A stretch of 64,000 bases of DNA from Diadema setosum (lineage: Eukaryota). Positions 1 through 64,000 of the stretch are shown here, piece after piece. The notes beneath the pieces are model-generated. The model saw only the letters and a program-made list of their open reading frames with translations, did no database searches and was not told the origin of the DNA. The translations under genes were made by a program, and so were the position numbers. Numbering within the stretch: position 1 is the first letter of the stretch; the number at the start of each line of letters is the position of its first letter. The DNA lies in the NCBI RefSeq assembly GCF_964275005.1, contig NC_092698.1, positions 38,664,639 through 38,728,638 of the forward strand, read 5' to 3'.

Positions 1-80
1 GTAAGAAGAAGCGCAAATTCACATCAGAAAATATATCATTACTCAACGACGATTTAATCTCGGAGACATGGGATGATGTA

Positions 81-752
81 TTGCTTTGCGCAGACCCAAA
101 TATTGCTTATGATACGTTTTGGAATATATTTCTTTCTTGCTTTAACAAACATATCCCCGCAATTGAAAGGAAAAGTAATAGAAAAATTAAAAATCCATGG
201 ATAACAAAAGGAATTTTCCGATCAATAAAGAAAAGAAATATGTTATATAAATGCAGTTTACGGTATCCTAATAATGATAACGTTAATCGATATAAATTAT
301 ATAGAAATAAATTGACACAAATTATAAGGCTTTCCCGTAGGATGTTTTATACAGAAGCCTTTCAAAATGCTACTGGAAATATGTCAGCCACTTGGAAAGT
401 TATTAATGATGTGATTGGCAAGCAAAAGAATATGTCAACATTTCAAATTATACGTGACGGTCAAACACTCTGTAACCCAAGGGATGTAGCATGTTGTTTC
501 AATGAGTATTTTGTTGCTATAGGTCCTAGTCAAGCTTCAAAAATAGATCCTACACAAACTGATTTTTCGCAGTATTTAGGTGCGTCAAATGATAATTCAT
601 TATTTTTTAAACCAACAGATTATGTTGAGATTCTTGACATTGTTCACTCATTAAAATCAAGTTATGCAACTGGTCATGATGAAATGAGTACGTATTTTTT
701 AAAACAGATTATTGGTAGTATACTGACACCCTTAGTGTACATTTGTAATTAA
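81..752 (+). pseudogene. LINE pol segment upstream of RT domain, separated from RT ORF by stop codon (inactive copy)
   Basis: ORF 81-752 reads directly into 754-2151 except for TAA at 750-752; sequence typical of the region between endonuclease and RT in LINE ORF2. Confidence 0.55.
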
Positions 753-753
753 T

Positions 754-2151
754 TTGTCACTCTCAACTGGTATATTTCCGAATGCATGTAAAATTGCTAA
801 AGTTATTCCAATATATAAAAAAGATGACTCTTCTTTTGTATCAAATTACCGTCCTATTTCTATTCTTCCTAGTATTTCTAAGGTAATAGAAAGGCTTGTA
901 TATAACAGATTGTATGATTTTTTTTTGACACAATATGATATATTTAACCAAGACCAGTATGGCTTCAGGAAATTTCATTCAACAGATATGGCACTAGCCC
1001 AATTATACGATAGAGTGTCGACTGCCTTAGCTGAACAAAAACATGTCATCGGTGTTTTCATGGACCTAAGCAAGGCATTCGACACTCTTGACCAAACTAT
1101 CCTCATACGTAAATTGCAGTCCTATGGTGTTCGTGGTATTCCACTTGAATGGTTTAAAGATTACTCGTTAAATAGAAAACAATATGTGTACTATGAATCT
1201 GTTAACTCTGAAGTATTACCTATACAATGTGGAGTCCCACAAGGATCCATATTGGGACCGTTATTATTTCTAGTGTATGTAAATGATATTTCAAACTCAT
1301 CTAAGTCACTGCAATATATTATGTTTGCTGATGACACCAATGTATTTTGTTCCAATTCTGATTTTCATTCGCTCCTAAGAACTCTTAACACTGAATTACC
1401 GAAATTATCTATGTGGTTTAAGAGTAATAGATTATCACTTAATCTGAAAAAGACAAATTTTATGTATTTCTATAACAAGAAGCACAAAATTGAAATGCAA
1501 CATTTAAATATTATGGTGGATGGTGTATTATTGGAACAAAAAGAGAGTATTAAATTCCTCGGAATATATGTAAATGAAAATATGAAATGGAATGTTCATG
1601 TACAATATATCTCTGATAAAGTATCTCGTAATGTTGGTATACTTCAAAAGTTAAAGTATTATGTCCCTCAGAATATCTTATTTATTTTTAATTCATTGAT
1701 ATTATCGCACATTTCTTATTGCAACATTGTATGGGCAACATCAAAAAGCCACATTGATAGTATATTACTTTTACAAAAGAAAGCAATACGTATATGCACC
1801 AACTCAGGTTATCGAGACCATTCAGATCCTTTATTCGCAGAATTAAGAACACTTAAGGTAAATGACATTAATTTTTTGCAAAACTCACTCTTTATGTTTC
1901 GCTTACATAATGGTCAGTTGCCATCTTCTTTTTACTCATTATTTCAATTAAATAAGGAAATACATTCTTATCCAACAAGACAATCTGATAAGTTTCACTT
2001 GTATAATCCCAAAACAGTGATGGCTCTGAAATCTGTCAGACACACCGGACCCGATGTTTGGAATTCTCTTCCTTCTGAAATTCGAAGTTTAAAGTCCACG
2101 TATTCTTTTAGGAAGGCTGTAAAAACGATGTTGTTATCTGAATATCAGTAA
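754..2151 (+). CDS. LINE reverse-transcriptase domain ORF
   Basis: 465-aa ORF with RT motifs (FMDLSKAFD, GVPQGSILGPLLF, FADDTNVF) and CR1-like C-terminal region. Confidence 0.8.
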   Translation: MSLSTGIFPNACKIAKVIPIYKKDDSSFVSNYRPISILPSISKVIERLVYNRLYDFFLTQYDIFNQDQYGFRKFHSTDMALAQLYDRVSTALAEQKHVIGVFMDLSKAFDTLDQTILIRKLQSYGVRGIPLEWFKDYSLNRKQYVYYESVNSEVLPIQCGVPQGSILGPLLFLVYVNDISNSSKSLQYIMFADDTNVFCSNSDFHSLLRTLNTELPKLSMWFKSNRLSLNLKKTNFMYFYNKKHKIEMQHLNIMVDGVLLEQKESIKFLGIYVNENMKWNVHVQYISDKVSRNVGILQKLKYYVPQNILFIFNSLILSHISYCNIVWATSKSHIDSILLLQKKAIRICTNSGYRDHSDPLFAELRTLKVNDINFLQNSLFMFRLHNGQLPSSFYSLFQLNKEIHSYPTRQSDKFHLYNPKTVMALKSVRHTGPDVWNSLPSEIRSLKSTYSFRKAVKTMLLSEYQ

Positions 2152-2640
2152 TTCCATTGTCATTGTTATATACTCGAAATTCTTTTGTACAAATATCGAC
2201 ACAATTAGTCTATTATGTAATAATGATTATGTAACCGACCATGACCTGTATCAACTGTCCACCTGTACCTCGTTGAAGAAATATTTTGTCATGTCTTGCT
2301 AATCAGTGATACAGGTGATTTTATTTTGTATAAACCTTTCGTGAAAGCAGACAAACCTCTCCCTTCCCTTTCTCCTTTCAACTATCCTATCTCTATGCAA
2401 GTCATCCCTCCCTCCTATTCTCCTTCCGATGTACATTATAATATTATGTTATGCTACGGGGGCTGCACGCAAATCAAGCTACGCTTATGCTGTAGCCCCT
2501 CTGTATTATTCATTGTAGTATGTTTTGTTGTACTTTTGCTGTACATTGTACACAGGCAATGAACAAGAAAATACTTATATATATTATCATATTTATGTTT
2601 GTACATGAATGTGTATATGTACAATGATGATACAGAAACC

Positions 2641-2677
2641 AATAAATCAAATCAAATCAAATCAAATCAAATCAAAC
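2641..2677. repeat. (AAATC)n microsatellite, likely the LINE 3' tail
   Basis: aaatc x7 seen directly. Confidence 0.9.
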
Positions 2678-3570
2678 AATATCAACCATTCTCTTCTGTT
2701 CTATATCGTAATTAGCTGATGACTCTTTTTCCACCAAACAAATTTCCGATCACGTTGGCAAATGCAAGCATAAACGTGTTTTATCACATGACCAAAAGAG
2801 ATATATCATACTCCCTCTGCGTTGACTGGCAAGCAAACTACTCTCTGTGTAACAACATTACATTTCATTTATCATCAAGAAGGATGAGATGGTGACCTGG
2901 TGTATATTGTCCTGCATCTCATTGTTCAGTCTTAAAGAATTAATGCAGTTTTTAATTGTATGACATTATTGGAAATGTAAGAAAGTTTAATTCGTTGTGT
3001 TCATAATGTTCACATATCTTAGTTGGTTTTTTTCTCTCTCTCTCGAAAGGTGTTTTCCTTTTAATCATTCATTCGACTATTTCAGCAAACTTATGATACT
3101 AACACACTTCAGTGCAAATTGGACATAATAATTTTGTTGGATTACACACTGAATAATTGCAGTACAAAACCGAAATAAAACAAAATTCCCCACGAAAACT
3201 GCTATAGATGACAAGAGGAATGTATATTGACAAGTCCTGTGGAATATCACCGTTGCAGAAAGTTCTGTCTTTTAGGATACTCCTATATAGTCAAGAAGAG
3301 ATTTAGATTATTCGTCAGTCATTTGATACGTCGATCATTTCCACCAGTCCTTAAGTCTTAATAAACAATACTTTCACGGCAGAAGTCCGAATGTATTTGT
3401 TTACTCGTTTAGAATTTTAATCTCAGAAAACTGTTGAGATACTTTTATTCAGTACCGGAATGACCGTATGACTGTCGCGTGCCCCAGTTTCTAGACTCAT
3501 TAGGGCTCACATTTAATACTTTAAAGACAATTTTCGTAAACTCATCGAATTTGAATAACGATCAAGAAAT

Positions 3571-3606
3571 AAACAAATAAACAAACAAACAAACAAACAA
3601 ACAAAC
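3571..3606. repeat. (CAAA)n microsatellite
   Basis: aaacaaataaacaaacaaacaaacaaacaaacaaac. Confidence 0.9.
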
Positions 3607-4131
3607 TTATAGTCATAGATGAGGAGGCATTGCCAGAGACAATTATGACCCAAAAAGACATATGAAGACACTTATTTGTGCATCACAGGTACACGATAAG
3701 CCATATCATGCCCCTTTATCAAATTCTACGTACGAAATCATAAAAAAATAAAAAGTAAAACTATGAGAAAAGATAACAAATGAAGGGAAGAAGTCGTGTG
3801 AGTAAAACAAAGGGTAAGGCTTGAACGGTGAAGATTTGTCATTACCTTTAGATTTTTGATTGCAATTTACATTACAACGGGGAGTTCATGTAACGTGTCA
3901 CTGCTGATTTATGACAATAGGTCAATATCTTTTATCGTTATTTCAGACACTATAGCCTATATACACTATGGTCTTGAAGGTAATTCTGCTTTGTAGTTTC
4001 TGATGCAAAAGACAATAAGGAAACTAACTTAGGCACTTGAAATAGTGGCTTTAATTCCAGTAAAGACATGTAGATGTACTTCGCTTTAATCGGCGAGGTG
4101 CATTCGAGGATAGTTGTGTGACTAATCAAAA

Positions 4132-4247
4132 TTAATTGCAGGTAGGTTCATTCTTGTATTCCTCGAACGCCTGCTGCCATGCTGTCATCTCCGTCTTCCA
4201 GTCATCATAACTTTCCCGCCATTCCTTCTCAGTGTCACTTATGTCGT
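4132..4247 (-). CDS. Cholinesterase-like terminal exon encoding a T-peptide / WAT tetramerisation tail (DDISDTEKEWRESYDDWKTEMTAWQQAFEEYKNEPTCN*)
   Basis: ttccag acceptor; three Trp at 7-residue spacing plus a Cys 3 residues from the C-terminus, the hallmark of the cholinesterase T peptide; TAA stop at 4134-4132. Confidence 0.7.
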
Positions 4248-4976
4248 CTGGAAAGAGAGGGAGAGAGAATGAAGAATTGATGTGATTGTCAAAATTAGCG
4301 CGCTTTCTTTTTATAGCTCACACTCGCATCCTGATTTGTCAACCCGTGCGCCAACTAATGACAAAACTAAAAAATGTTTTGGAGTTGCTTTTCTGTCGAT
4401 ACATTTTTTTTATGCATCTCATATTCTTAATGAATTCTGTGATTGATGACATCTATACCCTATTTCATTAAAAAACAAAGATGGCACATTCTGACTCTTT
4501 ACCTTAGGAGACGATGTCGATGTAGAAGAACAAATCAAAAAGGCGGAGACGAATTACATTATTCCAATTATTGGTCTGTTTCGAACATGAATCTATGTTA
4601 GAACTCGATCATTAGCCTTTCTTATACCATCTGTGGGATTACCGTCTGATTGAAGAATAAAAACAGAAGTCCAGTATCGAGAATCTACATGCTGCACTGC
4701 TCACCAAACTTTATACGTTTATACAAAACGAGAATTTATTGTAACGTGCAAAGGGGAGTCATCTACACTTAGGTATAGGGTTAATTGTTTCATGATATCA
4801 GATGGTGATGGTTTCTGGACATTGGTTCTTCCTAATTTTCGTAAACAATTATGGAACATACACACAGACATACAGACACACACAGCATACAACCGTGTTT
4901 CTATACCTGAGATTCTCGAATGTAACCTGCAAAGCTAACGTATAGTATAACGAAGTTATCATGGTATCAAAAATAC

Positions 4977-5158
4977 CTGTAAAAGCCACGAGGGATGGGA
5001 AGTACTGGTTCCAGAAATGGCACTGTCTGGCTCTAATAGCCCTCCCTGTGGGCAATCCTATAGCTATCTCCTTGTACGCGAGTTCAGGGATCGTGTACTC
5101 TGGCCAGGTGTACTGTCCTTCCCACAGGTCTGAATCCATGCTCGGCTTACTGGGGTTT
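4977..5158 (-). CDS. Cholinesterase-like exon 9 (NPSKP...RARQCHFWNQYFPSLVAFTG)
   Basis: tcgtag acceptor; R-A-x-x-C-x-FW-N-x-F-P-x-L block matches the AChE C-terminal catalytic-domain end (RAQTCAFWNRFLPKLLSAT); ACAG|GTATTT donor. Confidence 0.65.
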
Positions 5159-5260
5159 CTACGATACATATAATAGTTGCAATCCATTAATGCATTAAGT
5201 TCTTGTTGTTTAAGTGCCTTCCTCACACTGTCACATGCAAAATTAAATCAATGTTTTTAA

Positions 5261-5643
5261 AGGGTGTGTACAGTTCTGGTCGAGGTGAGGATTTAGCTTT
5301 TAATGTTTTGCGAGATATTCAGAAACCACTCTATGAGATGTCAAAGAGCATGCAGTTCTAAGGGGTATCAAAAGTTTATTCGATGAAAATCGGTTTTGAA
5401 ATGGCTGAGATATCAAAAAACAAGGTGAAACAAAGCGTTCCTAATAAAGTTGTGGCATGTCGCCTTTTATTATTAGCACTTTTTTGGATATCTCGGCCAT
5501 TTGAAAACCAATTTTCTTCAAATAAACATTGAATTCTTCTTAAAATTACATGCTCTTTCATATTTCATATAAGGCTTTTCATTATCTCACTTAGAAATGT
5601 TCAAAACATGAATCCCCACCTCAACCAGTACTGTACAGTCCCT
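5261..5643. mobile_element. MITE family X, copy a (in a cholinesterase-gene intron), TTAA target-site duplication
   Basis: TIR AGGGTGTGTACAG.../...CTGTACAGTCCCT flanked by TTAA (5257-5260 and 5644-5647); internal palindrome gagatatc-aaaaa / ttttggatatctc; homologous to 27103-27495 and 35246-35626. Confidence 0.7.
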
Positions 5644-5807
5644 TTAAAGGCACTCAGAATTTAACTGATAAGGAATTTTGTCTTCAGTACAATGCAAACA
5701 AGAATATCATCTATCCAAAACTTTTCATCATAGATAAGAGGTATTCGTATTTTCTTTTTAATATTAGCAAACTATTTCATTTTTAGTGAATCAAATGACT
5801 GGCTTAC

Positions 5808-6002
5808 CCGGTCTTGGCAAAGTTGGTCCAGAATTGCATCATTATAACGGAGAGGGCGTTCTCCTCGTCAGTCATGTTGTGTCCTTTGACGTGGTACAGC
5901 TCATCAATGAAAGGGACGCCCCACACAAAAGTCATTTCCTCTCCATGTGCCGCACCAAGCCAAGGAGTGTTGGGAGTAAATCCTTCGTACTCATAGAAGC
6001 TC
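5808..6002 (-). CDS. Cholinesterase-like exon 8 (SFYEYEGF...PWLGAAHGEEMTFVWGVPF...FWTNFAKTG; catalytic His)
   Basis: actag acceptor; HGxE catalytic histidine block and WxNFAKTG block; GG|GTAAGC donor. Confidence 0.75.
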
Positions 6003-6513
6003 CTAGTATCAATCAATTGAAAAAAAAAAAATAGTGACACAGTAACACAAAACCAACTGATACAAATGAACACACTCTGCTAAAGTCAGTTTAGAAAGTC
6101 TCTTACTGAACGTAGGTCACAAAAAGTTGAAATGATTGAATTCACTCAATATGACATTACCCATTAACACCCCCCTCTCAAAAAACAAAAACAAAAACAA
6201 CAACAACCAACAACCCAAAAAACAAAAATTACCCCCCAAAAAAATCATCATTGTCAACTTTGGGATTAGCTTTGAGAACGACAATTAATTTTAGTTCGCA
6301 GATGTGCTGATGTGTTGCCAATAAGTCATTTATGTATTTAGATAAGGCGCATATGACACATATTAAAATTCTATGAAATGATAATAATCATTACATGCAT
6401 TAGTACGTTCTGTAAGATTAAATGCTTTCCATTTCGGGCATGAGGTAAGCCTACTCATGTTTCTGTATAACTATCGCCGAAATGCATTAAAGGAAATAGT
6501 TGCAAGTCCATAC

Positions 6514-6969
6514 TTCGTAGGTACGTGGGTCATAAAGTACTGGTAGACGGGGCCGCCGTGTGATGCATGTCCTGCGTGTTCTCTGATGACGTAATCAGTT
6601 GGACAACCGAACATCACATCTCCAAAGAAATCCACGACCGAGTCGAAGTAATCCGCAGTAATGTTGTCTGCAATACTCCAGTCGGTATACTCCTGGTCTA
6701 CAGAGTCGATTATGATCGCATCCTCCAGACCGTTGTAGAAAGTTAGCTGGTATTGAATCGAAGCAAGGTAGGTAGCCCGGTCGTAAGGGGGCGGTGTTTC
6801 GCTACCCGCGTAGGCAGGAAAAGATCCGTATGGTATTAAAGTCCCCTCGTCCTTGTTGAAGCCCGCAACGATTGGTACATGGGCAAAGTCCCCGTTGCTG
6901 TAGAGGTTTTTTGGTGTATCTTCGAGAAACGTACCGTCCAGAGTCACTCGATACACAGCATCATACACC
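6514..6969 (-). CDS. Cholinesterase-like exon 7 (VDGxFLxDTP ... NKDEGTLIPYG ... catalytic Glu block ... YQYFMTHVPTK)
   Basis: cccag acceptor; LDGTFLEDTP, FNKDEGT (triad Glu), YTDW blocks align with BChE/AChE; GTATGG donor after ACGAA. Confidence 0.7.
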
Positions 6970-7162
6970 TGGGCATTATGATATGATAATATGAAGACAG
7001 GTCCAATTTACAGAGCAAAATTGATCATGGCTGATAATCATTAATATTTAATAATTTTAATGAAACTGTACAGGCAGCATTGTGTGTCGATGTATACATC
7101 ACCTCTCCGTCTATCTCATAACTTAATACTTCACTAGAATCCCGATTGTTCTGGCTGAACTT

Positions 7163-7165
7163 ACA

Positions 7166-7205
<40 letters not shown>
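7163..7205. repeat. (CA)n microsatellite
   Basis: seen directly. Confidence 0.9.
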
Positions 7206-7207
<2 letters not shown>

Positions 7208-7444
7208 TATCAATTTACTTTTGTGAATGGGTGTTGATGTTGTCCAGGGGTTTGGAAATTGAGCCGAATCTGAAAGCTATATAATCTAGAAATTAGCATG
7301 TAATTATTTAAAACTGATTTATGATAATTTATCATAATATTCAAGCCACCTCCTAACATGAATTACGTTGAATACGGAACGTTTCAGTACCCTATCAATG
7401 TCGCTAGTTTAGCTGATTTTCTGACATGTCTGAACATCTTGTAT

Positions 7445-7686
7445 AGGTCGGCCGTTCCACAGTAAAAGGGTCTATCTTGAGAAATGTTACTTCGGAAAAA
7501 ACGGGTTTAAAGTTTGGTGTATTTGTATGTCTGCCTCTTGTGTTTGTAAAGAAAGTGGCTTGTGAGTGTAATGTATTATGAAAATATAAAAAAATGAAAT
7601 ATGAAAAATACACCAAACTTTAAACCCGTTTTTCTCCGAAGTAACATTTTTCAAGATAGACCCTTTTACCGTGGAACGGCCGAGGT
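7445..7686. mobile_element. Foldback (hairpin) MITE-like element in a cholinesterase intron: about 80-bp inverted arms around about 85 bp
   Basis: Arm 7445-7522 is the near-perfect reverse complement of 7608-7686 (ggtcggccgttccac...gtttggtgtat). Confidence 0.7.
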
Positions 7687-7990
7687 GTACTAAGAATGGA
7701 AATTACTGTAATCGCTAGGGAAGGATGACTTTCAATAGGGATGGAGTGTTGTTCCTAATCAAGCCAAAATATTTTAAAGTACTTTTTTTTTTCTTCATGT
7801 GAAGCGATGACATTATCTCGTCATGTTCTATGACAGTGTCATAAGAAAATGTGAAATTTGATACTTTTACATCCTTCTGGTTTTTAGCTACCTTATCCAT
7901 TAAAGTACATTAATACTGTGACATTCTCTTTGGTAGATGAGGGTAATAGTACATCATGTACATGGTGCACCACGTTGCCATGGCAGCCAC

Positions 7991-8160
7991 ACCTCATCAG
8001 CGGCCTTCCTGAGTTCTTCAGCATCCTTCTCTTTGAGACATTCCACCAGAGCCTCAGAACTCGACGTGCTGCACCCCATGGTGACGCCCAGTTCTCTCGA
8101 CTTCTCAAGCTCTCTCTCCGGATCGTTGATGAAAGCCCAGTCAGCCAGGGCTGTCCCACT
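7991..8160 (-). CDS. Cholinesterase-like exon 6 (QSGTALADWAF...ALVECLKEKDAEELRKAADE)
   Basis: ttcag acceptor at 8161-8162; conserved QSG and xCLR/K block; donor either GTGTGG (exon end 7993) or GTGGCT (exon end 7991). Only the latter keeps the frame in the printed sequence. Confidence 0.6.
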
Positions 8161-8643
8161 CTGAATCAGTAAAAGGGACTCAAATATGTCACTGGAATGT
8201 ATCCACAGAAAACATGAACAGAAAACAGCAGATGAACTAGTGAGCAATACGAACAAGAATATCCGTAGCAACTGACATGACCCACATGTAACTCACATCA
8301 TTAAACACCCACCAAACATTGCGAAGATACATCAGCAGGCTAATTGGCTTGTTCTAGTGAATGAAACAATGTGCACGTGCAAATGTTCACATTGGCAAGT
8401 ATACCTTTAAAAGATATCCTGGCTCGAGAGAACACGGCGCTAAAGGAGAGCAGTTTGTCGATTACTATTTCCCAATGCATTGCACTTGATGCCGCCATTT
8501 AGCTTTCTCAATAAGAAAATACTGAAAACTGTCAATGAAATTAAGAAGTCGTGTCATGGTACTTGCAGTCTAATACCGTGGAAGTTCTCAGACTGGCTAA
8601 TTCTCAGACCTATATAACAATGTGTACTTACATGTCATTCTTA

Positions 8644-9030
<387 letters not shown>

Positions 9031-9340
9031 TTAACTGGCAGACTTTATAAAGAGAAAGGAAATAGAAAAATTATATAGAAGGAGATAGGTCACTTAACAA
9101 AATTATGAGACTCAATATTCAAAATGTATGGCCGAATTCAGAAAGATTCAGTAATCTTGCTTTAGAGCCAACAGAAAGTTCCTGCTTTTGGTGCATTTCA
9201 CGGAGTGAAACCATGATTCAAAATATCTGGATATAACTTTAATACTCGTCAGTATGATGCTTAGAGAGCATTATAAATCGCGTCAATTTAGATGAGAACT
9301 GCAGTAGTGACTACAGTTTTATTGAAGTACATGTGCTCTG

Positions 9341-9343
<3 letters not shown>

Positions 9344-9385
<42 letters not shown>

Positions 9386-9398
9386 GTATATATATATA
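9344..9398. repeat. (TA)n microsatellite
   Basis: seen directly. Confidence 0.9.
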
Positions 9399-9678
9399 CC
9401 TTGATTGTAATTAAAAGCACTGTGTACATGTATACAATTGTTTCTGTTTAGTATTACATTCTCATCGAAATCAATAAATATAATCTTCTTTTTGTACTGA
9501 CGATATCTGAGATATTACCACTGAATCCTGCAATATCTTGCCACCCTATTGATTTGCATTCAGTGTAATTATTTAAACAAATGGTTGATACATAAAAGCA
9601 AGGCATTAATGTTATTTTAAAATTCAAATATCAGAAACCTATGTCGTGTATGTTGCTCTGTTACCTGGGTATTATTAC

Positions 9679-9756
9679 CTTCAATGTTAGTATAGACCCA
9701 CTTGAGAGCTGCCACCTGATCCAGCATACCAACATTACCAGGAGCTTCTTCATCAG
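9679..9756 (-). CDS. Cholinesterase-like exon 4 (ADEEAPGNVGMLDQVAALKWVYTNIE)
   Basis: EAPGNxGLxDQ block conserved in cholinesterases; ccag acceptor, GTAATAAT donor; phase 1 in and out. Confidence 0.75.
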
Positions 9757-10172
9757 CTGGTAGAAAATGAGATTGAGAGAAATTATCATTTAAAGAACAG
9801 GTGTAAAAAAATACTGAATGACTGGTTAGCTTTAGTCTGAATTGCTTCATATTACTTGGGAAAATCTCTCCGTTTTTACATTCACTAAATATGTGGATGA
9901 TGAACATCATTTGAACTACTGTTGTCCTTTTTTTTTTTGGAGTGGGGAAATATGCCTTCATTTTGTTCTTATCTTCTTCTTTTTTTCTTTGAGAGACAAC
10001 AATGGCTGTTTCGGATCCTTTGACATGCTGTATGTACATGCTGTATCTGAATCTTTGCCTTCTATATTCCATTTTGAATGCACTGGTCGCACATGACCTA
10101 AACAGTTTTGACCAAAAAGAAAAAAAAAATCATTTTTTTTTTCTTGTTTTACTGAAAGTGATAAGAACTGAC

Positions 10173-10332
10173 CTGTGGTGAAAAAAGAGAAAACGTTCAG
10201 GCGGTAGTTGATAGTTACGATTATGACGTCACCGACAGAGACCAATGGGACGCCGCTGAGTTCCACTGTCATCGCGGTTCCAATGGAGAAACCGCCACCG
10301 TGAATAAAGACCATGACTGCAGCACCGTTAAT
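10173..10332 (-). CDS. Cholinesterase-like exon 3 (INGAAVMVFIHGGGF ... NYRLNVFSFFTTG)
   Basis: Oxyanion-hole motif FIHGGGF; NYRL...TG conserved block; aaag acceptor and GTCAGT donor; ends phase 1. Confidence 0.65.
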
Positions 10333-11062
10333 CTTTATCAGTCAAAACAAAATCGATAATAGTATTTCTTGTGGAATTATTATTCATAGCCCATGGATTA
10401 ACATTTATTACAGACAAATTTGACATTCAATGCTAAGAAAGATCATTGAATTTCCTCTCCATATTATAAACAAGATTATTATGTTTAATATGCCATCAAC
10501 AGAACACATTTGTTCCAATAACTATAGACAAATAAGTGGTTAAAGGGATTATCATTATATATTATTATATTCTATTCTATTAAACTATTATTATTATTAC
10601 TATTAATCTTTAATTATTAATCTTTATCAATCAAAACAACATTGATAATTCATGTCTATAACATTGTATTTCTTGTGGAATTATCAACATTTACCACGGA
10701 CAAAATTATCACTAACGTAATTTCGAAGACGTTAATCTTGAGGGTTGACATTGTATGCTAGAAAAGAATAATGAATTTCCTCTCCATATTGTATAACAAA
10801 ATATCATATTCAATAAGGCCTCAACAGAACATATTTGTCCTACTGTGAACACACAAGTGATTAAAAAAAGGAATCTCTGAGACAAATCCACTGTCTCTAA
10901 ATGAAATCCCGAGTATTCGACGAAGGGGGTGTATATGCTTGTAAAGCTAAGCCCACAGTTTTGCGGTAAAAGGCACCGGCGAAAAGTGCAGGCAACAATA
11001 TTGATCCTACATAATTATCATACAGAGAGGGAAAAAAAATCCTTTTCCTTAATGAATCTTAC

Positions 11063-11248
11063 CTTTGGATTAGGAGCAAACACGTTTAGATACAGACAGT
11101 CTTCTGACATCTTCTCGGGAGGCGGGAAAAAGTCAAATACACCTTGCTGACACACAGCTTCAAATTCCGTAGCGTTCCTTTCTCCTTCCCATGACGTCAT
11201 ATTTGTGGGCGGGGCGAATCTCTCAGGAGGGGCTGCATAAGGCACCCC
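11063..11248 (-). CDS. Cholinesterase-like exon 2 (GVPYAAPPERF ... EDCLYLNVF)
   Basis: tatag acceptor; carboxylesterase type-B signature 2 EDCLYLNV; joins exon 1 as VFLGVPYAAPP (matches the cholinesterase FLGIPYAQPP region); GTAAGA donor. Confidence 0.75.
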
Positions 11249-11829
11249 CTATACATTGGTAGAAATAAAATAATAAATACAACCAAACAAGACTAATTCT
11301 GGGATTTGATAATGTCAACGCTTCCATAGAAGTTCAGACTTACGGTGAAGAGGGTTTTACCGTGGTTCAACCTGACTAGATAAGCTTATTCTTCAACTTT
11401 AATATATCTCAAGCAATTTCACCTCATTGGTCAACCTTTCCGGTATGATTCAATATTTGTGAATATCTTGTAGTGATTGTAACGACTTGCATGAAACATT
11501 TTAATCATCTTGATTATTTACAAACAGAGTAATGGAGAGAGCGTCGCATGGATCACTCGTCTGGAAGATAAGTTTTCTCATTGAGGCATTCCAACACCTT
11601 ACTCAACGTGTACAAGAATATACTAGTGTGTTAATATGGTTAAGAAGTAAGAATGAATACAATTGTACTAGGAAGTAAGGCTGCATACTACTGTACTCAC
11701 TAAGAGTTCAGCATGTATACTGGTGTACAAGAGTTATATAAGAATGTCTTATACTTGTGAACAAAGGAATAAAAATGGTCACCATAGGTTGAAGCCACTT
11801 AAATCGGCTCCCTTTTTTTTTCAGCTTAC

Positions 11830-11991
11830 CAAGAAAACGTCAACATCTTGAGTCTTGTTGATGAACCTGTTTTCACTGAAAGTCACTGTTTTTCCCACCA
11901 GAGTTCCTTCTTTCACCGTAACTCTCGGATTCTCAGCATTCAGTGGCGCGAAAATGGCAAATATTGCCAACAAAGTCCATAATAGTCGCAT
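11830..11991 (-). CDS. Cholinesterase-like gene exon 1 (start codon, signal peptide)
   Basis: ATG at 11991-11989; MRLLWTLLAIFAIFAPLNA signal peptide; ends ...DVDVFL + GTAAGC donor; phase 0. Confidence 0.7.
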
Positions 11992-12177
11992 CGTTTGAGA
12001 GGTACCACCTTGCCTTGTTTTCTTAATCAAAAGACACTGATCTATCCAGAGAATCCAAGTAATGTGACTACGTGCAATCAGTTGACCTTGTATAGAATGA
12101 ACTTGATCTATGCTTGCCTAGGATTGTCCTACGCAAGAACTGTTTGTATAGCGCAAGATATTCAGACTTTGGTCACA

Positions 12178-12197
12178 CTTTATAGACCGACCAATGG
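12178..12197 (-). promoter_or_regulatory. Putative core promoter of the cholinesterase-like gene: TATAAAG (12184-12178, minus) with CCAAT/ATTGG (12191-12197) just upstream
   Basis: Minus-strand reading tatccATTGGtcggtcTATAAAGtgtgacc lies about 190 bp upstream of the ATG at 11991. Confidence 0.4.
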
Positions 12198-13259
12198 ATA
12201 AACCGATGCGAAAGTGACGTAGATAAATCTTAACAGAGATAATAGATGAACGCATTAAACGTAGTTAAATATTAATTAGTGAAACAACTTCAAGCAAAAA
12301 TGTCTTTAAACAGATCGGAGTGCATTGTGAAACTTATCAGTTCGATAAGTGTATGCTGCGCTTGAATGGCAAATATTATTGATGATGGCTTTTTAAAACT
12401 GTTCTATATGACTAGACTGACTTTCAAAGTGAGTAGGTGGTCGATTTAAGCAATATATTTCTGCTTTTAAAGGTTGTTTTAGGAAAAAACCCAAATCACA
12501 AGAGTATGGAAACGGTCGACAGAATAAATAAGTTTCACAAAAGTCAAAGTCCGAAAACTGTTTAAATAATGACAAAGCATAAACCTACAGAACAATATTG
12601 AATAGGGTGCATACAATCAACTTCTTTGATCACGCTACAGGTATGGACACTTTTACAGACTCTGTGGCATTGTGTATCAATAGTTTGATACACTACGTGT
12701 AGTAAGGTCTTTATCTTATCATTCTGGGTGCACTTCATTACACTGGCATTGCAAGAAAACAATCTTGAATAGGTTAAATGGCAGCTATCAAATGAGTCTA
12801 AACTGATGACATTATTAAGATGATTTACGATAATCCCTACCACGTAGAACTGGTATATGTATTTTAAAATATTCAGGTTTTATACACTTTGATCCTTGTA
12901 ATTTGAATGAAGAGATATTCCAACAACAGCCATCCAACGCTGGTGCGCATCGGTGTGGAATCATAGTTTTATAAACGGCGTAGACCATAATGTGCAATGA
13001 TCTACTTCACCATTTTGTTGTTCAGTTATTCAAAAGTTACCTTGATATTCAAAAGGACAAAACATTATTCATAAGACTATGCAATGAGATTTTTTTTTTG
13101 AACTTAAACGGAAGAAACCTGATAAAAAGCTAATAAGCGTACAGATAGTACAGGCAGAAATGGGGGAAGGATAAAGAAAAAAAAAAGAACTAGAGATTGT
13201 AATTTGTCATTACTGACAAATTAAGGTGATCCGATTTTTTTTTAATCAATGATTCGAGG

Positions 13260-15060
13260 TCTGATCGCAATAGGCATGACCATACAGGTTTCATCTGTGT
13301 TTAGAGACATTGGTCGTGTGATGTTTGGATTCTCATTTAGAAAAGGGAGTCATATCTGTCATCTTTGGTACCAAATTCTGTATAAACTAGATAACGAAGA
13401 TACAGCAACAAATACATAATTTAGGCATGACCATAAAGGTTCATCTGTGTTTAGGGACATTCGCCGTGTGATGTTTGGAATCTCATTTCGAAAAGCGAGT
13501 CAGACCTGCCATCTTTGGTACCAAATTCCGTATACACTGTAACGAAGATACAGAATGAAGTATATTTGACCATTGACCCCACTTTGCACAGCCAGGATGG
13601 CATCTAAGCAAAAAGTGGTTATTTCGTAAAATGATTCTTGTAACATGGTCTTTGCGTGTGCAAAATATGGAAGAGATAGGACATGTATTCACTAAGATAC
13701 AGGATGAAACATTTATGACCTTTGACCCTAATTTACATACCCAAGATGGTGTCTGATCAAGAAGTTGTTATTTTATGAAATAATGTACGTGACATGAACT
13801 AAACATGTGCAAAATTTGAGGGTGATACACGCTGTTTTTCTTGAGTTATTGCAAAGAAAGTTGCAGAAAGAAAAGAAACATCTCAATACATTGAAGATAA
13901 GCTTTAGATTCAACCACGTTTTTTAACGTGATCCTGACATCGTATGAAAAAAGGAAGGGTAAACTACGATAGCCCAAAGTCTCAGCTACAACATATTAAA
14001 ATCTGGGAGAAATTTACCGAAGCATAAGTGAGGTAGTGCTCGAAAAAGATAATCATGTCAAATTTCATTTGCAGAAAAACTGCACTCCCATAGATATAAC
14101 ACGTCATAATGAAGATACAGGAAGAAGAGCATATGACCTTTGACCCCACTTTGCACAGACATGATGGCATCTGAGCAAAAAGTGGTTATTTTGTGAAATG
14201 ATTCTTGTAACATGGTCTTTGCGTGTGCAAAATATGGGAGAGATATGACATGTATTCACCAAGACACAGGAAGAAACATTTATGACCTTTGACCCTAATT
14301 TACATACCCAAGATGGTGTCCGATCAAGTGATTGTCATTTTATGAAATAGTGTACGTGTCATGAACAAAACATGTGCAAAATATGGGATTAATAGCCATT
14401 GTTGTTGTTGATCTATTGCACAGAAAGTAGTAGAAAGAAAAAAATAAAGAAAAAATTATGTTATTTTTATAGAAATTTGAAGGAGAAGCATGAAAAAATC
14501 AGAAAAAAATAAAGTTAGGAAAGGAGATTAAGACTAACTAAAGGAAAAGAAGAAATAAGTGTTAAAAAAAAAAATATTGGCAGGGGTGAGCCTCGAACCA
14601 GGGACCTTAGGATTACGAGTCGGATGCGCTATGCAATGACCTATTTCATGCTCCATAGGCCCTGTGTATTAAGCAAAATGACACTGCATCGAAGCCACGT
14701 GCCATTTTTCAACCAAGTTTTTCGACGTGATGCCGACGTCGTATGAAAAATTGGAGGGCACACTTTCGATAGCCCAAAGTCTCAGCTACAACATACTAAA
14801 GTCTGGGAAAAATTCACGGAAGCATAAGTGAGCTAGTGCTCGAAAAAGAAAGTCATGTCAATTTTCACTGCCAGAAAAACTGCTCTCCCATAGAGATAAC
14901 ACGTAAACTGGTAAAATTTTACAAGGATACTTTCAATCCATTTTTACGAGGTGATGACGTTATCCAATCAAAATATTGTTTTACATTAATGAAAGAAAAT
15001 TTCATAAGCTACAACATACTGAAATTTGGGTGAAAATTGGCGAAATCTAAGTGAGATACG
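13260..15060. repeat. Complex of tandem/segmental duplications (units of about 165 bp, about 150 bp and about 800 bp) in the intergenic region
   Basis: 13270-13430 matches 13430-13560; 13540-13820 matches 14100-14400; 13900-14100 matches 14690-14900 (aligned by eye). Confidence 0.7.
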
Positions 15061-15873
15061 CTCGAGTGAATTTGAAATTTCATGACGTCATTTTGAAAAT
15101 TTACTTTTTTTACTTTATTAAGAAATTTGATATCTTTTGATCATTTTTTTAGTATCGCCAACCCATGAAATGACATGTACAACTCATCAGCTTTCAGAAT
15201 ATGTCAAGAAAATGGGGGGTCACTGTCCATCCTGACGAGTAAAATCCGATTTAAAATTGGCGGTTTTTTGGCATAGTTGCACTGTGTATCCCCATTGACG
15301 CACGCGCGGAATTTTGAATTTGACGGGCCCGTATGACGTCATATTGAGTCGGATCGACTTGAAACTTTGTAGAAATATTCCTTGACATTTTGGACATCCG
15401 ATCCGTGTGAAAAAACTGAAAATTTCTATTGCATATGAGCTGTGCGTGCGTATATACGCGCGCACATACGCGTCCGTCCGATTTTTTTCAATTTTTCAAA
15501 AAATGCTCCAAATGGTCTGAAACGTGTGCAAAAAAAAATTTGAGCTCGATTGGAGCATACAAATATTTCAACGCGCGCGTACGAGCACGTATCAAGAAAA
15601 ATGTGAATTTTGATAATATGAATAAAATGCGCATAATTTGAAATATATGTGACGTAAATTTCATTGAAAAACTCCATTCCATTAATGAGATATGATTGAG
15701 AATGTGTTTTCATATAATGACGTCATAGTGACGTCACGGTCGACTGATCACTTTGATTTTTAATAGTTCGATTGCCGTCTTTGGGACACGATACACACAT
15801 GGTATAAGTTTGAATTTGATAGACATAGCACTTTCTGAGCTAACCTCTGCACAACTTTTGGGGAGAAATAAAG

Positions 15874-15909
15874 AAAGAAGAAGAAGAAGAAGAAGAAGAA
15901 GAAGAAGAA
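15874..15909. repeat. (AAG)n microsatellite
   Basis: seen directly. Confidence 0.9.
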
Positions 15910-16344
15910 AGAATCCGTACAGATACAGAAGGTGATCCGAGAGGATACTCGGATCACCTAAAAAAAAAAAATACAAATCCAAGTACTTAGGTGTACAGCA
16001 TAGTACACATGCACATAGGCTGTACGGTACACATTACAGTGGTATACAATTAAACTTTGAATTTATTCAGAGACTCAAAACAACAACATCATACATAAAC
16101 CCATATTTCATAATGTCTCCATTTGTCCGCATGGACATACACACTCACTTCCTGTCTCATTTAAAGTATACACAGTGCACTTGTAAATATTTAAAGTATG
16201 CACAGTATAAAGCTTATTTTTGATGAGTGTCCTCGCTGTGTGGGAAAACGGCAAAGAGAAGAATTCCTGGCTATTGACCAACACGAAAAGACAGCAGCTA
16301 TCAAACAGTTGGCCCGAGAGATATCTGAGAGATGTCGTGGAACT

Positions 16345-16428
16345 CTTCTTCTTCTTCTTCTTCTTCTTCTTGACGTTGTTGCTATTTGTTTGTTTGTTTG
16401 TTTGTTTGTTTGTTTGTTTGTTTGTTTT
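16345..16428. repeat. (CTT)n followed by (TTTG)n compound microsatellite
   Basis: seen directly. Confidence 0.9.
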
Positions 16429-18242
16429 GATGTGGTTTCAGCAATATCTTTACAATCCACAACGGTGTACATTATATCACCTCACCGTAAAGTTTCAGAA
16501 TTTTCGCGGGTTGCAGTTAGAAATGATATTTTAATGCATCTCCTGTTAGGTCAGTTAAACATTTGTTGCCATTTTGAATCTCTCAGAAGACAGAAGAGCA
16601 ACCCAAAGAGTAACCTGTAGCTGCGTTGACATGAATGTCAGCACCGTTTCTGAGGAATTGAGATCGGAATTGTTGGTGTATTTATGGAAATAATGTATAA
16701 TTGAACTCGAATTGTAGTCTACGTCCCTCATTCCCTGTCTGACATCAGTACGGGTCCCCTCTAGCGTTCAGTAAAAGCACAGTTCTTCATTACATTGTTT
16801 CAGATTATAGCGGCACAGACTATCCCACATCATGATCTCTATGTGATAGCCAATAGCGATCCCACACGTCTTGTGTATACACGCTTACACTCTGCATCCT
16901 CTTTATACAGTCAAATAATGCAGCTTGAATTCTATACAGATCTCATACAATTCTATTTTCTCTATTTGTATTAATTATATGTGTTGTTTTGATAATTTAT
17001 TTCATATGTGATTAAAAAAATGAAATGAATGGATCGAATACGAATTAGAAAAATATATTGTTAAATCAGCTCTAAGCATCAAATACATATGACCTCCTGA
17101 TCCCACAATAAAGCCCATTCTCAATGTTAGAGTTGAAAAGGTTAAAGATGAAATAGACACCAACTGAGTGATTCGTCTCTAATTTCAGTATGTGTGAAAC
17201 CGTCCAGTTATTAAAATCTTCTTTCGACACACATGATATGGGTGGTCATTATGAACAAACAAATGGTTGGGTTTACATTTCACAGAACTGACCTATCCCT
17301 TTAAGAGAGAGCGAAGCGTTAAAACAATGTCGATCAGCCCTTGACATTTTGTCAATGACGTTGATTTTAATTGATTGGCTGGCCAGATTCATTGTTGCTG
17401 GTATCTCCATCGTGTAGGATCGACTGTACACCAGGACTTTCGGTCAACGAGTTCCTGATGACTGATAATTACAGCGCTGTGTGCAGTTGGTAGATGTTGC
17501 AACATCGGTTTATCATGACTACAGGATGAGTTATGCCGTCAAAGAACCAATCATGGCTCACTTTTATGTCAATGCCACGGCCTCGAGGCTTCTAAGCAAA
17601 TCATCTCAAGTTTAGTGTGTCTGGCGGCGGTTATAACTCCTGTAGGTAATTAAACGCTTCCTGCCTCAACATACCGGCGTTTTGGGTAGTTTATCAAGTC
17701 CATACTTGTTCGCAGAAAGTTATTGATACTGAGTTGTGCAACACCAGGAGCTGCTCTACTTTCCCTTTTCTATCACACTGTTGACGGAGTGTCATAATTC
17801 GGCTTTTAGTGCAACGAATTCCATCGAAGTGGAGAGCGCTTAGAAGTCTTCAATCCCTATGGACATTCTATTTCTGAGGATCTCAGTCTGGTCTGTTGGA
17901 ATTACAGGACAGGTGGGTTTGAATGTTTTGTCCACGTTATTGTAACCATCTATTTCTCCCTTTTCCCCCTTTTTTATGCCTAACCTCAAACCTATTTGTC
18001 TAAAGCAAAAGAGAAAAATGTAAATCGTCTTTCACTAGTATCTACCATCATTTCAGAGAATATAGTTGTGGTCTTCCGAAACTTGAACTAAAGTTTGCAA
18101 GTGCGATGCTGTACGTTTATCTCTCGCATTATAGGAGAAAAAAACAACAACACTTGACTGTTCAATCACCTTTTGTTTCATCAGCGTTTAGAATATTGAC
18201 TCTGTCGAGTGAACTCATACCTGGGTGTTACTGAGTCATTTA

Positions 18243-18536
18243 GGCCCGAATTCACGAAAGTGGTACAAATGAAATCATGGTTTAAACCATGGACAAAAAC
18301 CATGGAGCGCCAAATGTCGCAAGGAATATTTCGTTATGAAATTGGTCATTTCATCAACAAAATGACTGTTTCATTAACGAAATGTTCATTTAGTTACAAA
18401 ATGTTGTCATTCCGTTACAAAATACTCATTTCATCGACGAAATGACTGATTTCGTAACAAAATATTCCATGCGACACTTGGCGCTCCATGGTTTTTGTCC
18501 ATGGTTTCATTTGTACCACCTTCGTGAATTCGGGCC
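18243..18536. mobile_element. Stowaway/Tc1-mariner-like MITE with TA target-site duplication and an internal array of about 6 x 21-bp tandem units
   Basis: TIR of about 65 bp (ggcccgaattcacgaaagtggtacaaatgaaa...ccatggagcgccaa) at both ends; TA at 18241-18242 and 18537-18538; internal tcatttNNNNacaaaatg units. Confidence 0.7.
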
Positions 18537-18863
18537 TAAATGTTTTATTCTATGAAAACTTGCAAACATCTTTGATATTCAAATAGAATGTGAGAGAGAT
18601 AAGAATGTTTATGTATTATTACCATAAAAAAAAGTGATGAAGAATTAAGATTGAATTAATTGTTTACGATAGTCTTGAAGGTTGTCATCATTTTTTTTTT
18701 GTGGAAATCATATCAAAAAGTGTAACTTTAAAATGACGTAAGCCCTAGTTCTTATTTTGTGCGTAGAATACGTATCCTATTGAGACTGCACCTTGAATTA
18801 TGTTAACACAATTAGGTTCGGCTTGAAATAAGAAAAGCGACACTCTATACCCTCATGTCCCCA

Positions 18864-19036
18864 TAGAGTACAGTCAAACCTGTCTATAGCGGCCACCCAA
18901 GGGAAACGAAAAGAGTGGCAGTTATTGACAGGTGGCCGCTATACACAGGGTTTATAACGTGGCTTTTCTCTTGGAGGGATTTTTCAGTGGCCGCTATAGA
19001 CAGGTGGCCGCTAAGGCAGGTTTGACTGTATAGAGT
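18864..19036. mobile_element. Small foldback element (tagagtacagtcaaacctg...caggtttgactgtatagagt)
   Basis: Terminal inverted repeats of about 20 bp plus an internal inverted gtggccgctatagacagg pair. Confidence 0.55.
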
Positions 19037-20098
19037 CAATGTGAGTTACCTTTATTATAGAACTTTTTTTTTTTCTTTCAGGTGTACAAGTTATGTCTTC
19101 GTAAGAGACATTATAACGTATGTACATGATGACATGCAGGCTGCAATCATTAGTATTCTATCATCATCATGATCATTGTAGAGATTATTACATCATGTAC
19201 CTCAGTTCAGTATGAATACTTGGAAATTTATTACATCGACATAATTGACGAAATGGTACCACATACAAACCACTTCTCCGATTCCTCATTTTTCTCACAG
19301 TCTTGGTCAAAACAAGCTCAATGTATGAATTTTGTGTGGAAAAAGTAGCATCCACCCAAAAATGCTGAACAGCATGATTCAATGATTCACGAGTTCAACG
19401 TTTTCTTGCCTTTTATACTGACTTTTGTTCCCTGTAAAGCTTTATGTGATAATATACCACATAACGCAGCAAACAAAACCTCTGGTAGACAGAGATATGA
19501 GTGCATGCTGAATATTTTTCTTTCTTTTTCCATACCTTCACAACATTTTCAGTGGTAATCATTTCCTTTCGTTTAGCGTCGCCCGTGAGTAGAAATAATG
19601 ATTCATGCATGGGCAGGATAGGTAGTAATTGACATAAATATTCTCGGCAAATGGTAAATGAGCTTCAAAAGGATTACCCTCGGTATACTTGCTCGGGAGA
19701 GAATTGTGTTATTGTTGATTGATATTAAAGTCACCAATTACTGGGACTTTCTAAAATATGTGCTGAGTTTACAAATCTTGAACAGCACGTCATTGATTGC
19801 TATGTGATTGACTGTGCTCTGTAGTTGTAGTTTGTGGACCAGGAAACAATGTCATATTAGACAAGTTAGACTTAGTGAACTATTGTAAAATAGTGCTACA
19901 AGAGAGGTCATGCGGTATATGTGACCTGCCTTGGTTATAAAGGAAGCAGGTGTTAATCTTAAAAGGAAGCACAATGTGATAAGGTATCGTCTAACATTAA
20001 AGTTAAATGTACGTATACATATGGTGACATTCTCTTCTTCAGTTTTCTCTTGTGTTCTCTAGTACTCAGTTCGTAGGATGTGATATCTTCTGTATACA

Positions 20099-20464
20099 CT
20101 ATACTGAACAATCACTTAAATCACTATCCATGGTACCATCATCTAAGATGCCTATGACCTCCCTCTTACTAAGTCCTTTGACCTGATGTTGCGTCTCTAT
20201 TTTTTCCAACTCCTCTAGATCCGACAAGAAACGCTCTCTCTTACTACTAAAGATTAGTTCCTGTGACAAAGTCCTGACACACCTGCATGAGGGAAAGACA
20301 AGATTATAGACTGGCAGCACATTATCTTCCCCACCATTAGGATGTCCCTCCAGGAACCTCGCTCCGAGCCGGAAGCCGGCAGCTCCGATGGAAAGAGTGA
20401 ACAGGATGGCTTTGAAGAGGACAAGTGTGAACTCGTCAAATACGTCATACTCCAGGTAGAACAA
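20099..20464 (-). CDS. Unassigned 121-codon ORF encoding an N-terminal hydrophobic segment followed by an acidic/coiled tail (MFYLEYDVFDEFTLVLFKAILFTLSIGAAGFRLGA...); possible small gene or terminal exon
   Basis: The ORF lies in a stretch without simple repeats; no recognisable family; no splice evidence. Confidence 0.2.
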   Translation of the reverse strand: MFYLEYDVFDEFTLVLFKAILFTLSIGAAGFRLGARFLEGHPNGGEDNVLPVYNLVFPSCRCVRTLSQELIFSSKRERFLSDLEELEKIETQHQVKGLSKREVIGILDDGTMDSDLSDCSV

Positions 20465-22012
20465 TTACAATCCATGTTTTCTAGTTTTATGGAACTAAAT
20501 ACGATATAGGTAGACACATAGAGCATTGTACTGGACTACTCACCATCGATCCCGCGTTGGAGTGATCTAGTCAATGGCACTTTTTCCGAGAGCTCCTTTT
20601 TGACGTGCTTGCAAATGTTAAAATTGGAAAAAGAAATTTCTTTTTTTCGAATTCTCATCGTCGAAGATTATCTTACCGAAAAAAAAAAGAAAAGCAAAGT
20701 AATGTTTTGACAGCTTTTCTGGGAAAACTTTAAATGTTTTTGATAAATAGACGACATTAGTTTATAGGGAGTATTTGCTATTGTATAACCATGCTTCCAG
20801 TAAAGTACTTTGTGTGTTATAAGGGGAAAGTTCGCTCAAATACGCTTGTCGTGGGAAAAAAAAAAATCTTACGCGTTACTGGCTTCGCTCATTACTATGT
20901 GTAAGTTGTGGTGAATAAGCCCAAGGTTGAAAGGAAACTGCTCGGGGGTGCTGTTAGTAAACAAGATCACTTCCTACTTCCGTAACTTCCTTACCTTGAC
21001 ACAATTCGTCCCTTCTGACAAACGATTATCGGTATCTAAGTTTTTGTGTTCCATCAGATAATCTTTCCTCGGTGATTTATTATGCAACATATAGATTAAG
21101 ACCACAGTCTCGAATATATAAAATTGTAGCCAATATCCTGTAATAAATTATTACGATAATAGATCGGTCTCGTAAACTTGAACAAGCCAGATTGCAATAC
21201 AGCTATAAGAAAATGAGGAATTTAAAAAAAAAATCTCGAGGTGTCTCATTACTCTGTTTTTTGTTTTTTTTTTAATTCAAAGTGTGGAATTCGAAGATAA
21301 TGATGTTCCATTGCAGAGATAAGATATAGACCTTACCAGGGTCCTGGTACCAGGTTCTCTAATCCGGTTCGTTATACAACTTTTTTTTTTTTTTAATGTT
21401 CAAGTATTTTGCACATGTATAATGATATTAGCATGTTATAATGTGTAATGAAGAAGATAATCCTTAGGCCACATTTGATCGTGTGGTATCTCCACCAGGT
21501 GATATAGTAGTAAGCATTTGTCAAATGAACTGTTTGGTTTGGTCGACAGAAAGAACTAGAAGACGGGGATGTCGAGTTCACATCCATCGAGCTGCACACC
21601 ACTGTTGGAGTACCATCGGCAGTTCTGAGCCAAGGACCCCGGGTCTCTCCGACCACGCGACCCAAGTTTAGGGTCTATACTCACCATGGCACGGTGTCTG
21701 GAACAAAGGTAGTACTTACAGTTTGGCATGCATACCATGCACACTGTTGTGATTTTAGTGACAATTACTTGAGGAGCTGCTATTAAACTTCCATCTATTA
21801 GGGGTGGTGCTCGCGTAGACTGAACAAACGTTGACATCGAAATATTTTCAATCATTTCTGAGGTAGGAATATCAGTAAAGTAACATTTCTTACAAAAAAC
21901 AACAACAACGTGTATTCATGAAATACTTGTTAATTTTTGTTCTTTTTGGGGTGGCATGTTAAGACATTAGAATAGTATAATCCTAAAGATAGGTGTCTGT
22001 CACTTTCTGCAG

Positions 22013-22168
22013 GACGAAAATTCTGGGACGAAATCGAGTCGCTTTGCTCAGGCTGCCCCAGCCGCCCTGAAGATGTACAACGAGGAATACAAAGCATGGA
22101 CGTCTAAAGGGATGACGAGAACGAAGAAAATGTTGTCACGTTGGCTTGGATCCAACATTCTGACCAAG
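22013..22168 (+). CDS. PARP4: PARP4-like exon (DENSGTKSSRFAQAAPAALKMYNEEYKAWTSKGMTRTKKMLSRWLGSNILTK); not the first exon
   Basis: ctttctgcag acceptor, AAG|GTAAGA donor, phase 0/0; the only open frame; YNEEYKAWTSKG resembles vertebrate PARP4 YFENYIEELKKQG. Confidence 0.5.
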
Positions 22169-22991
22169 GTAAGACAGAGGACAAATTCTTTCAGATTCAT
22201 ATTCCCGATGTCATCTTCCTCTCCTTCATCGTTTAGCTCTGAATTTGTTAATAATGTCTCATTTCTATCGTACAATGAACTATTATGTATTCAAGATTAT
22301 TTATGATTTTCTTACATTGTAGTCTGTGATAGAAGAAAAAAAAATAAATTAAAATGAACCGAACTGAATTGAATTGAATTGAACAGAATTGAATCATTCT
22401 CCGCATTTGATTTTGATTTTCAGTACTTATTTATCGCATTTATACGCTGCATCTATTTTTTTGTATTTGTATTTTTGTATCATTTTGGACTAAATATTAA
22501 TTTTCCGGTAAACTGTGCGCTTAGAAACATCTGTTTTAAGCGCCTTATTAATGTATTGTATCATCATTATTATTATCTGCTACTTTCTCTTTATTTGTCG
22601 GCTTCATTGTTTCTAATCCTGTACGGTGACTGAAATACGTCTTGGTAGAGATGAATTAATATGTATTTAAATTTTGATTTCAAAAATAAATCCTTCATAA
22701 TCATGACGCTGTTGAAAAATAGTGCACATTAGTAGTAATGTAATAATATCAGAGTCTATCTCCTTCCCCTCTCCGATTCTATACATCAAAAGTTATGATA
22801 AACTTTGATCAGAAGCTCCATACCGGTAAACTTATTGCAGTGACCTAGTCGACATTGGACATGAAAAATGTGACCAAAGTTCGGGTTTTCCAATGACTTT
22901 TCACTGTAGCTATACAGGTAGGTATGTTGTCAAATATTGAACACTTCGTCTCATTGTGTCGCAATAAGAACATTACTTTTTAACTCAACAG

Positions 22992-23129
22992 CGCCTCTTA
23001 GAGTCGCAGACAGCGAGTGGGGAAGTGTCCGAAGCAGTTGCCATGCTAGCAGACAACTTGTGGAAGGAAGCGATAGGCGAACTCTCCAGGATACTCACTG
23101 TACCCGTCAAGAACATCCCACCGGGAAAG
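22992..23129 (+). CDS. PARP4: PARP4-like exon (RLLESQTASGEVSEAVAMLADNLWKEAIGELSRILTVPVKNIPPGK), PARP helical/regulatory region
   Basis: caacag acceptor, AAG|GTAAAG donor; aligns with vertebrate PARP4 EVSDLVEMIWAEALGHLEHMLLKPVNRISLND. Confidence 0.6.
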
Positions 23130-23573
23130 GTAAAGCCATTAAGCTAAATACTAGTCCCTTAAAAAGACTCTACTGTGGAACTATAAAATCCATCACATAA
23201 TGGACTTACCTTCCCCACCCATCTCAAACCACTTTATCTCCCAAGGTGTCTGCTTTTATTTCAGCTCTTTGTTTATTTTTGATATTCAAAAAAAAATCAT
23301 TATAACTTTCCTGTCTACGTAATCACTTATACGTAATCACTTTACACAACAATGTGTTAATATATTTGCAAAATATTATATATTTTTGATAAAAGGCGTC
23401 TAGTTAGATTTCATGTGTACACAATGATCAGTATTACCTACCAGGAAAGGAAAAAACACCTTTTCTCTCAAGTAAACATTAGATATAAATTCAACATTTT
23501 TGCTTTTGCGCTGTCCGTCATATGTGACAGAACAATTTTCAAGTTGTGTTCAACTTCCGTGGCATGTCTACAG

Positions 23574-23756
23574 GTTGAGAAAGCGGAGGCAGTCCTGCTT
23601 CAAATCAAGCGGGCCTTGCTGAGCCCCGACCCAGAGGAAGCGGCGTCGATCGAAGCTCTGAGCAAGCAATTTCACGAGTTAATTCCACACAGGAACGACG
23701 ACACACATCAGCTTGACAGTATGAGAAAGGTCGCAGTCAAGCAAGACCTTTGTCAG
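23574..23756 (+). CDS. PARP4: PARP4-like exon (VEKAEAVLLQIKRALLSPDPEEAASIEALSKQFHELIPHRNDD...VAVKQDLCQ), PARP regulatory domain
   Basis: ctacag acceptor, CAG|GTATCG donor; FYxLIPH motif of the PARP alpha-helical domain. Confidence 0.7.
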
Positions 23757-24290
23757 GTATCGTGCAGTGGTTTTACAAGGAACAGATTGAACAATTCCTA
23801 AACGTATCTACTTTAAATTTCAAGATAGGCTCTTTGATTGAATTCCCTTACGTGTCTCATGTATACTCTACCGATGACTTCTGAGGTATCCTTTGCTAAA
23901 AGTGTGTATGAGTTCTATCAAACAATGATATATTTTGTTTACGATGAATGTCTGAGATGATTGTTAGCTGCTTACTCATAAGGCACAAAGCATAACAAAT
24001 AAGGGATTGGGTCTGAGCTTATCTCGGTTTGTTTTCTTTTACATTGATACTATGAATGTGCTTTAACGAATGAATGTCATCCATTACATGTGGACGATCA
24101 TTGCTGTGAAAACATCATGCTATGATACTCACGAATCTGAGCTTTTCAGCAATAAAGTCTATCCACTGCTTGCAGACAGTTTAATCAATATCTGTCACAA
24201 CACCACGAATGACTTGTGTTCTATATCTAAGCGATAGCCTAAATTGTCAGTGATACAAACTCTTTATACCGCAACCTATCTTGTCGGCAG

Positions 24291-24451
24291 CTAATCCTCG
24301 ATGTGATCAATGTGAATGAGGCCCTGGGATGGAAGAAACGGCCGACGGCTGAGTCCAAATATCGCGCCATGCGCTGCTTCATTGAGCACCTAGACCAGGA
24401 CCATCCCGAGTACCGCCAAGTAGAGGAACTGGTCCTCTCCACTGCACCCAG
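24291..24451 (+). CDS. PARP4: PARP4-like exon (LILDVINVNEALGWKKRPTAESKYRAMRCFIEHLDQDHPEYRQVEELVLSTAP)
   Basis: cggcag acceptor, AG|GTAAAA donor; KYRAxRCxIEHxxQ block conserved with vertebrate PARP4. Confidence 0.7.
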
Positions 24452-24840
24452 GTAAAACAAGGGCTCGGTAATCGGTGTCTACTCGACCTGTTTATAGGTC
24501 TTTCTAATCTCATTCCTGTGATACACACGATAGGCTTAATGAATGTACAGTGTAAATGAAATACCAAGATGTTTTAATAGGTATAAACTCTTGTAGTGAA
24601 TATTCCACTGAAACTTTATTTTTTTTCTTTTTCATTTTGCGTTATAAATGATAACATACCTAAGGGTTTGAATATTTTATCTGCTAGATTCCCTGAACTA
24701 CATGTACATTTTTTTTTTCTTCAGAAATAATGTTGAAGATGAAACAAATAATTTCCCATTTTGTAAGGAATCATATACGTCTTAAATCATTAATATTATC
24801 GTTGGATAATGAAACATTTTCGTTGTTTATATCTCGGCAG

Positions 24841-24978
24841 ACACCAGGAATTGACGATTGTGAATATCTTTGCCGTGAGTCGGGCGCTGGATGAGTTCAA
24901 GTTTGATCGTTCTATCGGCAACGAACGGCTTCTTTTCCATTCGTCCAGGGCTCGCAACTTTCTTGGCATCCTGTCACG
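24841..24978 (+). CDS. PARP4: PARP4-like exon, PARP catalytic domain start (ERLLFHSSRARNFLGILSR; NAD-binding His)
   Basis: ctcggcag acceptor, CG|GTAGCT donor; matches the PARP signature LLWHGSRxxNxxGILSxGL (His conserved, Gly to Ser). Confidence 0.7.
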
Positions 24979-25324
24979 GTAGCTCATGCAAAGTTTATCT
25001 GTTTGTATTCAGCGAAAGAATAAAAAAAAAAGATCGTTAAAAGAAAATGCTCAATTTAGTCAACATTGCACACTACTGTAGAATTACAACGATTATCTAT
25101 TTTCAGTCGACATCTTAATGCCATAAAAGGAAATATGTTTTGTTCTATGGTGCAAGTACTTTCATTCTGTTGTGTTTAACAGTCGTTTAGCGTGGTTGCA
25201 TTTCTGTGATAGGAAGTAGTCTCTATTTCTGCCTTTGTCAGTGCCAGTCTTCTAATAATTGGTGAACTGTTTATCAAAGAGTGGATCTATTATAATGAAT
25301 AATTGCAATGGTTAACTCTTTCAG

Positions 25325-25423
25325 CGGTATCCTTCTCCCGAAAATTGTGGTGGAGATGTTTGGACTCGAACGATGGGACGCAGGGATGCTGGGAAGTGGA
25401 ATTTACTTCGGAGATTCATCAAG
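25325..25423 (+). CDS. PARP4: PARP4-like exon (GILLPKIVVEMFGLERWDAGMLGSGIYFGDSS; catalytic Tyr block)
   Basis: ctttcag acceptor, AG|GTAAGA donor; GxGIYFAD motif of PARP catalytic domains. Confidence 0.75.
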
Positions 25424-25744
25424 GTAAGAAATCTCTATAATAACTTGGTTTGAGTTCGCATAATACGCAATCAGAATGACAATAACAGGCATGTGTAGTT
25501 GAAATTTCACAGTTTGCTTGAGCATACAAAATAATATTCATCAGCGTAAGCAACAGTTAAACAAATACCTTATATTTTAAATCAGATGATGAATGTTTCC
25601 GGAGTAGATTACTCGCAACGAACTATTTCCTTCAGCTGTATTTGCAAATGCTAATTTACTTCCACACTCCGTAGTCTGGCGTAACATGGTCAGATGTTTG
25701 GGTATAACCGTGTTTTATCGTCCTCCCGATGTTTTTGATGATTT

Positions 25745-26090
25745 TACTCTATTTCGAGGTGCTGAATCCTAATGTGGATGATGCAACTCTTGCATCCTTG
25801 AAGGTTCTGCGATACACAAGGTGCCCATCAAAATGATTGTCAAAATGGCCGGCAAAATCTGAAATCCTTTATTTTGCATTTCCCTGTAAATGATGGAAAA
25901 ACCGGGGGAAAAAAATCTTGATTTAACTGTGCTCCCAGGATGCTAAATCCGAATCTGGGTGATTAATTCTTACATCCTTAAGGATTTTGAGATATTGATA
26001 ATAAACATGGCCGCCAAAATCTGAAATTTCCTGTTTATTTTCTCGTAAGTGGAGAAAAGTTATGCTCTGAAGTAATTTGGGAGATTGAGT
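25745..26090. repeat. Intronic tandem duplication (2 x about 170 bp)
   Basis: Unit ...gaggtgctgaatcctaatgtggatga...ggccggcaaaatctgaaatcc... repeated at 25745-25915 and 25925-26090. Confidence 0.6.
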
Positions 26091-26635
26091 CAAGGACAGA
26101 AGGGAGAAAAAAATCACATATATTTTAGTTTAGCGAATTTGTCAAATCAGCCAAAATGGTGTCCAAAATGGCTGCGACAGTGTTAATCTATACTAAGCTA
26201 AAATATTCCATTGATGCATGTCTAATTGAATGTTTTCACGCGTTTTGAAAAGGTTGATATTAGTATCTTCTCTGGAAGAGATCAAAGATATTGCTGATAA
26301 TTCTATCATAAAAAAAAAGAAAAGAAAAAGAAAAAGATAGTATTAAAACTGGCCAATATGTAAAGAAAACTCTGTTAGCTTAAATACAAACCACAGGTCG
26401 ACAACGATTTATGTTTACCGACGTTTATTTCGCTATGAATACTTGTCCTACTGTGGAAGGATGAATTTTAGCACAACACATGAGTTCAGTTGACACGCGG
26501 ATTTTATTGCTGTATCCGACAGCTGTTTCGTGAATCTATTATTGTCCTTGATGGTTCTTAAATTAACGGGAAGATAATAAGCCAGTTTGAGGTTCCACTT
26601 TGCGTATGAGCAGAACAGGGTCATTTGTACCAATA

Positions 26636-27062
26636 GGTGGGTCTTCATCTGCTCGAGCTTGAAGAATAGCCGGCTATTTCTGATCCAAAGAAATAGCCCG
26701 ATCAGAAAATAGCCCGCTAATTTTGCAATGAAGACCGAAATAGCCGGCTCTTCCTATCGGAAAGTAAGCCAAAGAAATCTTGGATTTATGTGCAAAATAG
26801 CCAGCTAAGTTGCAGAATAGCCGGCTAATCTTAACGCGGCTTCATCAGTTCGAGCTTAAACATCGGCACTGCATGCGTTGCGCACCACGCAGGAATGTAG
26901 GCAGTCGGGTGGGAGGGTGTTAGCGTTGAGCTTATAAACCTGACTGTGCCTGGAGCTCGAGCTGGTGAAGACGCGATTGTACATTTCAGCTGACTTCGGG
27001 CTTATTTCTCTGATCCCCCATTAGCGAGCTATTCTTCAAGCTCAAGCTGATGAAGACCCACC
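26636..27062. mobile_element. TA-flanked MITE (about 427 bp) with about 35-bp TIRs and an internal array of about 7 aatagccGGCt units
   Basis: TIR ggtgggtcttcatc.gct.gagcttgaagaatagc at both ends; TA at 26634-26635 and 27063-27064. Confidence 0.7.
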
Positions 27063-27102
27063 TAATGGGACTAAGATAAGCAGCTGTGGTGTAATGATAT
27101 GA

Positions 27103-27495
27103 AAGGGATGGTACAGTATTGGTGGAGATGAAAATTGGGCTTTTAAATTCTTGCGAGATACCAGGAAAACAACTTATGATATAGTACAGAGCATACCATT
27201 TTAAGGGAAATTCAAAGTTTATTTGATGGAAATCGGATTTGGAATGAGTGAAACATCCAAAAACAAAGTAAAACAAAGCGATCGTAATATAGTGTGGGTC
27301 CCACACTTTATTAGAATTGCTCTATTTTGGATATCTCAGCAATTTCAAAACCAATTTTCATCAAATAAACGTTGAACTCCTCATAGAATTACATGCTCTT
27401 TCATATTTCATAAAAGGTTTCTCATTATCTCACAAAAAAAAAAAAAAAAATGTTGGAAACCTGAAATTAGGTCTCAACCAAAACTATACGATCCC
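27103..27495. mobile_element. MITE family X, copy b (PARP4 intron), 4-bp duplication ATGA
   Basis: Homologous to 5261-5643 and 35246-35626; TIR aagggatggtacagtattggtgg / ccaaaactatacgatccc; ATGA at 27099-27102 and 27496-27499. Confidence 0.65.
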
Positions 27496-27747
27496 ATGAA
27501 CATGATGCCTGCCAGCACATCCACCCGACAACAAAAATTGTATTTGACAATATCAAAAGAAAAACAAAACGTTAATACATTCAATGCAGAATAATGAAAT
27601 GGATGCCTTCCCAAGTGTAAATTGATGGGCCATTCTCGTCACCTGGTTCACACAACTTAGCTCTTTGTTTGAACACGACTGATGGATTCCATAAATTGTT
27701 ACGTCTGGCAAGCTTATGCATTTTGTCACTTTGAAGCAAGTGCCTAA

Positions 27748-28384
27748 AGCCCCGGTCATATAGCGCTTTACGGCTTAATCACGGCCAAAACCCGTCTAAA
27801 AGTGGTCTCCCGTGAAGCAGACGATGTTGTTCGCGTTGATGTCGAATTTAAGACTAGCTATGGACGATTTATAGAGTGGCAGGACGCGGGGAAAAATCGG
27901 AATGGCGTCGGACGCGGTAAAAAGTTTTGAACTACTCAAAATTTTATTCCGCGGACAACCACAGGCGGAACACGTGGTAAAGACGTGCAACACACGTGAA
28001 ACACACGTGAAACACACGTGATAATCCGTGTTCCGGCAGTGATTAAGACTTGGGGAGACGCGGTAAGACGCGAAAGTTTAGCGGTCTGTCACGGGCAAAG
28101 CACGGTCATCTGACGCGTGTTACGCGTTGGTATCACCGTAAATAGCGTGTGTTTAGCGGCTTATCACTGACAAATTGATTTTCCGCGTACATACACGCGG
28201 CTGGACGTGGTTAGCCGTGCTTAGGCAGTGCTTCAGCAGTGGAACAGCCGCCGACTGCCATACCCCGTACAAAAGCACGGCCAAACCAAAATTGACCAAA
28301 AATTACCACTGACGACCACGTCCACCAGATTTTCATAACTTTTTGTACGTGATTTAGACATGGAGTGCTGTGTGACCGGGGTAT
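27748..28384. mobile_element. Putative non-autonomous DNA element, unusually CpG-rich, with imperfect TIRs (ccccggtcatatagc / gctgtgtgaccgggg) and an internal (AACACACGTG)x3-4 array
   Basis: Terminal inverted repeat of about 15 bp with 2 mismatches; CG dinucleotide density far above the surroundings; E-box CACGTG repeated 4 times at 27964-28020. Confidence 0.4.
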
Positions 28385-31315
28385 AACCAACTGAGAAAAA
28401 TGAAAGGTCATTTGTACTCAAGTGCACATGAACTAACCCCGAACTGGCTTATTGAAAGTTTTAAATGCAATATAAGATGCACTGTTCTGAGGAGAATTAG
28501 ATTTTGGATCCACAATTTCAGTATTATGAGTTTAATATGCGGTAATTCAGACGACAGAGTTGTTGGGGCAAGGTCATGCAAGAGTTGAATGGAAAGATTG
28601 TGGTTTGTTTTCCTCTTCTTTCCTTGAGCCGATCAATATGTGAAGAAAAATAAAGACTTTCTCCATCGTAACAACCTAATACCATTGCTAAACAATCTGT
28701 TCTTACTGACTTGGGGTCGATTTAGTTGACCAGTTTAGGTGACCAGTCCTCCAGATTACGCCAAAGTAGCGCAAATGGGGCTGAATTAGGGTTTTGTATA
28801 ACAATAGGGAGGTATCCTTATCAATGAACTTTCTTATACGCTTGACTGCATGAAAGAATTTGAGCGTTTTGCTCCTAACATGTTCATTTTGTGGAGTCCA
28901 TGTTAGGTGTTCATCGAGAATGACCCCAAGATATTTACCCTCTGAAACTCTTTGCAGGGTGTATTTTCAATAACAAAATGAACATTTTTAAAATAACGCA
29001 AATTCATTTTAGATCCAATCAACATAAACTGACATTTGTTTACGTTTAACAATGATTAATCGCTTTTGAACCATTTAAAAAAAGTGACATTAGGTCATCA
29101 TTGTTTTGTCGACGAGGGGGGGGGGGGAGGGGTAAAAAAGCGGGTCTTTTGAAACAAAATATAAGCAGGTAGGCCTATCATCTACGCATAAGGAGAGCCA
29201 ACACTTCTTAAGAGATTTATGCATATAGTTAAGAGTGAGGATCAATAAAAGAGGCCAAATATTGATTATAATAATGATAGCTGGTCAAATCCGATTTCTT
29301 AATTTCTCAACAGCATTAAAGGATAAGGGCCATAAAGTAGTCTACTTTGTGTTCACTTCGAGCCCATTTTACAGAGCAAACACACAAACTTTTTGATTCG
29401 CCCCCCCCCCCCCAAAAAAAAAAAAAAAAATCTGAGAAAATCACAATACCTATTAATTTCAATTTGCATAGATTCTGCCTTTGATTTTTTTCCCTTCTAT
29501 AAGCGTAGTGGTGGCGACGGCGGCGGTGGCAATGGTGGTGGTGGGGGCGATGTTCCATTGACCTTGACCCCCCCCCCCCGACACACACAAACTGAAAAGC
29601 GTTCAACTTTATCATGACTCCACTTGTGTCTACATAGACATATCCATGGTCTTATACATAGTTTATAAAAACACTTGAGTGAATGAAAATTAATTACATT
29701 ATCTGTATTTCTTTTCTGTATTTCTGTAACATTTATCCAATTACACATACTGTCGTACATGTTTTGAATGATTGTAAGCGCTTTGGGCCTTGTGGGAAAA
29801 GCGCACTATAAATAATAGTAATAATAATAATTATAATAATAATATTTCTTTTTATTCGTAATGCGATTTTTAGGATGTGTCACAGAGTTCATGGCAGACC
29901 TCTGCTGGCAACCGGAACAATCTTTGACCATGCTCAAGGGCTATCATACCTTTCTGGGTAATTAATTTTAGAGAAGGGTAATTAGAGCATTGCTTTGTGT
30001 TGTATAGTTAATAGGTGGGGCGTGACACTTGCGTCCATGCCTGCCCTGCCGCAAATACGGAGCATTAAGAACGGACAGGAAGCCTCGAAGTATTACGCAC
30101 TTTGTATAGAAATCGTCTAGTTAAATCCATTGTCCACTCCAGTCTTTTTGAACTTTAATCCCCGATTGCACACATATTGGAAGAATACTTGGTGTCAAAG
30201 TTCCTTTTAAGTGACGATTAAGGTCTACCAATAGGTGTATTGAAACTGCTATCACAATTCACAACCTGTTGTGTATATAATCACTGGACCTCTGAGAATG
30301 TGGTATCGAGGGGGTTAATTCTTCATTTTATTGATACACTGTAATTGGCACTTGATCTGGACAATAAAGGGTTATGTCTCCGGGTTTGTTTGCTTGTTTT
30401 TTTTCACCCAACATAATGTGGTTGCATTGTTTTGGACGCTGTCCTCTCTAGATTCTAGAGAAAGCGACTGGCCTGAAAAGACTAGGCTTCTCGGGAACCA
30501 TTCATGCAGATCACCCAAAGTCAATAAAAGAGATGCAACCCCCGGATGGTCGGGCGGAATTCTCCCTGGTGGTCGTCATGAGTGGACGTGCAGTTCAAGT
30601 CCCTCCGACCGTCAGGACCTCCGACACATCCATCACACCTCTTCAACACAACCATGCACCACCACGAAAATCGGCGAAAATACTTAATTATGACAAAGTA
30701 CAAGGATACCGGAGCACGGAATATTAACCCCTTTCATACATTCACTGTACATTACTATCCAACTCAACAATAAAACACATTGTACAGGCTTCTCCATCAG
30801 CTATGCACCTTGGTAACAGTACAACAACATAATTAGAAGAACACCGCGTCATGATAATGATTTGGGTGCCGAAGCCAGGTTTTGAGACTGACAGATTTGT
30901 ATTCAACACTCTCGAAATGTAAAAACAAAATGGGCGGATAGTAAAACACGGTTCACCCTCTTACACTCAGACTAATAGGAATACAGTAGAAGAGCCTTAC
31001 ATTTTTGCATATTGAAATACAACGAACCATATGTATATAAATACACTTACACAAAGGAAGGGTAAAGAGAAGATGTAAATATATAATTATGAGGATTCTT
31101 TGCGGCCATAGTCGACTTCTTTGGAAGGTGATGACTGTATAATTCAATATAGTGTGTGAGTGACAGAACGTGCTGGTAGCTTGAACTGCAGAGCAAGGCG
31201 AACAAGAGGAGCCGGACCTGCCCATTTAGATCCTAAATATCCTATGTTAATGGTGTATAGCTCTTTTAAGTAGGTATCTTATAACGTTCTCTTAAACATT
31301 AATTTTTGTCATCAG

Positions 31316-31499
31316 TACCAGTGCCATATACTCTACTGCGGGAGAGTTTACTGGTACGCGTTTTATGGCTGTCAGTAACGTGGCGCTTGGAAGAGTTAAA
31401 GATGTTTACGAGAAGAGACTAGACCTTGAGAGCGCCCCCGTTGGTTTTGACAGTGTACATGGCGTCCGGAAATCCAAGGAGATCGAGTCGTTTTTTAAG
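31316..31499 (+). CDS. PARP4: PARP4-like exon (STSAIYSTAGEFTGTRFMAVSNVALGRVKDVYEKRLDLESAPVGFDSVHGVRKSKEIESFFK)
   Basis: catcag acceptor right after an in-frame stop, AAG|GTAAGA donor; aligns residue-by-residue with vertebrate PARP4 SIKYSHPGETDGTRLLLICDVALGKCMDLHEKDFSLTEAPPGYDSVHGV; phase-consistent with the previous exon across a 5.9-kb intron. Confidence 0.7.
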
Positions 31500-31596
31500 G
31501 TAAGACCAACATTTATCAGGTAGGGAAGTTACGTAATTATAAAGTTTCACATGTCCCTCGGATAAAACATGAAATAGAGGTCTCAAGTGTGAGAGC

Positions 31597-31740
31597 GTTA
31601 AAAAGATCATTCATGCATTTATCGGTCATTGGTCCGCCCCAAGTACATACAACTCGACCGCATGGAAGACCGGATAGCGCAGCTGAATATGAACAATGCA
31701 GCCATCTTGGCAGATGGAAAATGAAACAACAAACAAGCAT

Positions 31741-31776
<36 letters not shown>
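31597..31776 (-). mobile_element. SINE-like interspersed repeat (copy 1) adjacent to a (TG)n microsatellite
   Basis: About 130 bp with about 85% identity to 59700-59830 in opposite orientation (gttttcattttccatctg.caagatggctg...cttccatg.ggtc...gtacttggggc.gacca). Confidence 0.6.
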
Positions 31777-32236
31777 AAATAATTCAAACACTTAATTATG
31801 AAAATTAGATGAGATTGCGATGATTTCATGGCCTCACAAGTCACCTTTGACCTAGTCACTCACTAAATCTTGGTTTGTTTGTTTGTTTTGTGAATCACAA
31901 AGAAACACTTGATACAGTTACATTTGATTTGTGTTGTATTACAATAGAATATCATTTGTGAATGGGGAGAGTTGTTGCTGAATTATCCAAACACATTATG
32001 ACGTTATAGAATTTGCATTATTCTGTAGTTAAACAGTTGAAATATTGAAAAAAAAATCTGTGGCTATGTTTTTTACAGCTCTGAATTTAATGAAAATACA
32101 TTCTGTTTACCTGACCTCTCTCAAAAAATATTACTCACGTTTTAAGCTACCTGAGTCGTACATATACATCTTTAAGTTAACGTGTGAAGCTACGAATATT
32201 TACGATTAATGCACATACTGGTATAATTCTCACCAG

Positions 32237-32420
32237 GAGGATGAGTTCACTGTGTATCAGGCCAACCAGCACTGCCTTCGGTTCCTCGTTGAATTCAAAT
32301 TGACTGAGAGGAACGAGGATGGACACGATGGGAGTGTGAGCTCACCGAGCGCATTGATGTCCAGTGATGATGACAGTGATGACACTACTGACAGCGACAG
32401 TGACGATGATTTCGAGATCG
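32237..32420 (+). CDS. PARP4: PARP4-like exon (EDEFTVYQANQHCLRFLVEFKL... acidic Ser/Asp-rich stretch)
   Basis: caccag acceptor, G|GTATAA donor; matches the end of the PARP catalytic domain EDDEFVVYKTNQVKMKYIIKF. Confidence 0.7.
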
Positions 32421-32927
32421 GTATAATACAATTCGAATGATTTATCTCGGGGAAGTACGCACCTAAACCATAAGTCGTCAAAATGTGAAAATACTTGGAG
32501 TACAACCACAAGTTAATGAACGGCAAAGGCCAGATAACCGGTACCTAATACAGTGTAAAAGGAAAGGGAGCATTTACAACTTATGACATCCCATGCAATC
32601 ACGTTACTACATTGTTAGGATCTGACACAAAAATTGCGAGCAAAATCGTTTTGAAATCTAATGTTTAAGACTAATTGGAAATCAAGATTTGTAGGTCAAC
32701 GACAATTCTAAAGATAGAATAAATAGGTCACTGTCTGACTGTATTTACTTGTTCCTTGGCTTTTTCAAGAAAATAGTCGAAATGCTTGATGTTGTATGAC
32801 TTTTGTATGTGTCATGTTAACTCTGATGACCTGTGAACTATGAGGTGCTGACGTATCTCTTTCTTTGGCCCTGTTCCAACTGTCATGGTAAGACAGCATA
32901 TTGTATGGTATCTCGTCTTGTCTAAAG

Positions 32928-33058
32928 ATACAACGGACATACAGGGCATCTTGTATCCAGAGGCCAGAATTAAAGCCGGTCTCACCGGCGGGGACGGGGC
33001 GGGCATCGAACTCAAGGATGTCCACGTCCGAGCTAAGATAATAGATCTCGCTGCTGAG
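32928..33058 (+). CDS. PARP4: PARP4-like exon (DTTDIQGILYPEARIKAGLTGGDGAGIELKDVHVRAKIIDLAAE); VIT domain start
   Basis: ctaaag acceptor, GAG|GTAAGT donor; LEDVHIKGRIIDTVAQ equivalent. Confidence 0.65.
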
Positions 33059-33354
33059 GTAAGTTTACCAGTAGAACTAACATATTTTAATTGTTTTTCG
33101 TATCTTTAACAATTGTATACGTCTACATTGTGATTGTATGTACACTGTACTTAGTTATGTTGATAGCACATTGTTGCCTCCATCGACATTCTATAAATTT
33201 GAACGAAGTCAGCAGATTATTTAGGTTTACGGTTCCAATATTTATCATAAAATATTTTTAGGGTAATATGATTATGAAAATTTAATGGAATAACATAATG
33301 TGTTCATTGTCAAGATGTGTTGTCCATGCTTCCATTGTTAATTCCTCACCATAG

Positions 33355-33573
33355 GTAACGGTCCTCCAGAAGTACGAGAACATCGGGAAAGACTCGGCCG
33401 AGACGAGGTACGTCTTTCCGCTGGACGAATGCGCCGCTGTGTGTGGATTCGAAGCATACATCAATGGTAAACACGTCGTGGGCGTGGTCAAAGAGAAGGA
33501 AGAGGCAAAGACGTCGTACCAGAAGGCGTTACGGGAAGGCCATGGAGCTTATCTCATGGAGGAGGAGGCATCG
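33355..33573 (+). CDS. PARP4: PARP4-like exon, VIT domain core (RYVFPLDECAAVCGFEAYINGKHVVGVVKEKEEAKTSYQKALREGHGAYLMEEEAS)
   Basis: accatag acceptor, TCG|GTAAGA donor; near-identical to the vertebrate VIT block KYIFPLDDKAAVCGFEAFINGKHIVGEIKEKEEA...GHGAYLM. Confidence 0.85.
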
Positions 33574-33973
33574 GTAAGATCCATTATCTCATGCCAGTAC
33601 ATCATGTATGGTAAACATGCTGATCGGAATTGAAAACCGGCGAGCCCATGTCTCTCGTCCAATTCACTAGTGTTTTCCATTTTCCCAATTGGGTTTGGCT
33701 GGATCATGCATACTCCGCGGATTTTTTTTTTTTTTTTTTTTTTTTTGGGGGGGGGGGGAGGGGGAGGGGGGGGGGAGGACTGAAAACCCAGCCTCAGAAA
33801 GGCTTACAAACCATGTGCACATTTCCGTGGTCACTCCTTGATCAGGCGAGATCGACAGTAACTGTTATAGTTGAACCTCCTTTTTAATCAGATGTATTAT
33901 GCATCCTAAGCATATCGAAATTTCGATAATCGATGTACGCAGGATTATGTTTCCTCTTCTTGCTAAATGACAG

Positions 33974-34185
33974 AACATTTTCTCCATCACCGTTGGGAAC
34001 CTTCCGCCAGGGTCGAGCGTGATCGTTCGAATCACATATGTTACCGAGCTCGTGGTTGAAGGGGATCGGATCGCTTTCAATCTCCTTGGCAGCGTGGCGC
34101 CGTGGAAGAGGAATGAGATTTTGGCGGCAAAGTATGACGAAAAAGGTCAATCGGTGACTGCCGTGTGCCAAAACGACCGTGACAG
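33974..34185 (+). CDS. PARP4: PARP4-like exon, VIT domain continued (NIFSITVGNLPPGSSVIVRITYVTELVVEG...APWKRNEIL...)
   Basis: tgacag acceptor, AG|GTATGT donor; VxVGNLPPxxxVxIxITYxTEL block conserved. Confidence 0.8.
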
Positions 34186-34450
34186 GTATGTGACGTATGT
34201 GACTCGTGATTTACAATGCTGGTTTACGGTGTTTCCCTACACAACACTGGTCATTATCTTATTAACCGACGACTTTGTTTTTTCTTTCGAAAGTTGAGTT
34301 AATCTTGTATTTGTTTCTTAACAGCCACAAACTTTTGCATTTCGTGATTTAATCTTTGGTGGTAATAGTAACATAGTGACCGAACGTCTCTTTGGTAAGC
34401 AAAAGAAAAAATAATGACTAAACATAAAGGTGTGATTTGCCTTTATACAG

Positions 34451-34532
34451 GAACGAGTCATTCGTGGCTTCGATTGAAATGCCAGGGAAGATCAGACGAG
34501 TAGACTGCCCGACGCACACCGTCAAATTTCAG
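34451..34532 (+). CDS. PARP4: PARP4-like exon (NESFVASIEMPGKIRRVDCPTHTVKFQ)
   Basis: tatacag acceptor, CAG|GTAATC donor; SxxxSIEMP block conserved. Confidence 0.7.
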
Positions 34533-35039
34533 GTAATCACAGCTGGCACTTGGATTTACACTCAATATATTTACAAAGCAATAGTAACTCCATACTTCTC
34601 GTACGACACATTTCACTGTCATGTCTTTCGGTTGGATATAGACTTCTGTGTTGTAATGTTTTCTGACGAATATTTTCTATTGCAACTCCTTCACTCTCTT
34701 TCACTCCATTCTCAACCTCCGCATGAAAGGTGTCCTTAGGTAATATAAAAACTTTATGTCAAAAAGATTATGTGCACTAATATAATTTACAGATTGTTCT
34801 TACGTAGTCCTTAGGGGTATGATGCCTTGTAGGTTGTAACAAGAAATCGTGATATTAAATGATAAAAATAATCAGACTTCAGCGATCGAATAAAAATCAA
34901 TTAATAAAAATAACAGTAACGTCGGCGATTTCCCCTACGAAAGCTCTATATTCTCTCTGGCTTTGGATTTTCCTCCATCAAATGTCCATTTTTGTCGAGC
35001 CCACCGGAGGTGTGGGGAGACTAGGGATCGCCTGCGGCG

Positions 35040-35088
35040 TCTGTCCGTCCGTCGCCCGTCCGTCCGTCCGTCGTCCGTCCGTAACGCT
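35040..35088. repeat. (CCGT)n microsatellite
   Basis: seen directly. Confidence 0.85.
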
Positions 35089-35099
35089 ACAAAAACTTG

Positions 35100-35930
35100 A
35101 ATAACTCTCTACTGAGGACTTCAATTTCAATCAAACTTGGAGGGAAGAGTGGTTATACAAAGTTACACCTTTTACCAAACATGAAGGTCACCTCAAGGTC
35201 AAAGCTCACAGGCAGAGGTCAATGAACTTTAGGACCCAATGTTAAAGGGATCGTACAGTTTTGGGTGAGACCTAATTTCAGGTTTCTAACATTTTTAGGT
35301 GAGATAATGAGAAATCTCATATGAAATATGAAAGAGCATGCAATTTTATGAGGAATTCAACGTTTATTTGAAAAAAATTGGCTTTGAAATGGCTGAGATA
35401 TCCAAAAAGAACGATTCTAATAAAGTGTGGGACCCACACTTTGTAACGATCGCTTTGTTTTACTTTGTTTTTGGAAGTTTCAGTTATTCCAAACCCGATT
35501 TTCATCAAATAAACTTTGAATTCCTCTTAAAATGGTATGCTCTGTGCTATATCATAAGTGTTTTCTTGGTATCTTGCAAAAATTCGAAAGCCTATTTCTC
35601 ATCTCAACCAAAACTGTACTATCCCTTTAAGTTTTTACGGCGCGTTTTGATTATGACTCATAACTTTTGATGTATATGTCCGTTTTTACCAAACTTGTAT
35701 GTTAGATGTCCCTTGGGGAGTTGAAGGTTACCACAAGGTCAAAGGTCACAGACAGGGGTCAACGAACTTTTAGGGGCCAATATTAAGTTTTTACGGCGCG
35801 TTTCGATTATGGCTCATAACTTTTGATCCCTTTGTCCGTTTGTGACCAAAATTGGATGGTAAATGTCCCATGGGAAGTTGAAGGTCACCACAAGGTCAAA
35901 GGTCATAGGCGGGTCAATGAACTTCCGGGA
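35100..35930. repeat. About 150-bp satellite-like tandem units (3 copies) flanking the MITE copy c
   Basis: Unit ...gtccgtttttaccaaac...ggtcaccacaaggtcaaaggtcacagacaggggtcaacgaactttt... at 35100-35245, 35640-35785 and 35785-35930. Confidence 0.6.
35246..35626. mobile_element. MITE family X, copy c (PARP4 intron), TTAA target-site duplication
   Basis: TIR AGGGATCGTACAG.../...CTGTACTATCCCT; TTAA at 35242-35245 and 35627-35630. Confidence 0.7.
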
Positions 35931-36006
35931 GTTAGAAAAACATTTGTTTCTTCTACGCCAATGGGTGAGACACAATTTGGCCCTTGCCTTGTTCCCGTTG
36001 TTACAG

Positions 36007-36144
36007 AGGAGGAGTGACAGACATGTTTCCGTTGCCATGAGCGACGGAGACCGGCTCATTGATGGTATCCAGCTCCTTATCGACATGGAGGATGCCCACA
36101 CACCACGGCTTTGGCGGGAAAGACACCCTGATGGCGGAAAAGAG
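36007..36144 (+). CDS. PARP4: PARP4-like exon (RRSDRHVSVAMSDGDRLIDGIQLLIDMEDAHTPRLWRERHPDGGKE)
   Basis: gttacag acceptor, GAG|GTAAGA donor; PRMWVEKHPEKESE equivalent. Confidence 0.65.
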
Positions 36145-36411
36145 GTAAGAAAATAGTCGATTCATGGGTTCTTCTCACTTAAGAATGACAGTATGGGGTT
36201 ATTCAACCGCATACCTCGCTAGTGTGTACGTTTTAGTGATTCCAGTTTGTAATGAATTTTATTGCAGTATATAATTATGTACATTTTGGTTTCCCTTTGG
36301 AGCTTCAGGTGGAGCCCGAATGTGGAGAGGCACGATTTTGAATTTCGTTTCGTACAAAATGGTCATGCCAGTTCATAACCGTAATAAATGTAGTTATTTT
36401 CATCCCAACAG

Positions 36412-36598
36412 GCTTACATGGTGGTGTTTTACCCAGAATTTCAAGTGAGTGCAATCAAGAGCCCGGAAGTTGTCATTATGTTGGATCGCTCTACGTCAAT
36501 GAAGGGAGAGCCTATGAAAGACGCAAAGAAACTCGTTCACATGATCCTGGAAAATCTACCGCCTGGAAGTCGATACAATCTCATCGTCTTCGGAAATG
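36412..36598 (+). CDS. PARP4: PARP4-like exon, VWA domain start (AYMVVFYPEFQ...VVIMLDRSTSMKGEPMKDAKKLVHMILENLPPGSRYNLIVFGN)
   Basis: caacag acceptor, G|GTATTT donor; VWA MIDAS motif DRSTSM (DxSxS) and an IIQFG-like strand. Confidence 0.8.
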
Positions 36599-36896
36599 GT
36601 ATTTGACATAGGGCATACCCTCTGATCATATACATCTACTGATCAAATTATTCATTGTACCTTTTATCACGTTGTTGATGTACAGCGACAATTCCACTCA
36701 ATACTAACAATAGTGCATTTAACGTACATGACGTCTTCCTGATTGACACTGTAGTGCAGTGTAATGCACTGTGATTTTAAGTGATTTCATTCTAAAGCAT
36801 TGTTTATCACAAACTAGATAAGGAAAAAATGTTGGAATGTGTGTACAGAGTGTATGTACTGGGCACTTATCCTGCTATACATCCTTTGCACCACAG

Positions 36897-37164
36897 ACTT
36901 CGAAGAGCTGTACCCCGCCAGCGTGGTTGCCAGTGACACAAATATCCGAAATACGGAAACGTACTTGAAGTCAGTCAGCTGGGAACGTGGGGCCACTGAG
37001 GTATGGCGCCCTCTACGGGCAATGGCTCTCTTGGCGTCGGATGATGCGCGTCTCATCCGGAATGGATTTCTCATCTCAGATGGTCACGTGAGTAACGAGC
37101 AGGATACCCTAATCGAAGTGGCCACCAACCGACACATCAACCGCCTCTTTACCTTCGGTGTCAG
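36897..37164 (+). CDS. PARP4: PARP4-like exon, VWA domain continued (DFEELYPASVV...GATEVWRPLRAMALLAS...LISDGHVSNEQDTLIEVATNRHINRLFTFGV)
   Basis: ccacag acceptor, AG|GTAAAG donor; the LVSDGH block of VWA domains. Confidence 0.75.
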
Positions 37165-37831
37165 GTAAAGGATATGGAATACGACTACTTATTTACGATG
37201 CATAGTGAACTAAACTGCCTTTACGTCTACCACAACGGAATTATTATAGTGAATCAAATTTTGCATCGCTACATCCATCACAAACAAAATGAAAGTTGCT
37301 TTTAGTCATGTAGCAAGAGAAATAAGTGCAGTATATGACTTGCCTTTTCGCAAAACGATGACTATGACTGATTAAAAAAAAAAAAGATCTCAACCAGTCC
37401 TGACAACAGACAGACTCTCATAATTTTAGAACATGGCGAAGGCTCTAGTCTCTGACATAAAGTGGATCTTTTCTTCATTAAGAACTTTACCGAAACATGC
37501 TTCTTGTATTTGTTAAGAATATAAGGTACAAGGCTGATTGATTTTTAGAGCATTTGAACCTTATTGAGCTTATCACAGTTTCTGGTATTTAATATTTTCT
37601 ACTCATTTCATCTCCTATTTCTCTAATTTTCATTATTATCATTATCATTATCATTATTATGATCTTTTTATATAGACCGAGACTTGTTTACCATGAGTGC
37701 ATAACATAAAGGGAGGGGTATCCATCCAGCCAACATTTTCTGGGTTGTGTCATATTTCTCACTTATATATCAGTTATTTTGATTATTTTCTGTTGTCGGT
37801 CACACTAATACAAATGTACTTCACTTTGCAG

Positions 37832-37931
37832 CTCTGATTCTAACCGCCATGTGCTGCGGACCCTTGCCGACACGGGTGGTGGAGCCTACGAGCAGTTTGA
37901 TCCGAGAAGCAAATCAACTTGGGAAGCAAAA
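37832..37931 (+). CDS. PARP4: PARP4-like exon (SDSNRHVLRTLADTGGGAYEQFDPRSKSTWEAK)
   Basis: tttgcag acceptor, AAA|GTAGGT donor; STANRHVLRILSQCGAGVFEYF equivalent. Confidence 0.75.
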
Positions 37932-38500
37932 GTAGGTGACCAACTCACTATTCTGTTATATGTTAGCATTAGTTTCGTAATTGCTGTTTGAATAACGCAA
38001 TGAAAGGGAACATATCATCAATGGAAACCAAACGTTGAGTTTTAACTTACTGATAGTATACAAGTTTTTGGAAACTATTATTTGCAATCATGAGACGAAT
38101 TCAATCTGTACGGAACGCTCCCTAGCAAACGATGTTTCATATTATTATCAAACAAAGACAATCCATGCAAACCATGTACATTGGAGGAACACAGAAGTCT
38201 ACCGTTTTTATCGCTATAGCAAACTATATGCAAATTTGACGTTTGTATGCATCTGTAAGCAGTATAAATAGGGTGGGCTTGATTGATCATGAAAACATGA
38301 CATAGACCTGTCGTAGTGTAGGCCGATATACATAAGGTACAACGTCACAAACAGTGACAAAGGGAGTGCCCTGAATACTAGTAACCGATAATATGTAAGA
38401 AAACTTTATTTTGCAGCGAATGTTTGTTTCACAGCATGTTTTCTGCCCACCCTCTGGTTAACATGAATGTACCGAAAAGTTCTTTGAATGATCTTCTCAG

Positions 38501-38689
38501 GTAAAGGCCCAGGTTCGGCGATCGTGTCAGCCAGCAGCGACATCCATTAGAGTTGACTGGAGGGCAGAAGGACCGGAGAATCACGTGACCCTGACGAGGA
38601 AGCAAATCATCCAAGCCCCTTCCCAGATCGCATCTCTTTTCACTGGCACCAGACTTGTTCTCTACGCTATGGGACCTGACATTGCTGAA
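38501..38689 (+). CDS. PARP4: PARP4-like exon (VKAQVRRSCQPAATSIRVDWRAEGPENHV...SLFTGTRLVLYAMGPDIAE)
   Basis: cttctcag acceptor, GAA|GTAATT donor; aligns with IEDQMTRLCSPSCHSVSVKWQQ...PSLFLNDRLLVYGF. Confidence 0.7.
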
Positions 38690-39132
38690 GTAATTAAAAT
38701 CCTCACAGATGCTTATCACTGTTTATGCCTGATTGAACTCGAACTTGAGATGGGTTGTTTGAATGTCAATTTTTTATGCGCGATCATAAGAACAGTGATG
38801 TTGTTAGTTCATTCTCAAATATCGACTTGGCAGAGGCATGGTGCACGGTAATTAATGGTTATGCCTACATAAGAAGAAGTTTATCTTTATGTCACGAACC
38901 ACTGAAGTTGGACGATGATTGTGAAAGCTAAAAGCCCAAATCTTGAAAGCATCTTGTTGTTAGTTCGGATTTCCTGTGGATTTCTTTCGCTGTAAATTGA
39001 AATATGTATATTTTTTTTTTATCTCCATGAATAATCCACGGTGAATGTGGTGAAGTTTATAATTCAGTTGCATTTCCACAGTAGGTAATATCTTCCATAG
39101 ATGTCAACGAGGATTCTTTTTCATCTCTTCAG

Positions 39133-39213
39133 GTTGTTCTTAGCGCCGACATTGAAGGTCGAGAAGTAACGTGTAAGGTGACGTCGGAGAACTGCGCCAC
39201 CAACGCCGGTCTG
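39133..39213 (+). CDS. PARP4: PARP4-like exon (VVLSADIEGREVTCKVTSENCATNAGL)
   Basis: ctcttcag acceptor, CTG|GTGAGT donor; phase 0/0. Confidence 0.55.
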
Positions 39214-40174
39214 GTGAGTATATTCTGCTATGTTTATAAGCTGATAAGCTCTGATGTCAGCATGACGCTGTTGTAGGTTTCGTCAAGCCAGTTTGACAAA
39301 AAAGGACCCACAAAGCACCATCACCACCGCGAAAAAAAAAAAACCACCCAACCTAACCGAAACGATCAAGACAAAGACTCAATGTAAAGATTTGGATAAA
39401 CATTCGGCCTTATGTCTTTCAACAAAGAGTTGGATTCTGTACACATTGACGAGAGACGATACACTATAATTATAGTAGTTGACTATCAATATTCGGCAAT
39501 GGTACAAAAATGGAAACTTTATGTGCTCTAGAACACCAGAATTTAAATGTTTTGGATAGTGTAATGTGCTATGTACATAATCAAAAAAAGAAAAAAAAAA
39601 CTAGGTTGAACAGTTTACACCTTTATCTAGGCGTTAGATATGTATGCTATCCCTATAATGTGACATGTTTAAACACATCTTAGTTTGGTTACTACACCTG
39701 CATTTCAGTCATTCGCGATAGGAAATACGTAGCTTTATAATGATCACAACTATCACAAACTTAGAAATGAGTGATATTAATTGGGATCTCTCTTGATTAG
39801 ATCCCGTAAATTTCTAAAGTAAGGAACCAGGGACCACAGTTTAAATGTCTTGCCATTTCCTTGTATACTTATTACTGTACAAGCATTGCTAGCATCTACG
39901 TTATGTTTTCGTCTTCTGTGAAGTTTTGAGTGTGAAATTACCTTTGGCAACATGCTCGAACATATTTTGAGATGGTATTTACCTTCCAGGGCAGTTGAAA
40001 ACCGACAACAATGACAACAACGACACAGAATAGTACATATACCCAGTTCAGACATGTAAATGCATGTTTTCTGTATAGCACTCCTGGACAATCGGCTTGC
40101 ATTGTTCTTTAGATCTGATAGAAATGATTTAAGTATTGCATCGCTTTCTCCGCTGTATCGTTTATATCTGGAAG

Positions 40175-40357
40175 ACGCTTCATCGCCTAGCAACGAGGGG
40201 AGTGGTCAGGGACTGGGAGATTGGATCTGTGCACGCGGATAGGTTGGAAAATGACGCCATGATGGATGACGTCCGGCGATTGCTGGTCCAACTGGGGATC
40301 GAGTTCAACATCATTTCTCCTCTGACGAGTTTTGTGGCAATCGAGGAGCGATCTGAG
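40175..40357 (+). CDS. PARP4: PARP4-like exon (TLHRLATRGVVRDWEIGSVHADRLENDAMMDDVRRLLVQLGIEFNIISPLTSFVAIEERSE)
   Basis: In-frame acceptor ctggaag, GAG|GTAGAG donor; HKLAARALIRDYEDG...SLITQFTSFVAVEKRDE equivalent. The exon start is the least certain part. Confidence 0.6.
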
Positions 40358-40966
40358 GTAGAGCACTAGTAGGGACCTACAGATGAAGATCTTTATCACT
40401 CTCTCTTGTTTGCGCCAACCTGATTGATACCGTACTCACGTCGAGGACATTTCGTTTATTGTTATAATTCCCTATCATCTGAAATCATACTTCTACAATA
40501 CAGTACGTTAATAATGAACATACCATATTGTATTTTCCTAATACAATGTACCTTATTTATGGATATACATAACACACCATGATTGGCCATGAAATTGTCA
40601 ATCATAATAATGTTCATTTTCAAAGTAATAAAGACATGATATTACGTATACAATAATCATAGATTGGCATTAGGCACAGTATCTTTTCAATTGGCTGAAA
40701 TGTCGCCAAGTAACTTCGGAATCCGAAGCGCATTATGCTGCATGAGGATATCCAATAGCCTATATGAAAAGACAAGACACAAGTTATATTTCTCGTGGTT
40801 TATAGTTTTGTAATCTAGGACCACCATTTATCATATTATGATGGTATCATCAGGCTCAAAAGACCAAATTTAAAAAAAATGTGAAAACTCCGACAAAAAA
40901 GTAGATAAAATGCAATGAAAAAAAAAAACAATCACAGTAACTGGTAGTGCATATCTATACTCGCAG

Positions 40967-41086
40967 GACGAAACAAAGAAAGACGATCCATCGATGTCAA
41001 GTCTACTGGCCGAGATGAGTCCTGGGGGCCGTGACACGCAGCATGGAACATGGCACAGCCAGCCTGCCTCCACGGGCACAGAATCG
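40967..41086 (+). CDS. PARP4: PARP4-like exon (DETKKDDPSMSSLLAEMSPGGRDTQHGTWHSQPASTGTES)
   Basis: ctcgcag acceptor, TCG|GTATGG donor; phase 0/0; low-complexity linker region. Confidence 0.45.
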
Positions 41087-41618
41087 GTATGGTTGCCATA
41101 GCAACTATGGCTCATCTTCCTCAGGGATGAAGTCTGCATCTAATAATGAGCAGTTCTCTGGAGAGAAAGGGGTGCCCTTCCGGCTTAAAAGCTGACACAG
41201 GCATCGACTAGAAACATGAAATAAATTTGGGCTGAAGCAGGTCGAGGTTGTCAAGGGATGATCATTTTCAGGAGGAAATTTAATGTTTTGTTTATTTATT
41301 TATATATTTTGGGATTTTCAGTGAGAATCTTGCAGAATAAAGTATGCATATTGCGCGATAGATTTGATAAACCTTTTATCCTTCATCATTACTAAATGAT
41401 ATTAACATTATCGTTGGAAATATCAAGGATGATAAATGTTGAATAGATTAAAAAAAAAAAAAGATCAGTCTCAGAGTACAATGGATTGTAGTGATAATAA
41501 GTAGAGATGGGCCGATCAAACTTATTAAAAAAAAATCGTAAAAACGTGTTCAATTTCCCCATTAACATTGTAAATGAAATTATATGAAATACGTTTTTCT
41601 TGTAACTTTGGTCCTCAG

Positions 41619-41768
41619 AGTGATGCTATCACTAGACTGGAGGATATTCTGTCTCGAGCCAAGGGAGCCCAGAATACTTTCTCCTTCGTGACCGCTGAGA
41701 ACCAATATCAACGTGCGATGGAGCTCGCCTCGGAGTCTCTGCCTCCAACGCACCCTTGTGTGCAAGAG
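41619..41768 (+). CDS. PARP4: PARP4-like exon (SDAITRLEDILSRAKGAQNTFSFVTAENQYQRAMELASESLPPTHPCVQE)
   Basis: gtcctcag acceptor, GAG|GTAACC donor; phase 0/0. Confidence 0.5.
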
Positions 41769-42473
41769 GTAACCCTTTAGATGAATTTTGCCGTCATTTT
41801 GCCATTCAATTTCCACGAGAAAGACAACGAACATAGAAAATTGAAGATAAGGTGAATATAATTTTGAAGCAACGGTGACAACAGAAGCCAAAAAATCTGC
41901 GTAAGGCTATCATCAATCATGACCCGCCAGCCTGTTGACACCATGGAGTGTGGAGGCTGGCCCGGCGGCTCGGATATATTCGAGAATTCCCGTAACGACT
42001 TGTGTTAAACTTCATCACTGATCTTTATGTAAAGTACACACACAGCCGAAGAATCTCGACTGCAGTCGACCATTGCCGATGAGCGTACGCTTCAATGTAC
42101 ATTCGCTGACGAGCGCTATTCCTGGTTTTCGAACGTACGAACCCCGATGGGTAGTCAATGACGATCGATTCAGAATTGTTCCATCCATTTCTTCCCAGGC
42201 AGCCGTGTCTTGAAAACTTTGCTAAACTCATCATCAATGACTTTATGAAGCATTCTTGAAAATAATTTGGATCAATGTAGCGTTAGGGATACTCGAATAC
42301 GTCCTGAATTAAAACAATTTCATTGATGGTACAACGGTATGAAAGACGGTATAAAGATCTCAGCCATTGACATCGTATATGAAAGCTACGATATTATTAT
42401 ATGAACTAAAAAATGCTAAAAATAATGATGCGATTTATCGTCATGAATGCATGGTTGTCTTATTATTATGCAG

Positions 42474-42643
42474 GCATTCCTGGCAGTGGCTAACTTCCAC
42501 CTTCACATCAAAGGCGAGGCGACCAAGGCGAGGGATGTTCTTGATGACATCCTCCAACGAGTCAAAACGTCAACATCTGCTGAGATTGATCGGAGGCTCA
42601 CTAACATGTCTAAGATGTTAGTATTTGAGTTTTGTGGGAAGGG
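42474..42643 (+). CDS. PARP4: PARP4-like exon (AFLAVANFHLHIKGEATKARDVLDDILQRVKTSTSAEIDRRLTNMSKMLVFEFCGK)
   Basis: tatgcag acceptor; donor GG|GTGAAG chosen because it gives the phase 2 required by the next exon. Confidence 0.45.
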
Positions 42644-43127
42644 GTGAAGACGCATGCGTAATATTCAGTTAAGCAATCTGCTGTAGCAGCTAAACTTCCT
42701 TGAGAAGCCTTTGCGTTATCTTTTTAAATGATTGTGTCGATAAAAGCAGATTGCGGTTGGAAACTCCATAGAGCATGTAGAATGTTTAGGCAAACTACCG
42801 GTCTGCCCGTTCGTAAGGTGATTTATATCTATATCAAGCATTCCTTTGTTCCTTATACTGTCTCGTAGCCTTTGTAAAATGTACCAACACCGCAAAGCGT
42901 TATGTCTCATACAGTTTGTTCGATTTCTTCGCATTGTGTATTTAGTAAAAAGGAGCAACGAAAGTACATCTAATTATTGGTGGCAGATTTTAGATGTGGT
43001 TGTAACATCAATTGATTTCGATACCCCATCCTAGGTCTTTTGAAAGTTTTGCTTTTGTTCACTCTTCTTCGCCATTGAACTGACATAATGTTTTATTTTT
43101 GTTATTTTTTGTTAATCCCTACCACAG

Positions 43128-44724
43128 ATGTCAATGTGTTATTGATGAAGGAATCCAAGGGAAAGAGCGGCAGCTCAAACCACCGGGTGAATCACAGAAA
43201 CACGATCGCATGGTTCGCATAGAATCTCGAGAAACACAGCAGCCCTGCGATCCTCCGATACCATCGGCTAAAGCCATGGACTCTACACAGCAGGCTCTAA
43301 AGACGGAGGAGCTGGTTTCCCCAACACTCCGAGATGTTGATATGGATCAACTTGCAGATCAGCTGGAATTGTTATCTCCCACGGAAGACACACAGAAATC
43401 ATTTCTTGCACATGCAGAAGAGGCGTGTGCGCTCAAGGAATCACCTGTCGACGTCATGGAGCTTTCGGAGGAGGTTTACTTTGCTGATGAGCCTGAACCT
43501 GCCTACATGGTAGAATCTGTTCAGGAAATTCAGCTAGTTGAAGATGTGATGTCTCCTGTCCTCTGTTTAGCTGAACCAGCTAATAGGTCGTTGGTCTTTT
43601 CATATGAAACCGAAGCTGCATACCTTGAGCCTGTGCAAGAACTTCAGATCTGTGAGGAAGTACAAGAAGTATTATCTCCTGTCCTGGAATCGAGCGTTGA
43701 ACCGTTACCTTTGATGTTAGCAGAAGTTGAGTCTGTCACAGAGCTGAGGAAAGAAGTGGCAGAACCTATGAAATTGGAACAACGCAGGGAGAAAAGGTTA
43801 GAGTTGGCAGAACCTGTGTTGATGAAGAAAAAAAAAGCGTTGGCAGAACCTGTGATGCTGGAGGAAAAATTGGCGTTCGCAGAACCTGTGATGCTGGAAG
43901 AACGAATGGAGACACGGGTAAAGATGGCAGAACCTGTATTAATGGCGAAAAAGTTGGAGTTGGCAGAACCTGTGATGCTGGAAAAGCATATAGAGGAAAA
44001 GTTGGAGTTGGCAGAACCTGTGATGATGGAGGATAAATTTGCGTTCGCAGAACCTGTGATGCTGGAAGAACGAATGGAGACACGGGTAAAGATGGCAGAA
44101 CCTGTAATGATGGCGAAAGAGTTAGACTTGGCAGAACCTGTGATGCTGGAAGAACGAATGGAGACACGAGTAAAAATGGCAGAACCTGTAATGATGATGA
44201 AGCAACATATTGAGGAAAGTTTAGAGTTGGCAGAACCTGTCATGATGGAGGAAAAGTTAGAGTTGGCAGAACCTGTGATGCTGAAGGAGCAATTGGCTTT
44301 CGCAGAACCTGTGATGCTGGAAAAGCATATAGAGGAAAAGTTAGAGTTGGCTGAACCTGTATTTATGGCGAAAAAGTTAGAATTGGCAGAACCTGTGATG
44401 CTGGAAGAACGAATGGAGACACGATTAACGATGGCAGAACCTGTAATGATGGTACAACACATGGATGAAAAAATGGCGTTGGCAGAACCTGTCATGATGG
44501 AGGAAGAGCTGGCGTTGGCAGAACCAGTGATGATGAAGGCACATAGAGAGGAAATATTAGAGTTGGCAGAAGCTCCCGAGTTGAATCAAGTACTTGACGC
44601 TACCTCAGCTTTGGAAGCCGATGACATCCTGCCAAAACAACAACAGCACGCTCCAGCAAAGGAAGATCTCGAAAAGACAGAGGCCTTCGACATAATTACA
44701 AGAATTTTGCAAGTAGGGCATCAG
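43128..44724 (+). CDS. PARP4: PARP4-like giant exon (532 codons): acidic region with two ~36-aa repeats followed by about 19 tandem (L/M/F)AEPVM(L/M) repeats of 11-15 aa
   Basis: ccaccacag acceptor (phase 2), CAG|GTAAGG donor; open frame throughout (ORF 43099-44838); nucleotide repeat unit gcagaacctgtgatgctggaag... with 33/36/45-bp periods. Confidence 0.7.
43750..44580 (+). repeat. Coding tandem-repeat array inside the PARP4-like giant exon
   Basis: About 19 occurrences of gcagaacctgt(g/a)atg(c/a)tg... spaced 33-45 bp apart. Confidence 0.85.
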
Positions 44725-45115
44725 GTAAGGAGCAAGATCAGTTTTAAAAAAATCGATTTCAAAATGCAGAGTATTTGCATCCATTTTAATTCAATAACAT
44801 TGGAACAAACAGAAGCAGAGCTAGAAATTCCTACATGAATTGTATCTTCCTAACTAGAATCAGTTCACGGAATAACCGTCATACTTACTCTCTGTACGAC
44901 CGAAACAATAACAATGTAACCATCTTATTCAGTATCATGGCTCACTCAGTGCAACTCTAGCTCCTGAGCTGTACCATCACGTCTGCTTCGAACAGCAAAT
45001 GCTTTCTAAATATTTCACGACTGCAGAGGTTTTTCATTTACTGCGTATAGATAGTGCACATAATCTTGAATGAAAATAGGAATCCAAACTTGATTATACT
45101 GTACCATTCATGCAG

Positions 45116-45299
45116 AAGAATGTGACTTTATGTACAACTTTCACCACGTCCTGTCACTTTTATCAGGACGAGCAGTCCCGCTGGTGTTGGGAGCTCGCTG
45201 ACATCGAAGGAGAATTCGGCATCGACTGCAGCAAAGTGACCGATGCACTTCAGCAGCCTGACCAATACCTGGACATGGATAACACGCTGCTTGAAACTT
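45116..45299 (+). CDS. PARP4: PARP4-like exon (KNVTLCTTFTTSCHFYQDEQSRWCWELADIEGEFGIDCSKVTDALQQPDQYLDMDNTLLET)
   Basis: tcatgcag acceptor (alternative in-frame acceptor at ttatcag, 45162), T|GTAAGT donor. Confidence 0.55.
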
Positions 45300-45921
45300 G
45301 TAAGTTTCTCTTCCCGCTTCTAAAATTTCTCCTGTTAACTTATCAAATTCAACTGGGTCCGAGTGTCCGAGTGAGGGAGAAAATTAATCATGGACAAGTC
45401 GTTACAAATCAGCGGGTAGGGAAACAGGATCATATGAAATATACAAACAATCACACACACACACACACACACAACACCGCAAATCATACATTTCATTGAA
45501 GACTGGTGGGCACTTTCAGCTTGAATATAGTGTTTGTGGTATAGACTCTAGACCCAGTTGCTAAAATAGACGTAAGATATTCAGACGTTGTTCAAATGCA
45601 TTTAATCAGGTCACATACGTGAGAATAAGGTCTTCCAAATGTTGAAAGCGACACCCTCCAATAAAGCTGATTCACATTAGACTGTGAAAGAATTTGTGCC
45701 TTTAGTCTCGCTACCGATCCACTTTACATTCCTTGGATGATTTGGCAGTCAACAGGTGACAAACAAAATGTACCATAACGTGCTTCCATCCTGTTTCATG
45801 GATAGAGCAAGAAAGTCTTTTTTCCCATAAGTATGACAAGCGACTTGGGTAACCTTAGCAGCAAAGGGTGACCAACTGTTAACTCCAAGTTTGGCTCTCT
45901 GTTGTCTTCGTCCTGATATAG

Positions 45922-46184
45922 GGATGTCAAGCCTCGGCCTCATCAAGAGGATTGTTGCAACTCTCCTTGTCACCGCCCTGCTCTCATGCCTGGAATCGAC
46001 ACTCCACTCAACCGACATCGACGTCGCCAACGTTCGGTTGTCGTGGGAGAAGACTTACCAACCACCGCCTGAGTTATGCAGCTTGGCTGTGAAGTGTGGT
46101 CTGGACGTGTCCTGGAAGGACGCCCTCACCGTATTTCAACTAGAGAACACCCTTGATGACATCATCAATAGAGTTTCAAGTTGA
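45922..46184 (+). CDS. PARP4: PARP4-like terminal exon (WMSSLGLIKRIVATLLVTALLSCLES...LENTLDDIINRVSS*), similar to the vertebrate PARP4 MVP-interaction region
   Basis: gatatag acceptor (phase 1), TGA at 46182-46184; SSLGLIKRIVATLLVTALL resembles RECLLDLIATMLVLQFI of vertebrate PARP4. Confidence 0.6.
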
Positions 46185-47414
46185 GCCTTTAACTTGGAAG
46201 GGACGGTTTCCTCACAGAAAACTTATATTCTTAGACTTTTTTTTTTTACTTATGAAAAACGTCATGAAGTAATAATGTTTTACATTCAGATTTCTTATAG
46301 GAAAGAGAATATAGTGTAGTATGCCTTATAGTGTAGTATGCGATAGGAAGAGAATAATAATTATAGTGTAGTGTGCCTTATGACGCAATAGTATTTTGCG
46401 TTAAGCTTTGTGTTATACTAATCACGATAAGTTGACATCTTGACTTCAGACAGTGATATGAGTTTCGAAAATTTTTACGTCATGGCGCGAATATGAAGTA
46501 ATTGCAGCGATTTTGCTCAGTTTAGCTTTTTCCCATAAATAATGAAAGGTAATTCAATCCGTATCTATTTCATTCAAACAGATAAAAAACATTCCTGACA
46601 AAGCTACAGATAATATGAATTCAAGTTTTATGAACAGCTGCCACCATAACAAAAGCATATAAATACAGGTCAAATTTAAGAACGAATTCATAAAAAGAAA
46701 AAGCAAACGAACCAAAAACACACATTAAGGAAATACAATAGACACATTAAAAAATGAATACAAAGTAATAACCGAATACCTAAATTACATTTGTTTATAA
46801 TTTTAATCTTAGCTTAAAAACATTGCTATTGCTGCTAAAGATATGCAGTGACAAGAATGTGAGAATCCTCAGTTCAGCCTGATATAGTTTGTTTACAATT
46901 TGTTTGGTTCTCTCAGCTTTGACTTACAGACTTCAAGCATTTAAGTTCCTATATTTATTAGGTCAAGAGAAAAAAACCTAAACATTCAAGGTACTGATGT
47001 AGCAGAGGCAGTATAAACTAAATGACGTCATTTACTTGCTTTCATGATGTCGTATAGGGATAGCGTCGTTGAATCTTTGTCTGTTTTCGTATTGGAATCG
47101 TGCAACTGCTAAGCAGCTTACAGGATCCAGTGTTGCGCTGCTGATTTTCACATTTTTGTTTGTTTTTTGTGATTCAGTCAAAATGATGCATAAAAAGAGA
47201 GAAGGCAAAGGAAAGGTGATACGTTGCACTGTTTCATACAGCATGTAACAGGACGTCGTATATATGTATGTGTCCGGTCCAACACAATGATAAAGCAGAT
47301 ATAATATGCACCCTGTCTCTCCACAAATCTTCCCCGTAACCAGAATGGTTGGTCTTAGCTATGAGATGATTAAATAGTAGTATCTGGAAGAAACGGTATA
47401 CGCTGAACAGTTGA

Positions 47415-47555
47415 CTCCCGTTACAACGAAGTCCTCGGGACCAGTAATTTTCATTCGTTATAACGAAACAAATAAACAATAAAAAATATAGGGAAGATCA
47501 TGTTGCGGTCTGAATTTTTCTTTAGTTTTAACCGTATTCGTTATAACGGGAGTGC
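47415..47555. mobile_element. Short foldback element (cactcccgttataacgaa inverted termini)
   Basis: actcccgttacaacgaa ... ttcgttataacgggagtg. Confidence 0.5.
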
Positions 47556-48450
47556 ACTGTATTATGCAAAAACAATAGGACAAGAATGATCAAATATGTT
47601 TCAATGGCTGACCCAATGTTTTGTTGAAACTCAACTTATTGGTTGAAGGAAAAAACACGTGCTGGACGAAGAAAGCTGATGGAATAAAAGCTAGCAGTAC
47701 GACTGGAGCATTCAAGGAATGGGATCAGATCAGGAATCGCTTAATCGAATATGAAGAGTTGAAGGCAAGCAATCTTTGAATTTGCTACGAATCTTGAAGC
47801 ATTTTGTGCTAGCATGTTGCCTTGTAGCGTTTGAGCAACTCTGAATGCAACGAAATGTGTGACGTTTACACTTTGAGCAGATTTTATCATAAAGAAGAAT
47901 CTTCGAAGAATATAAGGAAGGTGACAACGTCTCGTACTTGCAACCACATTCCAAAGGAAACATTATTCATGCATATATCAGTGCATGTATTTTCTGATGA
48001 TTATCTCATTGATAGGAATGTCCTTGACCTTATAAACGACATTCAAAAAAACATTCAATACCTATCAATAATTACGCATATTTAGTTACTTTTCTGCCTT
48101 GGATTTCTTATTCTTAAACCGTTACACTATTCATATGCACTGATATTAATGATGATGAATTCTGAATTGGCTGGCCTGACGGTTGAGAATCCCACGGAAC
48201 TAAGAAACAGTGAATGGATTATCAATGCATTCCTTAAACCCATTGGTTCTATAATAGGCACAGTGTGTGTCACGTATTAACTTTACGCTGAATTGCTATG
48301 GCCCGAAATTAACTGGGTACTTGTACAGTAAAGAACCAAAAGAATATGAAAATTTACGTATTTTGAGGGCTGGCGAAAGAAAAATAAAATGTATACAGTG
48401 TATATAATATTTGTTTCATTACGACCTGAATGACGCTTTGATGACTAATA

Positions 48451-48816
48451 CCCCTTTCATAAACTCAATAATGCGGATAATATCCGCAACATTTGGTCGT
48501 AAAATCGGAGAGGGGAAAGAATAATGCGCATTATTTCGACCCTTCTATTATCCGCATAATAGCAGCATCGGGACGAGATTTTGAGTTTATGAACGCAAAC
48601 CCAAATAATGCGGATAATTGCCGGGGTGCGGTCAAACGTCACCTGTCTTTCCCGCAGAAGGGGGGTGTGCAGTCACCATGACGATTATCCGCCTTTTTCA
48701 GGACGGGCGCTCGTAAAAATAATGCGGATTATTTTCAGAGTTTGTGAACGCATTTTTTATTGAATTGTCCGCATTATTCTTATGCGGATAATAGGAGGAT
48801 GAGTTTATGAAAGGGG
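48451..48816. mobile_element. TA-flanked MITE (366 bp) with an internal array of about 7 palindromic ataatgcggataat units
   Basis: 17-bp perfect TIR cccctttcataaactca / tgagtttatgaaagggg; TA at 48449-48450 and 48817-48818. Confidence 0.7.
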
Positions 48817-49695
48817 TATCAGAGTATACATACTTTCATTTTACTTAACGGAACATGTTTTCACAGTCACATCTTAGCAGGATTTGGATCTTGCAATTCC
48901 GTAGAGACGATTAAAAGTGATTAAAAAGCGTTATAAACTGATAGAGAAGTGTTTCTCTGAATACTAAGGTTGATCATTTACGTTCCCTAATGGTGATTAA
49001 ATGTAATAAATGTCAATTCCATTTCTCATTTACGTGACCTGTGAAGAAGATGATGAGGACTATGATTTTGCTTTCTGTGATAAGGTGATAAGATGAAGAT
49101 GATTAAAGTTCAGTCATTTGAACACTGTGGTAGAATGAACGCGAGTCTTGACTCTTAAACAGGTTCAAATTGGTCATTCTTGGAATATCCGTTTTTGGCC
49201 CAGAGTGTTGAAAACAGGTACAAGGCGATGTTCGCAAAATGATAAAAACAAACCCTTCTGGCAGAATTCTACAAGTAGCACGTAAGACGCTACTTGGTGG
49301 GTCAGACCATGTTTTTCATAATTATATTATTTGTTGTGACGAGGATAGCGGAGACGAAGGTGATATAATGATCGATGTGTGTTTTAAAGTGGACAGTGTG
49401 GTTTTCTGTGTCTATCGGCCAAGCGCGCAAAGGGTTAAAATCAACAGATGCTATTTTCCCCCTGGCCACTGTACCCACACTGAACTTTTAGATCTATAAT
49501 TCTTCGACGGAGACCACGTTGTCTACGAATTGTCGTATTGTGGAATGGAAGTCAAATATAGCGTATCTAATAGTGATACAGGTATCTAAGTATGAAATTT
49601 TGCGTGCATTGAATAAGTGTGCTTGTGCGTGTATGTGTGGGCTTATTCCTTTCTTTTTGCGTTTAGAATGGCGGCGGTGACATAGGCCCTAACCG

Positions 49696-49736
49696 GTGTG
49701 TGTGTGTGTGTGTGTGTGTGGGTGTGTGTGAGTGTG
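49696..49736. repeat. (GT)n microsatellite
   Basis: seen directly. Confidence 0.9.
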
Positions 49737-50875
49737 TTTTGATTATATATCTACATTTTTTAATGTATCAACAATGAATAGTGTATGTTATCTCCCTTAA
49801 CCACTGTCTCTATATCAAAATACCATTGGCGACTAATAAATCACCTGCACTCTTTCTCGATGGCTACCATATTGTTATCTTGTCATTATCTCCGAGTGTT
49901 GTTCTTTAAAATGTTACATCATCAAATATGAACACTTTGATATACCAGTAATCGAAATACGATTTATCCCGTGCATGTGTGTTATCATAGGCCTACGTGA
50001 TATCCACTTATTAAGGATAGTTATTATTATTATTATACATGTTATAAGATGTCATTACCTTCTAAAAATATTTGTTGTGGTACTATAAGCTTAACCCATA
50101 GTATTCTGATCACTAAATAAAGTGTTGGGACAAGAGCTTGCGTTGACTCATCTAGACTGTTTTTTTTAAACAATAATTTGTTTGACCTCGTAGCAGTTCC
50201 TATCCTATTACAGAATACTATATTGTGTAAATAAGTATAATGATGTTGGTATTCTACACTGTCATCTAATACCTACAGCGTCTGTTTGCTGGCAGTGGCT
50301 AGGTCGAACTTGCGAGTGATACACTGCCGTGATTTATTTCTTTGGTATGATTCCAAATTTGACTTTCCGAGATAGCAACTATCGTAATTGGGTATGGAGA
50401 TTCGACCAGGAGAGAACACTCAAGCTGTGCAAACTTGGCCCGCTGCGGCCGGTATATGAACGACTGTCAGAGGTGTGACATCTAGCGGCTGGGCGAGAGA
50501 AACGGAAAAACGTCCAAATACCGAGAACTCGCGAGGCGCGCTAAATGAAAATGAGGGTGTCTGCTAGCTCGAGATCTGAGGTTCAGAACAAGGCTGCATT
50601 ATCACGCCGCAATAAACCAGTACTCTGTCTTTGACACTATTGATAATTTGCACTATATTGCCACAAATTTCGTACGAAGAAAAGTGTCTAGAGAAAGCAC
50701 TTTCCGGTTTCAACGATTTACTTTACTGACCTCAATACGACACAAGTCAAAATTAAAGAAGAAATCATAATACAGAAGTAAGACACAAAGTCAATTTAAA
50801 TCTCATTACCAAGGTATATAGGTATATAATGTATATCATATATATATATATATATTGCCAGCAAAACTTAACTGT

Positions 50876-50922
50876 CCTTGCACCGCCCCGCCATGTTCTG
50901 GTTTAGTCAACTTGTTGCTGTC

Positions 50923-50999
<77 letters not shown>

Positions 51000-51019
51000 C
51001 ATGGCGGGGTGGTGCAAGG
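50876..51019. repeat. Long (TA)n tract (about 70 bp) embedded between 20-bp inverted arms (ccttgcaccgccccgccatg / catggcggggtggtgcaagg)
   Basis: seen directly. Confidence 0.8.
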
Positions 51020-54000
51020 TTTTTTGGGTGTTTTTTTTTTTGTGTGTGTAACACCTAGTATATACCGGTACACATAATCAATGCACAACTAAACCAAGTG
51101 TAGCATATCTCAAAATCCCTCTTTTTCAAAGTCGGGGGATAAAAAGATACACTGTAAATACATTTGAAATTCTCTCTTTTATAAACGGAATGACGGACAT
51201 TACCGCGTATACAACACACATAGTCGCAATCACTCTTTGGGGAAAATGTGAGAGGGAGGGAACATTTATATAATCTGAAATAGCTTGAATAAATGAACAG
51301 TGGCTTTCGTTCTCTACCCTCTAAGTATTACATAACCACGAAGGACTGAAGAAAGCGTTGATGCATTTTGAAGTAATGTGCGCATTTTGGCGCCACTCTT
51401 GCGTAGAGCAGGCATATTAGATAATGTAGAATATCAGATAATGTATGTACACAAAAGAGTCCTCGACCACCATGATTGTCGCCTGATGTACTCCTCCCCC
51501 CCCCCCCCCCCTCCCTCTTCCCCGTCTTCTCGTCACTAGCTGGTGAATCACATCACTGTCTTCCCGCCTTCACTTCCTGGCCCTCATTGAAGACTGGACG
51601 CCTGACTTGGCACGAAGCTAACACGTTGGGATGATGCACCTGCCGTAGCTCACTCCTACCATTGATCGACTCGTCCGCCGATATGTAGCGATCTACGGCA
51701 GCTTGCTTCTTGTCGGGCGAGGGTGCGGCCAGAGGGGACCGTGTGGGCGAAGCTAATCAGAAGGCTGTTGACGACTACGGCCAGCGTTACTCTTATTTTT
51801 CATTATTTTCCCCTATTCCGTCTTGGGGATCTCATTTGGGTCATATTTGGTCTAGTATGATTAAGTTTCCTTTTCAGTCGAGACTGCATGTCCGCTGCCT
51901 GTACACTCATTCGCAGAGCTTCCTATGCGATACTTCTAGCATCACCCATAAAGATTTCTGATTATCCCGTCTTCCAAAATTTCATGAGCAACAATGGATT
52001 GAAACACATGGAAAGCGATGAGAAAAAATATTGTTGTTTAATTAAAAATGTTGACACTTATTTCTTAATAATTACTTAGTTTTTTTAAAGCAAAACTATA
52101 CATCTAAGGCACACATACACACACATTATACGTGATGTTATAAATCTATGTTTAAGCATATACAGTAGTATAATACTTGTACACTAATGTATTTTCTATA
52201 TAGATCTAACACGTTCAATGTACTCTTCCAGTGGATTGATTAAAGGAATCATTTTCGCATATTATAAAGTCATGATATTACACCGTGATTGCTGGTGATT
52301 TCTCGACTTTAAGAGGGTATTCTGTAAGTTAACATGTTGGATACGCATTTGAAGAGACCGGAAATGACGAACAAGACGAACGGTAATAATTTACTTCCAA
52401 ACTAAATGCTGGTGATATCCCTACCGAAAACATGATAACTTAACAGGTCAGTATTGATGGAAGTGAAAGATGTGCAGCGGATGCTCCTAGAGTCCCGTTC
52501 TCCTCTCGCTCCTTGTCGCTATTATAAATCATATTATTCAATTATTATATAAGAATTCATATTCTTTTTGTTACTATCGATATCATTACCGCAGATGTCA
52601 TCATTATCACTTGTTTGAGATGTGGTATCATGATACTAACAGTATAAACTTTATTATTCTTTGACGTACAGTTTAAAAACACATTTTTACTTCCATAATT
52701 AACTTAATCAGTACAACCACTAGTTTTAAGCACACATTGTGTACGAAGGAAGTTTAGAGCGCATAAAATTTCTTTGTATACATCTTAAAGATCAGGTTGA
52801 TGGACTTGAACCACAGGGCACACTTTTTGATATTGTCACTGATTGTCTCCATCCACTGTGTGAGTGAATAGCAAAGGGGAAACCTAATGCTATCGCGATG
52901 TCGTTACAGCGTTATATACAATAGGAAGAGAGCTGCTCCAGAATGGAATCCGAAGTGAACTCTGCAAAAGACTTGAGTTGGCACCTTTGAAACTCTGTTT
53001 GTAAGTCGGTATGTAATCATGTACTACGACAGCGGTCTATCCGAAGTCCACAGGAGTTTATTTTTTATTTATTTATCATCCATCATACATTTTAAGTACA
53101 CAGAACAATACATAAATAATACATAAATCAAATAAAGATTACAAAATGAATGGACTGCCAATTTCAGATCCACTTTACAATGAAGTGAATTGTGTGAATT
53201 ATAATTTACCATAAAACTTGAGCAAGTCAAAAAAGGTAAATTTAGGGTAGTTAATCACAGTGTGCTAGTGCTGATACTTTATGAAATTTATCGCTATACA
53301 CTAATTCCCGCCAAAATATCAGTCTGCGAATGTTCTCTATTGATGTATGTAACCTTGCTGATTTGCAATAGCATAGAGCCATTATATGATTAATCCATAT
53401 AATAGTAGCATGTTGTGTGTTTCTTAATATCAGTTACTTTTTTCGAATCCGTGATGATCTTGAAGACAACCTTCTTTTATATTTCTGCGAAAGGCTTGGA
53501 TAATGATTGAGATATTTAAACAATTAACATGCCCCAAATCCGAACGCAATTTCGGCACCCTCATCAGAATTGAGGGGTGAAGGGTAACAGTCATTTCGAT
53601 TTCATGAACCAGTGATGTCGCCTTTATAAAAAGTCATGCCACAAGGTATTTTAAAAGTTCATCTTGCACCAGTAGATAGATGTTGTGAAAGGCTGACAGT
53701 GACACATGTTGCGAGGCTCCTTAGAATCAGTCTATCCCGTATGGGATTAATTGTCTTAACCTTTGAGAAACAACTTGAATAACCACAAATTTCAAACTGA
53801 GATGGTGACAATCATCGTTATGTCTGGTATTTTTGATGAATGTAAATACAAGGGATATAAAAAAATTATAACTGAATTCACAACTGAAAAAAAACAACCT
53901 TCAGTCCATCCCACCAAGGCGGCCCCTAATTCCTCAAAATGTCATGAAGATAACTGACCTAGTTTCTTCTTATCGGGATCATAATGTTCTGTAATTTGTA

Positions 54001-54721
54001 TGTACGACTTAAAGTTGTCAGGCTTTATCAAGACAATGAATCAGTGATTACAGGGAGATCAGTACGAGTAATATATTCGAAAAAAACAAACAAACAACGT
54101 TCCAGTCTTGCATTTTGAACATATTTATCAATATCGCCATGTGAGCATTCTAAAAAAAAAAGAAGAAAAAACAATCAAACAGATGATGGTTGTGTTTCTA
54201 TTGTTCAAATATTTACAAGAAGATGATTACATTGACTTTTTATGACTTTTGGAATGGATGAAAATATTCTTTGGCACTAGAAAAGTTTACAAAGAAGATA
54301 CAACTACAAACAGTTTTCATATAAGGACATCCGTAAGTCATTTTTTTTTCGGTTTAATTCTCTAATTACCAGTGGGCCAAAAAGATCACACGAATCCAGA
54401 AATACCATCGAGACAGCAACGGATGGGTGCATTCTCCCGAATGTAAAGCCTTTCGTCTTTAGAACGCCACAAGCTTTAGTCAACCGCACAGACATTTGTT
54501 GTGTTCATTTTCTTCCTTTTTCTACAGTGATTGGCTGGTGATATTACAGATAATACAATCCCACAATATAGTCCCCTCCCACCCAGTGCACGCATCGCGC
54601 ATTGGTCCCATTGCAACTACTAGTGAGCGAATCTTGCCACAGTCATCACTCCGTTCTGATATTTTTTTTTTTCACGAATATGTTAGCATCTAAGTCAGAT
54701 AGCACCAGCGAAGCCAGCTGC

Positions 54722-54728
54722 TATATAA
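54722..54728 (+). promoter_or_regulatory. TATA box (TATATAA) of a plus-strand gene whose ATG exon is at 55190-55352
   Basis: gctgcTATATAAGccgagctccactcgacc; a GC-rich 5'UTR-like sequence follows. Confidence 0.4.
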
Positions 54729-55189
54729 GCCGAGCTCCACTCGACCAGCTCGTCTGTCTTTCGCCTAGCGAGGGTACAGACAGGGGGTTCTAAGCAGCGG
54801 TTGAAACCAGCACAGATTATCATCAACTCGTGACGACAGGAACGGGACAAGCGACAGGTCTTCAACACACTACAGCCGGTGGTGCTAAGAAATCCCTTTT
54901 CTGATTGTTTAGTTCTCATTGCAACACGAAACTTCGCGCTTAATACGAATATTTTCAATAATGCACGTAATGCGATAATTCTAAATATATTCACGCATAC
55001 TGGAGGATCATCTAGACAACTGATAAAGAGCACTGTCAGCTAAAACATAGCTAAAAAGTCCTCTATAAGTAAGTTACAGCAAACTTAGATCTTTATCGCG
55101 AACATTCTCCGCAACTTATTTCATCTGCACATTTCCAGCTGAAAAAGGTGCATAAGGAAATGTCATCGATAGGAGTCTTTTCTTTGTAG

Positions 55190-55352
55190 GTCCTCTGAAA
55201 GACTTCACACTCGAAGAGGATATCATCCAACCTCAAGATAAACACAGAGACAAAACTGAGAAGAAAGACAATTTTTTTTTTGTTTTCTGATGTAACTCTC
55301 GGAGATCGACACAGCGCTCGACCATGGACGCTGAGGAATATCGAAAGCGAGG
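55190..55352 (+). CDS. Exon with 5'UTR and the first 28 coding bases (ATG at 55325: MDAEEYRKRG) of a DDC/HDC-like PLP-dependent aromatic amino-acid decarboxylase
   Basis: ttctttgtag acceptor at 55188-55189; GTGAGT donor at 55353; M-x-x-x-E-[FY]-R-x-R-G is the conserved N-terminus of group II decarboxylases (HDC MMEPEEYRERGREMVDY; DDC MNASEFRRRGKEMVDY). Confidence 0.35.
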
Positions 55353-57129
55353 TGAGTTACAGTTCTGACAAGAATAGTCTCTACTTATCTATTTTCAGAA
55401 ATAATGAAAGCTTTAACATTCCATCTCATCTGCGGATCGACAGAAACATTATTATGTCTCTTTCTTATTTGCAGTCTGTAAATTGTCTAAATTGTCTGTG
55501 CATTTCTCTCAGAATATCATATCGGTGTACATGCATTTTTTATTCTTCTGTCCTTTTTGTTATTTGTAAGACAGTGAAAGACTGTTGTGACGTATGCATC
55601 AAACAGTTGTCGCTTGTTACATAATTCATCTGCATTTGAGGTTAATATTATTATTAATCATATTTGTTTGTGAAACGTACTTTCGATTTGCGACGTAAGT
55701 TCTCAATGGCATGATTGTACAACAATGTGGGTCTGTGAGATATACAAAAGAACTGACGAAGTATATAATCGATAAGAAATTGATATTCTCTCTACAAGTT
55801 GGTAGAGCGTATTTTCAAGCACTTCAAGTGAGTGTTAATTATGATGTATATTATAAACTATTCCCACTTAATGAACATATCAAACATGTAGCACTGAGTG
55901 AAAGCATGGCAAGAGTTATTGGTGCCCTTAAGTCTTCAAATTGAAAGAAATACAGTGTTCCACTGGAAAAAAAAAATCTTTTTTTTTTTTCAGGATGAAA
56001 TTTAGGATCTAGTGTTTCTTACGTCTGGACACGTGGCTGGAAAGTGAGAGTAGATGCTTTAAGGGACAATCCAGCAAACCATGGGGCGTGAAGCCAAGGT
56101 AGCCGCTCATGCCTGATAAAACAAATGTCGTAGGGAGGCGAGTATGAAGGGTGATCAATACCAATGAAAAAGACCGTCAGCCATCCAGCCATGCTAATGC
56201 TTCATACTCATATATCGTATCCCTACCACTCAGGGATTGTGAGAGCTGTTTGACACCCTCCCTTCTTGTAGCAAACTGTGGCTGTATGTGTAGAAATAAG
56301 ATGACACAATTGCAGTTAAATAACTTGGGAAGCATGGTTTACATTTACGGTTTGTGTCATCCTATGGCCTCCTTATCTTTTTTGTTCCACTGGAAGCTGA
56401 TCATGAGCATCTCGTACTTTGAGTAAAATCATAGATTATTGATATATCTACAAAGAATGAACGATGATATATCACTTAGAAGTGTCCTCGTTTAGGCAAA
56501 TCATAGGACCAACAAATATTGGTATGTTGTGTTTTGAGCAATTTCACACTGATGTAAGTCTTGACAAAACTTTAGATCTTAAGGGATTTTAACGCACAAT
56601 AATCTATTATACACACCAAAGTTTTTATCACGTATTCTCTATAGCACATGAGTAATTCATTCTTCCAGAAATATGATGATGTGACTAAAAAAAAAATGTA
56701 AAGCATGCATAAACCTCATTAAAGTTAACAAGATGTCTATGAATCACTTTTTGAATATTTTTAGATACTTTGACTATTGAATTGAAGAATAGGAAGGGAA
56801 AATATAAGAGATTATCCACATGTTTCCAGTCCCCCTGCGACTGCATTCTCATAATGTAAAAATTCCTCCAATGACTGCTGTTTGTTATCGATCGATATGT
56901 GTGTGTTATATGACATCCTTTCTTTTTTTCACACCCACTCTCTACGTCCTATATCATTTCCTAGTTTGATACATTTAAGCAAACACTGAGAAATTGATTA
57001 GGTGGTATAACTCACACAATTTCATAATCAAAAGGCACCAAGGCCGTTGTGTATGAATGAACGATACCTGCATTCTGTGCGCGATTTATACATGCTTATA
57101 AATGCATTTGAATGAACAATAACTCATAT

Positions 57130-57190
57130 ACCAGTGTGTGCGTGTGTGTGTGTGTGTGTATGTGTGTGTGTGCGTGTATGTGTATTTTGA
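57130..57190. repeat. (GT)n imperfect microsatellite
   Basis: seen directly. Confidence 0.85.
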
Positions 57191-58079
57191 TTTGAGTATG
57201 TTCCTTTCCATGCAGGCCTGAAGATTACATGCTCTATCGATACGCCAGAATATATGCTGCTAAACATGAAAATTGCCACAAATCAGCATTAATCTGCGAT
57301 CCTAAATCCATTCGGACGCGGTATGACTAATTTATGCTGAACGTCAGTCTGACGAGCTTAAATCCTGGGTTGACGGTAATCTGTGTAAGGTTATAGGTCT
57401 ATTCCTCCCCCTCCCACCCCCCCCCCCCCACCCCCGTCACAAAACGTGTAATAAGGGACATTTATAATTGCACTTAAATTAAGAATGTATGAGTGTTTCC
57501 AAAAATGAAATCGGAAGTCATAGTGCATATTCAAACACTAATTAAGATACGAGTCGCAGCAGCATCATCCGTGATATTACATGGAAAGGGCCTGAGGATA
57601 TATCCATCTAATATCAAGGAACACAGATATAGCTCAGAATATTTGCGATTAAATATGAATTAAGCATATTGAGAAACAAATTGTGTACGTTGTATTCTTG
57701 ACACCGGCACGATTTCAGCTACTTCATGTTCAAATCTAACCAGCTAAAAATAGTTAACCAAGATAATTCTTCAGTCGCCATAAGCTATCCCGCAAAGTCG
57801 AATCCCCTCCTTGAGGAACCCCAACCCCACATCTCACCCTTCCAGGTCTTTCGCCTGCATCCGTGTAATACATTAAAGGGTTGGGTTTTTTTGTCACTTC
57901 TCTAAATCTCAAGATCTAAATCTAAAAATGCCAAGGTGTACATTATTTGATATTACTTCATGACTGTCTTCAGGATGACACTCGCCACACACTCAAAAAA
58001 GTGATTAACTCCTACCAGATACGAACACAAAGATACATAATTCATGAACATAAATATGATATATATTTTCAACATAGAT

Positions 58080-58096
58080 GTATGTATGTATGTATG

Positions 58097-58134
<38 letters not shown>

Positions 58135-58150
58135 TATACATACATATATA
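58080..58150. repeat. (TATG)n/(TA)n compound microsatellite
   Basis: seen directly. Confidence 0.85.
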
Positions 58151-59689
58151 TATAGGATACATACATGATTATATGCTTCGAGGAAACAAAGTTACACATA
58201 ATACAAAGAACTAAACGTCCGATAATTCTGCCGCTGAATAAAAACTGGAACCATCAGAATGTGAAATCCCTCAGTCATCAGGGATTGTTTCAAAACTACA
58301 GCTGTGCTAAGTATTTCATCTCGTGACAAGACTATTTAAGTACGACTTACGACAATACGATTTTAAACGTAGTGATGGAACTTGCAGAGTAAAATAGATG
58401 ATTGACGACAGAAGTAGTCGCTCTGCGAATCGGTTCCATTACATTGCTCCTGCAACAATTCCCGTGAAATAAGATCTGCATGCTAGGCTAAACATAAATT
58501 CTACCCACAAACATAACCCTAACCCTAACTGAAATCCTAACATTGAACTTAACTTCAAACCCTATCACAACTGTAACCTTAAGTGCTTGGAGAAACTAAG
58601 ATTGGAGCAATTGTCGCAGGAGAATATGTGTCGCCGTACGAATCGATGTCATTGTTATATGCGTAGCACCATCATCTCCATCAATATAAACAATTTACTC
58701 GTTGTCATGAGCAATTTCTACTGTCCTCTGAGTTTTGGATTGATCGATGCTATAAGAGTACAGAAAAGATCAGGAAAAATGTAGGGCTGGGAAGTTCAAC
58801 GAGGTAACAAACTCTGAAAGGTCCTTCCTGCTCTGTGAGTATAGAAGAACACTTCCATTTGTAAGTAATCATGGTACAGGATAGAAAGATTCAATGTGAG
58901 GGAAAGGTTTATGTCACCTACATGATATAGGGACTGACAAAAAAGGGCGGTGCCTTGTGGTTCAAGGGCATAAAGCTTCAAGTTGATAAACTGCTGAGAG
59001 GAATAAAGCCTTAAGGTAAGAGTGTTGTGAAGCATTATGAAAACAGGAATCGGTCATTAATTTTTTTTTCATCTTTGAAAGGTTGTAACTGATTCTAACA
59101 TATCATGATTCTGCTTTTACCGTTGCGACAGCAATATGTCATGGAATAACTTCCCTTGTGCACTGATCCCATCTTATGCGTTACAAATAGCTCTGAGAAT
59201 CACTCACAGCATGCTTTCGTCAATGGGAGATTGTAACTGATTTTAAATAAGGTGCTCTCATTTACTGCTATTATCACTGGTACAACCATAAGCCCTTACT
59301 TGTAATATCATGGTACGTCATGGAAACATTTTCCCTGATGGGGTACTGATCCCATGCTGGATATTCGGTAAAGGAGAATAATAACATTAAGATTAAAGAC
59401 GGAAGAATCTTTTATGTGCATCAAAATCATAATGTTTAAAAAGTAGCCACTTGGACACGGGCTTACGTCACTCTTTGAAGTAGTCTTGGACACTGCACTG
59501 CAGCAGAGGAATCTCTTGAAAAGACTCATCATACTAAGTGACTGGATGTTTGCTTGTAAAATTAGAGGTATTTTATTTCATTTGGCACTTGTACTATTGA
59601 CTTATCGTGATGCTAGTTTCTACATGTTCTTTTTTTATTTTGTTCTTGTATTAGCCAGTTCATTCCAGTTCCTACCTTTCACTGTCAAT

Positions 59690-59846
59690 CGCTGTATACA
59701 CCGTACTATTGTTCGCTCGGTTGCTTGTTTGTTTGTTTTCATTTTCCATCTGACAAGATGGCTGGATAACCCGTATTCAGCTGCATTAGCTGGTCTTCCA
59801 TGGGGTCCAATTGTTAGTACTTGGGGCAGACCACTTCACCGAGTAT

Positions 59847-59902
<56 letters not shown>

Positions 59903-59925
59903 GCATATATATATGTATTTATGTT
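59690..59925 (+). mobile_element. SINE-like interspersed repeat (copy 2) followed by a (TACA)n(CA)n microsatellite
   Basis: Homologous to 31597-31745 (opposite orientation there); (CA)n at 59858-59908. Confidence 0.6.
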
Positions 59926-60924
59926 TGTAGTGCTAAAGAACGCTATAGAGTTTGTGGGAGACAATGTCATGCTAAAATCATAATACACACTGATATACAT
60001 GGTACATCTGAAAATATGTTTTGCCGTTCAATATTCAAAAAAAAAAAAACACTTTGAATAGGACGTAGCTTTGGATATTTGGAATGTGCATGATTGTAAA
60101 ATCTTTACCCACAGGGAAATTTTTAATCACAGATTTTTTTCAAAATATCCTCTAAAACCGCAGAAAAATAAAATGATGCACGTTGTTTTTCAATGAAATA
60201 TAGGATTTCGTCTTTAAGGAGAACATCCCACACTGTGTGGATTAAATGGTGCAGTATGATAAGTTTGAAAATTGAAAAAATGGATAGTAATTCCGAAAAT
60301 GATGAGTTGTTCAGGTTTTGTTGAAAAACAACTTAATTAAATTTTTATTTCATGAAAGAATTCATGTTCCCTTGACTTCTTAGAGAGATATAATGCAGAA
60401 AGTGTGTGCTCTTTCCATGTCCTAAAAAGACGAAAATTTACTTTATTTGTTTGCATTCACTGTTGATGTAATTATGTTTGAAGAAATTTAACCTTTCTCT
60501 CAAAACCTAAGTGACGCACAAATGACCATTTGTCACATGGCAATAGCGGTATGGATAGGAGCTCTTTATATTATTTCTGTGTCAATATTCTTTTCATGAA
60601 GTAAACTTTTTTGTTGTTTTTGAGATTCGCACAAACTTGAATTTATGCAATGTGATGGTTTGATTTTTTTTAATGCAACTTACTCATCTGGTAGGTCGAC
60701 TCTGCAAAGATTTTTTGTTATTGATGTTTCACCGTATTGATCCAAGCTGTTGGTATTTCTCTCTGTGAAGGCAAAGAATACAATAGAAGGACTTGTCAAT
60801 GACTGTTTACAGCGGAAAAATATTACACAAAAATCAAACATTACTCTTCTCGTCGAAAGATGACGAGATACGAAGTGTATTCGTTTGGTTGCACCTCTTT
60901 TCAGAAACAACTGTCAATTACGTT

Positions 60925-60960
60925 TACCTGACTGTCTGTCTGTCTGTCTGACTGACTCTC
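60925..60960. repeat. (CTGT)n microsatellite
   Basis: seen directly. Confidence 0.8.
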
Positions 60961-62632
60961 TGCTTCTCTTTCTGTCTCCCATCAAGAATCCACGACTTTT
61001 GCTATTCACGCTTTCCCCTTGACTCTCCTATGCAGTGTCAAAGTTCACCAAAAGACTTTATGGACTGCTCTCCATAACAACATCTGAACCAACCAGCATC
61101 TCTACCTGAGCAGCGAGTGGGGTTGGGTTCATGCTCGTGGTTGGTTGGGTCAAGGGTCAATTTTCCTCTACTCCCCTCCCCCCCCCCCCCCCCACCCCAT
61201 ACCATTGCAAGCAAACATCACCTGCTGACTGTCGGCAGCACTCATGTTATACTTCCCGATGAGACACAAGAATTTCTGAAAAGGCCGCGTCCTCAACTCC
61301 CCGGAAATAACAAGGCCAGAATAAAACGTGCCGCAAGAAGTTGCACCCTTATCTTTAGAAATGTTTCTTTACATTTTTAAACCGATCGAAATGTCATTAC
61401 GCTATGTTTTACATATCATTCATATTTCCGATTTGATATTGTGGGTTTGTTTTTTTCTCCTGAAATCAACTCACTAGATATAGCAAAGACTAAATGAGAT
61501 TACAAACCCATCATTAAAACTTACTACTAAGCAAACAAAATCACTTCCTGTGTCATTTTAGATCAAGATGCAATTTCATCAGAAATGTATAGTGAGGAAA
61601 AGTAATAAATAAAAAAAAAATGATATACGCTGTATAAGAGATAACACCTGCACACATAAAATAGACGTTCATTAAAGTTCCAATCTCTATCTAATTTGCA
61701 TTTGCATATCCAGATATCTAGTTGACATCACAAAACCCAGGACAGAAAACCCATCTCTCTCTCCTATTTACTTTTATTCGCCACATACCTCTCAGTTTTC
61801 GTCCTGACAATTGCGTCGTCGAATCGTTTAAGTGATGCGCTACAAAATTTAGCAACTAAGAGATCAATCGAACGTCATATTACCAAGTATACTTTTTCCT
61901 TATTTCCGGGCTGCCGTCGATGCAAAAGTAACTCCACCACTAGTAGAGCACCACCTTCCAGTTCGATGGCATTTCATTACCTTCCGAGATCATATGGACA
62001 GTCATAATCAAATTAGTTTTGAAATTTGCTGCTGCAATAACCCAATAAATGTATCCAGTTTCTCGAGGATTTAACATAAGGGAATCGCACTTTTGCAAAT
62101 GAAAAAGTGGAAAACACTGAAGGAAAATGCCAGCACAACGGAAGAAATGCGGCGGGAGGAGAAAAATAGACAGCTGAATAGCTGGTAGGATAGGAAGATG
62201 AATAGCTGAGTAAATGTAACAATATAGATTAATATGAAGATAGAGAAATTGGTATATAAAGAGAAACGTGTGTTCATTATGCGATGATGGCCGAAAATCA
62301 GAAGGAAGATACAAGAAAATCATAGGAATTATTCTTCCAAAAGCTCAAAAGAGACAGATGAAGTATGATATTACACTTTGACGACTGTTAGACTGACAAG
62401 AGTAAGAGCTATGATCAAAAGTAATTGCATTACCATGGGGATGTGACGTAACGTGAGCTTAACGGTGTGAATCTCGCCAGAGCATATTTTGATTGCTAAT
62501 TATGCGTACAAAATAATTGTATTCCCTTGAGCTTTGATTGTAGGAGTTTAATGAAGACTTCTGGCTATTTTGCATGTAATTATGTGCACGTGTTCTAGTT
62601 TCAATTCTCCCAATACAATAAACTAGACTTAA

Positions 62633-62778
62633 CAGTGGCGGATCCAGAGGGACGCACCGGGTGTGCGTCCCCTCTTTATTTATTTATTTTTTTTTGGTTA
62701 AAAACAAAAGAAATAAAAAGAAAAAATGGGGGTGGGGGGCGTGCGCCCCCCTTTAATTTTGTAAAAGCTCCTCCCCAT
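62633..62778. mobile_element. Small (about 146 bp) palindromic MITE-like element (cagtggcggatccag ... ctggatccgcccctg) with internal GC hairpins
   Basis: 15-bp TIR with 1 mismatch; internal palindromes gggacgcaccgggtgtgcgtccc and gggcgtgcgcccc. Confidence 0.45.
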
Positions 62779-63084
62779 TACTGAATTCCTGGATCCGCCC
62801 CTGTACACATAATCATTATGACCACTGTCAGGAATATATTCACTTTTTACTTGCCTACTCATACAGACAATTCAAAGAGATACAAAAGTGCATGCAAACA
62901 CACAAACTTTCAAATGCGATGTCCTTTCATGTAATGACAATAAGACAAACTCTCATCATTATAAAAGCGAAGAAGGAACATGCATGTCTGACACATACGA
63001 AAAGACGTTTTATATACAAACAGCTATTGTATCAGTTAAGACCAAATTATCACTTAGGATGGGATATGACAACTGATGTCATCT

Positions 63085-63091
63085 TCATGTG

Positions 63092-63157
<66 letters not shown>

Positions 63158-63160
63158 CAC
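63085..63160. repeat. (TA)n microsatellite (about 75 bp)
   Basis: seen directly. Confidence 0.9.
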
Positions 63161-64000
63161 ACTGGCGGGCCAATAATTTTGTGAATAAAAACCTTGTTGG
63201 AACTACTATTGGCGTACTTGAGACTCCTTCTTCTTCTTCGTGTTATGTATATTATATATATTATATATACATATATGTGTGTGTGTATTTATTTGATGAT
63301 GAAGGACTAACAAAACATTAATGTTTATTAGTGCATCGGTCTTTGTAATCTAGATCATTCCATTTACGTTAGATTATCACCCAATGTCCCATTGTGTACC
63401 TTTAGTTGCAGGCTGTATTACAGTAAATCGCTCCTTTGGGGCTGAAATTGCGTCTTGAATAATGAATGGTTGGATTCTAATGACTGCGATTTCCTTGCCC
63501 CGTGTTAATGGCTAGAGCTCTCTCTAATTACCATCTTTCCCCATCGCATCGTTGTCGCTCCGTCCCTCGAGATGTCTATGGCGACACAGTAAATCCCCTC
63601 TATCCAAACACTGATCCCACGGAGGGTAGAATCAGAGCCGACACAAGGTTATACTCATTTTCCTCAAGCCCAACGCAAACTCTGGTCATCTACACTGCAT
63701 GACTCCCATTTGTACAATAATTTTTTTTTTAAAATGACGACTTTGAGAAACAATGTTAATTTGTTGTAATCAGTTGTTAAGTAATCGAAGAAATGATTCA
63801 AGTTTTGGAAAAAAAAAACCAACATGATTAAATGATTGATTGACTGTACAAATCCGCTTCAATGACCAACTAAGATACAGAGTGTATTAATAGCGATAAG
63901 ATAAAGTAAGAGACGATTTAATGGACCAAACCATACGAAATCTATACTCACTGGGATCTGTCAGGCAATTGTCAGGGAACAATTTTTCAAACTTCAATGG

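Follow-up and report, generated by a model that had tools for sequence, protein, structure and literature searches.

The gene considered here, on the minus strand of a 64,000-nucleotide stretch of DNA (the window), raises two questions: whether an esterase from outside the vertebrates can end in the T peptide (WAT domain) of acetylcholinesterase (AChE) and butyrylcholinesterase (BChE), and whether the enzyme in front of that tail is itself a cholinesterase (ChE). The earlier note on this DNA had answered yes to both and had taken the tail to imply a proline-rich anchoring partner. Its view of the genome as non-vertebrate agrees with the closest relatives of the gene, which are from sea urchins. 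The reading that we consider probable is that of a constitutive T exon on a secreted esterase without the ChE gorge, with assembly driven by the tail as homology would predict.

The esterase gene and its last exon

Ten minus-strand exons spanning 4132..11991 join to a 1821-nt open reading frame for 606 amino acids plus stop, and all introns are GT...AG. The encoded protein is a type-B carboxylesterase ("cholinesterase-like"), in which Pfam finds a COesterase domain at E=2.4e-130 and for which the AlphaFold2 model has a pLDDT of 94.7 and a pTM of 0.91. Exon 1 (11830..11991) opens with the ATG at 11991-11989 and encodes signal-peptide-like residues 1-19 (11991-11935), after which the mature domain begins. 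The N-terminus, MRLLWTLLAIFAIFAPLNA, was judged by eye from its sequence to be hydrophobic and signal-peptide-like; the hydrophobic stretch in exon 1 is LLWTLLAIFAIFA, and Glu20 lies, by alignment, close to where mature Torpedo AChE begins. Exon 2 (11063..11248) holds a shortened omega loop, Cys87...Cys105 (11152-11096), with no equivalent of Trp84, and exon 3 (10173..10332) the oxyanion-hole motif HGGGF, with Gly128 and Gly129 at 10299-10294. Exon 4 (9679..9756) comes from the gene assembly. The FGESAG motif, with Glu209, the nucleophile Ser210 and Ala211 (8916-8908), lies in exon 5 (8836..8954), the second disulfide, Cys265-Cys276, in exon 6 (7993..8160), the triad Glu332 (6848-6846) of NKDEG together with Cys413 in exon 7 (6514..6968), and the triad His462 (5947-5945) of AHGEE in exon 8 (5808..6002).

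Exon 9 (4977..5158), the last of the catalytic domain, contains Cys554 and ends in ...SLVAFT plus a single G (phase 1), followed by the donor GT at 4976-4975. A last intron of 729 nt (4248..4976) separates it from exon 10 (4132..4247), the T exon, which encodes a 38-residue WAT-like peptide and the stop codon TAA at 4134-4132. Asp569 is split across this phase 1 intron, its codon being formed by the G at 4977 and the AC at 4247-4246, and the predicted 4977/4247 junction reads ...TTTTACAG joined to ACGACATAAG. The exon 10 acceptor is preceded by pyrimidines at 20 of 20 positions. The exon and the peptide stand exactly as first quoted, in a clean ten-exon frame with GT-AG introns, and the proposed 4977/4247 junction is the only join from which a clean reading frame arises. 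Two ATTAAA hexamers, possible poly(A) signals by pattern match only, occur on the same strand at 4050..4090, 41 and 76 nt past the stop, and sequence conservation in the 3' flank extends to two of the three Diadema antillarum copies compared.

Alternative endings of the H or R type were sought among all AG-initiated phase-1 frames from exon 9 to 3 kb downstream, and by read-through, with no evidence for either. The read-through ending was rejected, as it is a Cys/Val-rich string from a TG-rich microsatellite and is unconserved among three D. antillarum copies. A Logan contig of 2579 bp without introns, which we take for a transcript assembly, codes for a homologue of 604 aa that runs without a break from catalytic domain to tail. 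By tblastn the esterase gene is single-copy, without tandem copies, within the window. On the reading preferred here, exon 10 is the gene's constitutive last exon, and the intact gene encodes an alpha/beta-hydrolase, secreted and N-glycosylated, that its sequence places in the type-B carboxylesterase/cholinesterase superfamily.

The exon 10 tail and the T peptide

The exon 10 peptide, DDISDTEKEWRESYDDWKTEMTAWQQAFEEYKNEPTCN, is 38 residues long and has tryptophans at tail positions 10, 17 and 24 (Trp578/585/592) and a cysteine at position 37 of 38 (Cys605), which upholds the earlier description of three Trp at seven-residue spacing and a C-terminal Cys. Of the seven cysteines in the protein, six correspond by alignment to the three disulfide pairs of ChEs; Cys605 is left over, unpaired. 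AlphaFold2 models the tail as a single helix, residues 573-600, with block-mean pLDDT of 75-88 over the tail residues. This helix is predicted to be amphipathic: the hydrophobic moment of the tail is 0.38, compared with 0.16 +/- 0.08 for shuffles (p=0.007) and 0.36 for Torpedo. Trp578/585/592 would lie on one face with the other face residues Tyr582, Met589, Phe596 and Tyr599, and Cys605 would follow the helix. The tail has 12 D/E to 4 K/R, a net charge of -8 against -2 in Torpedo, and this strong acidity could disfavour a four-helix bundle.

The Pfam family AChE_tetra (PF08674) matches the tail at E=1.1e-4, scoring 22.3 bits on the tail alone and 16.5 on the whole protein, both below the Pfam gathering cut-off of 25 bits. 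The best solved relative of the protein is full-length Torpedo AChE, and the HMMER alignment to it spans the T peptide: W10, W17, M21, W24, F28, Y31 and C37 are identical, and Torpedo F14 aligns with Tyr. In the Torpedo aromatic set F14/Y20/F28/Y31, three of the four positions are aromatic here (Y14, F28, Y31) and Y20 is replaced by Glu. The same alignment places the exon 9/10 boundary opposite Torpedo ...LNAT|ETIDEAE (T535|E536, the start of the T peptide), so that ...AFT|DD... here corresponds to ...NAT|ET... in Torpedo. Different phyla share the splice site ahead of the C-terminal exon (PMC3045457).

A profile of 29 echinoderm tails (echinoid and holothurian), searched against 177,635 PDB sequences, matched seven AChE/BChE C-termini and one weak, unrelated entry (E=0.019). 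The best match was 1vzj_A, the human WAT peptide (E=9.3e-10, 40.9 bits). The matches are reciprocal, AChE_tetra being found on 29 of the 29 echinoderm tails at E<=0.01 (best 1.7e-9). The three tryptophans are invariant in all 29; aromatic residues fill positions 10, 14, 17, 24 and 28 in every tail (100%) and position 31 in 93%, position 21 is hydrophobic in 97%, Cys37 is conserved in 97%, and the remaining positions are variable. Position 20, a Tyr in the vertebrate motif, has an acidic residue in 66% of family members. By sequence, the exon 10 tail is genuinely homologous to the T peptide (WAT domain) of cholinesterases.

Could the Trp periodicity still be a coincidence, or exon 10 a pseudo-exon that is unused or read in the wrong frame? 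The sub-threshold Pfam score is the only point on that side. In a random 38-mer at the Trp content of this protein, W-x6-W-x6-W has a probability of ~3e-4, and given three Trp in 38 residues the 7,7 spacing has P = 0.003. The frame closes only with exon 10, behind a perfect acceptor, and dozens of echinoderm paralogs, of several classes and several per genome, have the same tail, as does the transcript-like contig. The tail matches the Torpedo T peptide, and the echinoderm profile the human WAT peptide of 1VZJ, and therefore the Trp pattern is not chance. Coincidence or disuse, which the earlier note had named as refuting its reading, is given almost no probability.

The pattern of substitution also bears on this point. 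Compared with three tandem copies of D. antillarum, the T exon has a dN of 0-0.011 and a normal dS of 0.13-0.21, although substitutions are few; exons 1-9 compared with the same copies have a dN of 0.038-0.060 and an omega of 0.22-0.24. Gene conversion was considered for the ~97% T-exon DNA identity among paralogs and rejected. Selection on the tail peptide accounts for this identity better than gene conversion does, because synonymous divergence is normal and nonsynonymous change almost absent, a pattern that speaks against coincidence as well.

The vertebrate T peptide of AChE-T and BChE (PF08674; 1VZJ, [WAT]4-PRAD; 6I2T, the BChE tetramer) is likewise encoded by its own 3' exon of ~40 residues, and has in common with the tail described here Trp 10/17/24, the aromatic or Met residues at 14/21/28/31, Cys 37, and a predicted amphipathic helix. 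The sea urchin tail differs in its length (38 residues rather than 40), in having one residue after the Cys instead of three (Cys at -2 rather than -4 from the end), in Glu for Tyr20, in the absence of His, and in its net charge; it also sits on a catalytic domain without a ChE gorge. The word "canonical" in the earlier note was slightly too strong: the tail is a WAT homologue, but one with Glu for Tyr20, Cys at -2, a net charge of -8 and a Pfam score (22.3 bits) below 25. Another non-vertebrate enzyme with a T-type tail is nematode ACE-1, which reportedly has a T-like C-terminus (in work of Arpagaus, Combes and colleagues) and which, unlike the enzyme here, is a true AChE and retains the choline-binding Trp. 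ACE-1 was absent from the tail-profile matches at E<=1e-3.

The catalytic domain and the echinoderm family

Whether the enzyme is a cholinesterase is a separate question. The catalytic triad is intact, as the earlier note had it: Ser210 (FGESAG), Glu332 (NKDEG) and His462 (AHGEE) match S200, E327 and H440 of Torpedo in the alignment. Were this a genuine AChE or BChE, it would form tetramers on a ColQ/PRiMA-type anchor as at vertebrate synapses, and several observations are in keeping with this: the triad, the oxyanion hole, Glu199 and the three aligned Cys pairs of ChE disulfides are retained; the tail is a WAT homologue; relatives are publicly named "cholinesterase 1" and "acetylcholinesterase-like"; the best 60 solved-structure sequence matches are all AChE/BChE (337-273 bits); and AChE/BChE are the top matches in Foldseek. 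The comparison of folds was nonetheless discarded as a test, since ChE and CES1 are inseparable by Foldseek; human CES1, at rank 16 (E=3.7e-54), is an equally good structural match, with TM-scores against the model of 0.78 (query-normalised) and 0.88 (target-normalised). BLASTP identity is likewise even, at 35-36% to vertebrate carboxylesterase-like proteins and 34-37% to AChE/BChE.

Residues of the active-site gorge speak against a true ChE. The central choline-binding residue of ChEs is W84, and of the 14 aromatic gorge residues listed with it BChE keeps 8 (PMC3045457, Table 1). The omega loop Cys87-Cys105 of the present protein is CQQGVFDFFPPPEKMSEDC; W84 is absent, as this loop, which is 9 residues short of its length in Torpedo and other ChEs, contains no Trp. 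Of the 14 gorge aromatics, W233 alone is identical and 3 positions are aromatic (F114 and Y432 being aromatic substitutes), the substitutions including Y70G, Y121S, Y130L, W279D, F330L, F331I, Y334G and Y442E. The acyl-pocket residues assigned depend on the alignment used, HMMER giving F288->Y and F290->V and MAFFT giving gaps. The His motif is HGEE, where Torpedo AChE and BChE have HGYE. Almost all listed echinoid paralogs likewise have an omega loop without Trp84; in the paralog P0046 a Trp lies three residues before the second Cys, off the W84 column, and in three holothurian paralogs a Trp lies one alignment column from W84.

With no Trp84 and a short omega loop, the enzyme is expected to cleave non-choline carboxyl esters, and choline esters poorly if at all, and on its sequence some activity toward choline esters may persist. 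The ChE gorge would have been lost from this catalytic domain, or would never have been present. Vertebrate CES1 and CES2 have the same fold, 35-36% identity, no Trp84 and probably broad ester substrates; unlike them, the enzyme here has a WAT tail, a separate clade and three ChE-typical Cys pairs. Vertebrate CES proteins have the motif HGDE, which HGEE here resembles, and end in an HXEL ER-retention signal; they are not known to carry a WAT tail.

The gene is a member of an already annotated, multi-copy echinoderm family. Closest to it are "cholinesterase-like" genes arrayed in tandem in D. antillarum, with at least four copies in 53 kb and the same ten-exon layout; identity is 88% to one relative, P0001, and 60-63% to ~20 sea urchin paralogs. 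RefSeq relatives with the same tail are named "cholinesterase-like" in D. antillarum and "cholinesterase 1" in Strongylocentrotus purpuratus and Lytechinus, and Pfam already annotates PF08674 on three Lytechinus members. Further relatives occur in holothurians, asteroids, ophiuroids and crinoids, and public annotation of the family also uses the name "acetylcholinesterase-like". All catalytic residues are kept in the present gene, in contrast to some close paralog models that have lost one: E327K in P0002 and S200G in P0063. P0001 has E199V and G119S, but is a fused two-gene model and so uncertain. Such losses are ill-suited to an essential synaptic enzyme.

A neighbour-joining tree of the catalytic domain (200 bootstraps, few outgroups) groups the echinoderm family in a clade with 75% support, or 84% with one further asteroid paralog. 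AChE and BChE form a separate 100% clade, and the echinoderm clade falls outside both AChE/BChE and the vertebrate carboxylesterases, with weak deep nodes (22-46% bootstrap). A phylogeny had been proposed as a check on the earlier reading; in the tree as drawn, with its weak deep nodes, the gene does not group with the cholinesterases. A hemichordate clade (100%) is drawn beside that of the echinoderms, by a join that is unsupported; the hemichordate relatives seen have no WAT tail and end in HDEL-like or in hydrophobic, possibly GPI-signal-like, sequences.

The prediction of a cholinesterase is therefore not supported, given the absence of W84, 1 of 14 gorge aromatics, HGEE, and a clade drawn outside AChE+BChE, and we regard a genuine AChE or BChE at this locus as quite improbable. 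Because the choline-binding pocket is absent, the enzyme is an ordinary member of the echinoderm "cholinesterase-like" family and no demonstrated cholinesterase.

Assembly through the tail and its wider meaning

In vertebrates the WWW motif stacks on the prolines of the PRAD, and the tail Cys forms inter-subunit and ColQ disulfides (PMC2212707), within a framework of WAT, PRAD, PRiMA and lamellipodin (PMC5943944). By homology, the sea urchin tails would associate through their aromatic face in the secretory pathway, an inter-chain disulfide at Cys605 would give dimers, and four helices around a polyproline-II peptide would give tetramers, which may be tethered. Oligomerization through the tail is what we infer from this analogy, and a ColQ/PRiMA-type proline-rich partner is plausible. 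A dedicated gene for an anchor need not follow from the tail, because BChE tetramers are organised by lamellipodin polyproline peptides, as cited in PMC5943944. Within the 64-kb window, a screen by tblastn with the esterase as query, by ORFs of 130 aa or longer and by Pfam on five of these gave no PRAD-bearing candidate.

It is also conceivable that the tail acts with no dedicated proline-rich partner, through disulfide homodimers or amphiphilic oligomers, in ER quality control or retention, or both. In vertebrates, according to work reported from the Massoulie laboratory, the T peptide serves as an ER quality-control or retention signal by which the secretion of subunits that have not assembled is limited. 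The free Cys605 and the amphipathic helix would suit such a role, and the high negative charge speaks against tight four-helix packing; no partner is known in echinoderms. Tails of asteroid, ophiuroid and crinoid paralogs have a one-residue insertion that breaks the heptad register (W-x6-W-x7-W), and those of asteroids and ophiuroids are without Cys, some ending in the ER-retention-like RDEL or KEEL. In echinoids and holothurians, however, the tryptophans and four further positions on the hydrophobic face vary little or not at all, as expected of a face that contacts a PRAD (PMC2212707), and the exact seven-residue Trp spacing would be needless for simple dimerization. Action of the tail without such a partner thus seems unlikely, and the reading preferred here remains that of tail-driven assembly of a secreted esterase.

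Nothing at this locus amounts to a new kind of system, and a full-text search of the accessible literature found no paper on WAT tails in echinoderm esterases. We suggest only tentatively, leaning rather against it, that WAT-polyproline assembly extends beyond cholinergic enzymes, with an echinoderm radiation of non-cholinergic secreted esterases using a strictly conserved WAT tail. If this is true, a PRAD-type organiser or anchor is still to be discovered in echinoderms, and the T exon either dates back to an ancestor shared by ChEs and the echinoderm clade or was added by exon shuffling, in the echinoderm stem lineage, to a carboxylesterase-like gene. A T exon on a domain outside the AChE/BChE clade is a concrete case of C-termini evolving independently of the catalytic domain, as discussed for these enzymes in PMC3045457.

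There is also a consequence for annotation. Several echinoderm "acetylcholinesterase-like" or "cholinesterase 1" genes per genome have active sites without the choline-binding Trp, and expression studies in which such labels are read as AChE may overestimate the cholinergic machinery; annotated cholinesterase mRNAs have been counted in sea urchin embryos (PMC12467107). The strict conservation of the WAT face, finally, makes these enzymes a testable system for asking whether WAT-polyproline assembly predates vertebrate ColQ and PRiMA, and the same system could show what organises it in a non-chordate deuterostome.

The esterase gene and its final exon

The esterase gene is read from the minus strand (12.0 kb to 4.1 kb) as ten exons, with every intron bounded by GT...AG, and the spliced exons form a single ORF of 606 codons followed by TAA. 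Exon 10 coincides exactly with the interval 4247-4132 flagged in the earlier note and encodes, as proposed there, the peptide DDISDTEKEWRESYDDWKTEMTAWQQAFEEYKNEPTCN, with Trp at positions 10, 17 and 24 and Cys at position 37 of 38. The acceptor AG of this T exon is immediately preceded by 20 pyrimidines in 20 positions, and the last intron is in phase 1, the Asp569 codon being composed of G4977 and AC4247-4246. By tblastn, the window holds a single copy of the gene; a search for other conserved endings, H-type or read-through, found none.

The closest relative of the window protein is a D. antillarum "cholinesterase-like" model (P0001, 88% identity). This NCBI model merges exons of two adjacent members, copies B and C (10001-43289, 33 kb), of the tandem array at D. 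antillarum locus L001 (JBFRCO010000533.1), which packs four or more paralogs, each with a T exon, into 53 kb; the fusion may be the source of the odd E199V and G119S residues of P0001. Compared with copies A, B and C, the window T exon carries 2-3 synonymous changes and 0-1 nonsynonymous ones (dS 0.13-0.21, dN 0-0.011), and exons 1-9 show dS 0.16-0.27, dN 0.038-0.060 and omega 0.22-0.24. Nonsynonymous divergence is thus lower in the tail, albeit on few substitutions, and by these sequence measures the gene as a whole evolves like a functional gene. A 2579 bp Logan contig, read as a transcript assembly because it is intron-less, encodes a 604-residue homologue with catalytic domain and tail in one unbroken ORF, and on that reading the family uses the catalytic-domain/tail junction. 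The expectation of W-x6-W-x6-W in a random 38-mer with the Trp content of the window protein is ~3e-4. Chance spacing of the tail Trp residues, or an exon that goes unused, deserves almost no credence.

About 75 nt of intron directly upstream of the T-exon acceptor (4248-4325) are almost identical in the window and copies A, B and C, and about 60 nt of 3'UTR (about 4070-4131) are matched almost base for base in copies A and B, and not C; remaining intron sequence is 72-88% identical between the window and the L001 copies. A role in splicing or 3'UTR control would be one explanation for these stretches flanking the T exon, and a short conversion tract another. The introns also contain (TG)n/(CA)n and (AT)n microsatellites (7190-7250 and 9340-9400) and MITE-like palindromic elements, one in intron 8 (5256-5648; outer arms 46 nt, 83% complementary, inner arms 98 nt, 78%) and one in intron 6 (7441-7690; arms 71 nt, 86% complementary). 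The first also matches L001 47537-47937, where identity is 89% or 71% depending on the orientation.

Elsewhere in the window, on the plus strand, a non-LTR retrotransposon fragment (81-2151) carries two adjacent long ORFs of 223 and 465 aa, the second a reverse transcriptase (Pfam RVT_1, E=4.5e-39). Also on the plus strand, an acidic ORF of 579 aa (43099-44838) includes tandem 84/168-bp repeats (43839-44452) encoding units such as LELAEPVMLEE(K/R). No Pfam family matched this ORF; it could belong to a repeat protein as a single large exon, or else be a minisatellite that only looks coding.

Homology of the tail to the WAT domain

Among solved structures, the window protein is matched best in sequence by full-length Torpedo AChE (6euc_A, E=1.6e-99), in an alignment that extends across the T peptide and is gap-free in the tail. 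Residues W10, W17, M21, W24, F28, Y31 and C37 of the tail are identical to Torpedo, and Torpedo F14 lies opposite a Tyr. Pfam AChE_tetra matches the window tail with E=1.1e-4 and 22.3 bits, under the 25-bit cut-off, which is the sole formal failure against the T-peptide/WAT family and concerns the window tail taken singly. A tail profile was built from 29 different tails, taken from holothurian and echinoid relatives (A2), all 29 of which match AChE_tetra at E<=0.01. Against 177,635 PDB sequences, the profile recovered seven AChE/BChE C-termini and one weak unrelated match (E=0.019), with the crystallised human WAT peptide at the top (1vzj_A, E=9.3e-10, 40.9 bits).

In the 29-tail alignment, positions 10, 14, 17, 24 and 28 are aromatic in 100% and position 31 in 93%, position 21 is Met, Leu, Ile or Val in 97%, and Cys37 is kept in 97%; intervening positions are free to vary and mostly acidic. 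In the published structure of WAT with PRAD (PMC2212707), the PRAD prolines are touched by one face of the helix, and the conservation seen in the alignment matches the pattern expected of such a face. AlphaFold2, supplied with a family alignment of 73 sequences, gave a mean pLDDT of 94.7 and pTM of 0.91 for the window protein and predicted a single continuous helix (573-600) in the tail, whose hydrophobic moment is 0.38 vs 0.16 +/- 0.08 for shuffles and similar to that of Torpedo (0.36). The window tail belongs to the T-peptide/WAT family; it differs from vertebrate tails in being strongly negative (net -8; Torpedo -2) and in having an acidic residue at Tyr20.

Catalytic domain and aromatic gorge

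As a member of the carboxylesterase/cholinesterase superfamily, the enzyme has a COesterase domain (E=2.4e-130) in which Ser210 of FGESAG, Glu332 of NKDEG and His462 of AHGEE align with Torpedo S200, E327 and H440. The oxyanion hole (G128, G129, A211) and Glu209 are present, six of the Cys fall in register with the three ChE disulfide pairs, with Cys605 extra, and the protein has a hydrophobic N-terminus and five N-glycosylation sequons. The gene product is an esterase of secretory type whose catalytic apparatus is intact and which carries a conserved amphipathic helix, homologous to WAT, and one unpaired Cys.

The earlier note had also predicted a cholinesterase, a claim that fails on two defining points, the aromatic gorge and W84. 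The first two Cys of the window protein bound an omega loop, CQQGVFDFFPPPEKMSEDC, with 17 residues between the cysteines vs 26 in Torpedo and no Trp, so that the central choline-binding residue W84 is missing under any alignment. From a list of 14 aromatic gorge residues (PMC3045457), W233 alone is identical (1/14), with aromatic substitutes at F114 and Y432; the gorge changes are Y70G, Y121S, Y130L, W279D, F330L, F331I, Y334G and Y442E, and the acyl-pocket assignment varies with the alignment used. By BLASTP the protein is about as close to AChE/BChE (34-37% identity) as to carboxylesterase-like proteins of vertebrates (35-36%), and human CES1 is essentially level with the ChEs in the Foldseek ranking. 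Judged by its residues, the window enzyme is not built like a cholinesterase, nor is it a demonstrated one, and on the gorge residues the predicted substrate is some carboxyl ester that is not a choline ester. With W84 and the gorge absent, the full reading of the earlier note, a genuine cholinesterase forming tetramers on a ColQ/PRiMA-type anchor, appears quite improbable. The best overall explanation, which we consider probable, is a secreted type-B esterase with a WAT-homologous tail and no ChE gorge.

A short Trp-free omega loop is common to almost all sea-urchin paralogs examined; in one, P0046, a Trp lies three residues before the second omega-loop Cys, off the W84 column. Three holothurian paralogs, P0061 (Apostichopus japonicus) and P0051 and P0062 (Logan assemblies with holothurian-like tails), have an omega-loop Trp ("FKFWFKPEMDEDC") one alignment column from Torpedo W84, and some family members of this kind might retain choline binding. 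In some other paralog models a catalytic or oxyanion residue is lost and the WAT tail kept (for example E327K in P0002, S200G in P0063, G119S and E199V in P0001). Such losses suggest non-catalytic family members, with the reservation that P0001 is the fused model.

Distribution and possible function of the tail

In a neighbour-joining tree (532 trimmed columns, tail excluded, 200 bootstraps), the tail-bearing echinoderm family forms a clade with 75% support, or 84% with one further asteroid paralog. Its nearest neighbour is drawn as a hemichordate clade (100%), a join without bootstrap support, and the echinoderm family stands apart from the joint clade of Torpedo AChE and BChE (100%) and from vertebrate CES (100%), with deeper order unresolved. 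The W-x6-W-x6-W pattern and the Cys occur in nearly all echinoid and holothurian paralogs. In asteroids, ophiuroids and crinoids, the paralogs (P0042-P0093) have a one-residue tail insertion (W-x6-W-x7-W, "WKYTDMxxW") that breaks the heptad register; the Cys is absent from asteroid and ophiuroid tails, and several finish with RDEL, KEEL or QELN, similar to ER-retention signals added to a WAT-like helix. Hemichordate relatives are without a WAT tail and have HDEL-like or hydrophobic, possibly GPI-signal-like, ends.

An exhaustive HMMER search of 1.84 billion cluster representatives with the tail profile yielded only 52 proteins at E<=1e-3, which were sorted by sequence, and by public names where some had them, into echinoderm esterases, T exons of vertebrate AChE/BChE, short fragments without identification, and a pair of long repeat proteins, P0124 and P0134, whose match comes from tandem repeats and which were rejected as WAT tails. 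All four publicly named longer non-vertebrate matches are echinoderm (Patiria, Apostichopus, Anneissia).

By analogy with the vertebrate system (PMC2212707, PMC5943944), subunits would associate via the aromatic face of the tail, Cys605 could form an inter-chain disulfide, and four tail helices might wind round a polyproline-II peptide. The organiser of BChE tetramers is lamellipodin-derived polyproline peptides, with no dedicated anchoring subunit (PMC5943944), and hence the window enzyme would not strictly need an anchor gene of its own. That the tail acts with no proline-rich partner is unlikely in our estimate.

RefSeq already lists orthologues and paralogs with "cholinesterase-like" names, and Pfam had previously marked PF08674 on three Lytechinus members; in the literature searched, we found no paper describing the family-wide WAT tail with a gorge-less catalytic domain. 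It is a useful correction that the window gene is not a demonstrated cholinesterase, and the evolutionary angle of a WAT tail on a gorge-less esterase is modestly interesting. WAT-polyproline assembly may, as a tentative possibility, serve a non-cholinergic esterase radiation, with an as yet undiscovered echinoderm organiser.

Follow-up and report, generated by a model that had tools for sequence, protein, structure and literature searches.

In the sea urchin Diadema setosum, one of the 27 coding exons of a PARP4-like gene is about 10 times the median exon size and carries a tandem repeat within its open reading frame, which raises the question of what such an exon is and what it could contribute to the protein. 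The window analyzed here is a 64,000-nucleotide stretch of the forward strand of contig NC_092698.1 (positions 38,664,639 to 38,728,638), and its relevant features are collected in Table 1. A first reading of this DNA, made from the letters alone (hereafter, the sequence-only reading), had called the gene PARP4-like. Two lines of evidence bear this out: Pfam matches to PARP, VIT, and VWA domains, and identity of the sequence with XP_072174381.1, a PARP4-like protein in RefSeq that is a computational (XP_) model. Twenty-seven blocks map this protein exactly onto the window and account for 1907 of its 1909 residues; the remaining 2 are split codons. According to Pfam, XP_072174381.1 contains (i) a PARP regulatory domain (PARP_reg, residues 183-263, E-value 6.3e-06); (ii) a PARP catalytic domain (290-450, E-value 8.3e-28); (iii) a VIT domain (534-644, E-value 1.9e-36); and (iv) a VWA domain (791-944, VWA_3, E-value 2.4e-17). 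The nearest named relatives of the gene are annotated PARP4 proteins from corals, fishes, and a crinoid. The catalytic H-Y-E residues (H335, Y377, and E447, by comparison with the PARP1 motifs) seem to be kept. Pfam gave no BRCT match in the 1909-aa model at an E-value of 1 or below, and tblastn of BRCT-containing vertebrate fragments on the window returned nothing upstream of 23.0 kb; the RefSeq model may miss a 5' exon, which bears on this absence. A weak 14-3-3 Pfam match covers residues 1171-1231, and the conserved blocks of the protein stop at residue ~1245. By eye, exon 23 resembles the tails of coral and other orthologues.

Table 1. Features of the PARP4-like gene and of its exon 25 (positions within the window; a slash marks an exon boundary).
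Feature	Position	Strand	Evidence
PARP4-like coding region, 27 coding exons	20342..46184	+	XP_072174381.1, 1909 aa
Coding exon 23, 50 codons, phase 0/0; helical, TPR/14-3-3-like end of conserved region	41619..41768	+	Splice sites, translation
Coding exon 24; last 2 bases in split codon AT/A (Ile1246)	42474..42616	+	Acceptor ...ttattatgcAG/GC, donor GAT/GTTAGT; matches XP_072174381.1
Coding exon 25 of 27, 1597 bp (1 base + 532 codons), residues 1247-1778	43128..44724	+	100% identity to XP_072174381.1
Acidic repeat A (…SEEVYFADEPEPAYMVESVQEIQLVEDVMSPVL)	43465..43563	+	Local self-alignment
Acidic repeat B (NRSLVFSYETEAAYLEPVQELQICEEVQEVLSPVL)	43582..43686	+	Local self-alignment
Antisense stop-free stretch, 313 codons, confined to array	43647..44585	-	ORF scan
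Degenerate 5' edge unit (VEPLPLMLAEVESVTELRKEV; VEPLPLML...)	43696..43758	+	Translation; unit resemblance by eye
Core array, 19 units AEP(V/M)(M/L)(L/M)…: 9x36 bp, 9x48 bp, 1x51 bp; residues 1457-1725	43759..44565	+	TRF, translation, unit alignment
Two adjacent 168-bp (56-aa) higher-order blocks, short-long-short-long, 86% identical, with 66-bp exact repeat	43843..44178	+	TRF period 168, score 645
Third 168-bp block, 80-85% identical to the other two	44266-44433	+	Block identities
Degenerate 3' edge unit (AEAPELNQVLDATSAL; AEAPELNQ...)	44566..44613	+	Translation
Non-repeat exon tail (…KEDLEKTEAFDIITRILQVGHQ), start of predicted all-helical C-terminal domain	44614..44724	+	AF2 secondary structure, low confidence
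Coding exon 26, phase 0 start, 44 codons + 1 base	45167..45299	+	Splice sites, exact mapping
Coding exon 27, TGA stop at 46182-46184	45922..46184	+	Splice sites, exact mapping

No other exon of the gene is as large as exon 25: the remaining 26 coding exons measure 78-270 bp (median 156 bp). Its product has a net charge of -66, with 122 acidic residues, 44 methionines, and 39 prolines, and the part outside the repeat is more acidic than the repeat itself. The boundaries that the sequence-only reading had claimed are exactly those of the RefSeq model and have consensus splice sites: the acceptor at 43126-27 (...ccctaccacAG/AT) follows a pyrimidine tract, and the donor at 44725 reads CAG/GTAAGG. 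An independently derived splice chain likewise yields the RefSeq C-terminus. The phases of the three exons agree, since exon 24 leaves 2 bases, exon 25 completes the codon with 1 base before its whole codons, and exon 26 begins in phase 0. A single frame, starting at 43129, is open through the 532 codons of the exon; the other two sense frames contain 24 and 53 stops.

The array itself is made up of head-to-tail, in-frame units that begin with AEP(V/M), and their number was correctly read as 19. The unit lengths of 11-15 aa (33/36/45 bp) given at first were wrong, as nine units are 12 aa, nine are 16 aa, and one is 17 aa long (36, 48, and 51 bp). TRF on exon 25, a check asked for in the sequence-only reading, gave periods of 36, 48, 84, and 168 bp with scores of 531-645. 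The core motif GCWGAACCWGT has 18 copies in the window, all within the array, where 0.10 would be expected from shuffles. Some units had been described as near-identical in DNA, and four AEPVMLEERMETRVKM units are indeed 94-100% identical; the longest exact repeat in the array is 66 bp (43873 vs. 44041). Overall, the array is homogenized in its center and degenerate at its edges, with higher-order units of 84 and 168 bp. The recent unequal exchange or slippage that had been proposed would fit both the near-identical units and the 84/168-bp register. All 19 unit lengths are divisible by 3, and the array is without stops. Codons 1-3 of the units differ only synonymously (GCA/GCT, CCT/CCA), and codon 4 is GTG, GTA, or GTC, with a single ATG exception. 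Whole units have a pN/pS ratio of 0.45-0.63 and their AEPVM core one of 0.25, values that come from few sites and are confounded by concerted evolution. The 269 residues of the core array consist of 23% Glu (62 residues), 14% Met (37), 13% Leu, 11% Ala, 9% Lys, and 7% Pro, and carry a net charge of -28.

The two acidic SPVL repeats said to precede the array are also present, with a local self-alignment score of 64 compared to 31.4 +/- 5.6 (maximum 54) in shuffles. A neighboring segment, LAEPANRSLVF (43567-43600), was considered as the source of the array unit, but it is out of register and the likeness is too weak for such a claim. At the other end, the VGHQ of the exon tail is also seen by eye in the Liparis PARP4 tail. 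The units had further been described as amphipathic, a property that a hydrophobic-moment test does not support: the mean muH is 0.16 at 100 degrees (z -0.7 vs. shuffles), and a beta-type signal is absent too. Single-sequence AF2 prediction on the array and C-terminus gave a mean pLDDT of 33, with the array below 50 throughout, a value that fits disorder, although such a prediction is a weak test of it; beta-strands drawn in part of the array at pLDDT < 50 were disregarded.

When exon 25 was compared by HMMER, exhaustively, with 1.84 billion representative proteins, the matches were the protein itself and four repeat proteins (P0104-P0107), which are unrelated and were rejected as homologues. 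This absence of relatives fits the description of the array as a lineage-specific module. Pfam and NCBIfam gave only sub-threshold noise on the exon (DUF4606, PRK06163). A word-indexed search, whose scope was proteins of < 900 aa, gave no match; it missed the 1909-aa RefSeq protein as well, so its silence is uninformative for long proteins. In metagenomes, > 120 loci carry a pair of core motifs spaced like neighboring units. Blastn of exon 25 against 120 of these loci detected no similarity, and the tblastn matches were other AEPV/AQPV tandem arrays, rejected as chance or convergence. Three unrelated sequences with 12-aa tandem units of the A(D/E)P type do show a similar 12/16-aa period and a small-acidic-Pro core with which each unit starts, namely P0105 (MPIADPVNRGQA), P0107 from Physella (RYMLADPKAMES), and a metagenome locus, L006 (AEPVIGHTPVEGKVPN). 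They are treated here as convergent low complexity, as other residues lie between the cores, the flanking domains are not common to them, and their E-values are owed to repetition. A psyllid protein (P0106), with units such as EPVEIKEPLEI, is of a similar kind, but its HMMER match is weak and composition-driven (E-value 2e-6) and does not indicate homology. Among orthologues, fragments from Tegillarca and from Liparis, the latter with a poly-D stretch, are also acidic and of low complexity at the linker position.

Vertebrate PARP4 offers the closest comparison for exon 25. There, a disordered linker of ~360 aa, variable in sequence and length, is encoded in the single largest exon (exon 30 in human) (PMC4038475), and the human-type linker joins the ITIH-like region to a helical MVP-interacting domain at residues 1570-1724 (PMC10450202). 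The sequence-only reading had assigned a Pro-rich low-complexity linker to the equivalent position in vertebrates, and the counterpart there is in fact a linker that is disordered and not conserved (PMC4038475; PMC10450202). Like the largest exon of vertebrate PARP4, exon 25 belongs to the same gene family, far exceeds every other exon of its gene in size, and lies after the VIT/VWA region with its helical extension and before a helical C-terminal domain of ~150 aa. Between lineages, sequence is not conserved and length differs, and, as with the vertebrate linker, the product has no confident predicted fold. The urchin exon is longer, however, at 532 aa vs. ~360 aa, with a Met/Glu-rich tandem array of 12/16-aa units taking up half of its length; no tandem array is described in the two accounts of the vertebrate linker (PMC4038475; PMC10450202). 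Exon 25 is most likely the counterpart of the vertebrate linker exon, by an equivalence that is positional and without sequence similarity. The urchin exon is less surprising in this light, because the vertebrate linker exon is also the largest of its gene and was already known to be hypervariable, a parallel that the sequence-only reading missed.

Vaults are abundant in sea urchins, a classical material for their biochemistry. Sea-urchin vaults show bands of ~200 kDa consistent with VPARP, a homologue of which is present in S. purpuratus (PMC550661). Pfam and the exon map place the array where it had been proposed to lie, after the VIT/VWA (ITIH-like) region and ahead of the C-terminal domain. 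This domain, of ~150 aa, is predicted to be all-helical (AF2 without alignment, pLDDT 45 on the C-terminus alone). The further claim that the C-terminus is MVP-binding-like found no significant support in these comparisons: there was no sequence match in the PDB, hhalign against fish PARP4 tails gave a probability of 0.35%, and agreement is confined to position, size, predicted helicity, and a few short motifs. The word-indexed search with the C-terminal 184 aa gave 47 candidates and no match, BLASTP of the C-terminus against fish PARP4 tails was not significant, and Foldseek with the low-confidence C-terminal AF2 model found no fold match in the PDB. The short motifs IVATLLV and AVK..LDVSW are common to exon 27 and fish PARP4 C-termini, a likeness that is not statistically significant. 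Vault anchoring of the Diadema PARP4-like protein is thus an assumption.

Taken together, these data favor, with a probability of roughly 0.7, a reading in which exon 25 is the urchin PARP4 linker exon lengthened by an in-frame minisatellite, and its product is a long, charged, flexible spacer. The linker would be a non-conserved, acidic, probably disordered tether from the head of the protein (PARP catalytic, VIT, and VWA domains) to the small helical C-terminal domain; the corresponding mammalian domain anchors PARP4 inside the vault. In the Diadema lineage, a 12/16-residue unit, AEPVM(L/M)-x6-10, would have been amplified within the exon to its present in-frame copy number. The likely routes are unequal crossing-over, gene conversion, or replication slippage, which would have acted first in 36/48-bp and later in 84/168-bp registers. 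In this way 269 residues would have been added, about half of a ~500-residue linker. As a highly charged, proline-punctuated spacer, the array would let the head reach farther from the point at which the protein is anchored. The protein presumably tolerates the unit and constrains its sequence weakly, the AEPV codons varying almost only synonymously. The array may also form successive short helices instead of a random coil, as Glu, Leu, Met, Ala, and Lys between prolines favor helix. The 14% Met, which is unusual for a mere spacer, is left unexplained by this model.

Known repeat systems place this lengthened linker in a familiar setting. Coding minisatellites in disordered regions likewise have head-to-tail units of 3n bp, higher-order blocks, a homogenized center, and degenerate edges. 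They are also lineage-restricted and of biased composition, with length polymorphism as a usual hallmark. The essentials are alike, and what is particular here is the AEPVM… unit and the host protein. Seen this way, the array is genuine but rather unremarkable as a lineage-specific expansion in a probably disordered region, and the protein sequence is already in RefSeq. Spacers of the titin PEVK type are likewise proline-punctuated, Glu-rich, low-complexity repeats between folded domains and are thought to be extensible. On the other hand, the urchin unit is rich in Met and Leu with only 7% Pro, its host is not in a force-bearing filament, and neither Pfam nor NCBIfam matched exon 25 to PEVK or PPAK repeats.

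An alternative, which we regard as unlikely, is that the array serves as a multivalent module for recognition or binding, either an echinoderm "pathogen-recognition interface" or a dock with many sites for MVP or vault cargo, diversifying via repeat number. The mammalian linker exon has been under recurrent positive selection in primates and bats, and binding of pathogen factors has been proposed for it (PMC4038475). The 19 near-regular copies would suit such a module, as would the AEPV core, which is kept in the protein while its codons drift synonymously, as expected of a short linear motif; the high Met content (37/269) could serve flexible hydrophobic contacts. However, recent homogenization could equally give synonymous-only variation in four codons, the units bear no amphipathic signature, and the array has no similarity to motif families in Pfam or NCBIfam.

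The composition of the array also brings to mind an ADP-ribosylation acceptor, a role like that of the PARP1 automodification region, for the adjacent PARP4 catalytic domain. Acidic residues are targets of PARP-family enzymes, and the vault PARP is reported to modify itself and MVP. With its catalytic residues seemingly retained, the urchin protein could act on an array that is 23% Glu and probably flexible, and VPARP has been described as a PARP (PMC2169495). Nevertheless, this role is improbable, as it is drawn purely from composition: acidity is higher still in the rest of the exon, so that the array does not stand out, and the conserved Met, Pro, and Val are left unexplained.

It is very improbable that the exon is an annotation artefact, that is, a stop-free intronic or untranslated minisatellite with a true mRNA that splices around or within it. 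In favor of an artefact, a repeat with a stop-free unit is open by construction, and the antisense strand is open as well; in addition, XP_072174381.1 is a computational prediction, and a look-up of the exact protein found no contig on which it is called as a gene. The sense frame, however, stays open for 210 codons upstream and 53 codons downstream of the array, which no other strand or frame does. The chance probability of 210 stop-free codons is ~2.5e-6, as estimated from base composition rather than by a tool. The antisense stretch, by comparison, does not extend past the array and has no Pfam match, and it was rejected as a gene and regarded as a by-product of the repeat. Consensus splice sites and phases that fit both neighboring exons also stand against an artefact. 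As 1597 bp is not a multiple of 3, skipping of exon 25 would frameshift the C-terminal domain (the last 131 residues, encoded by exons 26 and 27 together). Further evidence against an artefact comes from the unit lengths, all multiples of 3, from the synonymous core codon changes, and from the array being purine-rich, which makes for poor internal acceptor sites. Moreover, a large exon occupies this position in vertebrate PARP4 as well (PMC4038475). From the RefSeq model and these phase and constraint arguments, we infer that exon 25 is part of the mRNA and translated as annotated. Finally, capture of a transposon-derived or satellite insertion is extremely improbable: although retroelement sequence is found elsewhere in the window (RVT_1 at 736-2148), the core motif occurs only in the array within the 64 kb, exon 25 lacks similarity to the 120 metagenome loci by blastn, transposon protein domains are absent from all frames of the exon, and the edges fade into degenerate units in a continuous frame, with no sharp boundaries.

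The linker exon is the only part of PARP4 under recurrent positive selection in mammals (PMC4038475). A bolder proposal, which we hold to be quite doubtful, is that the hypervariable linker in one large exon is ancient and deuterostome-wide, and that the Diadema array is length-polymorphic and a fast-evolving vault interaction surface, not an inert spacer, which diversifies by the number and order of AEPVM units and might recognize pathogens or cargo, as suggested for mammalian exon 30. More broadly, the comparison suggests that the existence and length of the PARP4 linker are conserved and its sequence is not, the urchin having the same architecture with the exon content fully replaced by its own repeat. 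Repeat number would also offer a countable read-out for selection on linker length.

The repeat-bearing exon of the window, whose G+C content of about 0.38 and short exon-like open stretches are those of eukaryotic DNA, belongs to a PARP4-like gene, as had been proposed from the sequence alone. Exons for PARP catalytic, VIT and VWA domains (Pfam) precede it on the same strand, and HMMER, run exhaustively against 1.84 billion representative proteins, found its translation, with 100% identity, at residues 1247–1778 of a 1909-aa RefSeq protein (XP_072174381.1, 'protein mono-ADP-ribosyltransferase PARP4-like [Diadema setosum]'). All 27 coding exons (20342–46184) match this protein exactly, and it runs in the order PARP_reg (183–263), PARP (290–450), VIT (534–644), VWA (791–944), a helical segment (~1171–1231), exon 25 and 131 C-terminal residues. 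The RefSeq entry is a computational model, for which an exact-protein contig look-up found nothing on record. The local splice chain had been worked out from splice consensus and phase alone, before the RefSeq protein was known, and its translation is identical to the RefSeq C-terminus, which upholds the exon boundaries read earlier (acceptor AG at 43126–43127, preceded by a pyrimidine tract; donor CAG/GTAAGG at 44725). Exon 25 is 1597 bp long, so skipping it would shift the frame of the last 131 residues.

A BRCT domain, with which vertebrate PARP4 starts, was not detected in the RefSeq model (residues 1–190 are coded at 20342–23132, +), and vertebrate BRCT-containing fragments gave no tblastn match upstream of 23.0 kb; this could reflect lineage loss or a 5' exon absent from the model. 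Exon 22 contains the counterpart of a motif, '…DL(L/V)K.E.VD.L.Y.GW', that orthologues from corals to fish have in common after the SFVAIEER block; in Diadema the exon reads DPSMSSLLAEMSPGGRDTQHGTW, so an otherwise conserved motif is strongly diverged there.

Features of the window (nucleotide positions)
Feature	Position	Strand	Remark
Non-LTR retrotransposon fragment, left window edge	736–2148	+	471-codon open frame, reverse-transcriptase domain RVT_1, E 4.6e-39; ORF 3–749 adjoins
Carboxylesterase/cholinesterase-like gene, multi-exon	~5800–12100	-	
COesterase exons	6474–7007, 8644–9030, 9961–10341, 11021–11248	-	Pfam COesterase, E 1e-12 to 7e-17
Longest intron of PARP4-like gene, by far	25422–31313	+	5.9 kb, inside PARP catalytic-domain coding region
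ORF in that intron	28706–28966	-	Retroelement remnant by eye; no Pfam match
Exon 22	40967–41086	+	
Exon 24	42474–42616	+	Two bases left over at end (splice consensus and phase)
Exon 25	43128–44724	+	One base and 532 codons
SPVL repeats	43465–43563, 43582–43686	+	
5' degenerate unit	43696–43758	+	VEPLPLMLAEVESVTELRKEV
Array	43759–44565	+	19 units
3' degenerate unit	44566–44613	+	AEAPELNQVLDATSAL
Antisense open stretch	43647–44585	-	313 codons (…ITGSANSNFSS…)
Exon 26	45167–45299	+	Phase 0 start
(CA)13 microsatellite	45452–45477		Intron downstream of exon 26
Exon 27	45922–46184	+	Stop codon at end
Further CA/TA/poly-purine simple repeats	e.g., near 7100, 16200–16400, 31600, 50900, 58000		In ORF translations

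The array consists of head-to-tail units that each start AEP(V/M): nine of 36 bp (12 aa), nine of 48 bp (16 aa) and one of 51 bp (17 aa). The sequence-only reading had counted about 19 AEPVM units, correctly, but its unit sizes (11–15 aa; 33/36/45 bp) were wrong in detail. The periods given by Tandem Repeats Finder are 36, 48, 84 and 168 bp (scores up to 645). The near-identity at the DNA level noted in the sequence-only reading is real: one subtype (AEPVMLEERMETRVKM, n = 4) shows 94–100% identity, and exact repetition extends over as much as 66 bp (43873 and 44041). A second subtype (AEPVMLEKHIEEKLEL, n = 2) is 98% identical, three short subtypes are also present, and subtypes in short-long-short-long order make up 168-bp blocks that are 80–86% identical. 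Two acidic SPVL repeats ahead of the array, likewise noticed before, align with a score of 64 against 31.4 ± 5.6 for shuffles. Net charge is −66 for the whole exon and −28 for the array, which is composed of 23% Glu, 14% Met, 13% Leu and 7% Pro.

No homologue of the array was detectable by HMMER among the 1.84 billion representatives, by a metagenome scan, or in Pfam and NCBIfam, which gave no family for exon 25. Beyond the self-match, HMMER gave four weak matches, all unrelated repeat proteins (a 20-aa LDVSENVLFRNRLDVVNDVS array, a MPIADPVNRGQA array, a psyllid EPVEIKEPLEI array and a snail RYMLADPKAMES array). Scanning metagenomes for pairs of core motifs one unit apart matched many loci, and blastn found no similarity to the exon among those listed. 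One metagenome contig carries a perfect tandem array of a 16-aa unit, AEPVIGHTPVEGKVPN (1652–2146, -), which has the AEPV core and the period in common with the urchin array and nothing else, and is regarded as unrelated and convergent. A word-indexed protein search listed nothing longer than ~880 aa (only proteins under 900 aa) and missed the 1909-aa RefSeq protein containing the query exon at 100% identity; its negatives for long eukaryotic proteins do not mean absence.

The best-supported reading is that exon 25 is the urchin counterpart of the hypervariable linker exon of PARP4. In vertebrates, a disordered PARP4 region of ~360 aa is 'highly variable among vertebrates' in sequence and length, and positive selection has acted on it recurrently in primates and bats (Daugherty et al., PMC4038475). 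The same segment is described as intrinsically disordered and as joining the ITIH-like region to an all-helical MVP-interacting domain, residues 1570–1724 (Suskiewicz et al., PMC10450202). Urchin exon 25 occupies the position of this linker and, as in vertebrate PARP4, is by far the largest exon (the others span 78–270 bp, median 156 bp). Acidic low-complexity sequence also stands at this position in bivalve and fish orthologue fragments. Sea urchin vaults are well documented, with ~200 kDa bands compatible with VPARP (PMC550661). AF2, run without an alignment, gave the array no confident fold (mean pLDDT 33) and predicted the C-terminal 150 residues as all-helical, with low confidence (pLDDT 45). 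What the C-terminus has in common with the vertebrate MVP-interacting domain is its position, its size, its helical content and a few short motifs (IVATLLV; AVK..LDVSW) only: BLASTP was not significant, hhalign gave a probability of 0.35%, and a PDB sequence search and a fold search with the predicted model found no match. The units are not 'amphipathic': their helical hydrophobic moment (0.16) is lower than that of shuffled sequences, and their beta-type moments do not stand out from shuffles. Of the sequence-only reading, the gene assignment, tandem array and SPVL repeats stand, the 'MVP-binding-like' C-terminus is putative, and the periods and amphipathic units do not stand.

An in-frame minisatellite has probably expanded within the linker exon through unequal exchange or slippage, first in 36/48-bp and then in 84/168-bp registers. 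The acidic tether that joins the enzymatic/ITIH-like head to the C-terminal domain would thereby be lengthened by 269 residues, and the array probably acts as a flexible spacer. This linker and minisatellite reading leaves the 14% Met of the array unexplained. Alternatively, the array might form a multivalent surface for recognition, an idea akin to the hypothesis for mammalian exon 30, or the Glu-rich sequence might be a putative ADP-ribose acceptor region.

Exon 25 has a single open sense frame, from 43129, with 24 and 53 stops in the other two. An open frame across the array says little by itself, since the antisense strand exactly beneath it lacks stops too; considered as a gene, that stretch has no domain match and ends with the repeats, and is a by-product of them. 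The sense frame is open for 210 codons ahead of the array and 53 past it, whereas the antisense frame is not, and all unit lengths are divisible by three. Codons 1–3 of the 19 units vary only synonymously (GCA/GCT, CCT/CCA), codon 4 is GTG, GTA or GTC with one ATG, and pN/pS comes to 0.25 in the AEPVM core and to 0.45–0.63 across whole units, figures that are suggestive, given few sites and confounding by homogenisation. Flanking frame, unit lengths, codon pattern and pN/pS would together favour a coding array. An annotation artefact is unlikely in view of the phase logic, flanking open frame and codon pattern, and a transposon insertion is unlikely as well, since all 18 copies of the core motif GCWGAACCWGT in the 64-kb window (shuffles expect 0.10) lie inside the array.

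The protein sequence was already present in RefSeq, and the array itself is not described in any paper found in a literature search. The feature is best described as a coding tandem repeat, probably confined to its lineage, within a putatively disordered linker whose vertebrate counterpart exon had been known before to be hypervariable, and the finding would carry greater weight if repeat number were polymorphic or fast-evolving among Diadema species.
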